Shown here piece after piece: positions 1 through 35,849 of a stretch of DNA of 35,849 bases. This DNA is from an uncultured Dehalococcoidales bacterium (GTDB taxonomy: Bacteria > Chloroflexota > Dehalococcoidia > Dehalococcoidales > UBA2162), in NCBI GenBank assembly GCA_964354005.1, contig CAYGYD010000003.1, forward strand, positions 1-35,849. Direction: 5' to 3'. A model generated the notes under the pieces. The model searched no databases. It was not told the DNA's origin and worked only from the letters and a program-made list of their open reading frames with translations. Within the stretch, counting starts at the first letter, position 1. Every line of letters starts with the position of its first letter. Made by a program: the position numbers and the translations under genes.

Positions 1-217
1 CCCGGTGGCCATTACGGTAGCCGCGGATGTTACCCTGGCTACGCTCATAGGGCCGACGCTTGAGAACGTCGGTCACCTCTTCCTCCAGGGCTACGGTTAA
101 CAGCAGCCTTGCCCCCTCCCGGGCGAACAGCTCCAGCGGTTGGCCGGCAAGCTCTTCCAGCGATAGTCCCAGCTCTGACATGGTCAATTCCTGTCCCTTG
201 TGGTATCCTTTCTTCAT
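1..217 (-). mobile_element. IS256-family (mutator-type) transposase, N-terminal 72 codons; gene runs off the left edge
   Basis: Not in the ORF track because there is no stop in the window. Reverse-strand translation from ATG at 217 gives MKKGYHKGQELTMSELGLSLEELAGQPLELFAREGARLLLTVALEEEVTDVLKRRPYERSQGNIRGYRNGHR. The REGAR..ALEEEV..YER..RGYRNG pattern is the typical IS256 transposase N-terminus. GGAGG (227-231, reverse strand) lies 9 nt upstream. Confidence 0.75.
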
Positions 218-409
218 CGGGCATATCCTCCCTTTCTTTTAGTTGGCTTTCCTCTAGGGTAGGACATGCCGATTCCTTTTTCCACCACATTCGGGACACT
301 ACCTATGACTTATTGTCAAACGGAGGCGTGGTGTGATCACACAAAAGTCAGTTTTGTTCAACCACGATTTGGCGCACAACCCAGAGCGCCATTTTGTTAA
401 ACTCTAACC

Positions 410-438
410 TTGACATTCCCTCTGGCCGTTGTTAGAAT
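410..438 (+). promoter_or_regulatory. sigma70-like promoter of the TA/RM operon (TTGACA-17-TAGAAT)
   Basis: TTGACA at 410-415, a 17-nt spacer, then TAGAAT at 433-438. A perfect palindrome ATACGTAT (443-450) and a GTATGGA/GTATGCA direct repeat (447-453, 459-465) lie just downstream and could be an RHH operator. AGGAGG at 474-479 precedes ATG 487. Confidence 0.6.
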
Positions 439-486
439 ACTTATACGTATGGATGGAAGTATGCACGGCTAATAGGAGGATGTGGC

Positions 487-762
487 ATGAAAAGAAAGGT
501 GACCTTAGTGTTTCACGACGAGGATCTCTACACACAGTTAAAAATAGAGGCGGTTAGAAGGCGTACAACAGCGAGTGACATCGTAGCTGACGCGGTACGG
601 GAATGGTTGGAAAGCCATGAAGACGCTGAACTGGTGCCTGCTATTGAAGCTGCGAGGACCGAATGGAAGGAAAAGGGCGGTCGTCCCTGGTCTGAAGCTG
701 AACGGGAAATAGAGGAATCAATAGACCGCCGCGAAGGAGCATCTGAGGCAAAGCGTGTATAG
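487..762 (+). CDS. ribbon-helix-helix (CopG/RHH) type II antitoxin
   Basis: 91 aa. The N-terminal KVTLVFHDEDLYTQLKIEAVRRRTTASDIVADAVREWL has the beta-strand plus two-helix RHH pattern, and the tail is acidic. It overlaps the downstream toxin gene by 8 nt and has a strong SD. Confidence 0.8.
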   Translation: MKRKVTLVFHDEDLYTQLKIEAVRRRTTASDIVADAVREWLESHEDAELVPAIEAARTEWKEKGGRPWSEAEREIEESIDRREGASEAKRV

Positions 763-1027
763 ACTCGAGGTTTCACCGGCTGCCGACCGCGACTTAGAAA
801 AGCTCAAAGGCCGAATCAGAAGGCAGGACTTTGAGCGATTACGAGACGCCGTTAGGAGCTTGGCCGAGGAACCTCGCGCTCAAGGGGTTAGAAAGATAAA
901 GGGAGCGGAGAAGGCTTACCGCATCAGGGTGGGTAGTTACCGGGTGGTTTATGAGGTCTATGACAACGACAATTTGGTATTGATTCTGCAAGTGGCGCGC
1001 AGGAGCGAGACAACCTACCGCCAGTAG
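755..1027 (+). CDS. RelE/ParE-family type II toxin
   Basis: 90 aa with a GTG start. MYRLEVSPAADRDLEKL...RIRVGSYRVVYEVYDNDNLVLILQVARRSETY matches the RelE/ParE consensus (..A..dL..l, yRiRvGdYRviY, v.hR.e.Y). Confidence 0.85.
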   Translation: MYRLEVSPAADRDLEKLKGRIRRQDFERLRDAVRSLAEEPRAQGVRKIKGAEKAYRIRVGSYRVVYEVYDNDNLVLILQVARRSETTYRQ

Positions 1028-1035
1028 GACGGGTA

Positions 1036-4000
1036 ATGAGAGATGAGTTAAAGTCCATTCAAAACTATATACACACCATCGAGAAAAAGCTGGCGTTGGG
1101 TGATGCCACTGAACATACCCATCGTTCCGCGCTAGAAACAATGGTGGAAAGCCTGGCTGAGGGTATCACTGCTACCAACGAACCGAAACATATTGAGTGC
1201 GGCGCTCCTGATTTCATCCTCAGAAAAGGCTCAGTCACCGCTGGCTATATTGAGGCTAAGGACATCGGCAAGAGCCTTGATGAAGCGGAAAATACGGACC
1301 AACTCAAGCGCTACCGCGATTCACTCACTAACCTGATTCTTACCGATTACCTTGAGTTCCGCTGGTACGTGGATGGAGGAAAGCGTTTGTCTGCCCGCCT
1401 AGGGAGTCCGAGCAAAGACGGTAAAATCAGGCGGGACAAAGACGGCATTCAGGCTGTAGCCGAACTCTTAACAGCTTTTCTCTCTCACAAAGCCGAGGGC
1501 GTGGGTACACCCAGGGAGCTTGCCCGGCGTATGGCCCGGCAGGCACACCTGATTCGAAATCTCATCATTAACGCCTTTAAGAACGAGCCAGAAGGTGGCA
1601 GTCTGCACACCCAACTTGCTGCTTTTCGTGATAATCTCATCCCCGACCTGTCGGCCGAGTATTTTGCCGATATGTATGCCCAGACCATCGCCTACGGGCT
1701 GTTTGCCGCCCGCTGCACCTCCAAGAATGGCGCCTCCTTTACCCGCCTCGATGCCGCCCAAAACCTGCCCAGGACTAACCCATTCCTGAGAAAACTGTTC
1801 CAGTACATCGCCGGCTACGACCTCGATGACCGCATTGCCTGGCTGGTGGACGACCTGGCGCAGGTATTGGCCCAGGCGGATATGGAGGCGGTCCTGAAAG
1901 ACTTCGGCAAGCACAGCGGCAAAGAAGACCCGGTGGTGCACTTCTATGAGACCTTCCTGAAGGAATACGACGAGAAGATAAGGGAAATGCGCGGTGTCTA
2001 CTACACGCCGGAGCCGGTGGTCAGTTACATTGTGCGCTCTATCGACCACCTGCTGAAGACACGCTTTGGCAAACCACAGGGGCTGGCTGATGATAATACC
2101 CTCATCCTCGACCCGGCCACCGGCACGGCTACCTTCCTCTACATGGTCATAAATGAGATTTACCAGGCTAACATTAGCAAGGGACAGCAGGGCACATGGA
2201 ACGAGTATGTAAAGGATAAGCTCCTGCCCCGCATCTTCGGGTTTGAGCTGCTGATGGCCCCCTACGCCGTCGCTCATCTGAAGCTGGGGCTGCTGCTGCA
2301 AGAGACCGGCTACGAGTTCCAGAGTGACGAGCGTCTGGGCATCTACCTGACTAACACGCTGGATGAGGCTTTCAAACACTCCGAAACACTCTTCGCCCGG
2401 TGGATAAGCGAGGAAGCCAACGCCGCCGCCGAGATTAAGAAGGAAAAGTCGATCATGGTGGTGCTGGGCAATCCGCCATATTCAGGAATTTCAGCTAATG
2501 CTAGTGTTCAGATGGTTACAGACCCGAAAACTGGTAAGACCAAGAAAGAGTTAACATGGATTGGCAAACTTATTGAAGACTATAAGGTGATAGACGGCCA
2601 TCCATTGGGCGAACGTAAGCACTGGCTGCAGGATGATTATGTGAAATTCATCCGTTTCGGGCAATGGCGTATTGAACGCACTGGACAGGGCGTTCTCGCT
2701 TTTATTACCAACCACGGTTATCTCGATAATCCTACATTTCGAGGCATGCGGCAATCTCTACTAAATACCTTCACTGATATCTATATACTTAATCTTCATG
2801 GGAATGTGAAGAAAAAGGAAGTCGCCCCGGATGGTGATAAAGACACCAATGTCTTTGATATACAGCAAGGTGTAGCTATCGGCATTTTTATTAAAGAAGC
2901 TGGCAAGGAGCCATCCGGCAAAATACATTACGCTGACCTCTGGGGACTTCGAGAAGGGAAATACCAAGCTCTTTTCGAGACAGACGTTAATGATACCGAG
3001 TGGACGGAGCTTACTCCTACGTCTCCATTCTACTTCTTTTATCCCTATGAAGAGAAGCTGAAGCCTGAATATGATAAAGGTTGGAAGATAACAGATATAT
3101 TCCCGCTCAATTCTACCGGAATAGTTTCTGCTAGAGATGATTTCGTAATTGATTTTGAACCAAGCCCGATTAAGAAGCGTATAGAGATATTCTTGGATAA
3201 AAATCTAAGCGATGTCGAGGTAAAAGAGAAACTCTCATTATCAGAGAATTATGCCTGGCGTGTCTCAGAAGCCAGAAAGCAGCTATTGGTAGTTAAAGAA
3301 TGGGAATCACTTTTCAATAGAATTTTGTACCGTCCCTTTGACATCCGTTCAATTTACTACCACCCATCGGTGGTATGGCGTACCCGGTCCAATGTTATAC
3401 GCCATATGCTGGCAGGAGAGAATCTTGGACTTATAGCGATGCGCGAAGTAGCATTGGGTGAGTCGTATACCCACTTTGGTGTTAGCCGGTTTATGGTGGA
3501 TAATCGAGCGTTTTACAGCAATAAAGGTATTCAATATCTTTTCCCCCTCTACCTCTATCCTACCGAAGGCGAGATGCAGTTTGATGACGGAAAACGTCGC
3601 CCCAACCTGAGCCCGGAGTTCGTCAAAGCCGTTTCTGAAAAGCTGGAGCTAACATTCGTTGAGGACGGCAGAGGAGACCTTGAGCAGACCTTTGGCCCGG
3701 AGGATATATTCCACTATGCGTATTCCGTCTTTCACTCACCCACCTACCGCACCCGCTACGCTGAGTTCCTCAAGATAGACTTCCCGCGCCTGCCGCTGAC
3801 CTCGGACAAAGAGCTTTTCAAGGCGCTGGCAGCAAAGGGCGCTGAGCTGGTATCCCTGCACCTCATGGAATCGCCCCTGCTCAATAATCTCATAACCAGG
3901 TATCCCATAGCCGGCGATAACACCGTGGATAAGGTAAGCTACGATGACAGTGACAAGCGTATCTACATCAACAAAACGCAGTATTTTGAGGGCGTGCCGC

Positions 4001-4185
4001 CGGAGGTCTGGAACTTCCACATCGGCGGCTATCAGGTCTGCCAGAAATGGCTCAAAGACCGCAAGGGCAGGACACTGACCTATGATGAGCTGACCCACTA
4101 CCAGAAGGTAATCGTGGCGCTGGATGAAACTATCCGGCTGATGGGAGAAATAGACGACCTGATTCCGGGGTGGCCGGTGGGGTAG
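1036..4185 (+). CDS. single-polypeptide Type IIG / Type ISP-like restriction-modification enzyme (N-terminal PD-ExK nuclease, gamma-class N6-adenine methyltransferase, C-terminal Type-ISP-type domain)
   Basis: 1049 aa. The nuclease-like motif is GAPDFILRK...GYIEAKD. The MTase motifs are FYETFL, GVYYTPEPVV, ILDPATGTATFL (motif I) and VLGNPPYSG (motif IV). The C-terminal block YFEGVPPEVWNFHIGGYQVCQKWLKDRKGRTLTYDEL is characteristic of the Type ISP/IIG C-terminal domain. It starts 8 nt after the toxin stop. Confidence 0.85.
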   Translation: MRDELKSIQNYIHTIEKKLALGDATEHTHRSALETMVESLAEGITATNEPKHIECGAPDFILRKGSVTAGYIEAKDIGKSLDEAENTDQLKRYRDSLTNLILTDYLEFRWYVDGGKRLSARLGSPSKDGKIRRDKDGIQAVAELLTAFLSHKAEGVGTPRELARRMARQAHLIRNLIINAFKNEPEGGSLHTQLAAFRDNLIPDLSAEYFADMYAQTIAYGLFAARCTSKNGASFTRLDAAQNLPRTNPFLRKLFQYIAGYDLDDRIAWLVDDLAQVLAQADMEAVLKDFGKHSGKEDPVVHFYETFLKEYDEKIREMRGVYYTPEPVVSYIVRSIDHLLKTRFGKPQGLADDNTLILDPATGTATFLYMVINEIYQANISKGQQGTWNEYVKDKLLPRIFGFELLMAPYAVAHLKLGLLLQETGYEFQSDERLGIYLTNTLDEAFKHSETLFARWISEEANAAAEIKKEKSIMVVLGNPPYSGISANASVQMVTDPKTGKTKKELTWIGKLIEDYKVIDGHPLGERKHWLQDDYVKFIRFGQWRIERTGQGVLAFITNHGYLDNPTFRGMRQSLLNTFTDIYILNLHGNVKKKEVAPDGDKDTNVFDIQQGVAIGIFIKEAGKEPSGKIHYADLWGLREGKYQALFETDVNDTEWTELTPTSPFYFFYPYEEKLKPEYDKGWKITDIFPLNSTGIVSARDDFVIDFEPSPIKKRIEIFLDKNLSDVEVKEKLSLSENYAWRVSEARKQLLVVKEWESLFNRILYRPFDIRSIYYHPSVVWRTRSNVIRHMLAGENLGLIAMREVALGESYTHFGVSRFMVDNRAFYSNKGIQYLFPLYLYPTEGEMQFDDGKRRPNLSPEFVKAVSEKLELTFVEDGRGDLEQTFGPEDIFHYAYSVFHSPTYRTRYAEFLKIDFPRLPLTSDKELFKALAAKGAELVSLHLMESPLLNNLITRYPIAGDNTVDKVSYDDSDKRIYINKTQYFEGVPPEVWNFHIGGYQVCQKWLKDRKGRTLTYDELTHYQKVIVALDETIRLMGEIDDLIPGWPVG

Positions 4186-4188
4186 GAT

Positions 4189-4941
4189 ATGGAAGCGGAA
4201 ATTAGGTCGTTTGATATAAAGAAATTGCCTTACACCGCGCGTTTTGGGCTTGGCTCTACAGAGCCTATTAAGAGGTGGGCAAGATTTACACTGATGGAGA
4301 GCGGTGATCTCTACTGGACTCGTGCGATTCATGTACGTAAAGATGTAGATGGGACCAACATGCATATCTCTGTTCACCATAGTGGTGAAATATACTCTTC
4401 ACGGTATGTTGGGAGTGGAGATGAACATAAAAAGGTTCATTCTCGCAAAGTAGGCAATATAGGCGGTCCGTTTAGAGGCATAACAGTTCCACACCAGATG
4501 GAAAGTGGGAATGAACTTCTTGAACCCGGCTATCTCTACCATGGCTTACCCACATTGACGGACAAAGCCAAGAAGGCAGATACACAAAATAAGTTCGTTG
4601 CCTGCCTTGATGAGCGGCTGGTCAACTCAAGACTGTATTATTCCCTCGATCTTGTATCCTGGACAGGCGAAGACGAGATAACCGCCTATCTGATGACTGG
4701 ACGGAATCAGTTTTTCGCTGAGAATGACCCGCGCTGTCATGCGTTCATCTTTTGCTGGGAACGTGTGTCAATCGTTGTTATCATGAGATTCACAGATGGG
4801 GATAGTCCGATTGATATTCAGAAAGTAACTGAAGCTGGCCAAAATGCTCATCCACTTAAGCGATTTTTCCACCATGAGACTCTCAATCTATCAGAATCAG
4901 TCTCGCTTAAGGTTGACCACAGGAGGCAGCCATGGGGGTAA
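4189..4941 (+). CDS. hypothetical protein, no recognisable family; probably translationally coupled to the RM gene
   Basis: A 250-aa ORF whose ATG lies 3 nt after the RM stop (TAG 4183-4185). G+C is about 43% against about 60% in the RM 3' end. I can name no motifs. Confidence 0.6.
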   Translation: MEAEIRSFDIKKLPYTARFGLGSTEPIKRWARFTLMESGDLYWTRAIHVRKDVDGTNMHISVHHSGEIYSSRYVGSGDEHKKVHSRKVGNIGGPFRGITVPHQMESGNELLEPGYLYHGLPTLTDKAKKADTQNKFVACLDERLVNSRLYYSLDLVSWTGEDEITAYLMTGRNQFFAENDPRCHAFIFCWERVSIVVIMRFTDGDSPIDIQKVTEAGQNAHPLKRFFHHETLNLSESVSLKVDHRRQPWG

Positions 4942-5009
4942 CATGCCCCAGCTGCGGGTTTGAAGACGAGGGTAATTTCCGTAGCCCCTGCCAAGGATGT
5001 CAACGCTGA
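4932..5009 (+). CDS. possible 25-aa zinc-ribbon micro-ORF (MGVTCPSCGFEDEGNFRSPCQGCQR)
   Basis: A perfect AGGAGG (4921-4926) lies 5 nt before ATG 4932. The peptide has a CxxC-x12-CxxC arrangement. It overlaps the stop of the 250-aa ORF by 10 nt and is too short for the ORF track. It could instead be the remnant of a longer zinc-ribbon gene. Confidence 0.3.
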   Translation: MGVTCPSCGFEDEGNFRSPCQGCQR

Positions 5010-5069
5010 CATACGATTCTGTTCATTTGGAATCAATCCATGGCCAGCCTCACCATTGGCCACCGACCA

Positions 5070-5094
5070 TTGCACATTCCGTCAGAATGTGCAA
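5070..5094. terminator. hairpin between convergent genes (TTGCACATTC-5-GAATGTGCAA)
   Basis: A perfect 10-bp inverted repeat with a 5-nt loop sits in the 5010-5188 gap between the plus-strand RM operon and the minus-strand 381-aa gene. There is no clear U-tract on either side. Confidence 0.4.
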
Positions 5095-5188
5095 GCTACT
5101 CGCATTGGGTAATGAAGATGCATCTTTGAAGGTGCCCTAACAATCCGTTACCCTAAAGAGATACTGAGGGAAACCCTGGCCCAAATGC

Positions 5189-6334
5189 TTATCTGGTGGC
5201 AGGTGCACTGCTGCAAAGACCAGCGCCGGCGGCATTAATAACTGGACACTCCTGTTCTTCACAGCTTCGTCTGTACCCGGTCATTATCAGTAGCACGGAG
5301 CACAGCTTAACTGGCCCAGGTTTTGCGCAAAAGTCAACAGCTTTATTGCCCCCGAATATGCATATATCACAAAGGTCTTTGTCACACATTCTAGAGGCGA
5401 AATCGAATGATACATCGAGTTGTTCCGGGTAAAATTCTGTTCCCAGGTCGGCAGCCCTGATTGCTTCGTAAATTCTGCGCGCCAACGTGGGGGAGTTAAC
5501 CAAACGTTTTGCGCCGGGTTTCCGCGTCTGAATCCCGGCTCCTTCAGCGAGAGGGTACAGAAGTCTGCCAGTAAAAACATCATTCCAAATATCACCTGGA
5601 AGCTCTAGCTGTGAAAGCTCAAAGTTTTGCGCAGGCCAAGGGAAGGTTTCCTCAATGCACTTGCGGAGCCCCTTATGCTTTAGATAATCCCGCAGAGCTG
5701 CCCATAACCTTTTTTGCCCCCCACTCGTTGTGGTATTCTTCCATCTTTGGAAATGGGCGTCCAATTTCTCCTTGTTATTGAGGCTCAAGAGATGCTTCGC
5801 ATCTTCCTTGGGGTAATCCTTCGGATTTACGTACGTCAAAATGTACAGTGCGTGGGCTAATCGCCTTAGAGCTTCTGGGGCATCGACATAGCGCTCAATA
5901 AAGAATTTCATAAATTCCACTAAACTCCCGTTATAGTCAACCAGCAATTCCAGGGTCCGACCAATTTGGTTGTACTGCCATTTATACCGTGGCGTGAATT
6001 CCAATTGAGTACCGGTGATAACCAGAGTTGGTACCTTAGGCAGTGGAGGCAACGGCTTCCCATAGTAGTCGGAAAGTAAATCCGAGGGGTGCGCTCCTGC
6101 GGTATAGTCACCGACAATCTTGGCAAACACCGGAAGTCCCTTTGTCCAAACTGTCCTCGCTGGCATCCGCATATCTGTAACGTATGTGACCCAGTGCGCC
6201 AATACCTTTTGGGCTGATGCAAGATTCTTGGGTCCTTCCTCTTGCCAGCCTTCCCACCACTCACCAGTTGCCCACCTGGCCTGGTCAAGCCAAGAAACAA
6301 CCCCTGCAAACCGTTCAAGTTCTTGCATATTCAT
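5189..6334 (-). CDS. hypothetical Cys-rich protein (381 aa); possible Fe-S or Zn protein, weakly reminiscent of the DUF2400/TIGR02757 and HhH-type fold
   Basis: The track ORF was trimmed to MNMQELERF (ATG 6334), which is preceded by GGAAAGGAGA. Seven Cys lie in the last 60 or so residues (MCDKDLCDICIFGGNKAVDFCAKPGPVKLCSVLLIMTGYRRSCEEQECP). The loose pattern KRLWAALRDYLKHK .. LELPGDIWNDV .. DVSFDFASRMC resembles DUF2400-like proteins, but this rests on memory only. Confidence 0.55.
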   Translation of the reverse strand: MNMQELERFAGVVSWLDQARWATGEWWEGWQEEGPKNLASAQKVLAHWVTYVTDMRMPARTVWTKGLPVFAKIVGDYTAGAHPSDLLSDYYGKPLPPLPKVPTLVITGTQLEFTPRYKWQYNQIGRTLELLVDYNGSLVEFMKFFIERYVDAPEALRRLAHALYILTYVNPKDYPKEDAKHLLSLNNKEKLDAHFQRWKNTTTSGGQKRLWAALRDYLKHKGLRKCIEETFPWPAQNFELSQLELPGDIWNDVFTGRLLYPLAEGAGIQTRKPGAKRLVNSPTLARRIYEAIRAADLGTEFYPEQLDVSFDFASRMCDKDLCDICIFGGNKAVDFCAKPGPVKLCSVLLIMTGYRRSCEEQECPVINAAGAGLCSSAPATR

Positions 6335-6535
6335 TCTCCTTTCCTGTCTAAAAAAGCCTAAGCACAGTATATCTCGCTTGCGAATTGAGATACAAGAAAT
6401 TAGCCGTTTTAGGAGAACCGTAATCCAACGAAAAGCCATAATGTTTCCTGCATTCCTGCGAACGGTTCTAGCCTTACCGTGTGGGATTCTTTTGTTGAAA
6501 CAAAATCAAGCCGTTGACGAATATTTTTTCAAGAT

Positions 6536-7015
6536 TTAACCGGCGAAACTAGAGCGCATTTTAATCCCCCAGTGGTTATCTTGTCGTGTCATTATCCAAA
6601 TAGAAGGGAATGTGCCAATTTTGCTGCCGTCAACTCTGTATCTGGAAAATGTTACCATCAGATGGACCTTGTTCTCAATGCTTTGAATCACCACGCGGGA
6701 ATCCCAGCAGCTATGGTTCCAACCGTAACGTTGGCGGAAATCGGTGAAGAAATTGGGTGGTGACAGGCTGTCGGCTTTTTCACTGACTACCAAAACACCG
6801 TTGGCACCCACCCGGGCATGTGGAAAGTTAATAAAACTATTGGTTTTGGTAACGTTAGCCTCATTAAATGCGTCCATATAGGCGATAGCGGCTTTGACTG
6901 CTTTCTCCTCCGGTTCATTGTTAACGACTGTTATAACCTGATATCCCTCTGAAGTTTTGGTTATTTTTTCGATGGTCATTACCTGTTTCGGATATTGGTT
7001 TTTAGGCTGTGTCAT
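6536..7015 (-). CDS. NTF2-like/SnoaL-like fold protein (hypothetical)
   Basis: 159 aa. AIAYMDAFNE...HLMVTFSRYRVDGSKIGTFPSIWIMTRQDNHWGIKMRSSF has the alpha+beta cone pattern typical of SnoaL/DUF4440-type proteins. AAGGGGAA lies upstream of ATG 7015. Confidence 0.5.
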   Translation of the reverse strand: MTQPKNQYPKQVMTIEKITKTSEGYQVITVVNNEPEEKAVKAAIAYMDAFNEANVTKTNSFINFPHARVGANGVLVVSEKADSLSPPNFFTDFRQRYGWNHSCWDSRVVIQSIENKVHLMVTFSRYRVDGSKIGTFPSIWIMTRQDNHWGIKMRSSFAG

Positions 7016-7094
7016 TTACGTTCCCCTTTTTTGCCAGATAATAGTAGCTTCAATATCGGATGCCGATGAACTTTTTCCCGACGCTCTATTCTAA

Positions 7095-7132
7095 TGCTAA
7101 TATAATATCTTTTCTGCTAATAATTTGCTAAT
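7095..7132. repeat. three direct copies of TGCTAAT in an AT-rich upstream region
   Basis: TGCTAAT occurs at 7095-7101, 7115-7121 and 7126-7132, upstream of the NTF2-like gene. On the reverse strand, TTAGCA-18-TATTAT is a possible promoter. Confidence 0.4.
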
Positions 7133-7251
7133 GGACAGGATGGGACGGGGGGACACCAGTTGACACGCCGCGCTCGAAAAAGGATATGGTGGATAAACGC
7201 AATAACACTGGTTTGAACGCGAAAGCACCCGATGGAACGACCAGCCACAGA

Positions 7252-7290
7252 TTAGGAAACCGCTGCTCTATCCACCTGAGCTACAGGGGC
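7252..7290 (-). pseudogene. tRNA-Arg(CCU) 5' half (acceptor 5' strand, D-arm, anticodon stem 5' strand and loop); 3' half absent
   Basis: The reverse strand reads GCCCCTG-TA-GCTC-AGGTGGATA-GAGC-A-GCGGT-TTCCTAA. This is a canonical cloverleaf through the anticodon loop (U33, CCU, A37). The sequence that follows, TCTGTGGCTGG..., cannot pair with GCGGT. No T-arm or CAGGGGC acceptor strand follows before the next gene. Confidence 0.7.
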
Positions 7291-7332
7291 ATATCGGGCG
7301 AAGCTGAGCACCCAGCTTTCTTTCGCAGAATA

Positions 7333-7361
7333 ATTGTAACAGCAAAGATGACCAACTGCAA
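7333..7361 (-). promoter_or_regulatory. sigma70-like promoter (TTGCAG-17-TACAAT) aimed at the tRNA fragment
   Basis: On the reverse strand, TTGCAG is at 7356-7361, followed by a 17-nt spacer and TACAAT at 7333-7338. The -10 element lies 42 nt upstream of the tRNA 5' end. Confidence 0.5.
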
Positions 7362-7452
7362 TCCGTAACGGGAAAATAGCCCTGCCACTGCCACGCTCAT
7401 TTGATTACGCAGTGGCAACTGTTGTAAAGTGAGCGAGAAAGTTTGGCTTTAG

Positions 7453-8781
7453 GTGGCGATGAGACACATCAGCAACAAGCTCCATCTCGTTGCTTTCGGG
7501 CTGATTTTAGGTGCGGCCGCTTTTTTCAGATTCTGGGCGGCTCCCCTTTCGGCTGGCGTTGATGTTGCCCAGTTTTGGGCGTTTGCCAAGGTTTTCCAGC
7601 TCCACGGCCTTGATTTTTATCGGTATGCGGCTGGTAATGCGGCTATCTTCCCTTTCCCAGGCTGGGCTTTCGTCTATCCGCCGGTATGGCTTCTGATGCT
7701 AGGCCTATCCATGCTAGCGGCACCGGCAAGTTCCGCCACGGACTTCATGGTGGATGCTAGCTGGCGGTTGGCGATGAAGACCCCGATTATATTCGCCGAC
7801 CTGGCTATAGGCGGCCTCATATACTGGGCTGTGCCCGGCGCGAAATGGCGGAAACTTCTGTTCGCCAGCCTGTGGTTGTTTCATCCTACCGCCTGGTACG
7901 AATCGGCTGTCTTCGGGCAGTTTGACGCCATAGCCGCCGCTTTCCTGTTGGCCTCACTGATTTTATGCGAGCGGGGAAAGGACAGGCTGGCATTCCTGCT
8001 CGCTGGCTTAGCGGCGATGACCAAGCAACATACACTAATACCGATAGTACTCATGGTGGTGATAAGCGCACGCCACATTCCCAAGCGCCGACTCCTCAGC
8101 GATTGTTTTATCTTTCTAGCCGTTGTGGTATTTCTATCTATCCCCTTTTTGCTTACGGGAAACTTCTATCCTTATGCCCGCTCACTGTTCGTACCGGCGT
8201 GGGCGCCAGGTTACCAGCATCCCTTGGTATATGCCTTCAGTGGGAGCAGTGCTCTTCTTACCTACCTGCACGATATCTTCGGCTGGGAGACTAAGGGCCT
8301 TATGCAGCTCAATCTGCCCATACTGGCTATTGCCTTGCTCGCTGTCCTTGTATTGAGTTACCGGAGGTCAATTACTCTGACACAAGGTGTGCTTCTTGGC
8401 TTCCTTCTCTTCCTCGGCCTCTCCTATCAGGTCAACTACCAGTATCTCGTGATATACATACCAGTGGCAATACTGGTAGCTTCCAGGACACAGTATAGAA
8501 GCGAAAGAGCTTTTACTTTGGTGCTGGCCCTGCTTCCCGCTGTGTGGCTATGGCTTTTTGATGTTTCTTTCTGGTTCAACTACTTCACTCCCAAAAACTC
8601 CTGGGTCACACCTATATTTGGCCGTATCGGCTTAACTCACTATGTGCCCGATTATGCTTATGTGTCTCTGGCTACGGTGCTCATGGCTCTTTTCCTGACC
8701 TATGTGGTGCTCATTTTTGTGCGGTGGCATCGTCAACCGCTAAGACCACTATCGCAGTCATTGACAAAACCGGTGGCATAA
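7453..8781 (+). CDS. polytopic membrane protein, GT-C-fold glycosyltransferase-like (DUF2029/PMT-like)
   Basis: 442 aa and highly hydrophobic, with about 10 or more TM segments. The N-terminal FFRFWAAPLSAGVDVAQFW...HGLDFY loop pattern matches GT-C mannosyl/arabinosyltransferase-like proteins. The start is GTG 7453 or ATG 7459. Confidence 0.55.
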   Translation: MAMRHISNKLHLVAFGLILGAAAFFRFWAAPLSAGVDVAQFWAFAKVFQLHGLDFYRYAAGNAAIFPFPGWAFVYPPVWLLMLGLSMLAAPASSATDFMVDASWRLAMKTPIIFADLAIGGLIYWAVPGAKWRKLLFASLWLFHPTAWYESAVFGQFDAIAAAFLLASLILCERGKDRLAFLLAGLAAMTKQHTLIPIVLMVVISARHIPKRRLLSDCFIFLAVVVFLSIPFLLTGNFYPYARSLFVPAWAPGYQHPLVYAFSGSSALLTYLHDIFGWETKGLMQLNLPILAIALLAVLVLSYRRSITLTQGVLLGFLLFLGLSYQVNYQYLVIYIPVAILVASRTQYRSERAFTLVLALLPAVWLWLFDVSFWFNYFTPKNSWVTPIFGRIGLTHYVPDYAYVSLATVLMALFLTYVVLIFVRWHRQPLRPLSQSLTKPVA

Positions 8782-8867
8782 TGAGCCGGATTACATGAAG
8801 CCCTCCAATTGACAGCTGTGACTCCATTCCACAGACAGCCCGCTTTGTGCTATAGTGTAAGCTAATT

Positions 8868-10388
8868 ATGCTGGCCAAAGTTATGACCTGCGCTATCGTC
8901 GGGCTGGATGGCGCCATTGTTGAGGTGGAAACAGATATTTCCCCCGGGCTGCCCTTCTTTGCCATCGTCGGCTTGCCGGATACAGCGGTACAGGAAGCCA
9001 AAGAAAGGGTCAGGGCGGCTATCCGCAACTCCGGCTGCACCTTCCCGATGAAGCGCATCGTGGTCAACCTGGCCCCCGCCGACCTCAAGAAAGCCGGGCC
9101 GGCCTACGACCTGCCCATCGCCATGGGTATCCTGCTCAGTTCCGAGCAGGTCTCCGCCGACCTCTCCAAAACGATTCTCCTGGGTGAATTGTCATTGGAC
9201 GGCGGTCTGCGCCACACCAGTGGCGTCCTGCCCATGGTGGCGCTGGCCTATGGGCAGGGATTCTCCGACATCATCGTGCCGGAAGCTGATGTCAAAGAAG
9301 CATCCCTGATAGAAGGAACCAAGGTCGTTCCCTTCAACTCGCTGGCCCAACTGGTCAGCTATCTCCGTGGTGAGATACCGGCCCCGGAGTATAAAGCCGA
9401 AAAGGTTGAAGAATACGAGGCTCCGCTTTCCTCGGCGAGCGACCTGGCTTACATCAAAGGCCAGGAACACGCCAAGCGGGCTCTGGAGGTGGCCGCCGCC
9501 GGCGGTCACAACCTGGTGATGATGGGGCCGCCAGGCAGCGGCAAAACTCTCCTCGCCCGTGCTCTCCCCTCAATAATGCCGCCCCTGACCAATGAGGAAG
9601 CCCTGGAGGTCACTAAAATCTATAGCGTGGCTGGGCTTTTGCCCTCGGATACCCCCTTAATCCGGCAGCGACCCTTCCGCGCCCCGCACTACACCATCTC
9701 CAACGCTGGCCTGGTGGGGGGTGGGCACATGCCCAAGCCGGGCGAAATCAGCCTCAGCCACCGCGGCGTTCTCTTCCTGGACGAGTTGCCTGAATTCGGG
9801 CATACCCTGCTGGAAACCCTGCGCCAACCACTGGAAGACAAGGTCATTACTATCAGTCGCGCTCACGGCAGTGTCATGTTCCCGGCCAACTTTATGCTCG
9901 TGGGTGCCATGAACCCCTGCCCTTGTGGCTATTACGGCGACCCCGTTAGACAATGCACCTGTCCGCCCGGAGTAGTCTCCCGTTATCAGCGACGAATGAG
10001 CGGGCCCTTCATCGACCGCGTGGACATATTTATTGAAGTGCCCCATATTGACTACGAGAAGCTGGCTGATGAACGATTGGGCGAAAAGTCAGAGCGAGTG
10101 CAGGCGAGGGTAGTGGCCGCCCGCACCCGACAACTCGTGCGCTTCAGTGGCACCAAACTGACCGGTAACGCCGAGATGACGCCGAGTGAAGTGAGAGCGT
10201 TTTGTCAGGTGGAGGCGTCAGCCCAGAGTCTTCTGAAGGCGGCGATGAAACAACTCTACCTCTCCGCCCGTGCCTTCCATCGTATCCTCAAACTGGCCCG
10301 GACGATTGCCGACCTGGATAATGGTGATATCATCAAAGCCCACCACCTGGCTGAAGCCATTCAGTACCGACCAAGGACAACATTGTAG
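8868..10388 (+). CDS. comM: YifB/ComM-family Mg-chelatase-like AAA+ protein
   Basis: 506 aa. The N-terminal Lon-like domain reads AIVGLDGAIVEVETDISPGLPFFAIVGLPDTAVQEAKERVRAAI. Walker A is GPPGSGKT, LFLDELPEF is present, and there is a C-terminal Mg-chelatase ChlI-like region. Confidence 0.9.
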   Translation: MLAKVMTCAIVGLDGAIVEVETDISPGLPFFAIVGLPDTAVQEAKERVRAAIRNSGCTFPMKRIVVNLAPADLKKAGPAYDLPIAMGILLSSEQVSADLSKTILLGELSLDGGLRHTSGVLPMVALAYGQGFSDIIVPEADVKEASLIEGTKVVPFNSLAQLVSYLRGEIPAPEYKAEKVEEYEAPLSSASDLAYIKGQEHAKRALEVAAAGGHNLVMMGPPGSGKTLLARALPSIMPPLTNEEALEVTKIYSVAGLLPSDTPLIRQRPFRAPHYTISNAGLVGGGHMPKPGEISLSHRGVLFLDELPEFGHTLLETLRQPLEDKVITISRAHGSVMFPANFMLVGAMNPCPCGYYGDPVRQCTCPPGVVSRYQRRMSGPFIDRVDIFIEVPHIDYEKLADERLGEKSERVQARVVAARTRQLVRFSGTKLTGNAEMTPSEVRAFCQVEASAQSLLKAAMKQLYLSARAFHRILKLARTIADLDNGDIIKAHHLAEAIQYRPRTTL

Positions 10389-10405
10389 ATAAGGAGGTAG
10401 CAATC

Positions 10406-10663
10406 ATGCCAGTAGGCGACTTCTTCGGTTATATTGCCGGAGCCGTGGCCACCGGCAGTCTTATCCCGCAGGTACTCCGCGTCTTCAAACTGAGGAGCGC
10501 CCGCGAAATCAGCCTGCTCTTCACCTCCCTGCTGCTGGTCGGCATCCTGCTGTGGCTGGCTTACGGTATTTACTTCCGTCTCGTCCCGCTTATGTTGTGG
10601 AACTCAACCTCGGCCGTTCTCGTCGCTCTACTGCTGTATGCCAAGCTGAAGTACGGGCGATAA
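10406..10663 (+). CDS. SemiSWEET / PQ-loop family sugar transporter
   Basis: 85 aa with three TM helices and a PQ motif (SLIPQVLRVFK). AAGGAGG lies upstream. Confidence 0.75.
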   Translation: MPVGDFFGYIAGAVATGSLIPQVLRVFKLRSAREISLLFTSLLLVGILLWLAYGIYFRLVPLMLWNSTSAVLVALLLYAKLKYGR

Positions 10664-11875
10664 ATGAAAGCCATTGAAAAACGGGCCGTCTTTTTTACGG
10701 CTATCTGTCATGCTCTGAACCACATCTTTGAGCTGACCTACGGAGTGGTTCTGATTGGTATCGCTGAGGAGTTCGGGGCTGGCCTTTTTATTCTGGGCGT
10801 GCTGGCCAATGTGGCCGGCTTCGCCTTCGGTCTGGCGGCGATACCTTCGGGTTTCCTGGCCGACCGCATTGGTGAGAGACGACTCCTCCTGTTCTTCTGT
10901 CTGGGCTCAGGCATTGCCTCCATTATCGTCGGCTTATCGCCCAATATCTATGTCTTGGGTGTGGCGCTGGCGGTCCTGGGCTTAGCGCTGGGCATCTTCC
11001 ACCCGGCCGGGTCAGCTTTCATTACCAAAGCCACCCGGAATCGAGGCAGCGCCTTCGGTTATTTCGGGGTGGGTGGTAACCTGGGAGTGGCTCTGGGGCC
11101 GATAATGGCCGGGGCCATCGCCTCGTCTCTGAACTGGCGAGCGCCCTACTTCATCTTCGCCATCCCCGCTCTGCTCATGGCGGCCCTGTTATATTCCTTC
11201 GCCCGCGCCGAAATCCCAACCGTCACCGAAACCATGGCCCGCACCGGCCCTGGGCAGACCCGTTTCAAGTCAATCATCCTGCCGCTGGCGCTTATCTTTC
11301 TGGCCTCAGCCATGAACGGGCTGGTCTATCGCGGACTGGTGACCTTTTTACCTTTGTACCTCAGTCAGCGTGTCCAATTTACCTTTCTGAACTGGAGTAG
11401 CCTGGCACTGGCTGGCTCTTTTACCACTGTGGCCCTCACCTTTGGTGTCATTGGTCAGTTACTGGGCGGTTACCTGTGCGACCGCCAGCGCCACGAGACG
11501 CTCGCCCTCATCGTGGCCATCATCGCTGTCCCGGTACTTCTGGTAATGGGCCATAGCCAAGGACTCTGGCTGATGCTGGTGGCTATCGTCACCGCCTTCT
11601 TCCACTTTATGGGTCAACCGATTTTCAATAACCTTGTCGCCGACTACACCCCGGTTGACTGGCGCGGTCGCAGCTACGGTATTTCCTACTTCTGTAGCTT
11701 CGGCCTCGGCTCATTCTCGGCCACTATCCTGGGTTATATCGCCGAGCGCTTTGGTCTCACCTGGATTTTTATGACCTTGGCCGGCGTCGCGCTCATCGCC
11801 CTGATATGCGTGGTGGCTCTCCTGGTGAGAGCACTGCGAGCTTCAAAACCAGGACTAGCCCCCGGACTTACCTAA
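10664..11875 (+). CDS. MFS transporter
   Basis: 403 aa with about 12 TM segments and the MFS loop motif GFLADRIGERR. The start abuts the SemiSWEET stop. Confidence 0.85.
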   Translation: MKAIEKRAVFFTAICHALNHIFELTYGVVLIGIAEEFGAGLFILGVLANVAGFAFGLAAIPSGFLADRIGERRLLLFFCLGSGIASIIVGLSPNIYVLGVALAVLGLALGIFHPAGSAFITKATRNRGSAFGYFGVGGNLGVALGPIMAGAIASSLNWRAPYFIFAIPALLMAALLYSFARAEIPTVTETMARTGPGQTRFKSIILPLALIFLASAMNGLVYRGLVTFLPLYLSQRVQFTFLNWSSLALAGSFTTVALTFGVIGQLLGGYLCDRQRHETLALIVAIIAVPVLLVMGHSQGLWLMLVAIVTAFFHFMGQPIFNNLVADYTPVDWRGRSYGISYFCSFGLGSFSATILGYIAERFGLTWIFMTLAGVALIALICVVALLVRALRASKPGLAPGLT

Positions 11876-11972
11876 AGTAGTAGGTAAAATTAGTAAAAAA
11901 ATCCTTCTCAGGCTCTTGACATTCTAAGCGTAATGGTTTACGCTTTATACTCAAAAAAGAGGAGGTGCCCAG

Positions 11973-12113
11973 ATGCAAGCGTACTGTGTTAAGTGCCGCG
12001 CCAAGAGAGAAATGAGGAATGCCAAGGCCATCACCATGAAGAATGGCAAGCCGGCGACTCAGGGTGTATGCCCGGTGTGCGGCACCAAGATGTTCCGAAT
12101 CGGGAAAGCCTAG
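11973..12113 (+). CDS. small zinc-ribbon protein, DUF5679-like (46 aa)
   Basis: Missed by the ORF track because it is under 60 aa. The peptide is MQAYCVKCRAKREMRNAKAITMKNGKPATQGVCPVCGTKMFRIGKA, with CxxC..CxxC. AGAGGAGG precedes ATG 11973. Two hairpins follow at 12133-12165 and 12191-12222. Confidence 0.75.
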   Translation: MQAYCVKCRAKREMRNAKAITMKNGKPATQGVCPVCGTKMFRIGKA

Positions 12114-12190
12114 AATCTCCATTAGCTGAAATCCACTCAAACTAATCACAGTATCAGTTTGGTGGGGTAGCTGGGCGTCTTTGGCCTTTG

Positions 12191-12222
12191 AAGAGGCGCA
12201 TAATTATCTTTATGCGTCTTTT
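12191..12222 (+). terminator. hairpin terminator after the DUF5679-like gene
   Basis: AAGAGGCGCATAA-ttatct-TTATGCGTCTTTT. The 7-bp core CGCATAA/TTATGCG is extended by G:U/A:U pairs into the T-run. Confidence 0.5.
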
Positions 12223-12304
12223 AAAAGTCAAAGCATGCTTTGTTGCATTCTATTTCCCTTAAGACACACGGCCTCAGATTCAGCCGAACCTGCGTGGAAT
12301 GCTA

Positions 12305-12334
12305 TTGACTTTACGGGCGATAGTATTTTATGCT
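12305..12334 (+). promoter_or_regulatory. possible promoter TTGACT-18-TATGCT
   Basis: TTGACT at 12305-12310 and TATGCT at 12329-12334, about 24 nt upstream of ATG 12358. AAGGAGGG is at 12342-12349. Confidence 0.35.
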
Positions 12335-12357
12335 TAATACTAAGGAGGGAAAAGAAT

Positions 12358-12573
12358 ATGGCAGAGAAAAAAGCGGCAACGGCCAAGAAGGCCATAGCAA
12401 GAAGGACCACTGCCAAGAAGGCGGTGGCCAAGGGCGATTCCTATGTGTGCGGTGTGTGCGGGCTGGCAGTAACCGTGGATGAAGTCTGCGGCTGTGTCGA
12501 TGTCTGCGACATAATTTGCTGTGGCAAACCCATGAAACCCAAGAAGGTCAAGGTTAAGGCAGCCAAAAAGTAA
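12358..12573 (+). CDS. Lys/Ala-tailed Cys-rich miniprotein with a desulforedoxin-like CxxC...CC core (71 aa)
   Basis: MAEKKAATAKKAIARRTTAKKAVAKGDSYVCGVCGLAVTVDEVCGCVDVCDIICCGKPMKPKKVKVKAAKK. Its YxCxxCG..V.V....CCG.pM pattern resembles desulforedoxin or the Dfx N-domain. The longer 130-aa track ORF was trimmed because the extension spans a terminator and lacks an SD. Confidence 0.7.
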   Translation: MAEKKAATAKKAIARRTTAKKAVAKGDSYVCGVCGLAVTVDEVCGCVDVCDIICCGKPMKPKKVKVKAAKK

Positions 12574-12595
12574 GATTTGTCTGCTGGTATCCGGT

Positions 12596-12631
12596 AAGAG
12601 GCTGGGCGTGCCCCGACACGCCCAGCCTCTT
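12596..12631 (+). terminator. strong hairpin terminator (15-bp perfect stem)
   Basis: AAGAGGCTGGGCGTG-ccccga-CACGCCCAGCCTCTT followed by GATTTAT. It lies 23 nt after the stop at 12573. Confidence 0.65.
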
Positions 12632-12680
12632 GATTTATAGTAAGCCCGCCCGCCACATGTCAATCGAAGGTGTTCGTCTT

Positions 12681-12710
12681 TTGACTTGCCCCTTCGGTTG
12701 TTAGTATACT
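12681..12710 (+). promoter_or_regulatory. sigma70-like promoter of iorAB (TTGACT-18-TATACT)
   Basis: TTGACT at 12681-12686 and TATACT at 12705-12710. GGAGG at 12728-12732 precedes ATG 12742. Confidence 0.55.
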
Positions 12711-12741
12711 GGCCAAAGGTATAGTACGGAGGTAAGTCCAG

Positions 12742-14649
12742 ATGCCAGCGATTGATGTTGATGCGCCAGGTACGATGATGCTCTTGATGGGTAATGAGGC
12801 GATTGCTCGTGGTGCGCTTGAGGCCGGTATCGGCTTTGCCGCATCATATCCCGGCACACCCTCGTCCGAGATTCTGCCCGCCATCGCTGAAGTGGCCAAG
12901 CGGCGCGGCCTTTATGCTGAGTGGTCGGTGAATGAGATGGTGGCCATGGAGGCGGCCACTGGTGCGGCGCTGGCCGGCGTCCGTGCCCTGACCCCGATGA
13001 AACAGAATGGGGTGGCCGTTATCCCTGACTTTCTGGCGACCTTGGCTATGAGCGGTACGGTGGCCGGACTGGTGCTGGTGAGTTGCGATGACCCCAGTGG
13101 TAGAAACAGCCCCAATGAGCAGGACACACGGCCGGCCGCCAAATGGCTGGGTCTCCCGGTAGTGGAGCCGGGAAACTTCCAGGAAGCCAAGGATATGACC
13201 AAATGGCTCTTTGACCTTTCCGAGGAAATAAAGGGTATCTGCATGCTTCGGTGTGTCAGTAAGATTTCCCATACCCGGGGCAATGTTAGGTTGGGTGAAC
13301 TGCCCCAAAAGGAGCAGAAGGCGTGCTATGACCTCAGCCGGGTACCCCGCTTGGCCAATCCGGCTGGACACGCCGCCCTGCTGAAGAAACTGGAGAAGGC
13401 ACGGGAGATATTTGAGACTTCAACCTTTAACTGGTATGTTGGGCCAGATAGTCCGGAATTGCTAATAGTCACCTGTGGTGCCTGCTGGCTCTACTCGCGC
13501 GAGGCGGTGAAGATACTTAATCTAGAAAACAAGGTGGGAATCTTGAAGTTGGGCACGCTCTGGCCACTGCCTGAAAAATTGGTGACCGGGTATCTGGTGA
13601 AAGCACCAAAGGTCTTATTCTTTGAAGAGATTGACCCCTTCCTGGAAGAGAGCGTAATGGAAGCGGCGGCCAATCTGCCCCCCGCCAGTCCCCGCCCAAT
13701 TTTCTATGGCAAGCGTTCCGGCCATATCAATGCCTACGGTGAGCAGGACCCGAACGCCATAATTCGCGCCCTGTCCAAAATTATGAATGTTCCTTATCAA
13801 TTCCGGGGTGGCGAGTATGACAAACAGGCTGATGAAGTTGCCCAGAAGTATGTCATCATGCGCAGTGGTACTCTGTGTCCCGGCTGTCCGCATAAGGCCG
13901 CTTTCTGGGTCATTAAGAACGCCCTCAGGCTGGACGGTCGCTACGGCTTTGTCACCGGGGATATCGGCTGTTACACTGCTGGACTGGGCCCGGGTGGTTT
14001 TTCCGTGGTCAAGACCATCTATTGCATGGGCGCCGGTGCCGGAGTCGCCAGCGGCTTGGGGCAGTTGGGGAGATTCGGCTTCACTCAGCCGGTGATTGCG
14101 GCCTGCGGCGATTCTACCTTCTACCATGCCGCTATCCCGGCGCTCATCAATGGTGTTTATAATAATGCCAACTTTATCCTGGCCGTCTTTGATAATAGCG
14201 CCACATCCATGACCGGCTTCCAGCCTCATCCTGGCACCGGAGTCACGGCGATGGGTGAGCCAGCCCCGGTGGTCAGCATTGAGGCCCTGTGTCGCTCGAT
14301 GGGGATACGGACTGAAATCTGTGACCCCTTTGACATCAAGAACGCCACGGCCACACTGCTTGACTTAATGGCCATGGACGGCGGCCCACGGGTCATCATC
14401 ATGCGCCGCGAGTGCGAGTTGATACGCGCCCGGCGAGAGGAGCCGCCGTATAGAGTCTACATTGACGCCAGTAAGTGTGTCGGGGCAAGCTGTGGCTGCG
14501 ACCGGCTGTGCACGCGTATCTTCGCCTGTACCGGGCTGAGATGGAATCGGGAGAGGGGCAAGGCGGAGATAGACGAGCTTATCTGCTCCGGCTGCGGACT
14601 CTGCGCCGATATTTGTCCCCAGGGGGCGATTATCCGGGAGGCATTATGA
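12742..14649 (+). CDS. iorA: indolepyruvate:ferredoxin oxidoreductase, alpha subunit
   Basis: 635 aa. The N-terminus is LLMGNEAIARGALEAGIGFAASYPGTPSSEI. The TPP region is GDIGCY..GDSTFYH. The C-terminal 2x[4Fe-4S] ferredoxin motifs are CxxxxCxC..C and CSGCGLCADICP. Confidence 0.9.
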   Translation: MPAIDVDAPGTMMLLMGNEAIARGALEAGIGFAASYPGTPSSEILPAIAEVAKRRGLYAEWSVNEMVAMEAATGAALAGVRALTPMKQNGVAVIPDFLATLAMSGTVAGLVLVSCDDPSGRNSPNEQDTRPAAKWLGLPVVEPGNFQEAKDMTKWLFDLSEEIKGICMLRCVSKISHTRGNVRLGELPQKEQKACYDLSRVPRLANPAGHAALLKKLEKAREIFETSTFNWYVGPDSPELLIVTCGACWLYSREAVKILNLENKVGILKLGTLWPLPEKLVTGYLVKAPKVLFFEEIDPFLEESVMEAAANLPPASPRPIFYGKRSGHINAYGEQDPNAIIRALSKIMNVPYQFRGGEYDKQADEVAQKYVIMRSGTLCPGCPHKAAFWVIKNALRLDGRYGFVTGDIGCYTAGLGPGGFSVVKTIYCMGAGAGVASGLGQLGRFGFTQPVIAACGDSTFYHAAIPALINGVYNNANFILAVFDNSATSMTGFQPHPGTGVTAMGEPAPVVSIEALCRSMGIRTEICDPFDIKNATATLLDLMAMDGGPRVIIMRRECELIRARREEPPYRVYIDASKCVGASCGCDRLCTRIFACTGLRWNRERGKAEIDELICSGCGLCADICPQGAIIREAL

Positions 14650-15266
14650 CGCTAAAAACTCTAATTAAAGACCCGTTGAACCTCATTATCGTGGGCGTGG
14701 CCGGGCAGGGTAATGTGGTCATATCCCTCCTTATCGGCAATAGTCTGGTAAGGGAAGGCTATTGGGTGACTTTCGGTCAGACCTATCCGGCACAGCAGAG
14801 AGGTGGGACAGTCATCAACTATATCCGTATCTCTCAGGAGATGGAGTACAGTCCCATCCTGCCCTACGGATATGCCGATGTAGTACTGGGTATGGAGCCG
14901 GTGGAGACTCTGCGGATGCTGAGGCAATACGGTAATCCCGGTACCATCACCATCGTCAACCCCCGACCCATATATAGCATTGACATCGGGGGTGGGGCTG
15001 CGGCCGAATATCCTGATTTGGATAAGCTGCTCGCGGCCATCAGGTCGCTGTCAGCGAAGACCTGGGTGGTGAAGGCTACGGAGGAGGCACGGCAACTGGG
15101 CAACCCGATTCTGGCCAATGTCCTGCTCACCGGTGCTCTCATTGGCACCGGTGTCCTGCCCCTGGATGCTAAATCGCTTGAGCCAGCGCTATTGGAGCGT
15201 TTCCCTGACCAGTTTGAGCTTAATGTAACGGCTTTGAAACGGGGCATCGCTCTGGTGACATCGTAA
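14646..15266 (+). CDS. iorB: indolepyruvate:ferredoxin oxidoreductase, beta subunit
   Basis: 206 aa, trimmed to an ATG that overlaps the iorA stop (ATGA). NLIIVGVAGQGNVVISLLIG is the typical IorB/POR-gamma N-terminus. Confidence 0.85.
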   Translation: MTLKTLIKDPLNLIIVGVAGQGNVVISLLIGNSLVREGYWVTFGQTYPAQQRGGTVINYIRISQEMEYSPILPYGYADVVLGMEPVETLRMLRQYGNPGTITIVNPRPIYSIDIGGGAAAEYPDLDKLLAAIRSLSAKTWVVKATEEARQLGNPILANVLLTGALIGTGVLPLDAKSLEPALLERFPDQFELNVTALKRGIALVTS

Positions 15267-15267
15267 C

Positions 15268-16224
15268 TCATATCAGGTCGATGTACTGGTAAGTGCCGGC
15301 CTGTTTCGCTTTTCTATAGATAATTGTGGCTATCGCCACATCCTCAATGGCCAGGCCAGTGGCATCAAAGATGGTGATGGCCTCTTCATCTTTTCTGCCC
15401 GGCTTTTGACCGGCCACAATCTCGCCCAGGGTGCCGTAGACTTCATTCAGCGAATAAAGCCCTTTGGCAATGGGGACATTGATTTCACCGGCGGCACTGG
15501 CCTGTCCCAGGTCGTCAACAACGACAATGGCTTCCTTTAACAAGGAGGGCTCCAGTTCTTCCTTACCGGCGGCATCAGCACCTATGGCGTTGATGTGCGT
15601 CCCCGGCTGAACCCACTCTTTCTTGAGAATGGGCACCCGCACTGGAGTCAGAGTGCAGACGATATCCGAGGCGGCCGTTTCCTCCAACGAACATCCCCTG
15701 AGGGGAAACCGGGGCAGGGATTTGATTAGCCTGTCGACCGCCGCCGGGTAGATATCGTAGGCCTTGATTTGCTTGAGGTCGAAAAACTCGGCGTGTGCCA
15801 GTATCTGCGTGTAAGCCTGCCGCCCGGCACCGATGACGCCCAGGGTGTGCGCGTCCTTTCTGGCCAAATATTTCGCAGCAATAGCGGCTGTCGCTCCCGT
15901 GCGATAGGCAGTAATATCTGTGCCATCAATTATGGCCAGCGGATAACCAGTGCCCGGGTCGTTATAGATGATGACCGCCATTACCGTGGGTAAACCGTGT
16001 CCCGGGTTCTCCGGGTGGACATTGACCCACTTCATTCCCACCGCCCCTGGCAGGGAGGCTGGCATGGCTCGGAAATCTCCCCTATCCAAGAGAAGATATG
16101 ATTTGGCTGGCATCTTGCCCCGCCCCTCTGCCCAGTCCCGGAAAGCCTGCTCTATCGCCGGGATTACCTCGGACATCTTGAGCAGGTCTCTCACCGCATT
16201 CTTATTCAATAGAAGCGTGGGCAT
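15268..16224 (-). CDS. ornithine cyclodeaminase/mu-crystallin family NAD-dependent enzyme (OCD or archaeal-type alanine dehydrogenase-like)
   Basis: 318 aa. Matching segments are AYRTGATAAIAAKYLA, the Rossmann motif LGVIGAGRQA, and GTHINAIGAD. AAGGAGGA lies upstream. Confidence 0.85.
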   Translation of the reverse strand: MPTLLLNKNAVRDLLKMSEVIPAIEQAFRDWAEGRGKMPAKSYLLLDRGDFRAMPASLPGAVGMKWVNVHPENPGHGLPTVMAVIIYNDPGTGYPLAIIDGTDITAYRTGATAAIAAKYLARKDAHTLGVIGAGRQAYTQILAHAEFFDLKQIKAYDIYPAAVDRLIKSLPRFPLRGCSLEETAASDIVCTLTPVRVPILKKEWVQPGTHINAIGADAAGKEELEPSLLKEAIVVVDDLGQASAAGEINVPIAKGLYSLNEVYGTLGEIVAGQKPGRKDEEAITIFDATGLAIEDVAIATIIYRKAKQAGTYQYIDLI

Positions 16225-16407
16225 CTATTCTCTTCCTCCTTGTTGCTGGGGTATCGTGAATCACTAAACGCCCCGATTTATCATAATATCACAAATTATT
16301 GAGAGAAGGGTTGAGGTTGGCCAGGTCGAACTGGTTTAGATAGATTAGTGGCACTCAGCCTGGTAATCCGTGCCGCTTTTGGGAAGGCCTGACCCTATTC
16401 TCTTTAT

Positions 16408-16506
16408 CCCCTTCCCCTGAGAAGGGAAGGGGGAAGTAGTTTCAAAGAGGGGGGCTTTCGCCCCCCTCTTTCAGTTTTTTCCCCCCTCTCCTTGAAGGAG
16501 AGGGGG
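16408..16506. repeat. cluster of three tandem perfect GC-rich hairpins
   Basis: H1 at 16408-16432 is CCCCTTCCC-7-GGGAAGGGG. H2 at 16444-16471 is AAAGAGGGGGGC-tttc-GCCCCCCTCTTT, followed by a T6 run at 16475-16480. H3 at 16482-16506 is CCCCCTCTCC-5-GGAGAGGGGG, followed by ..GGGGGTGAGG. The cluster lies in a divergent intergenic region. Confidence 0.8.
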
Positions 16507-16580
16507 ACCAAGGGGGTGAGGACGACAGATACAGATAATGAGGATGAGGTGTCACTAATCATATGGACGAGCACACCAGC

Positions 16581-16610
16581 TTGACAGCCACCGAGGTCTG
16601 ATTTTAAGAT
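16581..16610 (+). promoter_or_regulatory. sigma70-like promoter (TTGACA-18-TAAGAT) for the MBL-hydrolase gene
   Basis: TTGACA at 16581-16586 and TAAGAT at 16605-16610. GGAAAGGTGG precedes ATG 16668. Confidence 0.5.
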
Positions 16611-16644
16611 AGCCGTATTGGCTAAAAGGCGAGGTCTTAAAATC
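16600..16644. promoter_or_regulatory. 10-bp perfect inverted repeat GATTTTAAGA-25-TCTTAAAATC overlapping the -10 box (candidate operator or leader hairpin)
   Basis: The arms are at 16600-16609 and 16635-16644. Each is preceded by GAGGTCT (16593-16599, 16631-16637). An inner hairpin TAGCC/GGCTA is present. Confidence 0.45.
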
Positions 16645-16667
16645 AAAAACTGGAAAGGTGGTTCACC

Positions 16668-17918
16668 ATGAGCGAGCGTATTGATAGGAGAGTCCGTTTT
16701 GACGAAATGGCACCGCCGCGTGATGAAGAATGCACGCCGGACATCTTTATGGTCAGCGGGTTTGGCAATACTGGCCTCATCTTTACCCCGGAGGGGGTGG
16801 TAGTTGTTGATAACACACCGCGGACAGCTGCCCGGGCCCTTGAGACCATCCGGGCAAGGACAGAACTGCCCATCCATACCATTATCTATACCCACGGTCA
16901 CGCCGACCACGCCTGGGCTACAGCGTCTTTCCTGGAGGATGCCAAGAAGAGGGGACATCCCAAGCCCAGGGTCATCGGCCACGAACTGGTGGCGGTGCGT
17001 TTCGAGCGCTATAAGAAGCTGGGTCGATACAACCGCTATATCAACCGCATCCAGAGCGGGCTGAGCTATGCACCCCCCTCGGATGACAGGCCCTTTTTGC
17101 CTACAGACGCTGTCTATCCTGATATCACCTTCTCCGATGCCATGCAGTTCAAGCTCGGCGGTCTGACCTTTGAGCTTTACCACTACCTGGGGGAAACGGA
17201 GGACGGGGCCTGGGTCTGGATTCCCGAGCGCAGGACGGCGATGGCCGGCGACCTGGTGGAAGGGTTCTGTCCCAATATCGGCAATCCCTTTAAGCTCCAG
17301 CGCTATGAGTTGGAGTGGGCCGAAGCCCTGGAACAGATTGCTGGCAAGAACCCCGATTTTCTCATTCCGGGGCACGGGCGCCTTCTCCGTGGCGAGCGAG
17401 TTAAAGAGGTGTGTCTGGATACGGCCAAATTCCTGCGCCATATCCATGATGAGGTCATACGACTCCTGAACGAGGGCTACTGGATAGAGGATATCCTTGA
17501 TAAGGTCAAGATACCGGAAGAGCTGGCCCAGAAGCGGTGGCTGGCGCCACGTTATGGTCATCCTACCTATATTATCCACGGCGTGCACCGTCGGTATGCT
17601 GGCTGGTTCAATGGCAACCCGAGCGAGCTTTTCCCGGCGAAGAGTACCGAGATTGCGGCCGAGGTGGTGGGGCTGAGTGGCGCAGGAGAGCTTCTGGCGC
17701 GGGCACGGCAGTTGCACAAAATAGGGAACATTCAGCTTGCCCTGCATCTGGCCGACTTCGTCGTCAAGGGTGCCAAAGACAATGCCCAACGCAAGGAGGC
17801 GTTGCGGCTGAAGGCGGAACTGCTGGATGCCAGGGCTGAGGCAGAAGTCAACACCATTGCCAAGAATATTTTTCTAGCTGGTGCTGAGGCGGCTGAGCAG
17901 GCAACTCGCTCTCTGTAA
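16668..17918 (+). CDS. MBL-fold metallo-hydrolase, alkyl/aryl-sulfatase-like (MBL plus dimerisation domain, no SCP2 domain, no signal peptide)
   Basis: 416 aa. The HxHxDH motif is YTHGHADH. ..WIPERRTAMAGDL.. and the C-terminal helical LALHLADFVV..KEALRLKAELLDARA..NIFLAGA match the alkyl-sulfatase dimerisation domain. Confidence 0.75.
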   Translation: MSERIDRRVRFDEMAPPRDEECTPDIFMVSGFGNTGLIFTPEGVVVVDNTPRTAARALETIRARTELPIHTIIYTHGHADHAWATASFLEDAKKRGHPKPRVIGHELVAVRFERYKKLGRYNRYINRIQSGLSYAPPSDDRPFLPTDAVYPDITFSDAMQFKLGGLTFELYHYLGETEDGAWVWIPERRTAMAGDLVEGFCPNIGNPFKLQRYELEWAEALEQIAGKNPDFLIPGHGRLLRGERVKEVCLDTAKFLRHIHDEVIRLLNEGYWIEDILDKVKIPEELAQKRWLAPRYGHPTYIIHGVHRRYAGWFNGNPSELFPAKSTEIAAEVVGLSGAGELLARARQLHKIGNIQLALHLADFVVKGAKDNAQRKEALRLKAELLDARAEAEVNTIAKNIFLAGAEAAEQATRSL

Positions 17919-17931
17919 ATTGCCAGGCAGC

Positions 17932-19176
17932 TCAGGTGGCGCTGGTGCGGAAACGCATTATGGCAATAATACCGAAGACGATAGTGAAGCCAGCCAGCGC
18001 TAGCATACTCGGGACGGCCCCGCTGAAATTGCCACCGAAGACCATCAGCTCATTGAAGCCAGTGTTTGCCCACCCGTGAGGCGTTATCTTGGCAATGAAC
18101 TGCATCCATTTTGGCGTGATGAAAAGGGGCCACCAGGAACCGCCGAGCGGCGCCAGCACCAGTGAGAGGAGTGTACCCAGAGCATTGGCGCTGCGCTCAG
18201 TCTTGGTCAGGGTGGCTAGCATAATGGCGAAGGCCGAGGACATAATCACCATCAGGATTGACAGGATAATCACTGCGGCTGGAGACAGCCCAAGGTTAAT
18301 CCGGAAAGCCAGGAGTCCGACTAACCAGAAGACGGCTATCTGAGCCAGGCCTTTAGCTACAGTGCCGGCAAACATCCCTGTCAATAGAGTCTCCCGCCGG
18401 ACCGAGCTGGCCAGCAACCTTTCTAGGGTATTGTTCTGGCGCTCGCGTACGATGATGCTGGCTGACTGTGCCGCAGCAAAGAAGGTAAACATAACCAGAT
18501 AGCCGGGGATAACATAGTTGGCCGGGTTCCAGGCCTCAACCTCCCCTACCTCTTCCGTCTTGAAACTAATCAATGGGGCACTGGCCGGTGTCCCGGGTGG
18601 GGCTGACAAGAGCTGTTGAATATCCGGCCCAATACCGGCCATATCGCCAGAAGCCATTCCCTCCTCTACCACCAGGCTAAGCGCCGCGGTAGTGGCTAAC
18701 TGCTGTGAACCGACCTGGGAGGCAATGCCACTAGCCAGCCCGTTGAGAGCGGCCCGGATATAGGTCTCTGCTGGGTCGACTACCACCTCAAGCTGAGCGC
18801 CGTAGCCCATCATCACGCTCTGCGTGAAATCGGCCGGGAAAGCCAGGAAACCGGGAAGTTCTTTATCGGCTACTGTTTGGCGGGCTTGCCCGTAGTCCTT
18901 GTCCCAGATGATTCTCGGTTCACCGGGCTTGAGTTGGGCTTCGTCCTTAGTCTCCAAGGCGCTTATTATCTGATGGCTCAAGCCGCCGGCGGCTTCCTGG
19001 GTAACCAGATGCAGGGTCAGCCGGGGGTCCTCGCCACCAATGCCGCGGAGCATGAAGTTGAACATCACGACGAAGAGGAAAGGGAATAGTATGAAGAAGA
19101 ACAACGCCAGACGGTCGGTCAGGAAGAGTTTCAGGTCCTTCAGGGCGATAAACCAGATATGGTTCAGTTGCTTCAT
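17932..19176 (-). CDS. ABC-2 type transporter permease
   Basis: 414 aa. It has an N-terminal TM helix, a large extracytoplasmic loop and then 5 TM helices (the ABC-2 membrane pattern). It is the last gene of the operon. Confidence 0.8.
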   Translation of the reverse strand: MKQLNHIWFIALKDLKLFLTDRLALFFFILFPFLFVVMFNFMLRGIGGEDPRLTLHLVTQEAAGGLSHQIISALETKDEAQLKPGEPRIIWDKDYGQARQTVADKELPGFLAFPADFTQSVMMGYGAQLEVVVDPAETYIRAALNGLASGIASQVGSQQLATTAALSLVVEEGMASGDMAGIGPDIQQLLSAPPGTPASAPLISFKTEEVGEVEAWNPANYVIPGYLVMFTFFAAAQSASIIVRERQNNTLERLLASSVRRETLLTGMFAGTVAKGLAQIAVFWLVGLLAFRINLGLSPAAVIILSILMVIMSSAFAIMLATLTKTERSANALGTLLSLVLAPLGGSWWPLFITPKWMQFIAKITPHGWANTGFNELMVFGGNFSGAVPSMLALAGFTIVFGIIAIMRFRTSAT

Positions 19177-19181
19177 AAGGC

Positions 19182-20363
19182 CTATCTACCTCCGGGGATA
19201 GCCCTGAAGAGAAGGCGGCTCAGAACCAGCCCAACGACCATAGCGCCAGCAATGATACCTATCTCTTTACCCAGGTGCAACAGAGAACTGCCTTCAGCAA
19301 TCAGGGCCAGAAAGGCATCGTTGGCGTAGGTATTGAGAGAGAACTTGCTGAGCTTGAAGAATAGAGTACCTTCAGCGGCTTGGTAAAAGGTGCCGCTGAG
19401 CATGACCATCACCATGGTGAACAACACAGCAATCCAGGTAGCCTGGTCGGGGGTGCGCGCGATGGCGGCAATGACTAAACCAAGAGCACTGGCCGCCGCA
19501 GCGAAGAGCAGGGCGATAACCAGCGCCTCCAGAAAAGAGAGGGGCGTGAACAGCTGGAACACCGCATAGCTCAGCACCAGCAAAATTAACGTCTGGACAA
19601 AGCCGCGGAAAATACCGGCCAGAAACTTGCCGACAAACAATTGCCCCGCGCTTAGTCGGGTGGTGAGCAGGCGTTCCAGTGTCCCCTTCCTGCGCTCCTC
19701 AACAATAGTCTGAGCGCTCAGGGTGATGGCGAAAAGGACGAACATGGTCAGGATACCCGGCAGGAACTGGTTGACTGGGTCGGGGCTGCTGCCGACGGTC
19801 GTTTCTGTAACCTGCACCAGAGGGGACTCGCGTTCCCGCTCTAGGAATTTCTGCACCGTAATCTCAATGTGGTCAGGGGAAATATTCTTTCCGGTGAGGA
19901 GGTCTTTGACCTGGCTTTGCACCTGAAATTCCTGGTTCATCTCCTCAACAATACTGCGGACGATACTGGCGACAATTTGTCCCTCCGCGCCACCGTTACC
20001 CCTTTGTTTGAAGATGAGCTGTGTTGGCTGCCCCGCCGCTAGCTGACTGGAAAAATCGCTCGGTATATAGATAACCATCAAGAGGTCAGACCTTTCCAGC
20101 TTGCCATCAGCCTCGGCACGGGAGAGCAAGCCAACATCCAGGCTTTCTAGCTGAGCCAATCTCTCCAGGAGAATGGTGGAATACTTACCATTTGGGTCTT
20201 CGTTCACGATTTGGGCGGTAGCGTGGAACTGGGATTGCCTGCCAAAGGCACCATACATTAGAGCGAAGATAGCTATGGGCAGGAGCAGGCTGAAAGCGAG
20301 GTCAGCTTTGTCCTGAAGGTAACTGCGTACTTCCCGAAGGGCAACGATTAAGGCTCTTTTCAT
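19182..20363 (-). CDS. ABC-2 type transporter permease
   Basis: 393 aa with the same architecture as its neighbour. EERRKGTLERLL is the conserved ABC-2 motif. Confidence 0.8.
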   Translation of the reverse strand: MKRALIVALREVRSYLQDKADLAFSLLLPIAIFALMYGAFGRQSQFHATAQIVNEDPNGKYSTILLERLAQLESLDVGLLSRAEADGKLERSDLLMVIYIPSDFSSQLAAGQPTQLIFKQRGNGGAEGQIVASIVRSIVEEMNQEFQVQSQVKDLLTGKNISPDHIEITVQKFLERERESPLVQVTETTVGSSPDPVNQFLPGILTMFVLFAITLSAQTIVEERRKGTLERLLTTRLSAGQLFVGKFLAGIFRGFVQTLILLVLSYAVFQLFTPLSFLEALVIALLFAAAASALGLVIAAIARTPDQATWIAVLFTMVMVMLSGTFYQAAEGTLFFKLSKFSLNTYANDAFLALIAEGSSLLHLGKEIGIIAGAMVVGLVLSRLLFRAIPGGR

Positions 20364-20372
20364 CCTATTTGT

Positions 20373-21122
20373 CTAGTCACGGAGACTGCGGCCCGTCAGT
20401 TTCAAGAAAACATCTTCCAGTGTTACTTTATCCGGCGGGCCAATCTGGGCTTTCAGGTTGTGGGGGGTATCCATGGCGATTATTTGCCCTCCGTCCATGA
20501 TGGCCACGCGGTTGCAGAGGCGGTCAGCTTCTTCCATATAGTGGGTGGTGTAGAGAATCGTCATCCCTTTGTTTTTCAGGCCGATTATTGTTTCGTAGAT
20601 ATTGTTCCGTGACTGTGGGTCGATGCCTACCGTCGGTTCATCGAGAAAGAGGAGTTCCGGGTGGCCCATCAGGGCGATAGCCAGGTTGACACGCCGCTTC
20701 ATGCCGCCGGAGAATTTGTCCACCTTGCCTTTAGCCCTCTCTACCAGGCCCATCAGCTCCAGATTGGCTATCGTTTGGGTACGTGCCTCCTGGCTATCAA
20801 GCCCGACCATCCGACCAAAAAAGACCAGGTTATCCATAGCGGAAAGGTCGGGGTAGAAGGCTAATTCCTGTGGGCAGACGCCAATTAGTTGACGCACGGC
20901 CTCGGCGTTTTCTCGGACGGAGTAGCCACCGATGGTGACATCGCCGAAGTCCGGTTCGAGAACCGTGGACAGGATGCGAATGGTTGTGGTCTTGCCAGCA
21001 CCATTTGGCCCCAGCAGGCCGAAGATTTCACCCTTATAGATGGTGAAGGATACACCGTTGACGGCCCTGTGTTCATTGAAGCTTTTGCGTAGGTTCTGCG
21101 CTACCAGAAAGGCTTCGGACAT
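20373..21122 (-). CDS. ABC transporter ATP-binding protein (DrrA/ABC-2 exporter type)
   Basis: 249 aa. Walker A is GPNGAGKTT, the signature is FSGGMKRR, and Walker B is LLFLDEPT. Confidence 0.9.
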   Translation of the reverse strand: MSEAFLVAQNLRKSFNEHRAVNGVSFTIYKGEIFGLLGPNGAGKTTTIRILSTVLEPDFGDVTIGGYSVRENAEAVRQLIGVCPQELAFYPDLSAMDNLVFFGRMVGLDSQEARTQTIANLELMGLVERAKGKVDKFSGGMKRRVNLAIALMGHPELLFLDEPTVGIDPQSRNNIYETIIGLKNKGMTILYTTHYMEEADRLCNRVAIMDGGQIIAMDTPHNLKAQIGPPDKVTLEDVFLKLTGRSLRD

Positions 21123-21171
21123 AGCTTACCACCAATCCCCGGTTGAGCTATTCCCGGCTCATTTAACCCAT

Positions 21172-21201
21172 ATTATAGGTCTCCGGGTGGGGTATTGACA
21201 A
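21172..21201 (-). promoter_or_regulatory. sigma70-like promoter of the ABC-2 operon (TTGTCA-18-TATAAT)
   Basis: On the reverse strand, TTGTCA is at 21196-21201 and TATAAT at 21172-21177. Confidence 0.55.
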
Positions 21202-21228
21202 GCTACTCAGGCTTAAGCGGCGCCGTCC

Positions 21229-21262
21229 CAAAAAGAGAGAGGCGGCTACGCCGCCGCCTCTC
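21229..21262 (-). terminator. rho-independent terminator after the acyl-CoA synthetase gene
   Basis: The reverse strand reads GAGAGGCGGC-ggcgta-GCCGCCTCTC followed by TCTTTTTGGG. Confidence 0.8.
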
Positions 21263-21290
21263 CCGGAAAGATTCGTTATTGATGCCATGA

Positions 21291-23027
21291 CTAAGCCTTA
21301 TGCAGTCGCTTCGCTTTGGCCACGAATTCGTCCAGTCTCTTCTTGATAGTGATTTTGTCAAACTTGCCGACACTGGTCTTGGGGATATCATCGACGAAGG
21401 CAATGAACTCAGGCAGCATCCATCTGGTTATCTTGCCCTTGTCGATGCCCTCGGTCTCCAGGAATTTGATGACATCAGTTTCGTTCTGCTTGGCGCCGGG
21501 CACCGGCTTGATGAGAGCCATCGGCCGCTCCCCCCACTTCTCATCGGGCACGCCGACATAGGCGGCTTCTAGGACAAAGTCGGCAGTGGCGGTGAGGTTC
21601 TCCAGGAGGACGGTGGGCACCATTTCAGCGCCACTCCTGATGACATCGGTGATTCTATCGGCAATGATGATGTAGCCATCCTCGTCAATCTTAGCCGCGT
21701 CTCCCGTGTGGAACCAGCCATCTCGCCAGGCAGTAGCTGTTCTCTCCGGGTCTTTGAAGTATTGCTCCATAATCCAGTGGCCCCGGAGTATTATCTCGCC
21801 GATGGTCTTGTTATCGTGGGGCACGGGTTTACCCTGCTCATCAATGACCATAGCGTCAATTCCGAACATCGGCAGGCCGGTCTTGACTCTAACCTGGTCC
21901 AGCTTTTCCTTGGGCCAGTTCACCATATTGCGCTTGATTGTAGCGCCGATTGACCCCGCCAGGGTTTCGGTCATGCCGTAGCCGGAGCCAACAGTAAATG
22001 TCGGGAAGAGGGCTTCCGCCTTGGCTTTCAAGCCCAGTGGCAGAGCGGCGCCGCCAACGGCCACCCCTTGCAGGCTACTGAGGTCCCACTTCTTGATGTC
22101 CGGGTACTCGATAAGCATTGCCAGCATAGTCGGGACCATGGCAGTGCTGGTCACTTTCTCAGTCTGAACCAGCTCACAGAAGCTTTCGGGAGTGAAGCGA
22201 CCGGGGAAGACTATCTTGCTGGCCGAGACGACATAGTACCACGGTGCGCCCCAGGCATGGATGTGGAAAAGTGGTACATTGACCATTGGCACATTAACCA
22301 CCGGTTCTGGTGGCATGTCAGGTAACCGGGGGGTCATAGACATGGCAGTCAATAGATGCAGGGTCTGTAAGTAAATCTGCCGGTGGGTGAACAGAACACC
22401 CTTGGGTAGGCCGGTGGTGCCGGTGGTATAAAAGAGGACGGCGTAGGTGTCTTCAGGCAAGTGTGGCCAGTCAAACTCGGCCGGCTGGTCTTTTATTAAT
22501 TCTTCGTAATTATAGAGTGGTTCTATTCTCGTTTGTGGTTTTCCGGGTTTATCTGATATGTAAATGAATTTCTTCACTGTGCCCTTTATCTGGTCGTAGA
22601 GCATATCCAGTAGTGGCAGAATCAGGTCGTCAACGAAGATAATGGTATCTTCAGCGTGATTTATGGTGTAGGCAATGTGCTGGAGGGAGAGCCGGACATT
22701 TATTGGGTGGGACACCGCCCCCATACCAACGGTGGCGTAGATGAGTTCCAGGTGCTGGTTATGATTGAGGGCCATAGCGGCAATCCGGTCGCCCGGCTGG
22801 CCTGGCTTCCCCGGCTTTACGCCCAGAGCTTTGAGGGCGTTAGCGAGTTTACAGGTGCGTTCGTACCATTGCCGCCAGGTAAATCTGTGGTACTGGCCGG
22901 CGTCAGTCCGGTAGACGATGCCGATATCATCAGGATAGAGGCTGAGTGGCCGGTTCATGAGGTTGGTGAGAAGTAGTGGGTAGTGTGTGGTGTACTCAGG
23001 ATAAGTCCTTCCTTCCGTCTTTGCCAT
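21291..23027 (-). CDS. AMP-forming acyl-CoA synthetase / fatty-acid-CoA ligase family
   Basis: 578 aa, trimmed to MAKTEGR (ATG 23027, GGGAGA SD). The longer ORF would overlap the upstream binding-protein gene. The AMP-binding motif is YTTGTTGLPKG; GYGMTE and a C-terminal ..PKTSVGKFDK are also present. Confidence 0.85.
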   Translation of the reverse strand: MAKTEGRTYPEYTTHYPLLLTNLMNRPLSLYPDDIGIVYRTDAGQYHRFTWRQWYERTCKLANALKALGVKPGKPGQPGDRIAAMALNHNQHLELIYATVGMGAVSHPINVRLSLQHIAYTINHAEDTIIFVDDLILPLLDMLYDQIKGTVKKFIYISDKPGKPQTRIEPLYNYEELIKDQPAEFDWPHLPEDTYAVLFYTTGTTGLPKGVLFTHRQIYLQTLHLLTAMSMTPRLPDMPPEPVVNVPMVNVPLFHIHAWGAPWYYVVSASKIVFPGRFTPESFCELVQTEKVTSTAMVPTMLAMLIEYPDIKKWDLSSLQGVAVGGAALPLGLKAKAEALFPTFTVGSGYGMTETLAGSIGATIKRNMVNWPKEKLDQVRVKTGLPMFGIDAMVIDEQGKPVPHDNKTIGEIILRGHWIMEQYFKDPERTATAWRDGWFHTGDAAKIDEDGYIIIADRITDVIRSGAEMVPTVLLENLTATADFVLEAAYVGVPDEKWGERPMALIKPVPGAKQNETDVIKFLETEGIDKGKITRWMLPEFIAFVDDIPKTSVGKFDKITIKKRLDEFVAKAKRLHKA

Positions 23028-23088
23028 TACTGTCTCCCTTCTAAATGTAGTTCCAATCCCTGCCTGTAGCGAGCCCCGTGCTTGAGAA

Positions 23089-23116
23089 ATGGGGGTGGAA
23101 TTGAAACCACCCCCAT
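23089..23116 (-). terminator. hairpin after binding-protein gene copy A (ATGGGGGTGG-8-CCACCCCCAT)
   Basis: A perfect 10-bp stem, followed on the reverse strand by TTTCTCAAG. Confidence 0.5.
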
Positions 23117-23146
23117 TGTAAACAAATCTCCCTTTGATGACAAGCC

Positions 23147-24976
23147 CTATTTTCCGGTCATCTGCTTCCTCAGAGACAGGTCCCGCGAAGTGTATTTTTG
23201 CGTGAGCCAGTAATTGTAGTAGCCGACGCAATATTCACCGTGGTAGTTCTTTACCCAGGGCCACCACATGGTGTAGAGATACGCGTTCGGCTTGGGTATG
23301 ACATAGCACTGCTCAAGGAGGTACGGCATCAGGTCACGGTTGATTTGCATACACTTCATTTCGTCGATACCAACATATTTCTGCATCTCCAGGTAGGCCG
23401 CTTCGACGACGGAGTCATTTACGTAGCTTGGGTTGTAAATGCTACTACCTCTGAAGTTAATCATCTTCTGGTAGGTGCCGACGCCCGAAACCGCCACGTA
23501 CATAAACTCATTCGCGCCGTAGTTCCTTGCCGAGAACCTGGCAGTCCAGACGGCAACGTCTTTAGAATCGATTGTCAGGTCGATGCCGACCTTCGCCAGG
23601 TCAGACTTAAACATCGACATTACGTCTATATGGGCGGCGTAAGGCCCACAGATTACGCTGGATTTGAAGCCAGTGGGGTAGCCGGCTTTGGCGAGAAGCT
23701 CCTTAGACTTGGCCACATCGGGCCCTTTATAGAGCGCCTGGACATCCGCCGGAAGCTGGTCAAGCGGGACATAAAGGTCCTTGTATTCCTTGGGTGGTGG
23801 TGCTATCGGCCAGACCAGTAGCTCGGCGTCACCCATGTAGTACTGGTCCTTTACCGCCGTCAGGTTCAGGGCCAGCATTACCGCCTGGCGGACTTCTTTC
23901 TTGCTGAATGGTGACGCCGCCATGTCTGTCCTCATGCCCATGACCTCACTGCCATCAGTCATGAATCTCTTGGACTGTATCTTAAGCGTGGGGTCGTTCA
24001 AGACAGTTCCTATGTCAGAGAGTGACCGGCCGGCCAGCGAGTCAAGCTTGCCGGTGCGAAATGCTGATACTGTGGTGGGAACGTCTGGTATAATCAGGTA
24101 ATTAACCCCATCCACGTAGGGCAGCTGGTCCCCCTTCCCTGGGCCAACGGGGTTCTTCTCCCAGTAGTTCGGGTTCCTGATGTAGGTCGCGGAACCGTTG
24201 GAAACGAAGTCGGTCATAATGAATGGCCCGGTGCCGACGCTGTTGTGCCAGTCCTGCATATTGCCGTATTTGTTAACTACTTCAGGCGGAAATATGTGCA
24301 TATAGTCGGGTACCAGGGTTATCAAGTTGACCCACTCCGCCACGGGGCAGGTGACCGTAACCGTCCCGGTGGCATTATCGCCCGTGACCACGGCGCTCTT
24401 AGCCATGGCGGGGTAAGCCAGCGTGAAATAAGCCCCTTTGGTTGTGAATGCCCGCTTCAGGCAAAAGACAACATCGTCCACCGTCAGTTCCCGGCCATTG
24501 ACCAGCCGGCTTGCCTCGCTCTTGGAGTTAAGTGCATAGTGGACCCCTTTGCGGATGTGGAAGATTATCGTGCCTTGTTGCGGTATCTCCCAGCTCTCTG
24601 CCAGACAGCCGGCCTTCTGGTCCATGCGGTTACTGCCGGCCAGCGTCCACTCGACCTCGCCGGTGCCGGCCGGACCCTTCGCCCAGTCACCCTGCAATAA
24701 CTCCTCATTGGTGAAGCGAAGGCTCCAACAATAAATGTTAGCATTGACAGTGTCGTCAAAATACAGTATGTCATATTGCGACGAGACGACAGCCGTGCCT
24801 CCATACTGTGGCTTTTCTTCCCCTGGCGCTGTGGTGGGTGGTGCTGTTGTCGGGGGCGCTGTCGTGGGTGGTGTCGTTGTTGCCGGCGGTGGCGTGGTAG
24901 TCTCCTCACCGCAGGCGGCCAGTACCAGAGCAGTCACCGCCAGACAGGCTATCACCATCCATATTATCCTTTTCAC
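23147..24976 (-). CDS. ABC transporter substrate-binding lipoprotein, family 5 (DppA/OppA/NikA type), copy A
   Basis: 609 aa with a GTG start. The signal peptide ends in the lipobox LAAC. A Thr/Pro-rich tether follows. VGTGPFIMTDFV...NPNYWEK matches SBP_bac_5. Confidence 0.85.
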   Translation of the reverse strand: MKRIIWMVIACLAVTALVLAACGEETTTPPPATTTPPTTAPPTTAPPTTAPGEEKPQYGGTAVVSSQYDILYFDDTVNANIYCWSLRFTNEELLQGDWAKGPAGTGEVEWTLAGSNRMDQKAGCLAESWEIPQQGTIIFHIRKGVHYALNSKSEASRLVNGRELTVDDVVFCLKRAFTTKGAYFTLAYPAMAKSAVVTGDNATGTVTVTCPVAEWVNLITLVPDYMHIFPPEVVNKYGNMQDWHNSVGTGPFIMTDFVSNGSATYIRNPNYWEKNPVGPGKGDQLPYVDGVNYLIIPDVPTTVSAFRTGKLDSLAGRSLSDIGTVLNDPTLKIQSKRFMTDGSEVMGMRTDMAASPFSKKEVRQAVMLALNLTAVKDQYYMGDAELLVWPIAPPPKEYKDLYVPLDQLPADVQALYKGPDVAKSKELLAKAGYPTGFKSSVICGPYAAHIDVMSMFKSDLAKVGIDLTIDSKDVAVWTARFSARNYGANEFMYVAVSGVGTYQKMINFRGSSIYNPSYVNDSVVEAAYLEMQKYVGIDEMKCMQINRDLMPYLLEQCYVIPKPNAYLYTMWWPWVKNYHGEYCVGYYNYWLTQKYTSRDLSLRKQMTGK

Positions 24977-25095
24977 TTCTTACCTCCGTTTTTTGGTTCA
25001 ATTAGTCTACTCAAATTACGCTTCATCCTCACATATTACCCCTCCATTCTGTATTTGATTTGTTTCATCTTATTACGGGTCTGTGGGCGTTAAGC

Positions 25096-26037
25096 TCATG
25101 CCTTTGGCATTCTCTTCTTTACACCTCCGTAGCGCCCAAGGCCTCCTCTCAGCCTGGGGTCCAGCAGGTCTCTCAGGGCATCCCCGAACATGTTGATGCC
25201 GTAGACCACAATCGCCAGGGCCAAGCCGGGCCATAGTGCCAACTGTGGAGCCTGGAACATATCCAGGCGTCCCTGACTGAGCATGCCACCCCAGCTGGGA
25301 ATCGGCGGGGGAATACCGTAGCCGAGGAAGCTTATACTTGACTCAACGAGGATAGAACTCCCGATACTTACAGTGAATATGATAATCAGGGGAGCCATAA
25401 TATTGGGCAAGAGATGCCGGATGAGTATCCTCCAGGTGGGACAGCCGATTGACCTGGCTGCCTCAACATAAACATTCTCCTTGACGGCGATAACGGCGCT
25501 TCTGATTGTCCTTGAACCAGTAATGCCATACAGTACACCCAGGACTATTATCATCTGAAGAATACCCGGTCCGAGGATGGCCATTATTGTCAATATGATG
25601 AATATACCCGGGAAGCACATCCAGGCATCAACAAATCGCTGAATTATCAGGTCGGTTTTGCCACCTGCAAAACCGGAAATGAGACCTATAATTGCATTCA
25701 GCACGACTCCGATGGTACTGACTCCCAGACCGACATACATGGAGATACGAGCTCCGTAGATGATACGGCTGAGCACATCCCGTCCCAAATTATCTGTTCC
25801 CAGCCAGAAATGTGCTGTTGATGAACCCAGCTTGGGTCCTACCCAGACCTCGTTGTAGCCATAAGGGGCCAGCCAGTTGGCAAAGATGCCAGCCAGCAGC
25901 AGCAGCAGAACGATGGCGGCACCCACTGTACCCAGCGGCTTCTCCCTGACGAGTCTTATAAACACATCAATCAGGAAAGGACGCCGCTTCTCTGCCGCAA
26001 ACGCACCAACCTCTACACTTCTTATACCCTCGGCCAT
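25096..26037 (-). CDS. ABC transporter permease, DppC/OppC type, copy A
   Basis: 313 aa. LGTDNLGRDVLSRIIYGARIS and the EAA-type loop AARSIGCPTWRILIRHLLPN are present. Confidence 0.85.
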   Translation of the reverse strand: MAEGIRSVEVGAFAAEKRRPFLIDVFIRLVREKPLGTVGAAIVLLLLLAGIFANWLAPYGYNEVWVGPKLGSSTAHFWLGTDNLGRDVLSRIIYGARISMYVGLGVSTIGVVLNAIIGLISGFAGGKTDLIIQRFVDAWMCFPGIFIILTIMAILGPGILQMIIVLGVLYGITGSRTIRSAVIAVKENVYVEAARSIGCPTWRILIRHLLPNIMAPLIIIFTVSIGSSILVESSISFLGYGIPPPIPSWGGMLSQGRLDMFQAPQLALWPGLALAIVVYGINMFGDALRDLLDPRLRGGLGRYGGVKKRMPKA

Positions 26038-26052
26038 TTTCGGTTTCTCCCT

Positions 26053-27045
26053 CTACCGGTAGCGAATCCTGGGGTCCAGCCAGGCATAGCTCACGTCAAC
26101 CAGCAGATTGACCACCAGAATGACGCTGGCCAATACCAGGTTCACTCCTGAGACTATCGGGTAATCTCTCGCACTAAGAGAGTCAAGCAGGAGCCGTCCC
26201 ATCCCGGGCAGGACGAATATCTGCTCCATGATAACCGAGCCCCCGATTAGAACGGGTAACTGGAGCCCGACAATAGTCACTACTGGAATCAGGGCGTTCT
26301 TCAGGGCATGCCTGACGACGACTACGCTTTCGCGCAGACCCTTTGACCAGGCCGTCCGGATGTAGTCCTGCCGGAGCACCTCCAGCATCATGGTGCGCGT
26401 CATTCTCATGGCGGTGCCGGACATGGCCATGCCCATAAGTATCCCCGGGATTATGAATTGTTTCAAGTTGGCCCACAAATCCCGGGTGATGGGGTAGTAT
26501 ACTACCGGGGGCGTCCAATGCCACCACATTGAGGGGAAGACGAAAACCATAGTGGCAATCCAGAAGCTGGGGACGGCGATGCAGAATATGGCAAAGCTAC
26601 GCCCAAAGTAGTCGCCTGCCGTATCCTGCCGTATTGCTGAGTAGATACCTATGGGGAAGGCCAGCAGCAGCCCGGTTATTATGGCTATAATGCCAAGTTC
26701 CAGGGATATTGGGATGCGCTTAAATATCTCATCGCGTATTACGCGCTGTGACCAAAGTGACTTACCAAGGTCACCCTCGAAGACACCGGAAAAGGCGCCA
26801 TCCTTCTGCGGCCATGCTCCCAGCCAGCGCAGGTACTGCTTCCAGATTGGCACATCCAGGCCCAGTTGCTCCCTGACGATGACAACCATTTCCTCCATAC
26901 TCACATCCGATTCTCTGTACCTGTCCGCCACCATCAATTCTACTAGCGAGCCCGGAATGAAACGAACGGAAAGGAAGACTATTATGGTGACGAGAAAAAG
27001 GGTGGGAATTATCAGCAGGAGTCGCCTGATAATATAAGTGTGCAC
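26053..27045 (-). CDS. ABC transporter permease, DppB/OppB type, copy A
   Basis: 330 aa with a GTG start preceded by AGGAGG. MHTYIIRRLLLIIPTLFLVTIIVF and DYIRTAWSKGL match the DppB consensus. Confidence 0.85.
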   Translation of the reverse strand: MHTYIIRRLLLIIPTLFLVTIIVFLSVRFIPGSLVELMVADRYRESDVSMEEMVVIVREQLGLDVPIWKQYLRWLGAWPQKDGAFSGVFEGDLGKSLWSQRVIRDEIFKRIPISLELGIIAIITGLLLAFPIGIYSAIRQDTAGDYFGRSFAIFCIAVPSFWIATMVFVFPSMWWHWTPPVVYYPITRDLWANLKQFIIPGILMGMAMSGTAMRMTRTMMLEVLRQDYIRTAWSKGLRESVVVVRHALKNALIPVVTIVGLQLPVLIGGSVIMEQIFVLPGMGRLLLDSLSARDYPIVSGVNLVLASVILVVNLLVDVSYAWLDPRIRYR

Positions 27046-27137
27046 CGTGCCCTCCTACTTTTATCAGCCTTAAGGTAAGGCGTCAACTGCTATCCGCACA
27101 CAACGCGCTTGTGGCCGATGCCACCGACTTGCTAAGA

Positions 27138-27166
27138 ATTATCAGGCAGTCTGTCTGGTTTGTCAA
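27138..27166 (-). promoter_or_regulatory. sigma70-like promoter of transporter copy A (TTGACA-17-GATAAT)
   Basis: On the reverse strand, TTGACA is at 27161-27166 and GATAAT at 27138-27143. The same geometry is conserved in copy B. Confidence 0.55.
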
Positions 27167-27301
27167 GCGGTATTACTGGCCAGCATTATAGATGATAGCA
27201 GAAATATCATGGAGACGGGAGGTATTATCAATATCCCGGGGTAAACTGAAGTTCTATCGCCCGTTCCGGCCCGCTTCTCCGGCCGTGGCATAACAATGCT
27301 A

Positions 27302-27334
27302 CTGGGGCCGGAAGCCGTGAACTCCCGGCCCCAG
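27302..27334 (-). terminator. hairpin after binding-protein gene copy B (CTGGGGCCGG-13-CCGGCCCCAG)
   Basis: A perfect 10-bp stem lies 12 nt after the stop at 27346. There is no clear U-tract. Confidence 0.4.
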
Positions 27335-27345
27335 TATAGCTCGGT

Positions 27346-29148
27346 CTATCTTCCAGTCAACTGCTTCTTCAGGTCCTGGTCAATCCAGACATACTTGGTA
27401 TAGGTGCTCCAGTTATAGTAGCCGACATTCCATTCACCATGGTAGTTCTTTACCCACGGCGTCCAGAATTCATGGTAATAGGGCCAGGGCGGTGCTATAA
27501 CATAAGCCTGGTCCAGCAGGTACGGCATTAGCTCCGCGTGCAGTTGGTCCATCTTGGGTTCGTCAAAGAGTAGTGTCTCCATCTTCGTGCGTGCTTCCTC
27601 CACCTTGGGGTCATTGATGTAACTGGCGTTATACTGAGCCGGACCCCGGATGTTAATCATCTTGTAGTAGGTGCCGATGCCGGAGACATAGGTATAGAGC
27701 ATAGAATCGAAGTTCCGGGAGACCAGTATTGAGGTCCAGACGGCGTACTCCTTGGCGTCAATCGTCACATCAACCCCGACCTTGGCCCACATGCCTTTGA
27801 GGAGAGACATCAGGTCGGTCTGCGACGATGTGTTGTAGCAGACCAGTTTGGCTTTAAAGCCGCTGGGGTAGCCGGCCTCCGCCAGAAGCTGTTTGGCTTT
27901 GTCCGGATTATACCCTTCATATAGTTCCCTCACTGACGCCGGGAGCTGCTCCAGGGGCACAAAGGCATTCTTGTATTCTTTGGTCTTTATTACTGGCCAG
28001 TTCAGCAGCTCAGCGTTACCGCCGTAGTAGGTGTTCTTTATCTGGTCTTTGTCCAGAGCCAGGCAGAGAGCCCGCCGCACCCGGATATCGGAGAAAGGTG
28101 AGTCCTTTTTGTCTTGCCTCATGCAGATGGGATAGACGGAGTCCCACTGGTAGGTGGTAAATTTTAGCTCCGGATTGGTCTTCTTGATATTGGCGGCGTC
28201 ATCCCAGGCAACACTGTCTACGCGGTCAAGCTTGTGTGTCCGCAGTGCCGAATAGCGGGTAGACATGTCCGGTATTATCAGCATCTTGACGCCGTCCAGG
28301 TAGGGCAGCTTATTTCCCTTCCCCGGGCCAACGGGGTCTTTCTCCCAGAAATCGGGGTTCTTGACATAGGTCACTGAGGCGTTGGAGACGTAGTCGGTCA
28401 TCATAAAGGGCCCGGTGCCAACGCTGTTCCGCCAGTCCCTCATGTCTCCGTACCTCTCCACCACTTCGTGCGGTATTATGGCGGCATAATCAGGGTACAG
28501 GCTTACGGCGTCGCCAAAATACTCTGGCTGGCATTTGATGACCACGGTCCACTTGTCCGGCGCGGTTACGGTGGTGGTTTTGGCCATCCCGGAGTACTGC
28601 ACCCGGAAATATGAGGTGGGTAGCGTGCTGTAGCGGGTGAGGGAGTAGACTACATCATCAGCGGTGAGCTCCCGGCCGCTTACCAGCTTGCTCGCCGCAC
28701 TGTTTGGGTTCAGGGCCCACTTGATTCCCTGGCGGATGTGGAAAATCATAGTTTGCTTATCCGGTATCTCCCAGCTTGTCGCAATGGAGGGTGCCTTGCC
28801 GTCCACACGGTTGACACCACCCAGTATCCAGTCGAACTCACCCGTGCCGGCGGCACCTCTGGCCCAGTCACCCTGCCACAGTTCCTCATTGGTGAGCTTC
28901 AGAGTATAGGTCAAATAATGAGCGGTAAACCCCTCATCAAAACCCAGTACATCCACGGTAAGGCCAAGAGTCATCACGCCGCCGTATTGTGGCTGTCCCG
29001 TCGGCGGCTTCGTGGTAGGCGGTGCGGTGGTTGGTGGTGTCGTTGTTGTTGGCGGTGGTGTCGTTGTCGCTGCCGGGCCACAGGCGGCCAATACGAGAGC
29101 GGTCACGGCCAGACAAGCCATTACCATCCATACCATTTTCCTTTTCAC
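27346..29148 (-). CDS. ABC transporter substrate-binding lipoprotein, family 5, copy B
   Basis: 600 aa with a GTG start, lipobox LAAC and a Thr/Pro tether. It is colinear with copy A, sharing blocks such as NSVGTGPF.MTD.VSN, PVGPGKG..LPY.DGV and TPWVKNYHGE. Confidence 0.85.
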   Translation of the reverse strand: MKRKMVWMVMACLAVTALVLAACGPAATTTPPPTTTTPPTTAPPTTKPPTGQPQYGGVMTLGLTVDVLGFDEGFTAHYLTYTLKLTNEELWQGDWARGAAGTGEFDWILGGVNRVDGKAPSIATSWEIPDKQTMIFHIRQGIKWALNPNSAASKLVSGRELTADDVVYSLTRYSTLPTSYFRVQYSGMAKTTTVTAPDKWTVVIKCQPEYFGDAVSLYPDYAAIIPHEVVERYGDMRDWRNSVGTGPFMMTDYVSNASVTYVKNPDFWEKDPVGPGKGNKLPYLDGVKMLIIPDMSTRYSALRTHKLDRVDSVAWDDAANIKKTNPELKFTTYQWDSVYPICMRQDKKDSPFSDIRVRRALCLALDKDQIKNTYYGGNAELLNWPVIKTKEYKNAFVPLEQLPASVRELYEGYNPDKAKQLLAEAGYPSGFKAKLVCYNTSSQTDLMSLLKGMWAKVGVDVTIDAKEYAVWTSILVSRNFDSMLYTYVSGIGTYYKMINIRGPAQYNASYINDPKVEEARTKMETLLFDEPKMDQLHAELMPYLLDQAYVIAPPWPYYHEFWTPWVKNYHGEWNVGYYNWSTYTKYVWIDQDLKKQLTGR

Positions 29149-29257
29149 TTCTTACCTCCCTTATTTTTGCTGAATGAGTCTCCTCAAATCGCGTTTCACC
29201 CTCACATATTACCCCTCCATTCTGTATTTGTTTCATCTTATTATGGGTCGGTGGGCG

Positions 29258-30202
29258 CTAAGCTTGTGCTTTTGGCATTCTCTTCTTTACACCTCCGTAA
29301 CGGCCGAGGCCGCCCCTCAACCTTGGGTCAAGCAGGTCTCTAAAGGCATCGCCCAGCATGTTGATACCGTAGACGACAACCGCCAGGGCCAGGCCGGGCC
29401 ACAGTGCCAACCAGGGCGCCATGAGCATATACCGGCGTCCGCCTTCACTGAGCATGCCGCCCCAGCTCGGCGTCGGGGGCGGAATACCGTAGCCGAGGAA
29501 GCTGATGCTGGCTTCGGTGATAATCGCGGCCCCCATAGTTATGGTGAAAAGGATCATTATGGGCGCCATAACATTGGGCAGGATATGCCGGAGAAGTATC
29601 CTCCAGGTGGGACAGCCAACCGCTTTGGCCGCCTCAATGTAGATATTGGTTCGAGTGCCGATAACAGCGCTTCGTATTACCCTTGACTGGCCGATGCCAT
29701 ACAATAGTCCCAGGACTATTATCACCTGCACCAAACCCGGGCCAACGACCGCTATTATGGCGAGGATGAGAAACAGTGGTGGCAGGCACATCCAGGCATC
29801 AACAAATCGCTGAATCACCGTGTCAACCCTACCGCTGAGGTAGCCGGAAACAATTCCGATGACGGCCGCCAAAGCTGTGGCGATAGCGGAAGTGCCCAGC
29901 CCGACATACATGGAGATGCGCGCCCCGTAGATGATGCGACTGAGCAAGTCCCTCCCAAGATTGTCTGTGCCCAGAAGGTTACTGATTGAAGGCGGACTCA
30001 GGCGCTCCGCCACATAGATTTCATTATAACCATAGGGAGCCAGTATGTTAGCCAGAATGCCCACCACCAGCAGCAGGAGAACTATGACTCCGCCGACTGT
30101 CCCCAGCGGTTTTTCCTTGACCAGCCTGATGAACAGGTCAACCAGAAAGGGGTATCTCTTGGCCTCCTTGGCTCTCAAAGGCATTGCTACCGCGCCGTTC
30201 AT
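29258..30202 (-). CDS. ABC transporter permease, DppC/OppC type, copy B
   Basis: 314 aa. The C-terminus DLLDPRLRGGLGRYGGVKKRMPKA is identical to copy A. Confidence 0.85.
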   Translation of the reverse strand: MNGAVAMPLRAKEAKRYPFLVDLFIRLVKEKPLGTVGGVIVLLLLVVGILANILAPYGYNEIYVAERLSPPSISNLLGTDNLGRDLLSRIIYGARISMYVGLGTSAIATALAAVIGIVSGYLSGRVDTVIQRFVDAWMCLPPLFLILAIIAVVGPGLVQVIIVLGLLYGIGQSRVIRSAVIGTRTNIYIEAAKAVGCPTWRILLRHILPNVMAPIMILFTITMGAAIITEASISFLGYGIPPPTPSWGGMLSEGGRRYMLMAPWLALWPGLALAVVVYGINMLGDAFRDLLDPRLRGGLGRYGGVKKRMPKAQA

Positions 30203-30218
30203 TTCAGCTCCCTTGTGT

Positions 30219-31175
30219 CTATCGGTATTGAACCCTGGGGTCTAAATAGGCGTAGATAAGGTCAATTACCAGGTTAACGATTAGGACAAAAGCAGCCATG
30301 ACCAGGTTTATCCCGGAAAGGATGGGATAGTCCCTTCGGCCCAGAGCCTCAACGAGATAACGACCTACGCCGGGGAGGACAAATATCGTCTCCATGATGG
30401 CTGACCCGCCAATCAGAATGGGTATCTGAAGTCCGATTATGGTCACCACCGGTATCAGTGCATTCTTCAAGGCATGCCGGGTAACAACTACTCTTTCCGC
30501 CAGCCCTTTTGACCAGGCCGTCCGTATGTAATCTTGCCTCAGTACCTCCAGCATCATGGTGCGTGTCATTCTCATGGTGGTGCCGGACATGACCATCCCC
30601 ATAATGACGCCCGGGATGATGAATTGGACCATATTGGCGGCCGGGTTGCTGGTAAAGGGGATGTACTCCATTGACGGCGTCCAGTTCCACCAGACCGACG
30701 GAAAGACGATGACCATTGTCCCCAGCCAGAAGCTGGGGAGAGAGATACAGAGTATGGCGAAGGAACGCCCCATGTAGTCACCGCCGGTGTCCTGCCGTAT
30801 GGCCGAATATATGCCGATGGGGAGGGCAATAAGCAACGCGGTTATTATTGCCAGGACGCCGAGTTCAAAGGATATCGGCAGTTTCGCGGCCAACTCTGTA
30901 GTTATGCTGCGGCCGCTCCACAGGGACTCGCCCAGGTCACCGCGAAAGGCAGACCCGACCCACTGCCCGTACTGGACATAAATCGGCACATCCAGCCCCA
31001 TCTCGTGCCGTAAGCGCAGAATGGCTCCCTCACGGTCTTCCGTCACGCCCATCTCAGAGACCATAATGTCAATAACATCGCCCGGAACGAAGCGGACTGA
31101 CAGGAAGACTATTATGGTGACGAGAAACAGGGTGGGAATTATCAGCAGGACTCGTCTGATAATATAAGTACGCAC
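30219..31175 (-). CDS. ABC transporter permease, DppB/OppB type, copy B
   Basis: 318 aa with a GTG start. MRTYIIRRVLLIIPTLFLVTIIVFLSVRF is near-identical to copy A. Confidence 0.85.
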   Translation of the reverse strand: MRTYIIRRVLLIIPTLFLVTIIVFLSVRFVPGDVIDIMVSEMGVTEDREGAILRLRHEMGLDVPIYVQYGQWVGSAFRGDLGESLWSGRSITTELAAKLPISFELGVLAIITALLIALPIGIYSAIRQDTGGDYMGRSFAILCISLPSFWLGTMVIVFPSVWWNWTPSMEYIPFTSNPAANMVQFIIPGVIMGMVMSGTTMRMTRTMMLEVLRQDYIRTAWSKGLAERVVVTRHALKNALIPVVTIIGLQIPILIGGSAIMETIFVLPGVGRYLVEALGRRDYPILSGINLVMAAFVLIVNLVIDLIYAYLDPRVQYR

Positions 31176-31267
31176 CCTACCCTCCCCTTTCCTTAGCCTT
31201 AGAGTAAGGCCTTAACTGCTATCCGAACACAACTTGCTTCGGTCGATGCCACTGTCTTAGTTAAGAA

Positions 31268-31296
31268 TTATTACCCACTTTCCACTAGGTTGTCAA
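31268..31296 (-). promoter_or_regulatory. sigma70-like promoter of transporter copy B (TTGACA-17-TAATAA)
   Basis: On the reverse strand, TTGACA is at 31291-31296 and TAATAA at 31268-31273. It sits at the position homologous to the copy A promoter. Confidence 0.5.
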
Positions 31297-31527
31297 ATGG
31301 TATTACTGGCCGGCATCACGGATGATATCAGAAGTATCACGGAGACGGCGGGTATTACCAATATCCCGGTGTAAACCGCTGGTGACAATAGCAATCGCCG
31401 AATCGCGCTCGGGCTCGGCGAAGCCAGCGAGGCGTTTTGGGACTGTTCGTGATTAGTTTAGTGTCGGGCTAACCTGTCCTGTTTCTTATCCGGCAAAAAG
31501 CAGTGGGGAACTCCCGGAGGTTTTCTT

Positions 31528-31557
31528 TTGCCAAGAGTTATCTTACTGTGGTAATCT
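31528..31557 (+). promoter_or_regulatory. possible promoter TTGCCA-18-TAATCT for the BCR-like cluster
   Basis: TTGCCA at 31528-31533 and TAATCT at 31552-31557. The leader before AAAGGAAAG-ATG 31568 would be very short. Confidence 0.3.
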
Positions 31558-31567
31558 GAAAGGAAAG

Positions 31568-32359
31568 ATGAAGCGGGCAATAACGGCGGGGATAGACATC
31601 GGCGCGGCCACTTCCAAAGCGGTGGTTCTGGAGGGCAATCAGATATTGTCCTACTGTATCATCCCCACCGGTGCCGAGAGTGTGGGGTCGGCGCAAAGGG
31701 TGATGAGCGAGGCGCTGAAGAAGGTGAGTAACCTGTCTCTGCCGGATATTGGCTGGGTTATTGCCACCGGGTATGGGCGGGTTATCGTGCCCTTCGCCAG
31801 TGAAACGGTGACGGAAATCTCCTGCCACGCTCGCGGCGCGAGCTGGATTTTCCCCAATGTGAGAACGGTGCTGGATATGGGCGGGCAGGACTGCAAGGCC
31901 ATCCGCTGTGACGAGCAGGGGAGGCTGGTCAACTTTGTCATGAATGACAAGTGCGCTGCTGGCACGGGCCGATTTCTAGAGGTAATGGCGCAGGTAATGG
32001 AGTTGCCTCTGGAGGATATTGGCGGTTTATCCTTGCAGGCAAGCCAGGAAATTCGCATCAACAGCACCTGTACTGTCTTTGGGAAATCCGAGGTAGCCTC
32101 GCTGATTCGCCAGGGTAAGGACCGGAAGGATATTTTGGCAGGATTGCATGTCGCCATCGTCAATCGGGTGCACAATCTACTAAGGAAAGTCGGCATCAAG
32201 CCGGAACTGGCTATTACCGGCGGCATTGCCAAGAATATGGGCGTCGTTCGCCGTCTGGAGGAGAGGGTGGGATTAACCGCTCTCTTGCCTCCCGAGCCCC
32301 AGATTGTGGGGGCGCTGGGGGCCGCCCTCTTCGCCCAAGAGAGGCTGGCCAGAAAATAA
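31568..32359 (+). CDS. BcrA/BcrD/HgdC-family ATPase (acyl-CoA dehydratase activase / benzoyl-CoA reductase ATP-binding subunit), copy 1
   Basis: 263 aa. It has an ASKHA-fold N-terminus (GIDIGAATSKAVV). The [4Fe-4S]-bridging Cys motifs NDKCAAGTGRFLE and STCTVFGKSEV are present, as is ITGGIAKN. Confidence 0.85.
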   Translation: MKRAITAGIDIGAATSKAVVLEGNQILSYCIIPTGAESVGSAQRVMSEALKKVSNLSLPDIGWVIATGYGRVIVPFASETVTEISCHARGASWIFPNVRTVLDMGGQDCKAIRCDEQGRLVNFVMNDKCAAGTGRFLEVMAQVMELPLEDIGGLSLQASQEIRINSTCTVFGKSEVASLIRQGKDRKDILAGLHVAIVNRVHNLLRKVGIKPELAITGGIAKNMGVVRRLEERVGLTALLPPEPQIVGALGAALFAQERLARK

Positions 32360-32375
32360 ATAAGGGGGGAAGACT

Positions 32376-33614
32376 ATGGTTACATCAACCAGTGCCAGAA
32401 AAGCTTTGCAGACAACGCTTGAGGTGCCAACATTACGGAAGAAGTACTATGCTCAGACTCTTGATGATTCCAAGAAGGGCAAGAAGGTAGCCTGGTGCAG
32501 TAACAATATCCCGGCGGAAATTCTGGATGCCATGGATGTCACCGCGGTATTTCTGGAAAACTATGCCACGGTGATTGCCGCCAAGAAGCTGGCGTCAGCC
32601 TATTGTATCGCTGGAGAAAAGGTTGGCTTCTCCCCGGATGTGTGCGGCTACGCCCGGATGCTCATGGGCTATATCCTGGCGCGGAGTGAAGTGCCCGAAG
32701 CTCCTTACGGTGGTCTGGCCAAGCCCGACTTTTTGCTGGTGAACAGCTATAGTTGTGACTCGCGGCTGGGCTGGTTTTCGGCGATGAGCCGGACCCTCAA
32801 TATCCCGCTCCATGTCCATGATGCACCCCACCAGCCGGACGGCGCCTGTGATTTGGCACACTACGCCGATTATACCGAGCGGGAACTGCGGAGCCTCGTT
32901 GCCTTTCTTGAGGAGCAGACGGGCGCGAAATTCAATCCGGACCGACTGAGACAGCGCCTGGCCCTGGCCCGGCAGACGAGCGAGATTCTTTTTGAGATAA
33001 ATGAACTGCGTAAGGCCGTGCCCTGCCCGATGGGGTCGGCGGATATGTTTACCGCCGTCTGGCCGGCACTATACATGGCCGGGACTAAAGGGTGCGAAGA
33101 TTTTTACCATCGGCTACGGACTGAGGTTGAGGAGCGCATTGCCAGAAAAACCGGGGTTGTGCCGGAGGAGAAGTTCCGACTGATGTGGAGCGGCATCCCC
33201 TTCTGGTATAACATGGGCCTCTTGAACTATGTTGAAGAATTTGGTGGGGTGGTCGTGATTGAGGGGTTCTACCGTTCGCGGGAGCACCGGCTTCCGGCTC
33301 AGAACGATGACCCCATCCGGGATATGGCCTTGAGCTCCACCCGACAGCGCGGCTGGCCAGCAAGTATTCTTAGCTCCATTGATGACCTGCTGGATGCCGT
33401 CAAGGAATACCGTATTGATGGGGTTGTCCTGTCCTTCAACCCATCCTGCCGGCTGTCCTATGTCTCGCAGGGAGAACTGCAGAGAGCGGTGGAAGACCGC
33501 GGCGTAGCCACTCTCGGTCTGGAGTGCGATATGGCTGACGAGCGTACTTACTCCGAGGGCCAGGTCAAAACCAGGCTGGATGCTTTTGTTGAGCGGCTGC
33601 TGGCCAAGAAGTAA
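32376..33614 (+). CDS. 2-hydroxyacyl-CoA dehydratase/benzoyl-CoA reductase family subunit (BcrC/BadD/HgdB-like)
   Basis: 412 aa. VAWCSNNIPAEILDAMDV.., ..VCGYARM.., SYSCDSR and FNPSCRLS are the spaced Cys blocks typical of the HAD/BCR (BcrAD_BadFG partner) family. Confidence 0.75.
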   Translation: MVTSTSARKALQTTLEVPTLRKKYYAQTLDDSKKGKKVAWCSNNIPAEILDAMDVTAVFLENYATVIAAKKLASAYCIAGEKVGFSPDVCGYARMLMGYILARSEVPEAPYGGLAKPDFLLVNSYSCDSRLGWFSAMSRTLNIPLHVHDAPHQPDGACDLAHYADYTERELRSLVAFLEEQTGAKFNPDRLRQRLALARQTSEILFEINELRKAVPCPMGSADMFTAVWPALYMAGTKGCEDFYHRLRTEVEERIARKTGVVPEEKFRLMWSGIPFWYNMGLLNYVEEFGGVVVIEGFYRSREHRLPAQNDDPIRDMALSSTRQRGWPASILSSIDDLLDAVKEYRIDGVVLSFNPSCRLSYVSQGELQRAVEDRGVATLGLECDMADERTYSEGQVKTRLDAFVERLLAKK

Positions 33615-33645
33615 CCGTACTGAAGTCTGCTTTCAGGGGAGAAGA

Positions 33646-34755
33646 ATGATGGAAGAATTTCGTCAAAATCGGCTCAACCGCCATCAAACTGCCATTCGGT
33701 GGAAGGAAGATAAAAAGAGCCAGGTAATCGGTACTTTGTGTTGCTGTGTTCCTGAGGAGATTATTCACGCCGCCGGCATGTTGCCCGTCCGCATTCTGGG
33801 GGCGCATGAAGAGACCACTGAAGCCGACCTGCATTTTCCCACCAACCTCTGCCCCTACTGTAAGAGTACCTTCGACCAGGCATTGAAAGGAAAATATGAT
33901 TATCTGGATGGGCTGGTTATCCCCAATGTCTGTAACATGATTAAAGCTATGTATGGCTTCAGTAAACTTCTGCTGGATATTCCCTTCATCTACTTTCTGG
34001 AAGTGCCCCAGCGGCTGGGCAGTAACGGCGCAGAATTTTTTGCCGAGGAGCTGGTGCGCTTTAAGGAATCGCTGGAAAATTTCTTCGGGAGAGAGATTAC
34101 CAGTGAGGCACTACGCCGTTCCATCAAGGTCTATAACGATAACCGGGTTCTTTTGAAGAGGATGTACGAACTGAGAAAGCGGTCGCCGCCGTTAGTATCA
34201 GGCACGGAAGCTCAGGAGATAGTCATCTCGAGCATGCTGATGCCCAAGGAATTGCATAACTGGCTGCTGGGGCAGTTTCTAGAGTGGGTTCAGAAGCGTG
34301 ACGACCCACCCAAATCGGGGGTCAGGCTTTTCCTGTCAGCCAGCGTCCTGGATGATACTGATTTCGTGCAACTGATTGAGGAGTGCGGTGGCAGCGTCGT
34401 CGCTGATGACATGCCGATGGGCAGTCGGTACTTTTCCGGGGCGGTCGCCCAGAACCGCAACCCGTTCTATGCGCTGGCTGACCGCTATCTGAACAAGATT
34501 GCCTGCCCCCGTAAGATGTTGCCTGCTGAGAGGCTGGCCTTCGGCGACCAGATGATGCGTGGGGCCAAAGTCAAGGGCGCTATCATCCACAGTATGCGGG
34601 CCTGCGACCCCCACCTGTACGAGTACCCACTGCTGAAAGCGAAGTTAGAAAGCCAGGGCTTACCTGTCCTGTTCTTCCGGGGCGAGGAGACAGAAACGGA
34701 GCGGGAACAGCAAAAGACGGATATTGAAGCCTTCATTGAGATGCTTGGGGCCTAG
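33646..34755 (+). CDS. 2-hydroxyacyl-CoA dehydratase/benzoyl-CoA reductase family subunit (BcrB/BadE/HgdA-like)
   Basis: 369 aa, trimmed to MMEEF (ATG 33646, GGGGAGAAG SD). Matching blocks are GTLCCCVPEEIIHAAGMLPVRI, NLCPYCKS, PNVCNMIK and HSMRACDPH. Confidence 0.75.
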   Translation: MMEEFRQNRLNRHQTAIRWKEDKKSQVIGTLCCCVPEEIIHAAGMLPVRILGAHEETTEADLHFPTNLCPYCKSTFDQALKGKYDYLDGLVIPNVCNMIKAMYGFSKLLLDIPFIYFLEVPQRLGSNGAEFFAEELVRFKESLENFFGREITSEALRRSIKVYNDNRVLLKRMYELRKRSPPLVSGTEAQEIVISSMLMPKELHNWLLGQFLEWVQKRDDPPKSGVRLFLSASVLDDTDFVQLIEECGGSVVADDMPMGSRYFSGAVAQNRNPFYALADRYLNKIACPRKMLPAERLAFGDQMMRGAKVKGAIIHSMRACDPHLYEYPLLKAKLESQGLPVLFFRGEETETEREQQKTDIEAFIEMLGA

Positions 34756-34770
34756 GCGGAGTGAGTTTTG

Positions 34771-35556
34771 ATGCTGGTCGCTGGAGTGGATGTTGGTGCC
34801 AGGAATATTAGCGTCGTGGTACTGCGGGATGGTGAAGTTGTCTCCTCAGACCGGTTCACTGTGGGGGGGGAGGGGGCCGCGGCTTCACGGGCGGCGCTGG
34901 CTGAGGTGCTGAAAAAGGCGAGCCTGAATCAGACTGACCTGCGGGCGGTGGTAGCGACGGGGTGTGGGGCGGAGAGTGTTGCCTTTGCCCAGCGTCAGAG
35001 TGCTGAGGTGGTCTGTCAGGCGAAGGGTGCTCACTTTTTATTCCCCTCGGTCAGGACGGTGCTTAACCTGGGTGCCGAGAGCAGTCGGGCCATCAGAGTC
35101 GGCGAGACGGGGCGTGTTGAAGCCTTTGCCAAGAATGATAAGTGTGCCGCGGGGTCAGGACTGTTTCTGGAAACGATGGCCAAGGTCCTAGAGGTGCCCC
35201 TGGAGCAGATGGGCGAGCTTTCTTTGCAGGCTGGGGGTTTTGAGGAGGTCAGTGGCATCTGTGCCGTCTTTGCCGAGTCGGAGGTCATCTCCCATATCCA
35301 CCGTGGGGTACCCAAAGACCGCATTCTGGCCGGTTTGCACAAGGCGGTCGTCGGACGGATTCTGGAGGTCCTGGCCAAGGTAGGCGTGAAAAAGGATGTG
35401 GTCGTCACCGGAGGGGTAGCTAAGAATGGGGCCATTATCAAGGAACTGGCGGACAGAATTGGGCTTGACATAATTGTGCCGCCGGAACCACAGTTGGTCG
35501 GGGCACTGGGCGCGGCGCTCATTGCTCGCGACCTGGCGACCAAGTCTCGCCAGTAA
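34771..35556 (+). CDS. BcrA/BcrD/HgdC-family ATPase, copy 2 (divergent paralog of 31568-32359)
   Basis: About 261 aa, with an alternative TTG start at 34768. GVDVGARNISVVV, NDKCAAGSGLFLE, GICAVFAESEV and VTGGVAKN are present. Confidence 0.85.
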   Translation: MLVAGVDVGARNISVVVLRDGEVVSSDRFTVGGEGAAASRAALAEVLKKASLNQTDLRAVVATGCGAESVAFAQRQSAEVVCQAKGAHFLFPSVRTVLNLGAESSRAIRVGETGRVEAFAKNDKCAAGSGLFLETMAKVLEVPLEQMGELSLQAGGFEEVSGICAVFAESEVISHIHRGVPKDRILAGLHKAVVGRILEVLAKVGVKKDVVVTGGVAKNGAIIKELADRIGLDIIVPPEPQLVGALGAALIARDLATKSRQ

Positions 35557-35611
35557 TTTCGTTCATGATATTATGGAAATTGTAGTCCCCTTCTGAAGTG
35601 AGGAGGCCTGA

Positions 35612-35849
35612 ATGGTCAATACCCGATTAGACCTGGAGCTATTTAAGATAAATCCGGCTTTATTTATTGAGAAGGTAATCAAGGAATACGCCGCCGAAAG
35701 CTCGGCTAACCATCTCAAGGTTCTGGACAATAACCTTATTTTTGACGAGCCACTGGTTGGCTTGGCTGACGGTGATGACCCTATCTTCCTTGCTTACAAG
35801 AAAGTAGTGGCTGATTCTCACCTGACGCCGCGGGAAGCATTTGAAATGC
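35612..35849 (+). CDS. partial ORF (79 codons, runs off the right edge); N-terminus resembles QueG/reductive-dehalogenase-superfamily Fe-S proteins
   Basis: AGGAGG at 35601-35606 lies 5 nt before ATG 35612. MVNTRLDLELFKINPALFIEKVIKEYAAESSANHLKVLDNNLIFDEPLVGLADGDDPIFLAYKKVVADSHLTPREAFEM. The block IFDEPLVG.ADGDDP.F..YK.....HLTPRE recalls epoxyqueuosine-reductase-like proteins, but this rests on memory only and no Cys motifs are in view. Confidence 0.4.
   Translation, partial: MVNTRLDLELFKINPALFIEKVIKEYAAESSANHLKVLDNNLIFDEPLVGLADGDDPIFLAYKKVVADSHLTPREAFEM

Follow-up and report, generated by a model that had tools for sequence, protein, structure and literature searches.

Type IIG restriction–modification (RM) enzymes are single chains that are regarded as minimal, self-contained RM systems, and members of the MmeI family, which bear a Type_ISP_C domain, are described as whole enzymes made of one polypeptide and lacking any partner gene (PMC2582602). 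In the stretch of DNA analyzed here (35,849 nucleotides from an uncultured Dehalococcoidales bacterium; hereafter the window), an enzyme of this type (IIG) is followed at once on the same strand by a 250-amino acid open reading frame (ORF) at 4189..4941 (+). The initial annotation had described this frame as an orphan without any recognizable motif, probably expressed with the RM enzyme and a candidate accessory to it. The question raised by the locus is what such a gene does directly behind an enzyme that should need no help: whether it is a gene at all and, if so, whether it serves as a subunit, an auxiliary or an unrelated passenger.

The enzyme upstream of the ORF (1049 amino acids; 1036..4185, +) was recognized by PADLOC as REase_MTase_IIG (1030.8 bits), by Pfam matches to Type_ISP_C (5e-95) and N6_Mtase (1.3e-10), with weaker ones to MmeI_Mtase and Eco57I, and by its motifs. 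An N-terminal PD-(D/E)xK nuclease motif was read from the sequence (PD-x13-EAK, residues 58–75, comprising P58-D59 and E73-A-K75) and is preserved in the IIG homologues of loci L016, L019, L022 and L026 described below. Motifs I and IV of a gamma-type N6-adenine methyltransferase are present at residues 359 (DPATGTATF) and 479 (NPPY). The enzyme is predicted to be a complete Type IIG protein, with nuclease, methyltransferase and Type_ISP_C specificity domain all in one chain.

The ORF is the final gene of a compact same-strand cassette, which contains a promoter-like site, a ParDE-type toxin–antitoxin (TA) pair and IIG ahead of it. The sole strong sigma-70-like site on the + strand 5′ of the ORF is a candidate promoter at 410..438 (TTGACA-17-TAGAAT with a TG extension), which agrees with the consensus at 11 of 12 positions and is defined by that consensus match only; the operon is likely to begin there. 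It is followed by a gene for a 91-amino acid antitoxin-like protein of the ParD/RHH type (487..762, +; weak matches to RH3_dom, 2.7e-4, and ParG, 1.5e-3), which overlaps by 8 nt the gene for a 90-amino acid ParE-family toxin (755..1027, +; PF05016 ParE_toxin, 5.6e-16). Between the end of the ParE gene and the start codon of IIG lie 8 nt. Scans of the window for tRNA genes and Rfam families gave no matches. The simplest reading of this arrangement is a single predicted operon that runs from the promoter through the TA pair and IIG to the ORF.

At the junction between the last two genes (4171..4191, +), the final IIG codons (WPVG, containing the Shine–Dalgarno-like GGTGGGG) lead to the stop codon TAG at 4183–4185, which is separated from the ATG of the ORF at 4189 by an in-frame spacer of 3 nt (GAT). 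Neither a sigma-70-like site on the + strand from 3541 to 4189 nor a terminator-like site or hairpin between IIG and the ORF was detected. The junction DNA is conserved across loci: a TAG codon followed by 2–3 nt and ATG is found in the window, L001, L009, L014, L015, L020 and L021, a stop codon overlapping the start (TAATG or TGATG) in L012, L013, L019 and L022–L026, and a longer spacer of 32–41 nt in L016 and L002. Short stop–start spacing or overlap is the classical arrangement for translational coupling. Because spacing this close (2–3 nt or an overlap) recurs in at least ten distinct loci, coupling of the ORF to IIG is well supported at the level of gene arrangement. The 3-nt distance and the missing internal promoter in the initial annotation are therefore correct, and its proposal of co-expression with the RM enzyme is strengthened.

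The ORF does not stand alone as a sequence, contrary to its description as an orphan. Among 5.8 billion proteins, a word-indexed search returned 35 clusters of homologues at 50–81% identity, a HMMER scan run exhaustively over 1.84 billion representatives gave 16 matches, including members at 24–35% identity, and a profile of the distant members added about 12 further clusters in that same range (24–35%). All homologues with a named source come from Dehalococcoidia/Chloroflexota metagenome-assembled genomes or metagenomes. Among 16 loci, pairwise dN/dS for the ORF was 0.08–0.38, nearly identical pairs excepted. The frame exceeds what chance would give because it is conserved at such dN/dS values, and by this measure purifying selection acts on the ORF, which is a real protein-coding gene; the initial annotation had made its case depend on this point.

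The base composition of the ORF had been taken, at a G+C of about 43%, as a sign that it was acquired separately and then fused into the operon. The measured G+C is 45.8% (GC3 44.2%), compared with 50.4% (GC3 59.1%) for IIG and 53.7% for the window; the segment of IIG that encodes its specificity domain (2536–3436) lies at 41–44%, below the ORF. Since a lower GC3 in the ORF (0.38–0.48) than in IIG (0.57–0.63) recurs in six of seven loci, it appears to be a long-standing trait of the family and not a sign of recent import into this genome.

Database comparisons offered no name for the product. The ORF alone matched none of the families in Pfam, NCBIfam, PADLOC and PHROGs; 28 family members scanned one by one against the HMM libraries gave noise only (best E-value 0.033); and PDB sequences contained no match to the ORF by phmmer or to the family profile. 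The ORF has no Walker A motif and no predicted transmembrane segment (peak 19-residue hydropathy 1.36), and no fusion to another domain was found in the exhaustive HMMER scan of 50%-identity cluster representatives. With a pI of 6–9 across the family, the product is predicted to be soluble, near-neutral and beta-rich.

Several specific identities were considered and rejected. Descent from a domain of IIG was not supported (blastp E ≥ 0.18; hhalign probability 0.16% for the ORF family against the IIG alignment), and the ORF gave no Methylase_S or TRD match in Pfam in a test for a specificity (S) subunit. A likeness to YbjN or type III chaperones, raised by two members that match PF10722 at E = 0.057, was discarded at an hhalign probability of 0.12% against Escherichia coli YbjN. 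Strings resembling PD-(D/E)xK, HNH and HEPN motifs, found with regular expressions, fall on non-conserved residues, and the only Rx4–6H string (Rx5H, residues 96–102) is not conserved. A phage origin of the ORF or IIG is unsupported, as IMG/VR contains no relatives of either.

An AlphaFold2 model built from a 35-sequence alignment (mean pLDDT 83.5, pTM 0.80) predicts a beta-rich globular core (residues 1 to ~222), in which eight beta-strands are followed by a helix, two strands, a helix, two strands and a helix, and a low-confidence tail from about residue 225. An independent AlphaFold model of a 27%-identical homologue (P0051; pLDDT 77.8, pTM 0.75) has the same order of elements. When E ≤ 0.001 or a TM-score of about 0.5 or more was required, Foldseek found no match in the PDB for the ORF model (best E 0.02) or the P0051 model (best E 0.089) and none in BFVD for the ORF model (best E 0.048). 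Among the PDB matches listed, TM-scores were at most about 0.20, and RseB, FMO protein, ArgC and Fab recur. The fold is provisionally new, as modeled and as compared with PDB and BFVD structures in distinction from predicted cellular ones. The initial annotation's statement that no motif can be recognized holds with the HMM libraries and with both structure searches, so a known domain does not explain the ORF.

The family nevertheless has a clear pattern of conserved residues. L21-G22-S23, H59, H63, G66, Y117, L120, F188, F201 and G204 are invariant or nearly so family-wide, and S147 is also conserved. The most prominent element is H59-I-S-V-H63-H-S-G66 (4363..4386, +; motif H-x-[ST]-x-H-x-[SN]-G), in which H59 and H63 are invariant even at 24–35% identity. 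Two further elements are C139-L-D141 (4603..4611, +), in which the cysteine is nearly invariant and replaced by serine in one distant member, and R182-C-H184 (4732..4740, +), in which the histidine is found in at least 90% of members and replaced by tyrosine in a few distant ones. Conservation of H59, H63 and G66 (invariant) and of S23, Y117, C139 and H184 (nearly invariant) spans the range from 24% to 81% identity. A PLKR(L/F)F motif and the tail (residues ~226–250) close the protein (4852..4938, +); the tail has pLDDT below 50, and several homologues terminate directly after KRL. In a beta-strand, residues 59, 61, 63 and 65 point to one side, and the resulting His/Ser stripe (H59, S61, H63 and S65) suggests a candidate binding or catalytic surface. 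Together with Y117, C139 and H184, the stripe looks like a putative binding site for a small ligand, phosphate or metal, or a hydrolytic site. This stripe is the one hint at a mechanism. As the ORF resembles no enzyme or binding protein in sequence or in fold, the candidate site is read from conservation, which counts against it.

To place the ORF in context, 37 loci (designated L001 to L037) were gathered by looking up exact proteins and by scanning genome and metagenome collections for patterns. By tblastn with the IIG and ORF of the window as queries, a full-length IIG homologue (59–76% identity) lies directly 5′ of the ORF homologue in L001, L009, L015, L016, L022 and L026, and an IIG homologue is likewise directly 5′ at contig edges in L014, L020, L021, L024 and L025. 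The IIG-then-ORF junction thus recurs in Dehalococcoidia/Chloroflexota loci whose flanks are otherwise unrelated and often carry defence genes. These include GajA/GajB (Gabija) in L020, a DruE-like helicase with a SIR2-TPR protein in L016, a ThsA-like SIR2 protein in L012 and the candidates PDC-S11 in L015 and PDC-S61 in L025. The 5′ part of the cassette is variable, as a VapBC pair replaces the ParDE pair directly 5′ of IIG in L009, L015 and L022, and no TA pair lies directly 5′ of IIG in L016 and L026. The cassette has no conserved third gene: the 331-amino acid downstream genes of L001 and L015 are mutually unrelated and absent elsewhere. The placement of homologues directly behind IIG in at least ten distinct loci, usually inside defence islands, together with neighbors such as Gabija, the DruE-like helicase, SIR2 proteins and the PDC candidates, supports the accessory part of the earlier designation of the ORF as a candidate accessory or effector.

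Distant homologues are found in other settings. Those of L033–L035 follow gltB-gltD (glutamate synthase) and have DUF5069 downstream, that of L036 lies within a phage-like resolvase/T7_gp14 segment, and that of L037 adjoins an HD/HD_assoc_2 gene in a setting that also includes VapB and DUF5069. No RM gene adjoins any of them (L033–L037). The gltBD, phage-like and HD-gene settings fit a role unrelated to restriction and count against an auxiliary one.

Within the close subfamily, the two genes can also be separated. The IIG family comprises at least 7,992 proteins at E ≤ 1e-100, with more than 120 clusters at ≥68% identity to the window enzyme. Because more than 120 such IIG clusters stand against 35 ORF clusters, even though the ORF diverges faster than IIG, the ORF seems to be missing from most close relatives of the enzyme, in a comparison of prevalence made by cluster counts only and not locus by locus. 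Pairing of ORF and IIG by longest contig is unreliable: the ORF of L022 is on a 628-kb contig, and the most similar cluster, P0005, lists one of 2.5 kb. Conversely, intact ORFs were found behind degraded enzymes, an observation biased by the fact that loci were found through the ORF. The IIG remnant in L002–L004 consists of residues 44–79 and 970–1048 around a TerB_N/SngA-like gene, that in L013 of the last ~16–20 codons, and that in L012 of about 8 codons. IIG tail codons are present in all IIG-less close-subfamily copies with a readable 5′ flank (L002–L004, L006, L012 and L013); in L005, L007 and L008, the upstream flank is not readable and no tail is visible. The ORF itself has decayed in L019, which retains 52 codons, and in the truncated copies of L005–L007 and L031–L032. 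Homologous recombination within the conserved 3′ end of IIG could keep the two genes adjacent even if no selection favored a joint function.

Divergence of the two genes points in the same direction. The ORF diverges faster than IIG, and across seven loci with both genes, pairwise identities correlate well among the IIG domains (r = 0.78–0.87), as opposed to the ORF versus the IIG domains (−0.09 to 0.08). The specificity domain of IIG is 44–56% identical across loci, and the ORF does not track it. Synonymous distances (dS) conflict between the genes: 0.84 for the ORF and saturated for IIG between the window and L016, 0.77 and 2.25 between L001 and L009, and 2.89 and 0.96 between L001 and L022. 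Because identities are uncorrelated and dS values conflict, the ORF and IIG have evidently been reassorted and have separate histories. The initial proposals of a tightly coupled partner and of separate acquisition followed by fusion therefore stand in part. Coupling is well supported, while dependence is weakened by IIG-less ORFs, the apparent lack of the ORF in most close IIG relatives, distant homologues away from RM genes and the separate histories; reassortment is supported by the synonymous distances, while recent import is contradicted by the low GC3 in six of seven loci.

The reading that we prefer, with a probability of roughly 0.4, treats the ORF as an auxiliary module, both optional and exchangeable, that belongs to a mobile (TA-)IIG defence cassette and acts in trans, not as a subunit of the enzyme. 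Ribosomes completing IIG would re-initiate at the ORF start, so that the product would be made together with IIG, probably in lower amounts, as proposed because of its dependence on re-initiation and its persistently lower GC3. It would fold autonomously, as suggested by the single topology of two independent AlphaFold2 models, and act in trans. Our best guess is that it may bind or process a nucleotide- or nucleic-acid-derived molecule that arises during infection or restriction; such an activity would add a second layer to IIG defence or tune it.

Among other explanations, the one that survives best is that the ORF has some function apart from restriction and defence, became fixed behind IIG in one ancestral cassette and uses the transcript and ribosomes of the enzyme. 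This fits the intact ORFs beside enzymes reduced to 8–79 codons (L002–L004, L012 and L013), among which that of IIG-less L013 still shows a dN/dS of 0.18–0.20 against the IIG-linked copies of L024–L026. It also fits distant homologues that adjoin glutamate synthase, resolvase/T7_gp14 or HD-domain genes and never RM, the seeming lack of the ORF in most IIG relatives and the separate histories. All readable close-subfamily copies, however, derive from the IIG 3′ junction, with no independent relocation (L005, L007 and L008 being unreadable), and defence genes appear repeatedly in the flanks. A gene of no use to the cassette should, moreover, decay as often as IIG, and truncation is seen only in L019, L005–L007 and L031–L032. 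We prefer the auxiliary module because of this descent of readable copies from the IIG junction and the defence islands, and consider an unrelated passenger possible though somewhat unlikely.

A bolder proposal, which we hold to be doubtful, is that a new fold family works with the single-chain IIG as a two-gene defence system, in which the ORF would be an enzyme or sensor with a His/Ser site and a second antiviral action. The sensor would read the product or the failure of restriction, and ORF alleles swapped among cassettes in an arms race would produce both the separate histories and the faster divergence of the protein.

The ORF could also be a latent toxin of the guard type, silenced by IIG and set free to halt the cell once the enzyme is blocked by an anti-restriction protein of a phage. 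Such a backup effector embedded in an RM locus has a precedent in PrrC with EcoprrI (PMC1484252), and co-expression with IIG, the defence-island setting and conserved, possibly catalytic histidines are consistent with it. Release from IIG should be lethal or counter-selected, however, yet intact ORFs follow deletion of the enzyme in L012, L013 and L002–L004. The ORF also has no NTPase domain, conserved HEPN motif or known toxin fold, and its distant homologues stand alone, which makes this explanation quite unlikely.

Next in order is an obligate subunit or regulator of IIG that sets the balance of cutting and methylation, specificity or assembly. Tight translational coupling is typical for interacting partners, and the junction is conserved in many lineages. 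We nevertheless judge this role unlikely, because MmeI-type enzymes function as single polypeptides (PMC2582602), the IIG modules here are intact, the ORF does not track the variable specificity domain and it outlives the enzyme. Most of the IIG clade apparently does without the ORF, which itself has no HTH, TRD or Methylase_S similarity.

A factor for self-protection or establishment, which would transiently inhibit or buffer the nuclease, or be an antitoxin-like partner, and so ease entry into new hosts, would suit a mobile cassette that often has a TA pair at its 5′ end and a single-chain enzyme that cannot time its nuclease and methyltransferase separately. The product of a coupled gene downstream would appear together with the nuclease or later and not ahead of it, though, and a pI of 6–9 does not indicate a DNA mimic; the ORF is kept without IIG and matches no inhibitor family, so that this role is very unlikely. 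A chance open frame, for which only the absence of annotation and domain matches would speak, is refuted, since the family numbers ~47 clusters, has a dN/dS far below 1 and conserved motifs, and yields confident models.

If the ORF is an auxiliary module, its significance lies first in the enzyme class. A recurrent coupled partner, even an optional one, would show that Type IIG enzymes accept accessory modules in the way that Type I systems accept PrrC. With a predicted fold unmatched in the PDB and BFVD, the ORF may represent both a defence activity and a structural family that are new. The cassette also has TA pairs as leader modules at the 5′ end of an RM operon, a point relevant to the regulation and stabilization of mobile RM systems. 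The small size of the ORF family and its restriction to uncultured Chloroflexota limit generality and mean that experiments require heterologous hosts.

Compared with known systems, the cassette is closest to the MmeI family, of which the upstream gene is a full member (PD-ExK, NPPY and Type_ISP_C); the difference is a second, coupled gene downstream, carried by a minority of members within one Chloroflexota clade. The C proteins of Type II RM systems are helix-turn-helix (HTH) proteins of about 80–100 amino acids whose genes precede that of the nuclease. As a small extra gene, probably co-transcribed with RM genes, the ORF resembles them, but it encodes 250 amino acids, is mostly beta in the model, matches no HTH family and lies downstream of IIG. 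In 2H phosphoesterases, two H-x-T/S-x motifs are located on two separate, symmetric lobes. The H-x-S-x-H-x-S string of the ORF resembles two H-x-S-x motifs, but these are contiguous (residues 59–66) on one predicted hairpin, and no 2H structure is among the listed Foldseek matches. The anticodon nuclease PrrC is embedded in the EcoprrI Type Ic RM locus, as are rlo genes in RM loci, and combines ABC-type NTPase and ribonuclease domains that are always silenced by the RM partner (PMC1484252, PMC3458546). Like PrrC, the ORF is an optional non-RM gene in or next to an RM operon that may add a second layer of defence; unlike PrrC and RloC, it has no Walker A or conserved nuclease motif, has a different predicted fold and persists after loss of its RM partner. 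The cassette is a known kind of system, a Type IIG RM enzyme, with a new, optional candidate accessory gene whose predicted fold matches none compared.

In six of seven loci (the window and six others), GC3 of the 250-aa ORF or its homologue was 9–24 points lower than that of the adjoining gene for the single-chain Type IIG restriction-modification enzyme, and this gap was kept although synonymous divergence between the loci is saturated. Selection for low translation and descent from a separate gene pool are both possible causes.

In the homologue-bearing locus L002 (8397–9959), and likewise in L003 and L004, the Type IIG gene was reduced to its first ~80 and last 79 codons, with an intact ORF homologue 3′ of the remnants in all three loci. 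The 349-aa gene lying between the remnants matched TerB_N (1.7e-5) and displayed weak similarity to SngA. At L015 (2930–6028), the enzyme homologue consisted of two frames (492 aa and 514 aa) separated by a gap at 4408–4484; it probably represents either a pseudogene that arose by frameshift or a mistake in the assembly. The L015 copy of the ORF was intact.

On the 5′ side, the enzyme start was preceded by a toxin–antitoxin (TA) pair at a distance of just 3–8 nt in the window (410–1035), L009 (4120–4861), L015 (2233–2926) and L022 (2134–2827). The type of pair varied with lineage, being RHH/ParE in the window and VapB-like/PIN in L009, L015 and L022; no TA pair was found 5′ of the enzyme gene in L016 and L026. 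Because the sole strong promoter-like site of the window lies 5′ of the TA pair, a TA-autoregulated promoter may drive expression of the restriction-modification enzyme. A VapB-like antitoxin gene was also present in L037, directly followed by a DUF5069 gene. Genes of this family (E about 1e-44) were located 65 nt to 1 kb 3′ of distant ORF homologues in two otherwise unlike contexts (L033, 5471–5905; L037, 4974–5411).

On the 3′ side of the ORF, the window encodes on the reverse strand a 416-aa protein with a Cys-rich C terminus (5189–6439), convergent with the ORF and sharing its low-G+C stretch. This is another uncharacterized gene, as it had no Pfam, NCBIfam or PADLOC match. A 159-aa protein encoded at 6536–7015 (reverse strand) gave only a sub-threshold match to NTF2-like DUF6841 (E = 0.043). 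A 214-codon open frame runs antisense across the enzyme/ORF junction (3736–4380, reverse strand) and most likely arises merely from the coding sequence opposite it.

An intact Mg-chelatase/ComM-type gene was located ~4 kb 3′ of the ORF (window 8868–10388). In L012 (9003–11175), a large serine recombinase gene adjoins a truncated Mg_chelatase gene, with the ORF homologue a few kilobases away. A recombinase gene of this type likewise forms the end of L007 (8336–8622). Together, these genes hint at integrative elements targeting comM close to cassettes of this kind.

Within the enzyme gene, the specificity part (window 2536–3436, amino acids ~500–800) has a G+C content of 41–44%, compared to 49–60% for the remainder, and is 44–56% identical among homologues, compared to 61–92% for their other domains. 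Both features fit an exchange of the target-recognition segment. P0129, a close homologue of the enzyme (70% identity, 1217 aa), contains an additional PF04480 (DUF559, Vsr-like) domain and is a further case of add-ons in this Type IIG enzyme clade.

Follow-up and report, generated by a model that had tools for sequence, protein, structure and literature searches.

A conserved four-gene operon of an uncultured Chloroflexota bacterium that may encode a Bzd-type reductase for a CoA thioester other than benzoyl-CoA

The window analysed here, a 35,849-nt stretch of DNA from an uncultured Chloroflexota (Dehalococcoidia-like) bacterium, carries at 31568-35556 four tightly spaced genes that encode, in order, an ATPase, two HGD-D subunits and a second ATPase; these genes and all the features described below lie on the + strand. 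The first gene, ATP1 (31568-32359, 263 aa; PF01869 BcrAD_BadFG, E 6e-60), encodes a BzdQ-type ASKHA metallo-ATPase with canonical nucleotide motifs. It is followed by alpha (32376-33614, 412 aa; PF06050 HGD-D, E 1e-70), an active-site subunit of the BzdO/HadB type, and by beta (33646-34755, 369 aa; PF06050 HGD-D, E 4e-89), a BzdN-type subunit whose start is an ATG within a longer ORF beginning at 33580. The fourth gene, ATP2 (PF01869 BcrAD_BadFG, E 4e-46), has the BzdP-type ATPase fold and runs to 35556 from either a TTG at 34768 (262 aa) or an ATG at 34771 (261 aa), the latter being the likely start since the closest ATP2 homologues are 261 aa long. The intergenic gaps are 16, 31 and 15 nt, as the earlier note had given them, with the last reduced to 12 nt if the TTG is used, and a purine-rich ribosome-binding site precedes each of the four genes. 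All four are under purifying selection, with dN/dS of 0.10-0.17 against the 93%-identical orthologues of a close relative (L007); ATP1 stands at 0.12 and ATP2 at 0.08-0.12. Judged by homology, the gene order is BzdQ-BzdO-BzdN-BzdP (Q-O-N-P; A-B-C-D in Bcr letters), since the 412-aa protein is of the BzdO/BcrB/HadB type and the 369-aa protein of the BzdN/BcrC/HadC type, and for the same reason the A-C-B-D order proposed in the earlier note was wrong. That the order is unlike that of Azoarcus was borne out by the Bzd loci compared, which read bzdNOPQ; bcrCBAD is the Bcr layout that the earlier note gave for Thauera.

The operon is real and conserved, and at least 12 MAG contigs labelled Chloroflexota or "delta proteobacterium" carry it as one block. 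The arrangement ATP1-alpha-beta-ATP2 recurs in the relatives L004/5, L006, L007, L009/L023, L010, L012-L016, L021, L022, L024 and L025, with alpha identities of 60-93% among the relatives that have it. No conserved neighbour of any kind and no dch/had/oah-like set was found in the window and the relatives' loci; even L007 is without the acyl-CoA synthetase and both peptide-transporter cassettes, and the flanks of the more distant relatives are unrelated. The link once drawn to the nearby IOR and synthetase is therefore not a conserved one, and the aryl-, arylacetyl- or aryl-lactyl-CoA substrate that had been suggested from it is left without specific support. CoA-ester enzymes, i.e. AMP- or ADP-forming acyl-CoA synthetases and enoyl-CoA hydratases, do recur near the relatives' modules, as do acyl-CoA dehydrogenases, acyl-CoA mutases and CoA-transferases.

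The two ATPases are 46% identical to each other, and both keep the NDKCAAG and CxVFxxSE motifs, as had been noticed. In neighbour-joining trees, which were built from limited samples and whose deep nodes are not resolved, ATP1 groups with L028_B and BzdQ (bootstrap 91) and ATP2 with L028_A and BzdP (bootstrap 79), and neither is placed with HadI or HgdC. This supports the earlier view of a BCR-like module with two different ATPases. ATP1 is 44-51% identical to the BzdQ orthologues and ATP2 38-45% identical to those of BzdP. The best NCBIfam equivalog model for ATP1 is BzdQ (242 bits, cut-off 380), and the generic activase domain model TIGR00241 is matched at 254.7 bits, above its cut-off of 125.4. 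Contrary to the earlier note, the short length of the ATPases does not set them apart; about 262 aa is not unusual, given that MbdQ and MbdP measure 269 and 273 aa in their solved structures. In ATP1 the phosphate-1 motif DIGAATSK (31595..31618) keeps its Lys (orthologues have DIGS(S/A)(T/S)SK), the phosphate-2 motif DMGGQDCK (31874..31897) is canonical and shared with BzdQ, as is ITGGIAKN, and Cys129 (NDKCAAG) and Cys168 (CTVFGKSE; 31952..32071) are predicted ligands of a subunit-bridging [4Fe-4S] cluster. In the case of ATP2, the phosphate-1 motif DVGARNIS (34789..34812) lacks the Ser-Thr pair and the Lys, and NLGAESSR (35065..35088), exact in 81 of the 120 top ATP2 homologues and one residue off in most of the others, replaces DxGGQDxK; the adenosine motif is intact, as are Cys126 (NDKCAAG) and Cys165 (CAVFAESE; 35143..35262), the predicted bridging-cluster ligands of this subunit. 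The nucleotide site of ATP2 is thus degenerate in a conserved form, similarly to that of the BzdP orthologues, which have D(V/I)GAEEGR. As to the role of the residues lost here, the ATP phosphates in DCCP-R are bound by S9-N11 and Q92-D94, with D94 or E69 as the candidate base (PMC9351452).

Beta is BCR-like, as had been proposed, and its best solved relative is BzdN (35% identity, E 1.8e-63, i.e. about 2e-63), followed by HadC (1e-45); in the neighbour-joining tree its clade has a bootstrap of 100 and lies outside the HadC-like group. The [8Fe-9S] double cubane of BzdN is held by Cys36/73/100/263/293/327 (PMC11971306), and five of these six cysteines are retained. Cys32, the equivalent of Cys36, is followed by a clade-specific extra Cys33 (33739..33744), a candidate replacement ligand; Cys69 and Cys96 (33850..33933) correspond to Cys73 and Cys100 and would bind the proximal sub-cluster; and Cys287, Cys320 and His323 (34504..34614) correspond to Cys293, Cys327 and His330. 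The position of Cys263 is taken by a clade-invariant Pro257 (34414..34416), part of a conserved DDMP(M/A/V)G(S/T)RYF motif. The distal-cluster environment of Arg49, Arg261, Lys284 and His323 is retained, whereas HadC has no first-position Cys, and Gly and Glu where beta has Arg49 and His323. When only beta homologues with ligand positions 1 and 5 intact are counted, the Cys-Cys doublet accompanies the loss of the fourth ligand: 12 have the doublet with position 4 lost and 4 with it kept, as against 96 with a single Cys and position 4 kept and 1 with it lost. Beta is predicted to transfer and store electrons by means of a double-cubane-like cluster, of uncertain type because one double-cubane ligand is absent.

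Alpha matches HadB (1.6e-38), BzdO (3.9e-34) and MbdO (3e-29) in the PDB and is 27% identical to each, and none of the four proteins reaches an NCBIfam equivalog cut-off; the module, uncharacterised as had been suspected, is no orthologue of any BCR or dehydratase so far described. Three cluster cysteines are retained along with the equivalents of Glu65, Trp46 and Tyr97 (BzdO numbering). Glu61 (32556..32558) is the counterpart of the catalytic Glu65 of BzdO, and Cys90 and Tyr92 (32643..32651) of Cys95 and Tyr97. In Cys127-Asp-Ser-Arg130 (32754..32765), Cys127 ligates the cluster, as Cys128 does in BzdO, and the clade-invariant Arg130 replaces His131, and Cys358 (33447..33449; BzdO Cys380) is followed by Arg-Leu, not Glu-Gly. 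The prediction for alpha is a [4Fe-4S] cluster in which one iron site is open. In BzdO the Trp and Tyr pack against and hydrogen-bond to the acyl-thioester, and both are kept. Of 18 active-site positions at which BzdO orthologues down to 53% identity show no variation, the window clade alters 11, among them His131, Gln274, Tyr298 and Glu381/Gly382, and alpha has Val44, Ile274, a basic residue at 381 and Leu382 in common with HadB. As far as sequence can tell, this rebuilt active site suggests that benzoyl-CoA is not the substrate.

On balance, we slightly favour the interpretation that the operon encodes an enzyme of four subunits, built on the plan of the benzoyl-CoA reductases of class I, Azoarcus/Aromatoleum (Bzd) type, and that this uncharacterised relative is, with about the same modest confidence, a reductase that depends on ferredoxin and ATP and acts on a CoA thioester other than benzoyl-CoA. 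ATP1, with its canonical ATP site, and ATP2, with its degenerate one, would form a heterodimer holding one [4Fe-4S] cluster by two cysteines from each. Reduced ferredoxin would place an electron on this bridging cluster, and the binding and hydrolysis of MgATP, mainly or only at ATP1, would drive it uphill into the cluster of beta, probably a double cubane whose distal half, usually bound by three separate cysteines, here probably sits on the Cys32-Cys33 doublet and Cys287. From there the electron would pass to the open-site cluster of alpha, where the thioester would be reduced with Glu61 taking part in proton transfer. Against this reading stands a lineage, formed by L001-3 and L008 (86% alpha identity), in which the two catalytic genes have no adjoining ATPase gene, and spending ATP stoichiometrically would put a heavy burden on an anaerobe short of energy. 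The slightly better score of alpha to HadB than to BzdO also weighs against a Bzd-type enzyme, as do the residues alpha shares with HadB, the replacement of BzdO-invariant residues, the dehydratase-like order ATPase-alpha-beta, the absent double-cubane ligand of beta and the want of any conserved neighbour. Of the earlier proposal of an ATP-driven low-potential reductase or dehydratase, the BCR-like kinship stood, and the choice between the two chemistries is not settled by sequence.

It is conceivable, with a smaller though real probability, that the enzyme instead dehydrates a 2-hydroxyacyl-CoA by redox-neutral radical chemistry, or is a related ketyl-radical enzyme, with a BzdQ/BzdP-like heterodimer as activator and with ATP and one electron required in catalytic amounts only. 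HadB gives the top score for alpha (NCBIfam 170 bits vs 130 for BzdO, and likewise in the PDB), the residues at 44, 274, 381 and 382 are HadB-like, and the order activator-alpha-beta is that of the hadI-hadB-hadC, hgd and fld operons. The peptide transporters and IOR in the window would fit amino-acid fermentation, and a family III CoA-transferase adjoins the related L028 module. Yet the ATPases tree with BzdQ and BzdP, the Cys32, Arg49 and His323 of beta are absent from HadC, no family III CoA-transferase or 2-hydroxyacid dehydrogenase was found in the window or beside the four-gene module in relatives, and the scores fall far short of the equivalog cut-offs for HadB and HadC (170 vs 750 and 205 vs 700 bits).

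A true reductase of benzoyl-CoA or a simply substituted benzoyl-CoA, as a KEGG-style annotation of Dehalococcoidia would assume, is unlikely. All four subunits have Bzd counterparts, the Trp46, Glu65 and Tyr97 equivalents are in place and single-cell genomes of marine Chloroflexi are reported to encode bzdNOPQ-type class I BCRs (PMC5736913), but the altered active-site positions, the low identity of alpha to BzdO, the missed cut-offs and the absence nearby in the window of a dienoyl-CoA hydratase, dehydrogenase and ring hydrolase set all argue against it. Less likely still is a DCCP-like enzyme that reduces a small molecule other than a CoA ester, with alpha providing a new open-iron site; the NCBIfam double-cubane model matches both catalytic subunits (104 and 196 bits) and the flanks are not consistently CoA-related, but DCCP is homodimeric, as is its reductase, and has six Cys in each subunit (PMC9351452; PMC11971306), whereas here there are two different subunits, alpha has only the three proximal Cys, and it retains the thioester-contacting Trp and Tyr. 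That ATP2 is a functionless leftover duplicate beside a working enzyme of an ATP1 homodimer, alpha and beta, as its degenerate phosphate-binding motifs and the lineage without either adjacent ATPase gene might suggest, is very improbable, given that its dN/dS is as low as that of the other three genes, about 120 sequence clusters share its unusual motifs, its cluster cysteines and adenosine motif are intact and BzdP shows a like asymmetry.

The module (31568-35556, + strand) encodes four different subunits in one operon, two of the HGD-D family and two BcrAD-family ATPases. The first ATPase, ATP1, lies at 31568-32359 (263 aa; Pfam PF01869, BcrAD_BadFG ATPase, E 6e-60) and is followed on the same strand by the subunit alpha at 32376-33614 (412 aa; PF06050, HGD-D, E 1e-70), the subunit beta at 33580/33646-34755 (PF06050, E 4e-89) and the second ATPase, ATP2, at 34768-35556 (262 aa ORF; PF01869, E 4e-46). 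The fact that beta orthologues span 366-376 aa and that a ribosome-binding site, AGGGGAGAAGA, stands ahead of the ATG at 33646 implies that 369 aa is the right length for beta. Similarly, since the nearest homologues of ATP2 are 261 aa long, translation of ATP2 probably begins at the ATG at 34771. With these two starts we reproduced the intergenic gaps of 16, 31 and 15 nt reported in an earlier note on this DNA, and the NDKCAAG and CxVFxxSE contexts that it had described in both ATPases, which are 46% identical to each other, are indeed there. The A-C-B-D-like gene order that it proposed was wrong. By homology, the 412-aa protein is of the BzdO/BcrB/HadB type and the 369-aa protein of the BzdN/BcrC/HadC type, so that the order reads A-B-C-D in Bcr letters and Q-O-N-P in the letters of Bzd, the Azoarcus/Aromatoleum-type class I benzoyl-CoA reductase (BCR).

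At least 12 related loci keep the ATPase-alpha-beta-ATPase order (L004/5, L006, L007, L009/L023, L010, L012-L016, L021, L022, L024 and L025), with alpha identities from 93% down to 60%, and two of the MAGs carrying it bear the label "delta proteobacterium"; the lineage of L001-3 and L008 (86% alpha identity) has alpha and beta only. Named homologues came from Dehalococcoidia, Dehalococcoidales and Chloroflexota MAGs, and the DNA runs holding the sequence were sediment, wetland, peat and soil metagenomes; the run search found no RNA run holding it. Against the orthologues in the relative L007 (93% identical), dN/dS was 0.12 for ATP1, 0.17 for alpha, 0.10 for beta and 0.12 for ATP2. The module is thus real and conserved. 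In two of the long-contig assemblies one gene is apparently frameshifted or uncalled, ATP1 in L006 (9091-10380) and beta in L014 (9193-10348), and these breaks are more likely to be sequencing or assembly errors than real pseudogenes. Scanning the window with Rfam and for tRNAs gave no RNA genes, and a scan for promoters and terminators gave only weak, near-chance matches.

Comparing the nucleotide-binding motifs of the two ATPases, ATP1 has the canonical ASKHA sequences DIGAATSK and DMGGQDCK, and every ATP2 orthologue has DVG(A/S)xN(V/I)S and N(L/I)G(A/T)ES(S/N/T)R at those motifs; the exact NLGAESSR was present in 81 of the 120 best ATP2 homologues, most of the others being one residue off. 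In the structure of DCCP-R, the ATPase that goes with the double-cubane cluster protein (DCCP), residues S9-N11 and Q92-D94 bind the ATP phosphates, with D94 or E69 as candidates for the catalytic base (PMC9351452). ATP2 lacks the equivalents of S9, T10, the Gln and D94, and retains the two cluster cysteines together with the adenosine motif GG(V)AKN. ATP2 is not a decaying duplicate, since its dN/dS is as low against more distant orthologues (0.08-0.12) as it is against L007.

In a first ATPase tree, which held PDB references only (HadI, HgdC, MbdQ, MbdP and DCCP-R), ATP1 and ATP2 fell together, apart from every reference, with a bootstrap of 81. An independent duplication giving rise to ATP1 and ATP2 apart from the BCRs was withdrawn as an explanation when BzdP and BzdQ orthologues, taken from the metagenome loci of bzdNOPQ order that were fetched with BzdN (L029-L108), were added. 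In the resulting NJ tree, ATP1 grouped with BzdQ and the canonical ATPase of the distant locus L028 (bootstrap 91), and ATP2 with BzdP and the degenerate ATPase of L028 (bootstrap 79), neither of them joining HadI or HgdC. The identities run the same way, 44-51% for ATP1 and BzdQ and 38-45% for ATP2 and BzdP, and so do the motifs: BzdQ orthologues have ILDMGGQDCKA and ITGGIAKN as in ATP1, and BzdP orthologues have D(V/I)GAEEGR and NEKCAAGAG, a degenerate site resembling that of ATP2. Since tree groupings, motifs and identities agree, we assign the window pair to the BzdQ/BzdP type, and the pairing of one canonical with one degenerate site is common to authentic Bzd enzymes and the window pair. 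The idea that the degenerate site was a novelty of the window clade (the window module and its orthologues) was accordingly rejected. What goes beyond BzdP is the extent of the degeneration, as the first Asp of phosphate-2 and the Lys of phosphate-1, both present in BzdP, are missing from ATP2 as well. No mention of the asymmetry between D(V/I)GAEEGR of BzdP and DMGGQDCK of BzdQ in the authentic-looking bzdNOPQ operons of L029-L108 was found in the literature searched.

The [8Fe-9S] double cubane of BzdN (BzdNO structures 8S02, 8S1T and 8S2R) is held by Cys36, Cys73, Cys100, Cys263, Cys293 and Cys327 (PMC11971306). All six positions are kept in BzdN, in DCCP and in the relatives L017-L020 and L028, while HadC keeps positions 2, 3, 5 and 6, and MbdN positions 2, 3 and 6. 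In the window beta, as in the whole clade, positions 1, 2, 3, 5 and 6 are kept (Cys32, 69, 96, 287 and 320), and position 4, the equivalent of BzdN Cys263, is Pro257, an invariant Pro inside DDMP(M/A/V)G(S/T)RYF. The basic surroundings of the distal sub-cluster are also kept in the clade, with Arg49, Arg261, Lys/Arg284 and His323 standing for BzdN Arg53, Arg267, Arg290 and His330. Beta thus resembles BzdN, to which it is 35% identical, in most of its double-cubane ligands and in the environment of the distal half, and differs from it in the Pro and in an added Cys, invariant in the clade, directly after the first ligand (Cys32-Cys33).

The gain of the second Cys and the loss of the fourth ligand tend to go together. 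The comparison covered 159 beta-type sequences (50%-identity representatives, fetched loci and PDB references), and the counts were restricted to those keeping ligand positions 1 and 5. Twelve of these had Cys-Cys at position 1 with position 4 lost and 96 had a single Cys with position 4 kept, against four with the doublet and position 4 kept and one with a single Cys and position 4 lost. The nearest outgroup pair consists of P0274, with the doublet and the fourth Cys, and P0262, with the doublet and Ser at position 4, which fits a stepwise relocation of the ligand. The clade-specific Cys33 may substitute for the missing equivalent of Cys263. Tandem cysteines binding one [4Fe-4S] cluster are found in cluster N2 of complex I and in APS reductase. 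In the beta tree, the window clade had a bootstrap of 100 and lay outside the BzdN, HadC/MbdN and DCCP groups, the deeper nodes being unresolved.

In the case of alpha, the identity was 27% to each of HadB, BzdO and MbdO, and its best NCBIfam score was for HadB (170 bits), followed by BzdO (130 bits), both far under the equivalog cut-offs of 750 and 449 bits. The cluster cysteines Cys90, 127 and 358 correspond to BzdO Cys95, 128 and 380, Glu61 to the catalytic Glu65, Trp40 to Trp46 and Tyr92 to Tyr97, so that, as in Bzd, there is an active-site subunit with three Cys, a Glu, a Trp and a Tyr. The roles of the BzdO active-site residues, including those of the proton relay and of thioester binding, were taken from PMC11971306. 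In eight BzdO orthologues from bzdNOPQ loci, with identities down to 53%, 18 active-site positions were invariant, among them His131, Gln274, Tyr298, Leu302 and Glu381-Gly382-Leu383, and position 44 was Ser or Gly. The window clade has an invariant Arg in place of His131, inside SCDSR(L/M)GW, Asp for Cys129, Ile/Leu for Gln274, Phe/Ala/Leu for Tyr298, a variable residue for Leu302, and Arg-Leu/Met followed by a variable residue for Glu381-Gly382-Leu383. Val44, Ile274, the basic residue at 381 and Leu382 are common to HadB and the window clade. From this residue-by-residue comparison, the cluster machinery is kept, but the residues that form the substrate and proton-relay shell match neither BzdO nor HadB.

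Our preferred interpretation, to which we give a slightly better than even chance, is that the module encodes a Bzd-type, ferredoxin- and ATP-dependent reductase of a CoA thioester other than benzoyl-CoA, because the subunits and the cofactor plan are Bzd-like, yet the active-site shell and the gene order differ. All four subunits have Bzd counterparts, and three of them (ATP1, ATP2 and beta) are closest to these. The predicted cofactor plan also matches that of Bzd in its bridging cluster, its probable double cubane and its open-site cubane with a Glu. The gene order Q-O-N-P differs from N-O-P-Q, the order in the fetched Bzd loci, and it also differs from bcrCBAD, the Bcr layout given in the earlier note. 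The NCBIfam cut-offs for the other Bzd equivalogs were not reached either, at 220 against 454 bits for BzdN and 242 against 380 for BzdQ.

The main rival, which we regard as unlikely though not negligible, is that the module encodes a radical enzyme of the dehydratase kind, with a Bzd-type heterodimer for an activator. The 2-hydroxyacyl-CoA dehydratases (Had/Hgd; references HadBC 3O3M, HadI 4EHT and HgdC 1HUX), such as the 2-hydroxyisocaproyl-CoA dehydratase HadBC with HadI, belong to the same families (PF06050 and PF01869), and the features that alpha shares with HadB, to which it is as close as to BzdO, argue for this rival. So does the gene order, since the first three genes of the module match the order activator-alpha-beta of had/hgd-type operons. 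The three-Cys alpha with an open iron site and a conserved Glu is common to BzdO and the dehydratases and does not discriminate between them. However, Had/Hgd enzymes have a single homodimeric activator, unlike the two non-identical, conserved ATPase genes of the module. Moreover, beta retains distal sub-cluster features, unlike the single [4Fe-5S]-type beta of dehydratases: besides Arg261 it keeps Cys32/33, Arg49 and His323, where HadC has Pro/Val, Gly and Glu. The HadC score, 205 bits, is under its cut-off of 700. In further contrast to Had/Hgd, Pfam found no family III CoA-transferase or (R)-2-hydroxyacid dehydrogenase as a partner in the window or beside the four-gene module in relatives, CoA_transf_3 being seen only beside the more distant L028 module.

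Thauera-type enzymes, represented by the 3-methylbenzoyl-CoA reductase MbdONQP (9G87, 9GAI), share the four-subunit layout with two different ATPases, and ATP1 is 48% identical to MbdQ, but MbdN keeps only three of the six Cys positions against five of six in beta, and ATP2, at only 31% identity, does not group with MbdP and has more degenerate motifs than the Thauera-type delta subunits (MbdP and BcrD-like), which keep DIGGQT(M/V)K and GSTYTK and have lost one Asp only, the last. DCCP and DCCP-R (6ENO, 7YYL; PMC9351452) have the same folds, and most of the [8Fe-9S] ligand pattern recurs in beta, but DCCP and DCCP-R are both homodimers, with six Cys per DCCP subunit, unlike the two distinct catalytic subunits (alpha with only three ligand Cys) and two distinct ATPases of the module, and the NCBIfam double_cubane scores were 104 and 196 bits against a cut-off of 350.

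A further relative is the metagenome locus L028 (Ga0209164_1000084), whose alpha is 41% identical to that of the window and has the same Cys-Asp-x-Arg motif, and whose canonical and degenerate ATPases group with ATP1 and ATP2. Unlike the window module, L028 has the order beta-alpha-degenerate ATPase-canonical ATPase (N-O-P-Q), and its beta has all six Cys and lacks the Cys-Cys doublet. Since L028 combines this order with a degenerate and a canonical ATPase, the window clade can be placed in a wider, uncharacterised Bzd-like group. The L028 module (6804-16126) is embedded among genes for a family III CoA-transferase, a GntR regulator and two sets of TRAP transporters, a setting that suggests activation and subsequent processing of an imported carboxylic acid. 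A search of the plasmid collection for reference operons of Bzd or Bcr turned up YjiL/YjiM-like systems and others that are uncharacterised, but no such operon. Another uncharacterised two-ATPase layout was seen in L026, on plasmid pAZKH of Azoarcus sp. KH32C (NC_020548.1, 626673-630864), where a 300-aa activase, a 685-aa protein and a 414-aa HGD-D protein adjoin an AraC regulator and a ferredoxin. The 685-aa protein is annotated as a 2-hydroxyacyl-CoA dehydratase, and its N-terminal part matched the MbdP ATPase query, which suggests an ATPase fused to an HGD-D domain.

Extending the Bzd-type reductase interpretation to the whole clade and its N-O-P-Q cousins such as L028 gives a tentative and less probable picture, that of an unstudied branch of ATP-coupled low-potential reductases, widespread in Chloroflexota of sediment, wetland and peat, which would reduce a non-benzoyl CoA thioester at an Arg-flanked [4Fe-4S]-OH2 site, hold the distal half of the double cubane on the tandem Cys-Cys pair, and draw on an ATPase heterodimer with one working nucleotide site. 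If true, at most one ATP would be spent per electron. No description of this clade was found in the literature searched, and in the literature that was found, the assignment of class I BCR to Chloroflexi rests on annotation or on clusters of bzdNOPQ type. Surveys of genomes from Dehalococcoidia and other subsurface bacteria often list "class I BCR" on the basis of annotation alone. Annotation would count the module as a class I BCR, yet its alpha lacks most of the active-site residues that are invariant in BzdO. Counting such modules despite the changed active site means that BCR counts may overstate anaerobic benzoate degradation. To our knowledge, class I BCRs are the only ATP-run biological counterpart of the Birch reduction, and few have been characterised; an enzyme of the family that reduces a different thioester would widen its known chemistry. 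The putative double cubane with a relocated ligand would be a natural variant of mechanistic interest, as would the ATPase heterodimer, whose one strongly degenerate site is relevant to the number of ATP spent per electron. Taken with the warning about BCR counts, these two variants give the module a moderate interest.

The gene neighbourhood fits a CoA-ester substrate without identifying which. Besides the genes for IorA and IorB (IOR, 12742-15266), the window holds an ornithine-cyclodeaminase-family protein, a metallo-beta-lactamase/alkyl-sulfatase-like protein, an ABC-2 exporter, an AMP-forming acyl-CoA synthetase and, in divergent orientation to the module, two peptide-type ABC cassettes. 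L007 is collinear with the window only for the IOR, the ABC-2 genes and the module, and the flanks are unrelated in about a dozen other loci. It lacks the block at 15278-17933, with the ornithine-cyclodeaminase-family and metallo-beta-lactamase/alkyl-sulfatase-like genes, and the 10-kb block at 21208-31521, with the acyl-CoA synthetase and both cassettes; these differences are recent insertions or deletions between close relatives. The link from the module to IOR and acyl-CoA synthetase drawn by the earlier note is therefore not conserved. No conserved neighbour was found among about 15 contexts inspected, and for this reason a substrate assignment from the neighbourhood was dropped. Only loose recurrences were seen near the module in relatives, namely alpha/beta-hydrolases, ADP-forming acyl-CoA synthetases, enoyl-CoA hydratases, acyl-CoA dehydrogenases, acyl-CoA mutases and CoA-transferases. 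No dienoyl-CoA pathway set (dch, had, oah) was found in the window, and enoyl-CoA hydratases were only sporadic in relatives.

Past the module, a gene starts at 35613, 57 nt after ATP2 (window portion 35613-35849); the corresponding region of L007 (11221-13541) has an orthologue of 314 aa, with a Fer4_16 double-cluster domain at the C-terminal end, and then a tungsten-type aldehyde:ferredoxin oxidoreductase that is apparently split or frameshifted (438 aa and a further ORF). The two tandem peptide-type cassettes (23147-31175, - strand) each encode two permeases and a single solute-binding protein of family 5 (609 and 600 aa), and the window has no ABC ATPase genes; in both binding proteins a long Thr/Pro-rich linker comes after a lipoprotein-like LAACG signal. 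The IOR beta ORF (GTG at 14475) overlaps the end of the IOR alpha ORF (14649) by about 175 nt, and its true start is probably further downstream. At the other end of the window, a 1049-aa protein (1036-4185) has an N6 DNA methylase domain and a Type ISP C-terminal specificity domain, and the three ORFs adjoining its gene (4189-4941, 5189-6439 and 6536-7015) had no Pfam match. The methylase gene sits where the G+C content drops (0.47-0.49 at about 2000-8000, against 0.53-0.58 elsewhere in the window), and this stretch may be an acquired restriction-modification or defence island.
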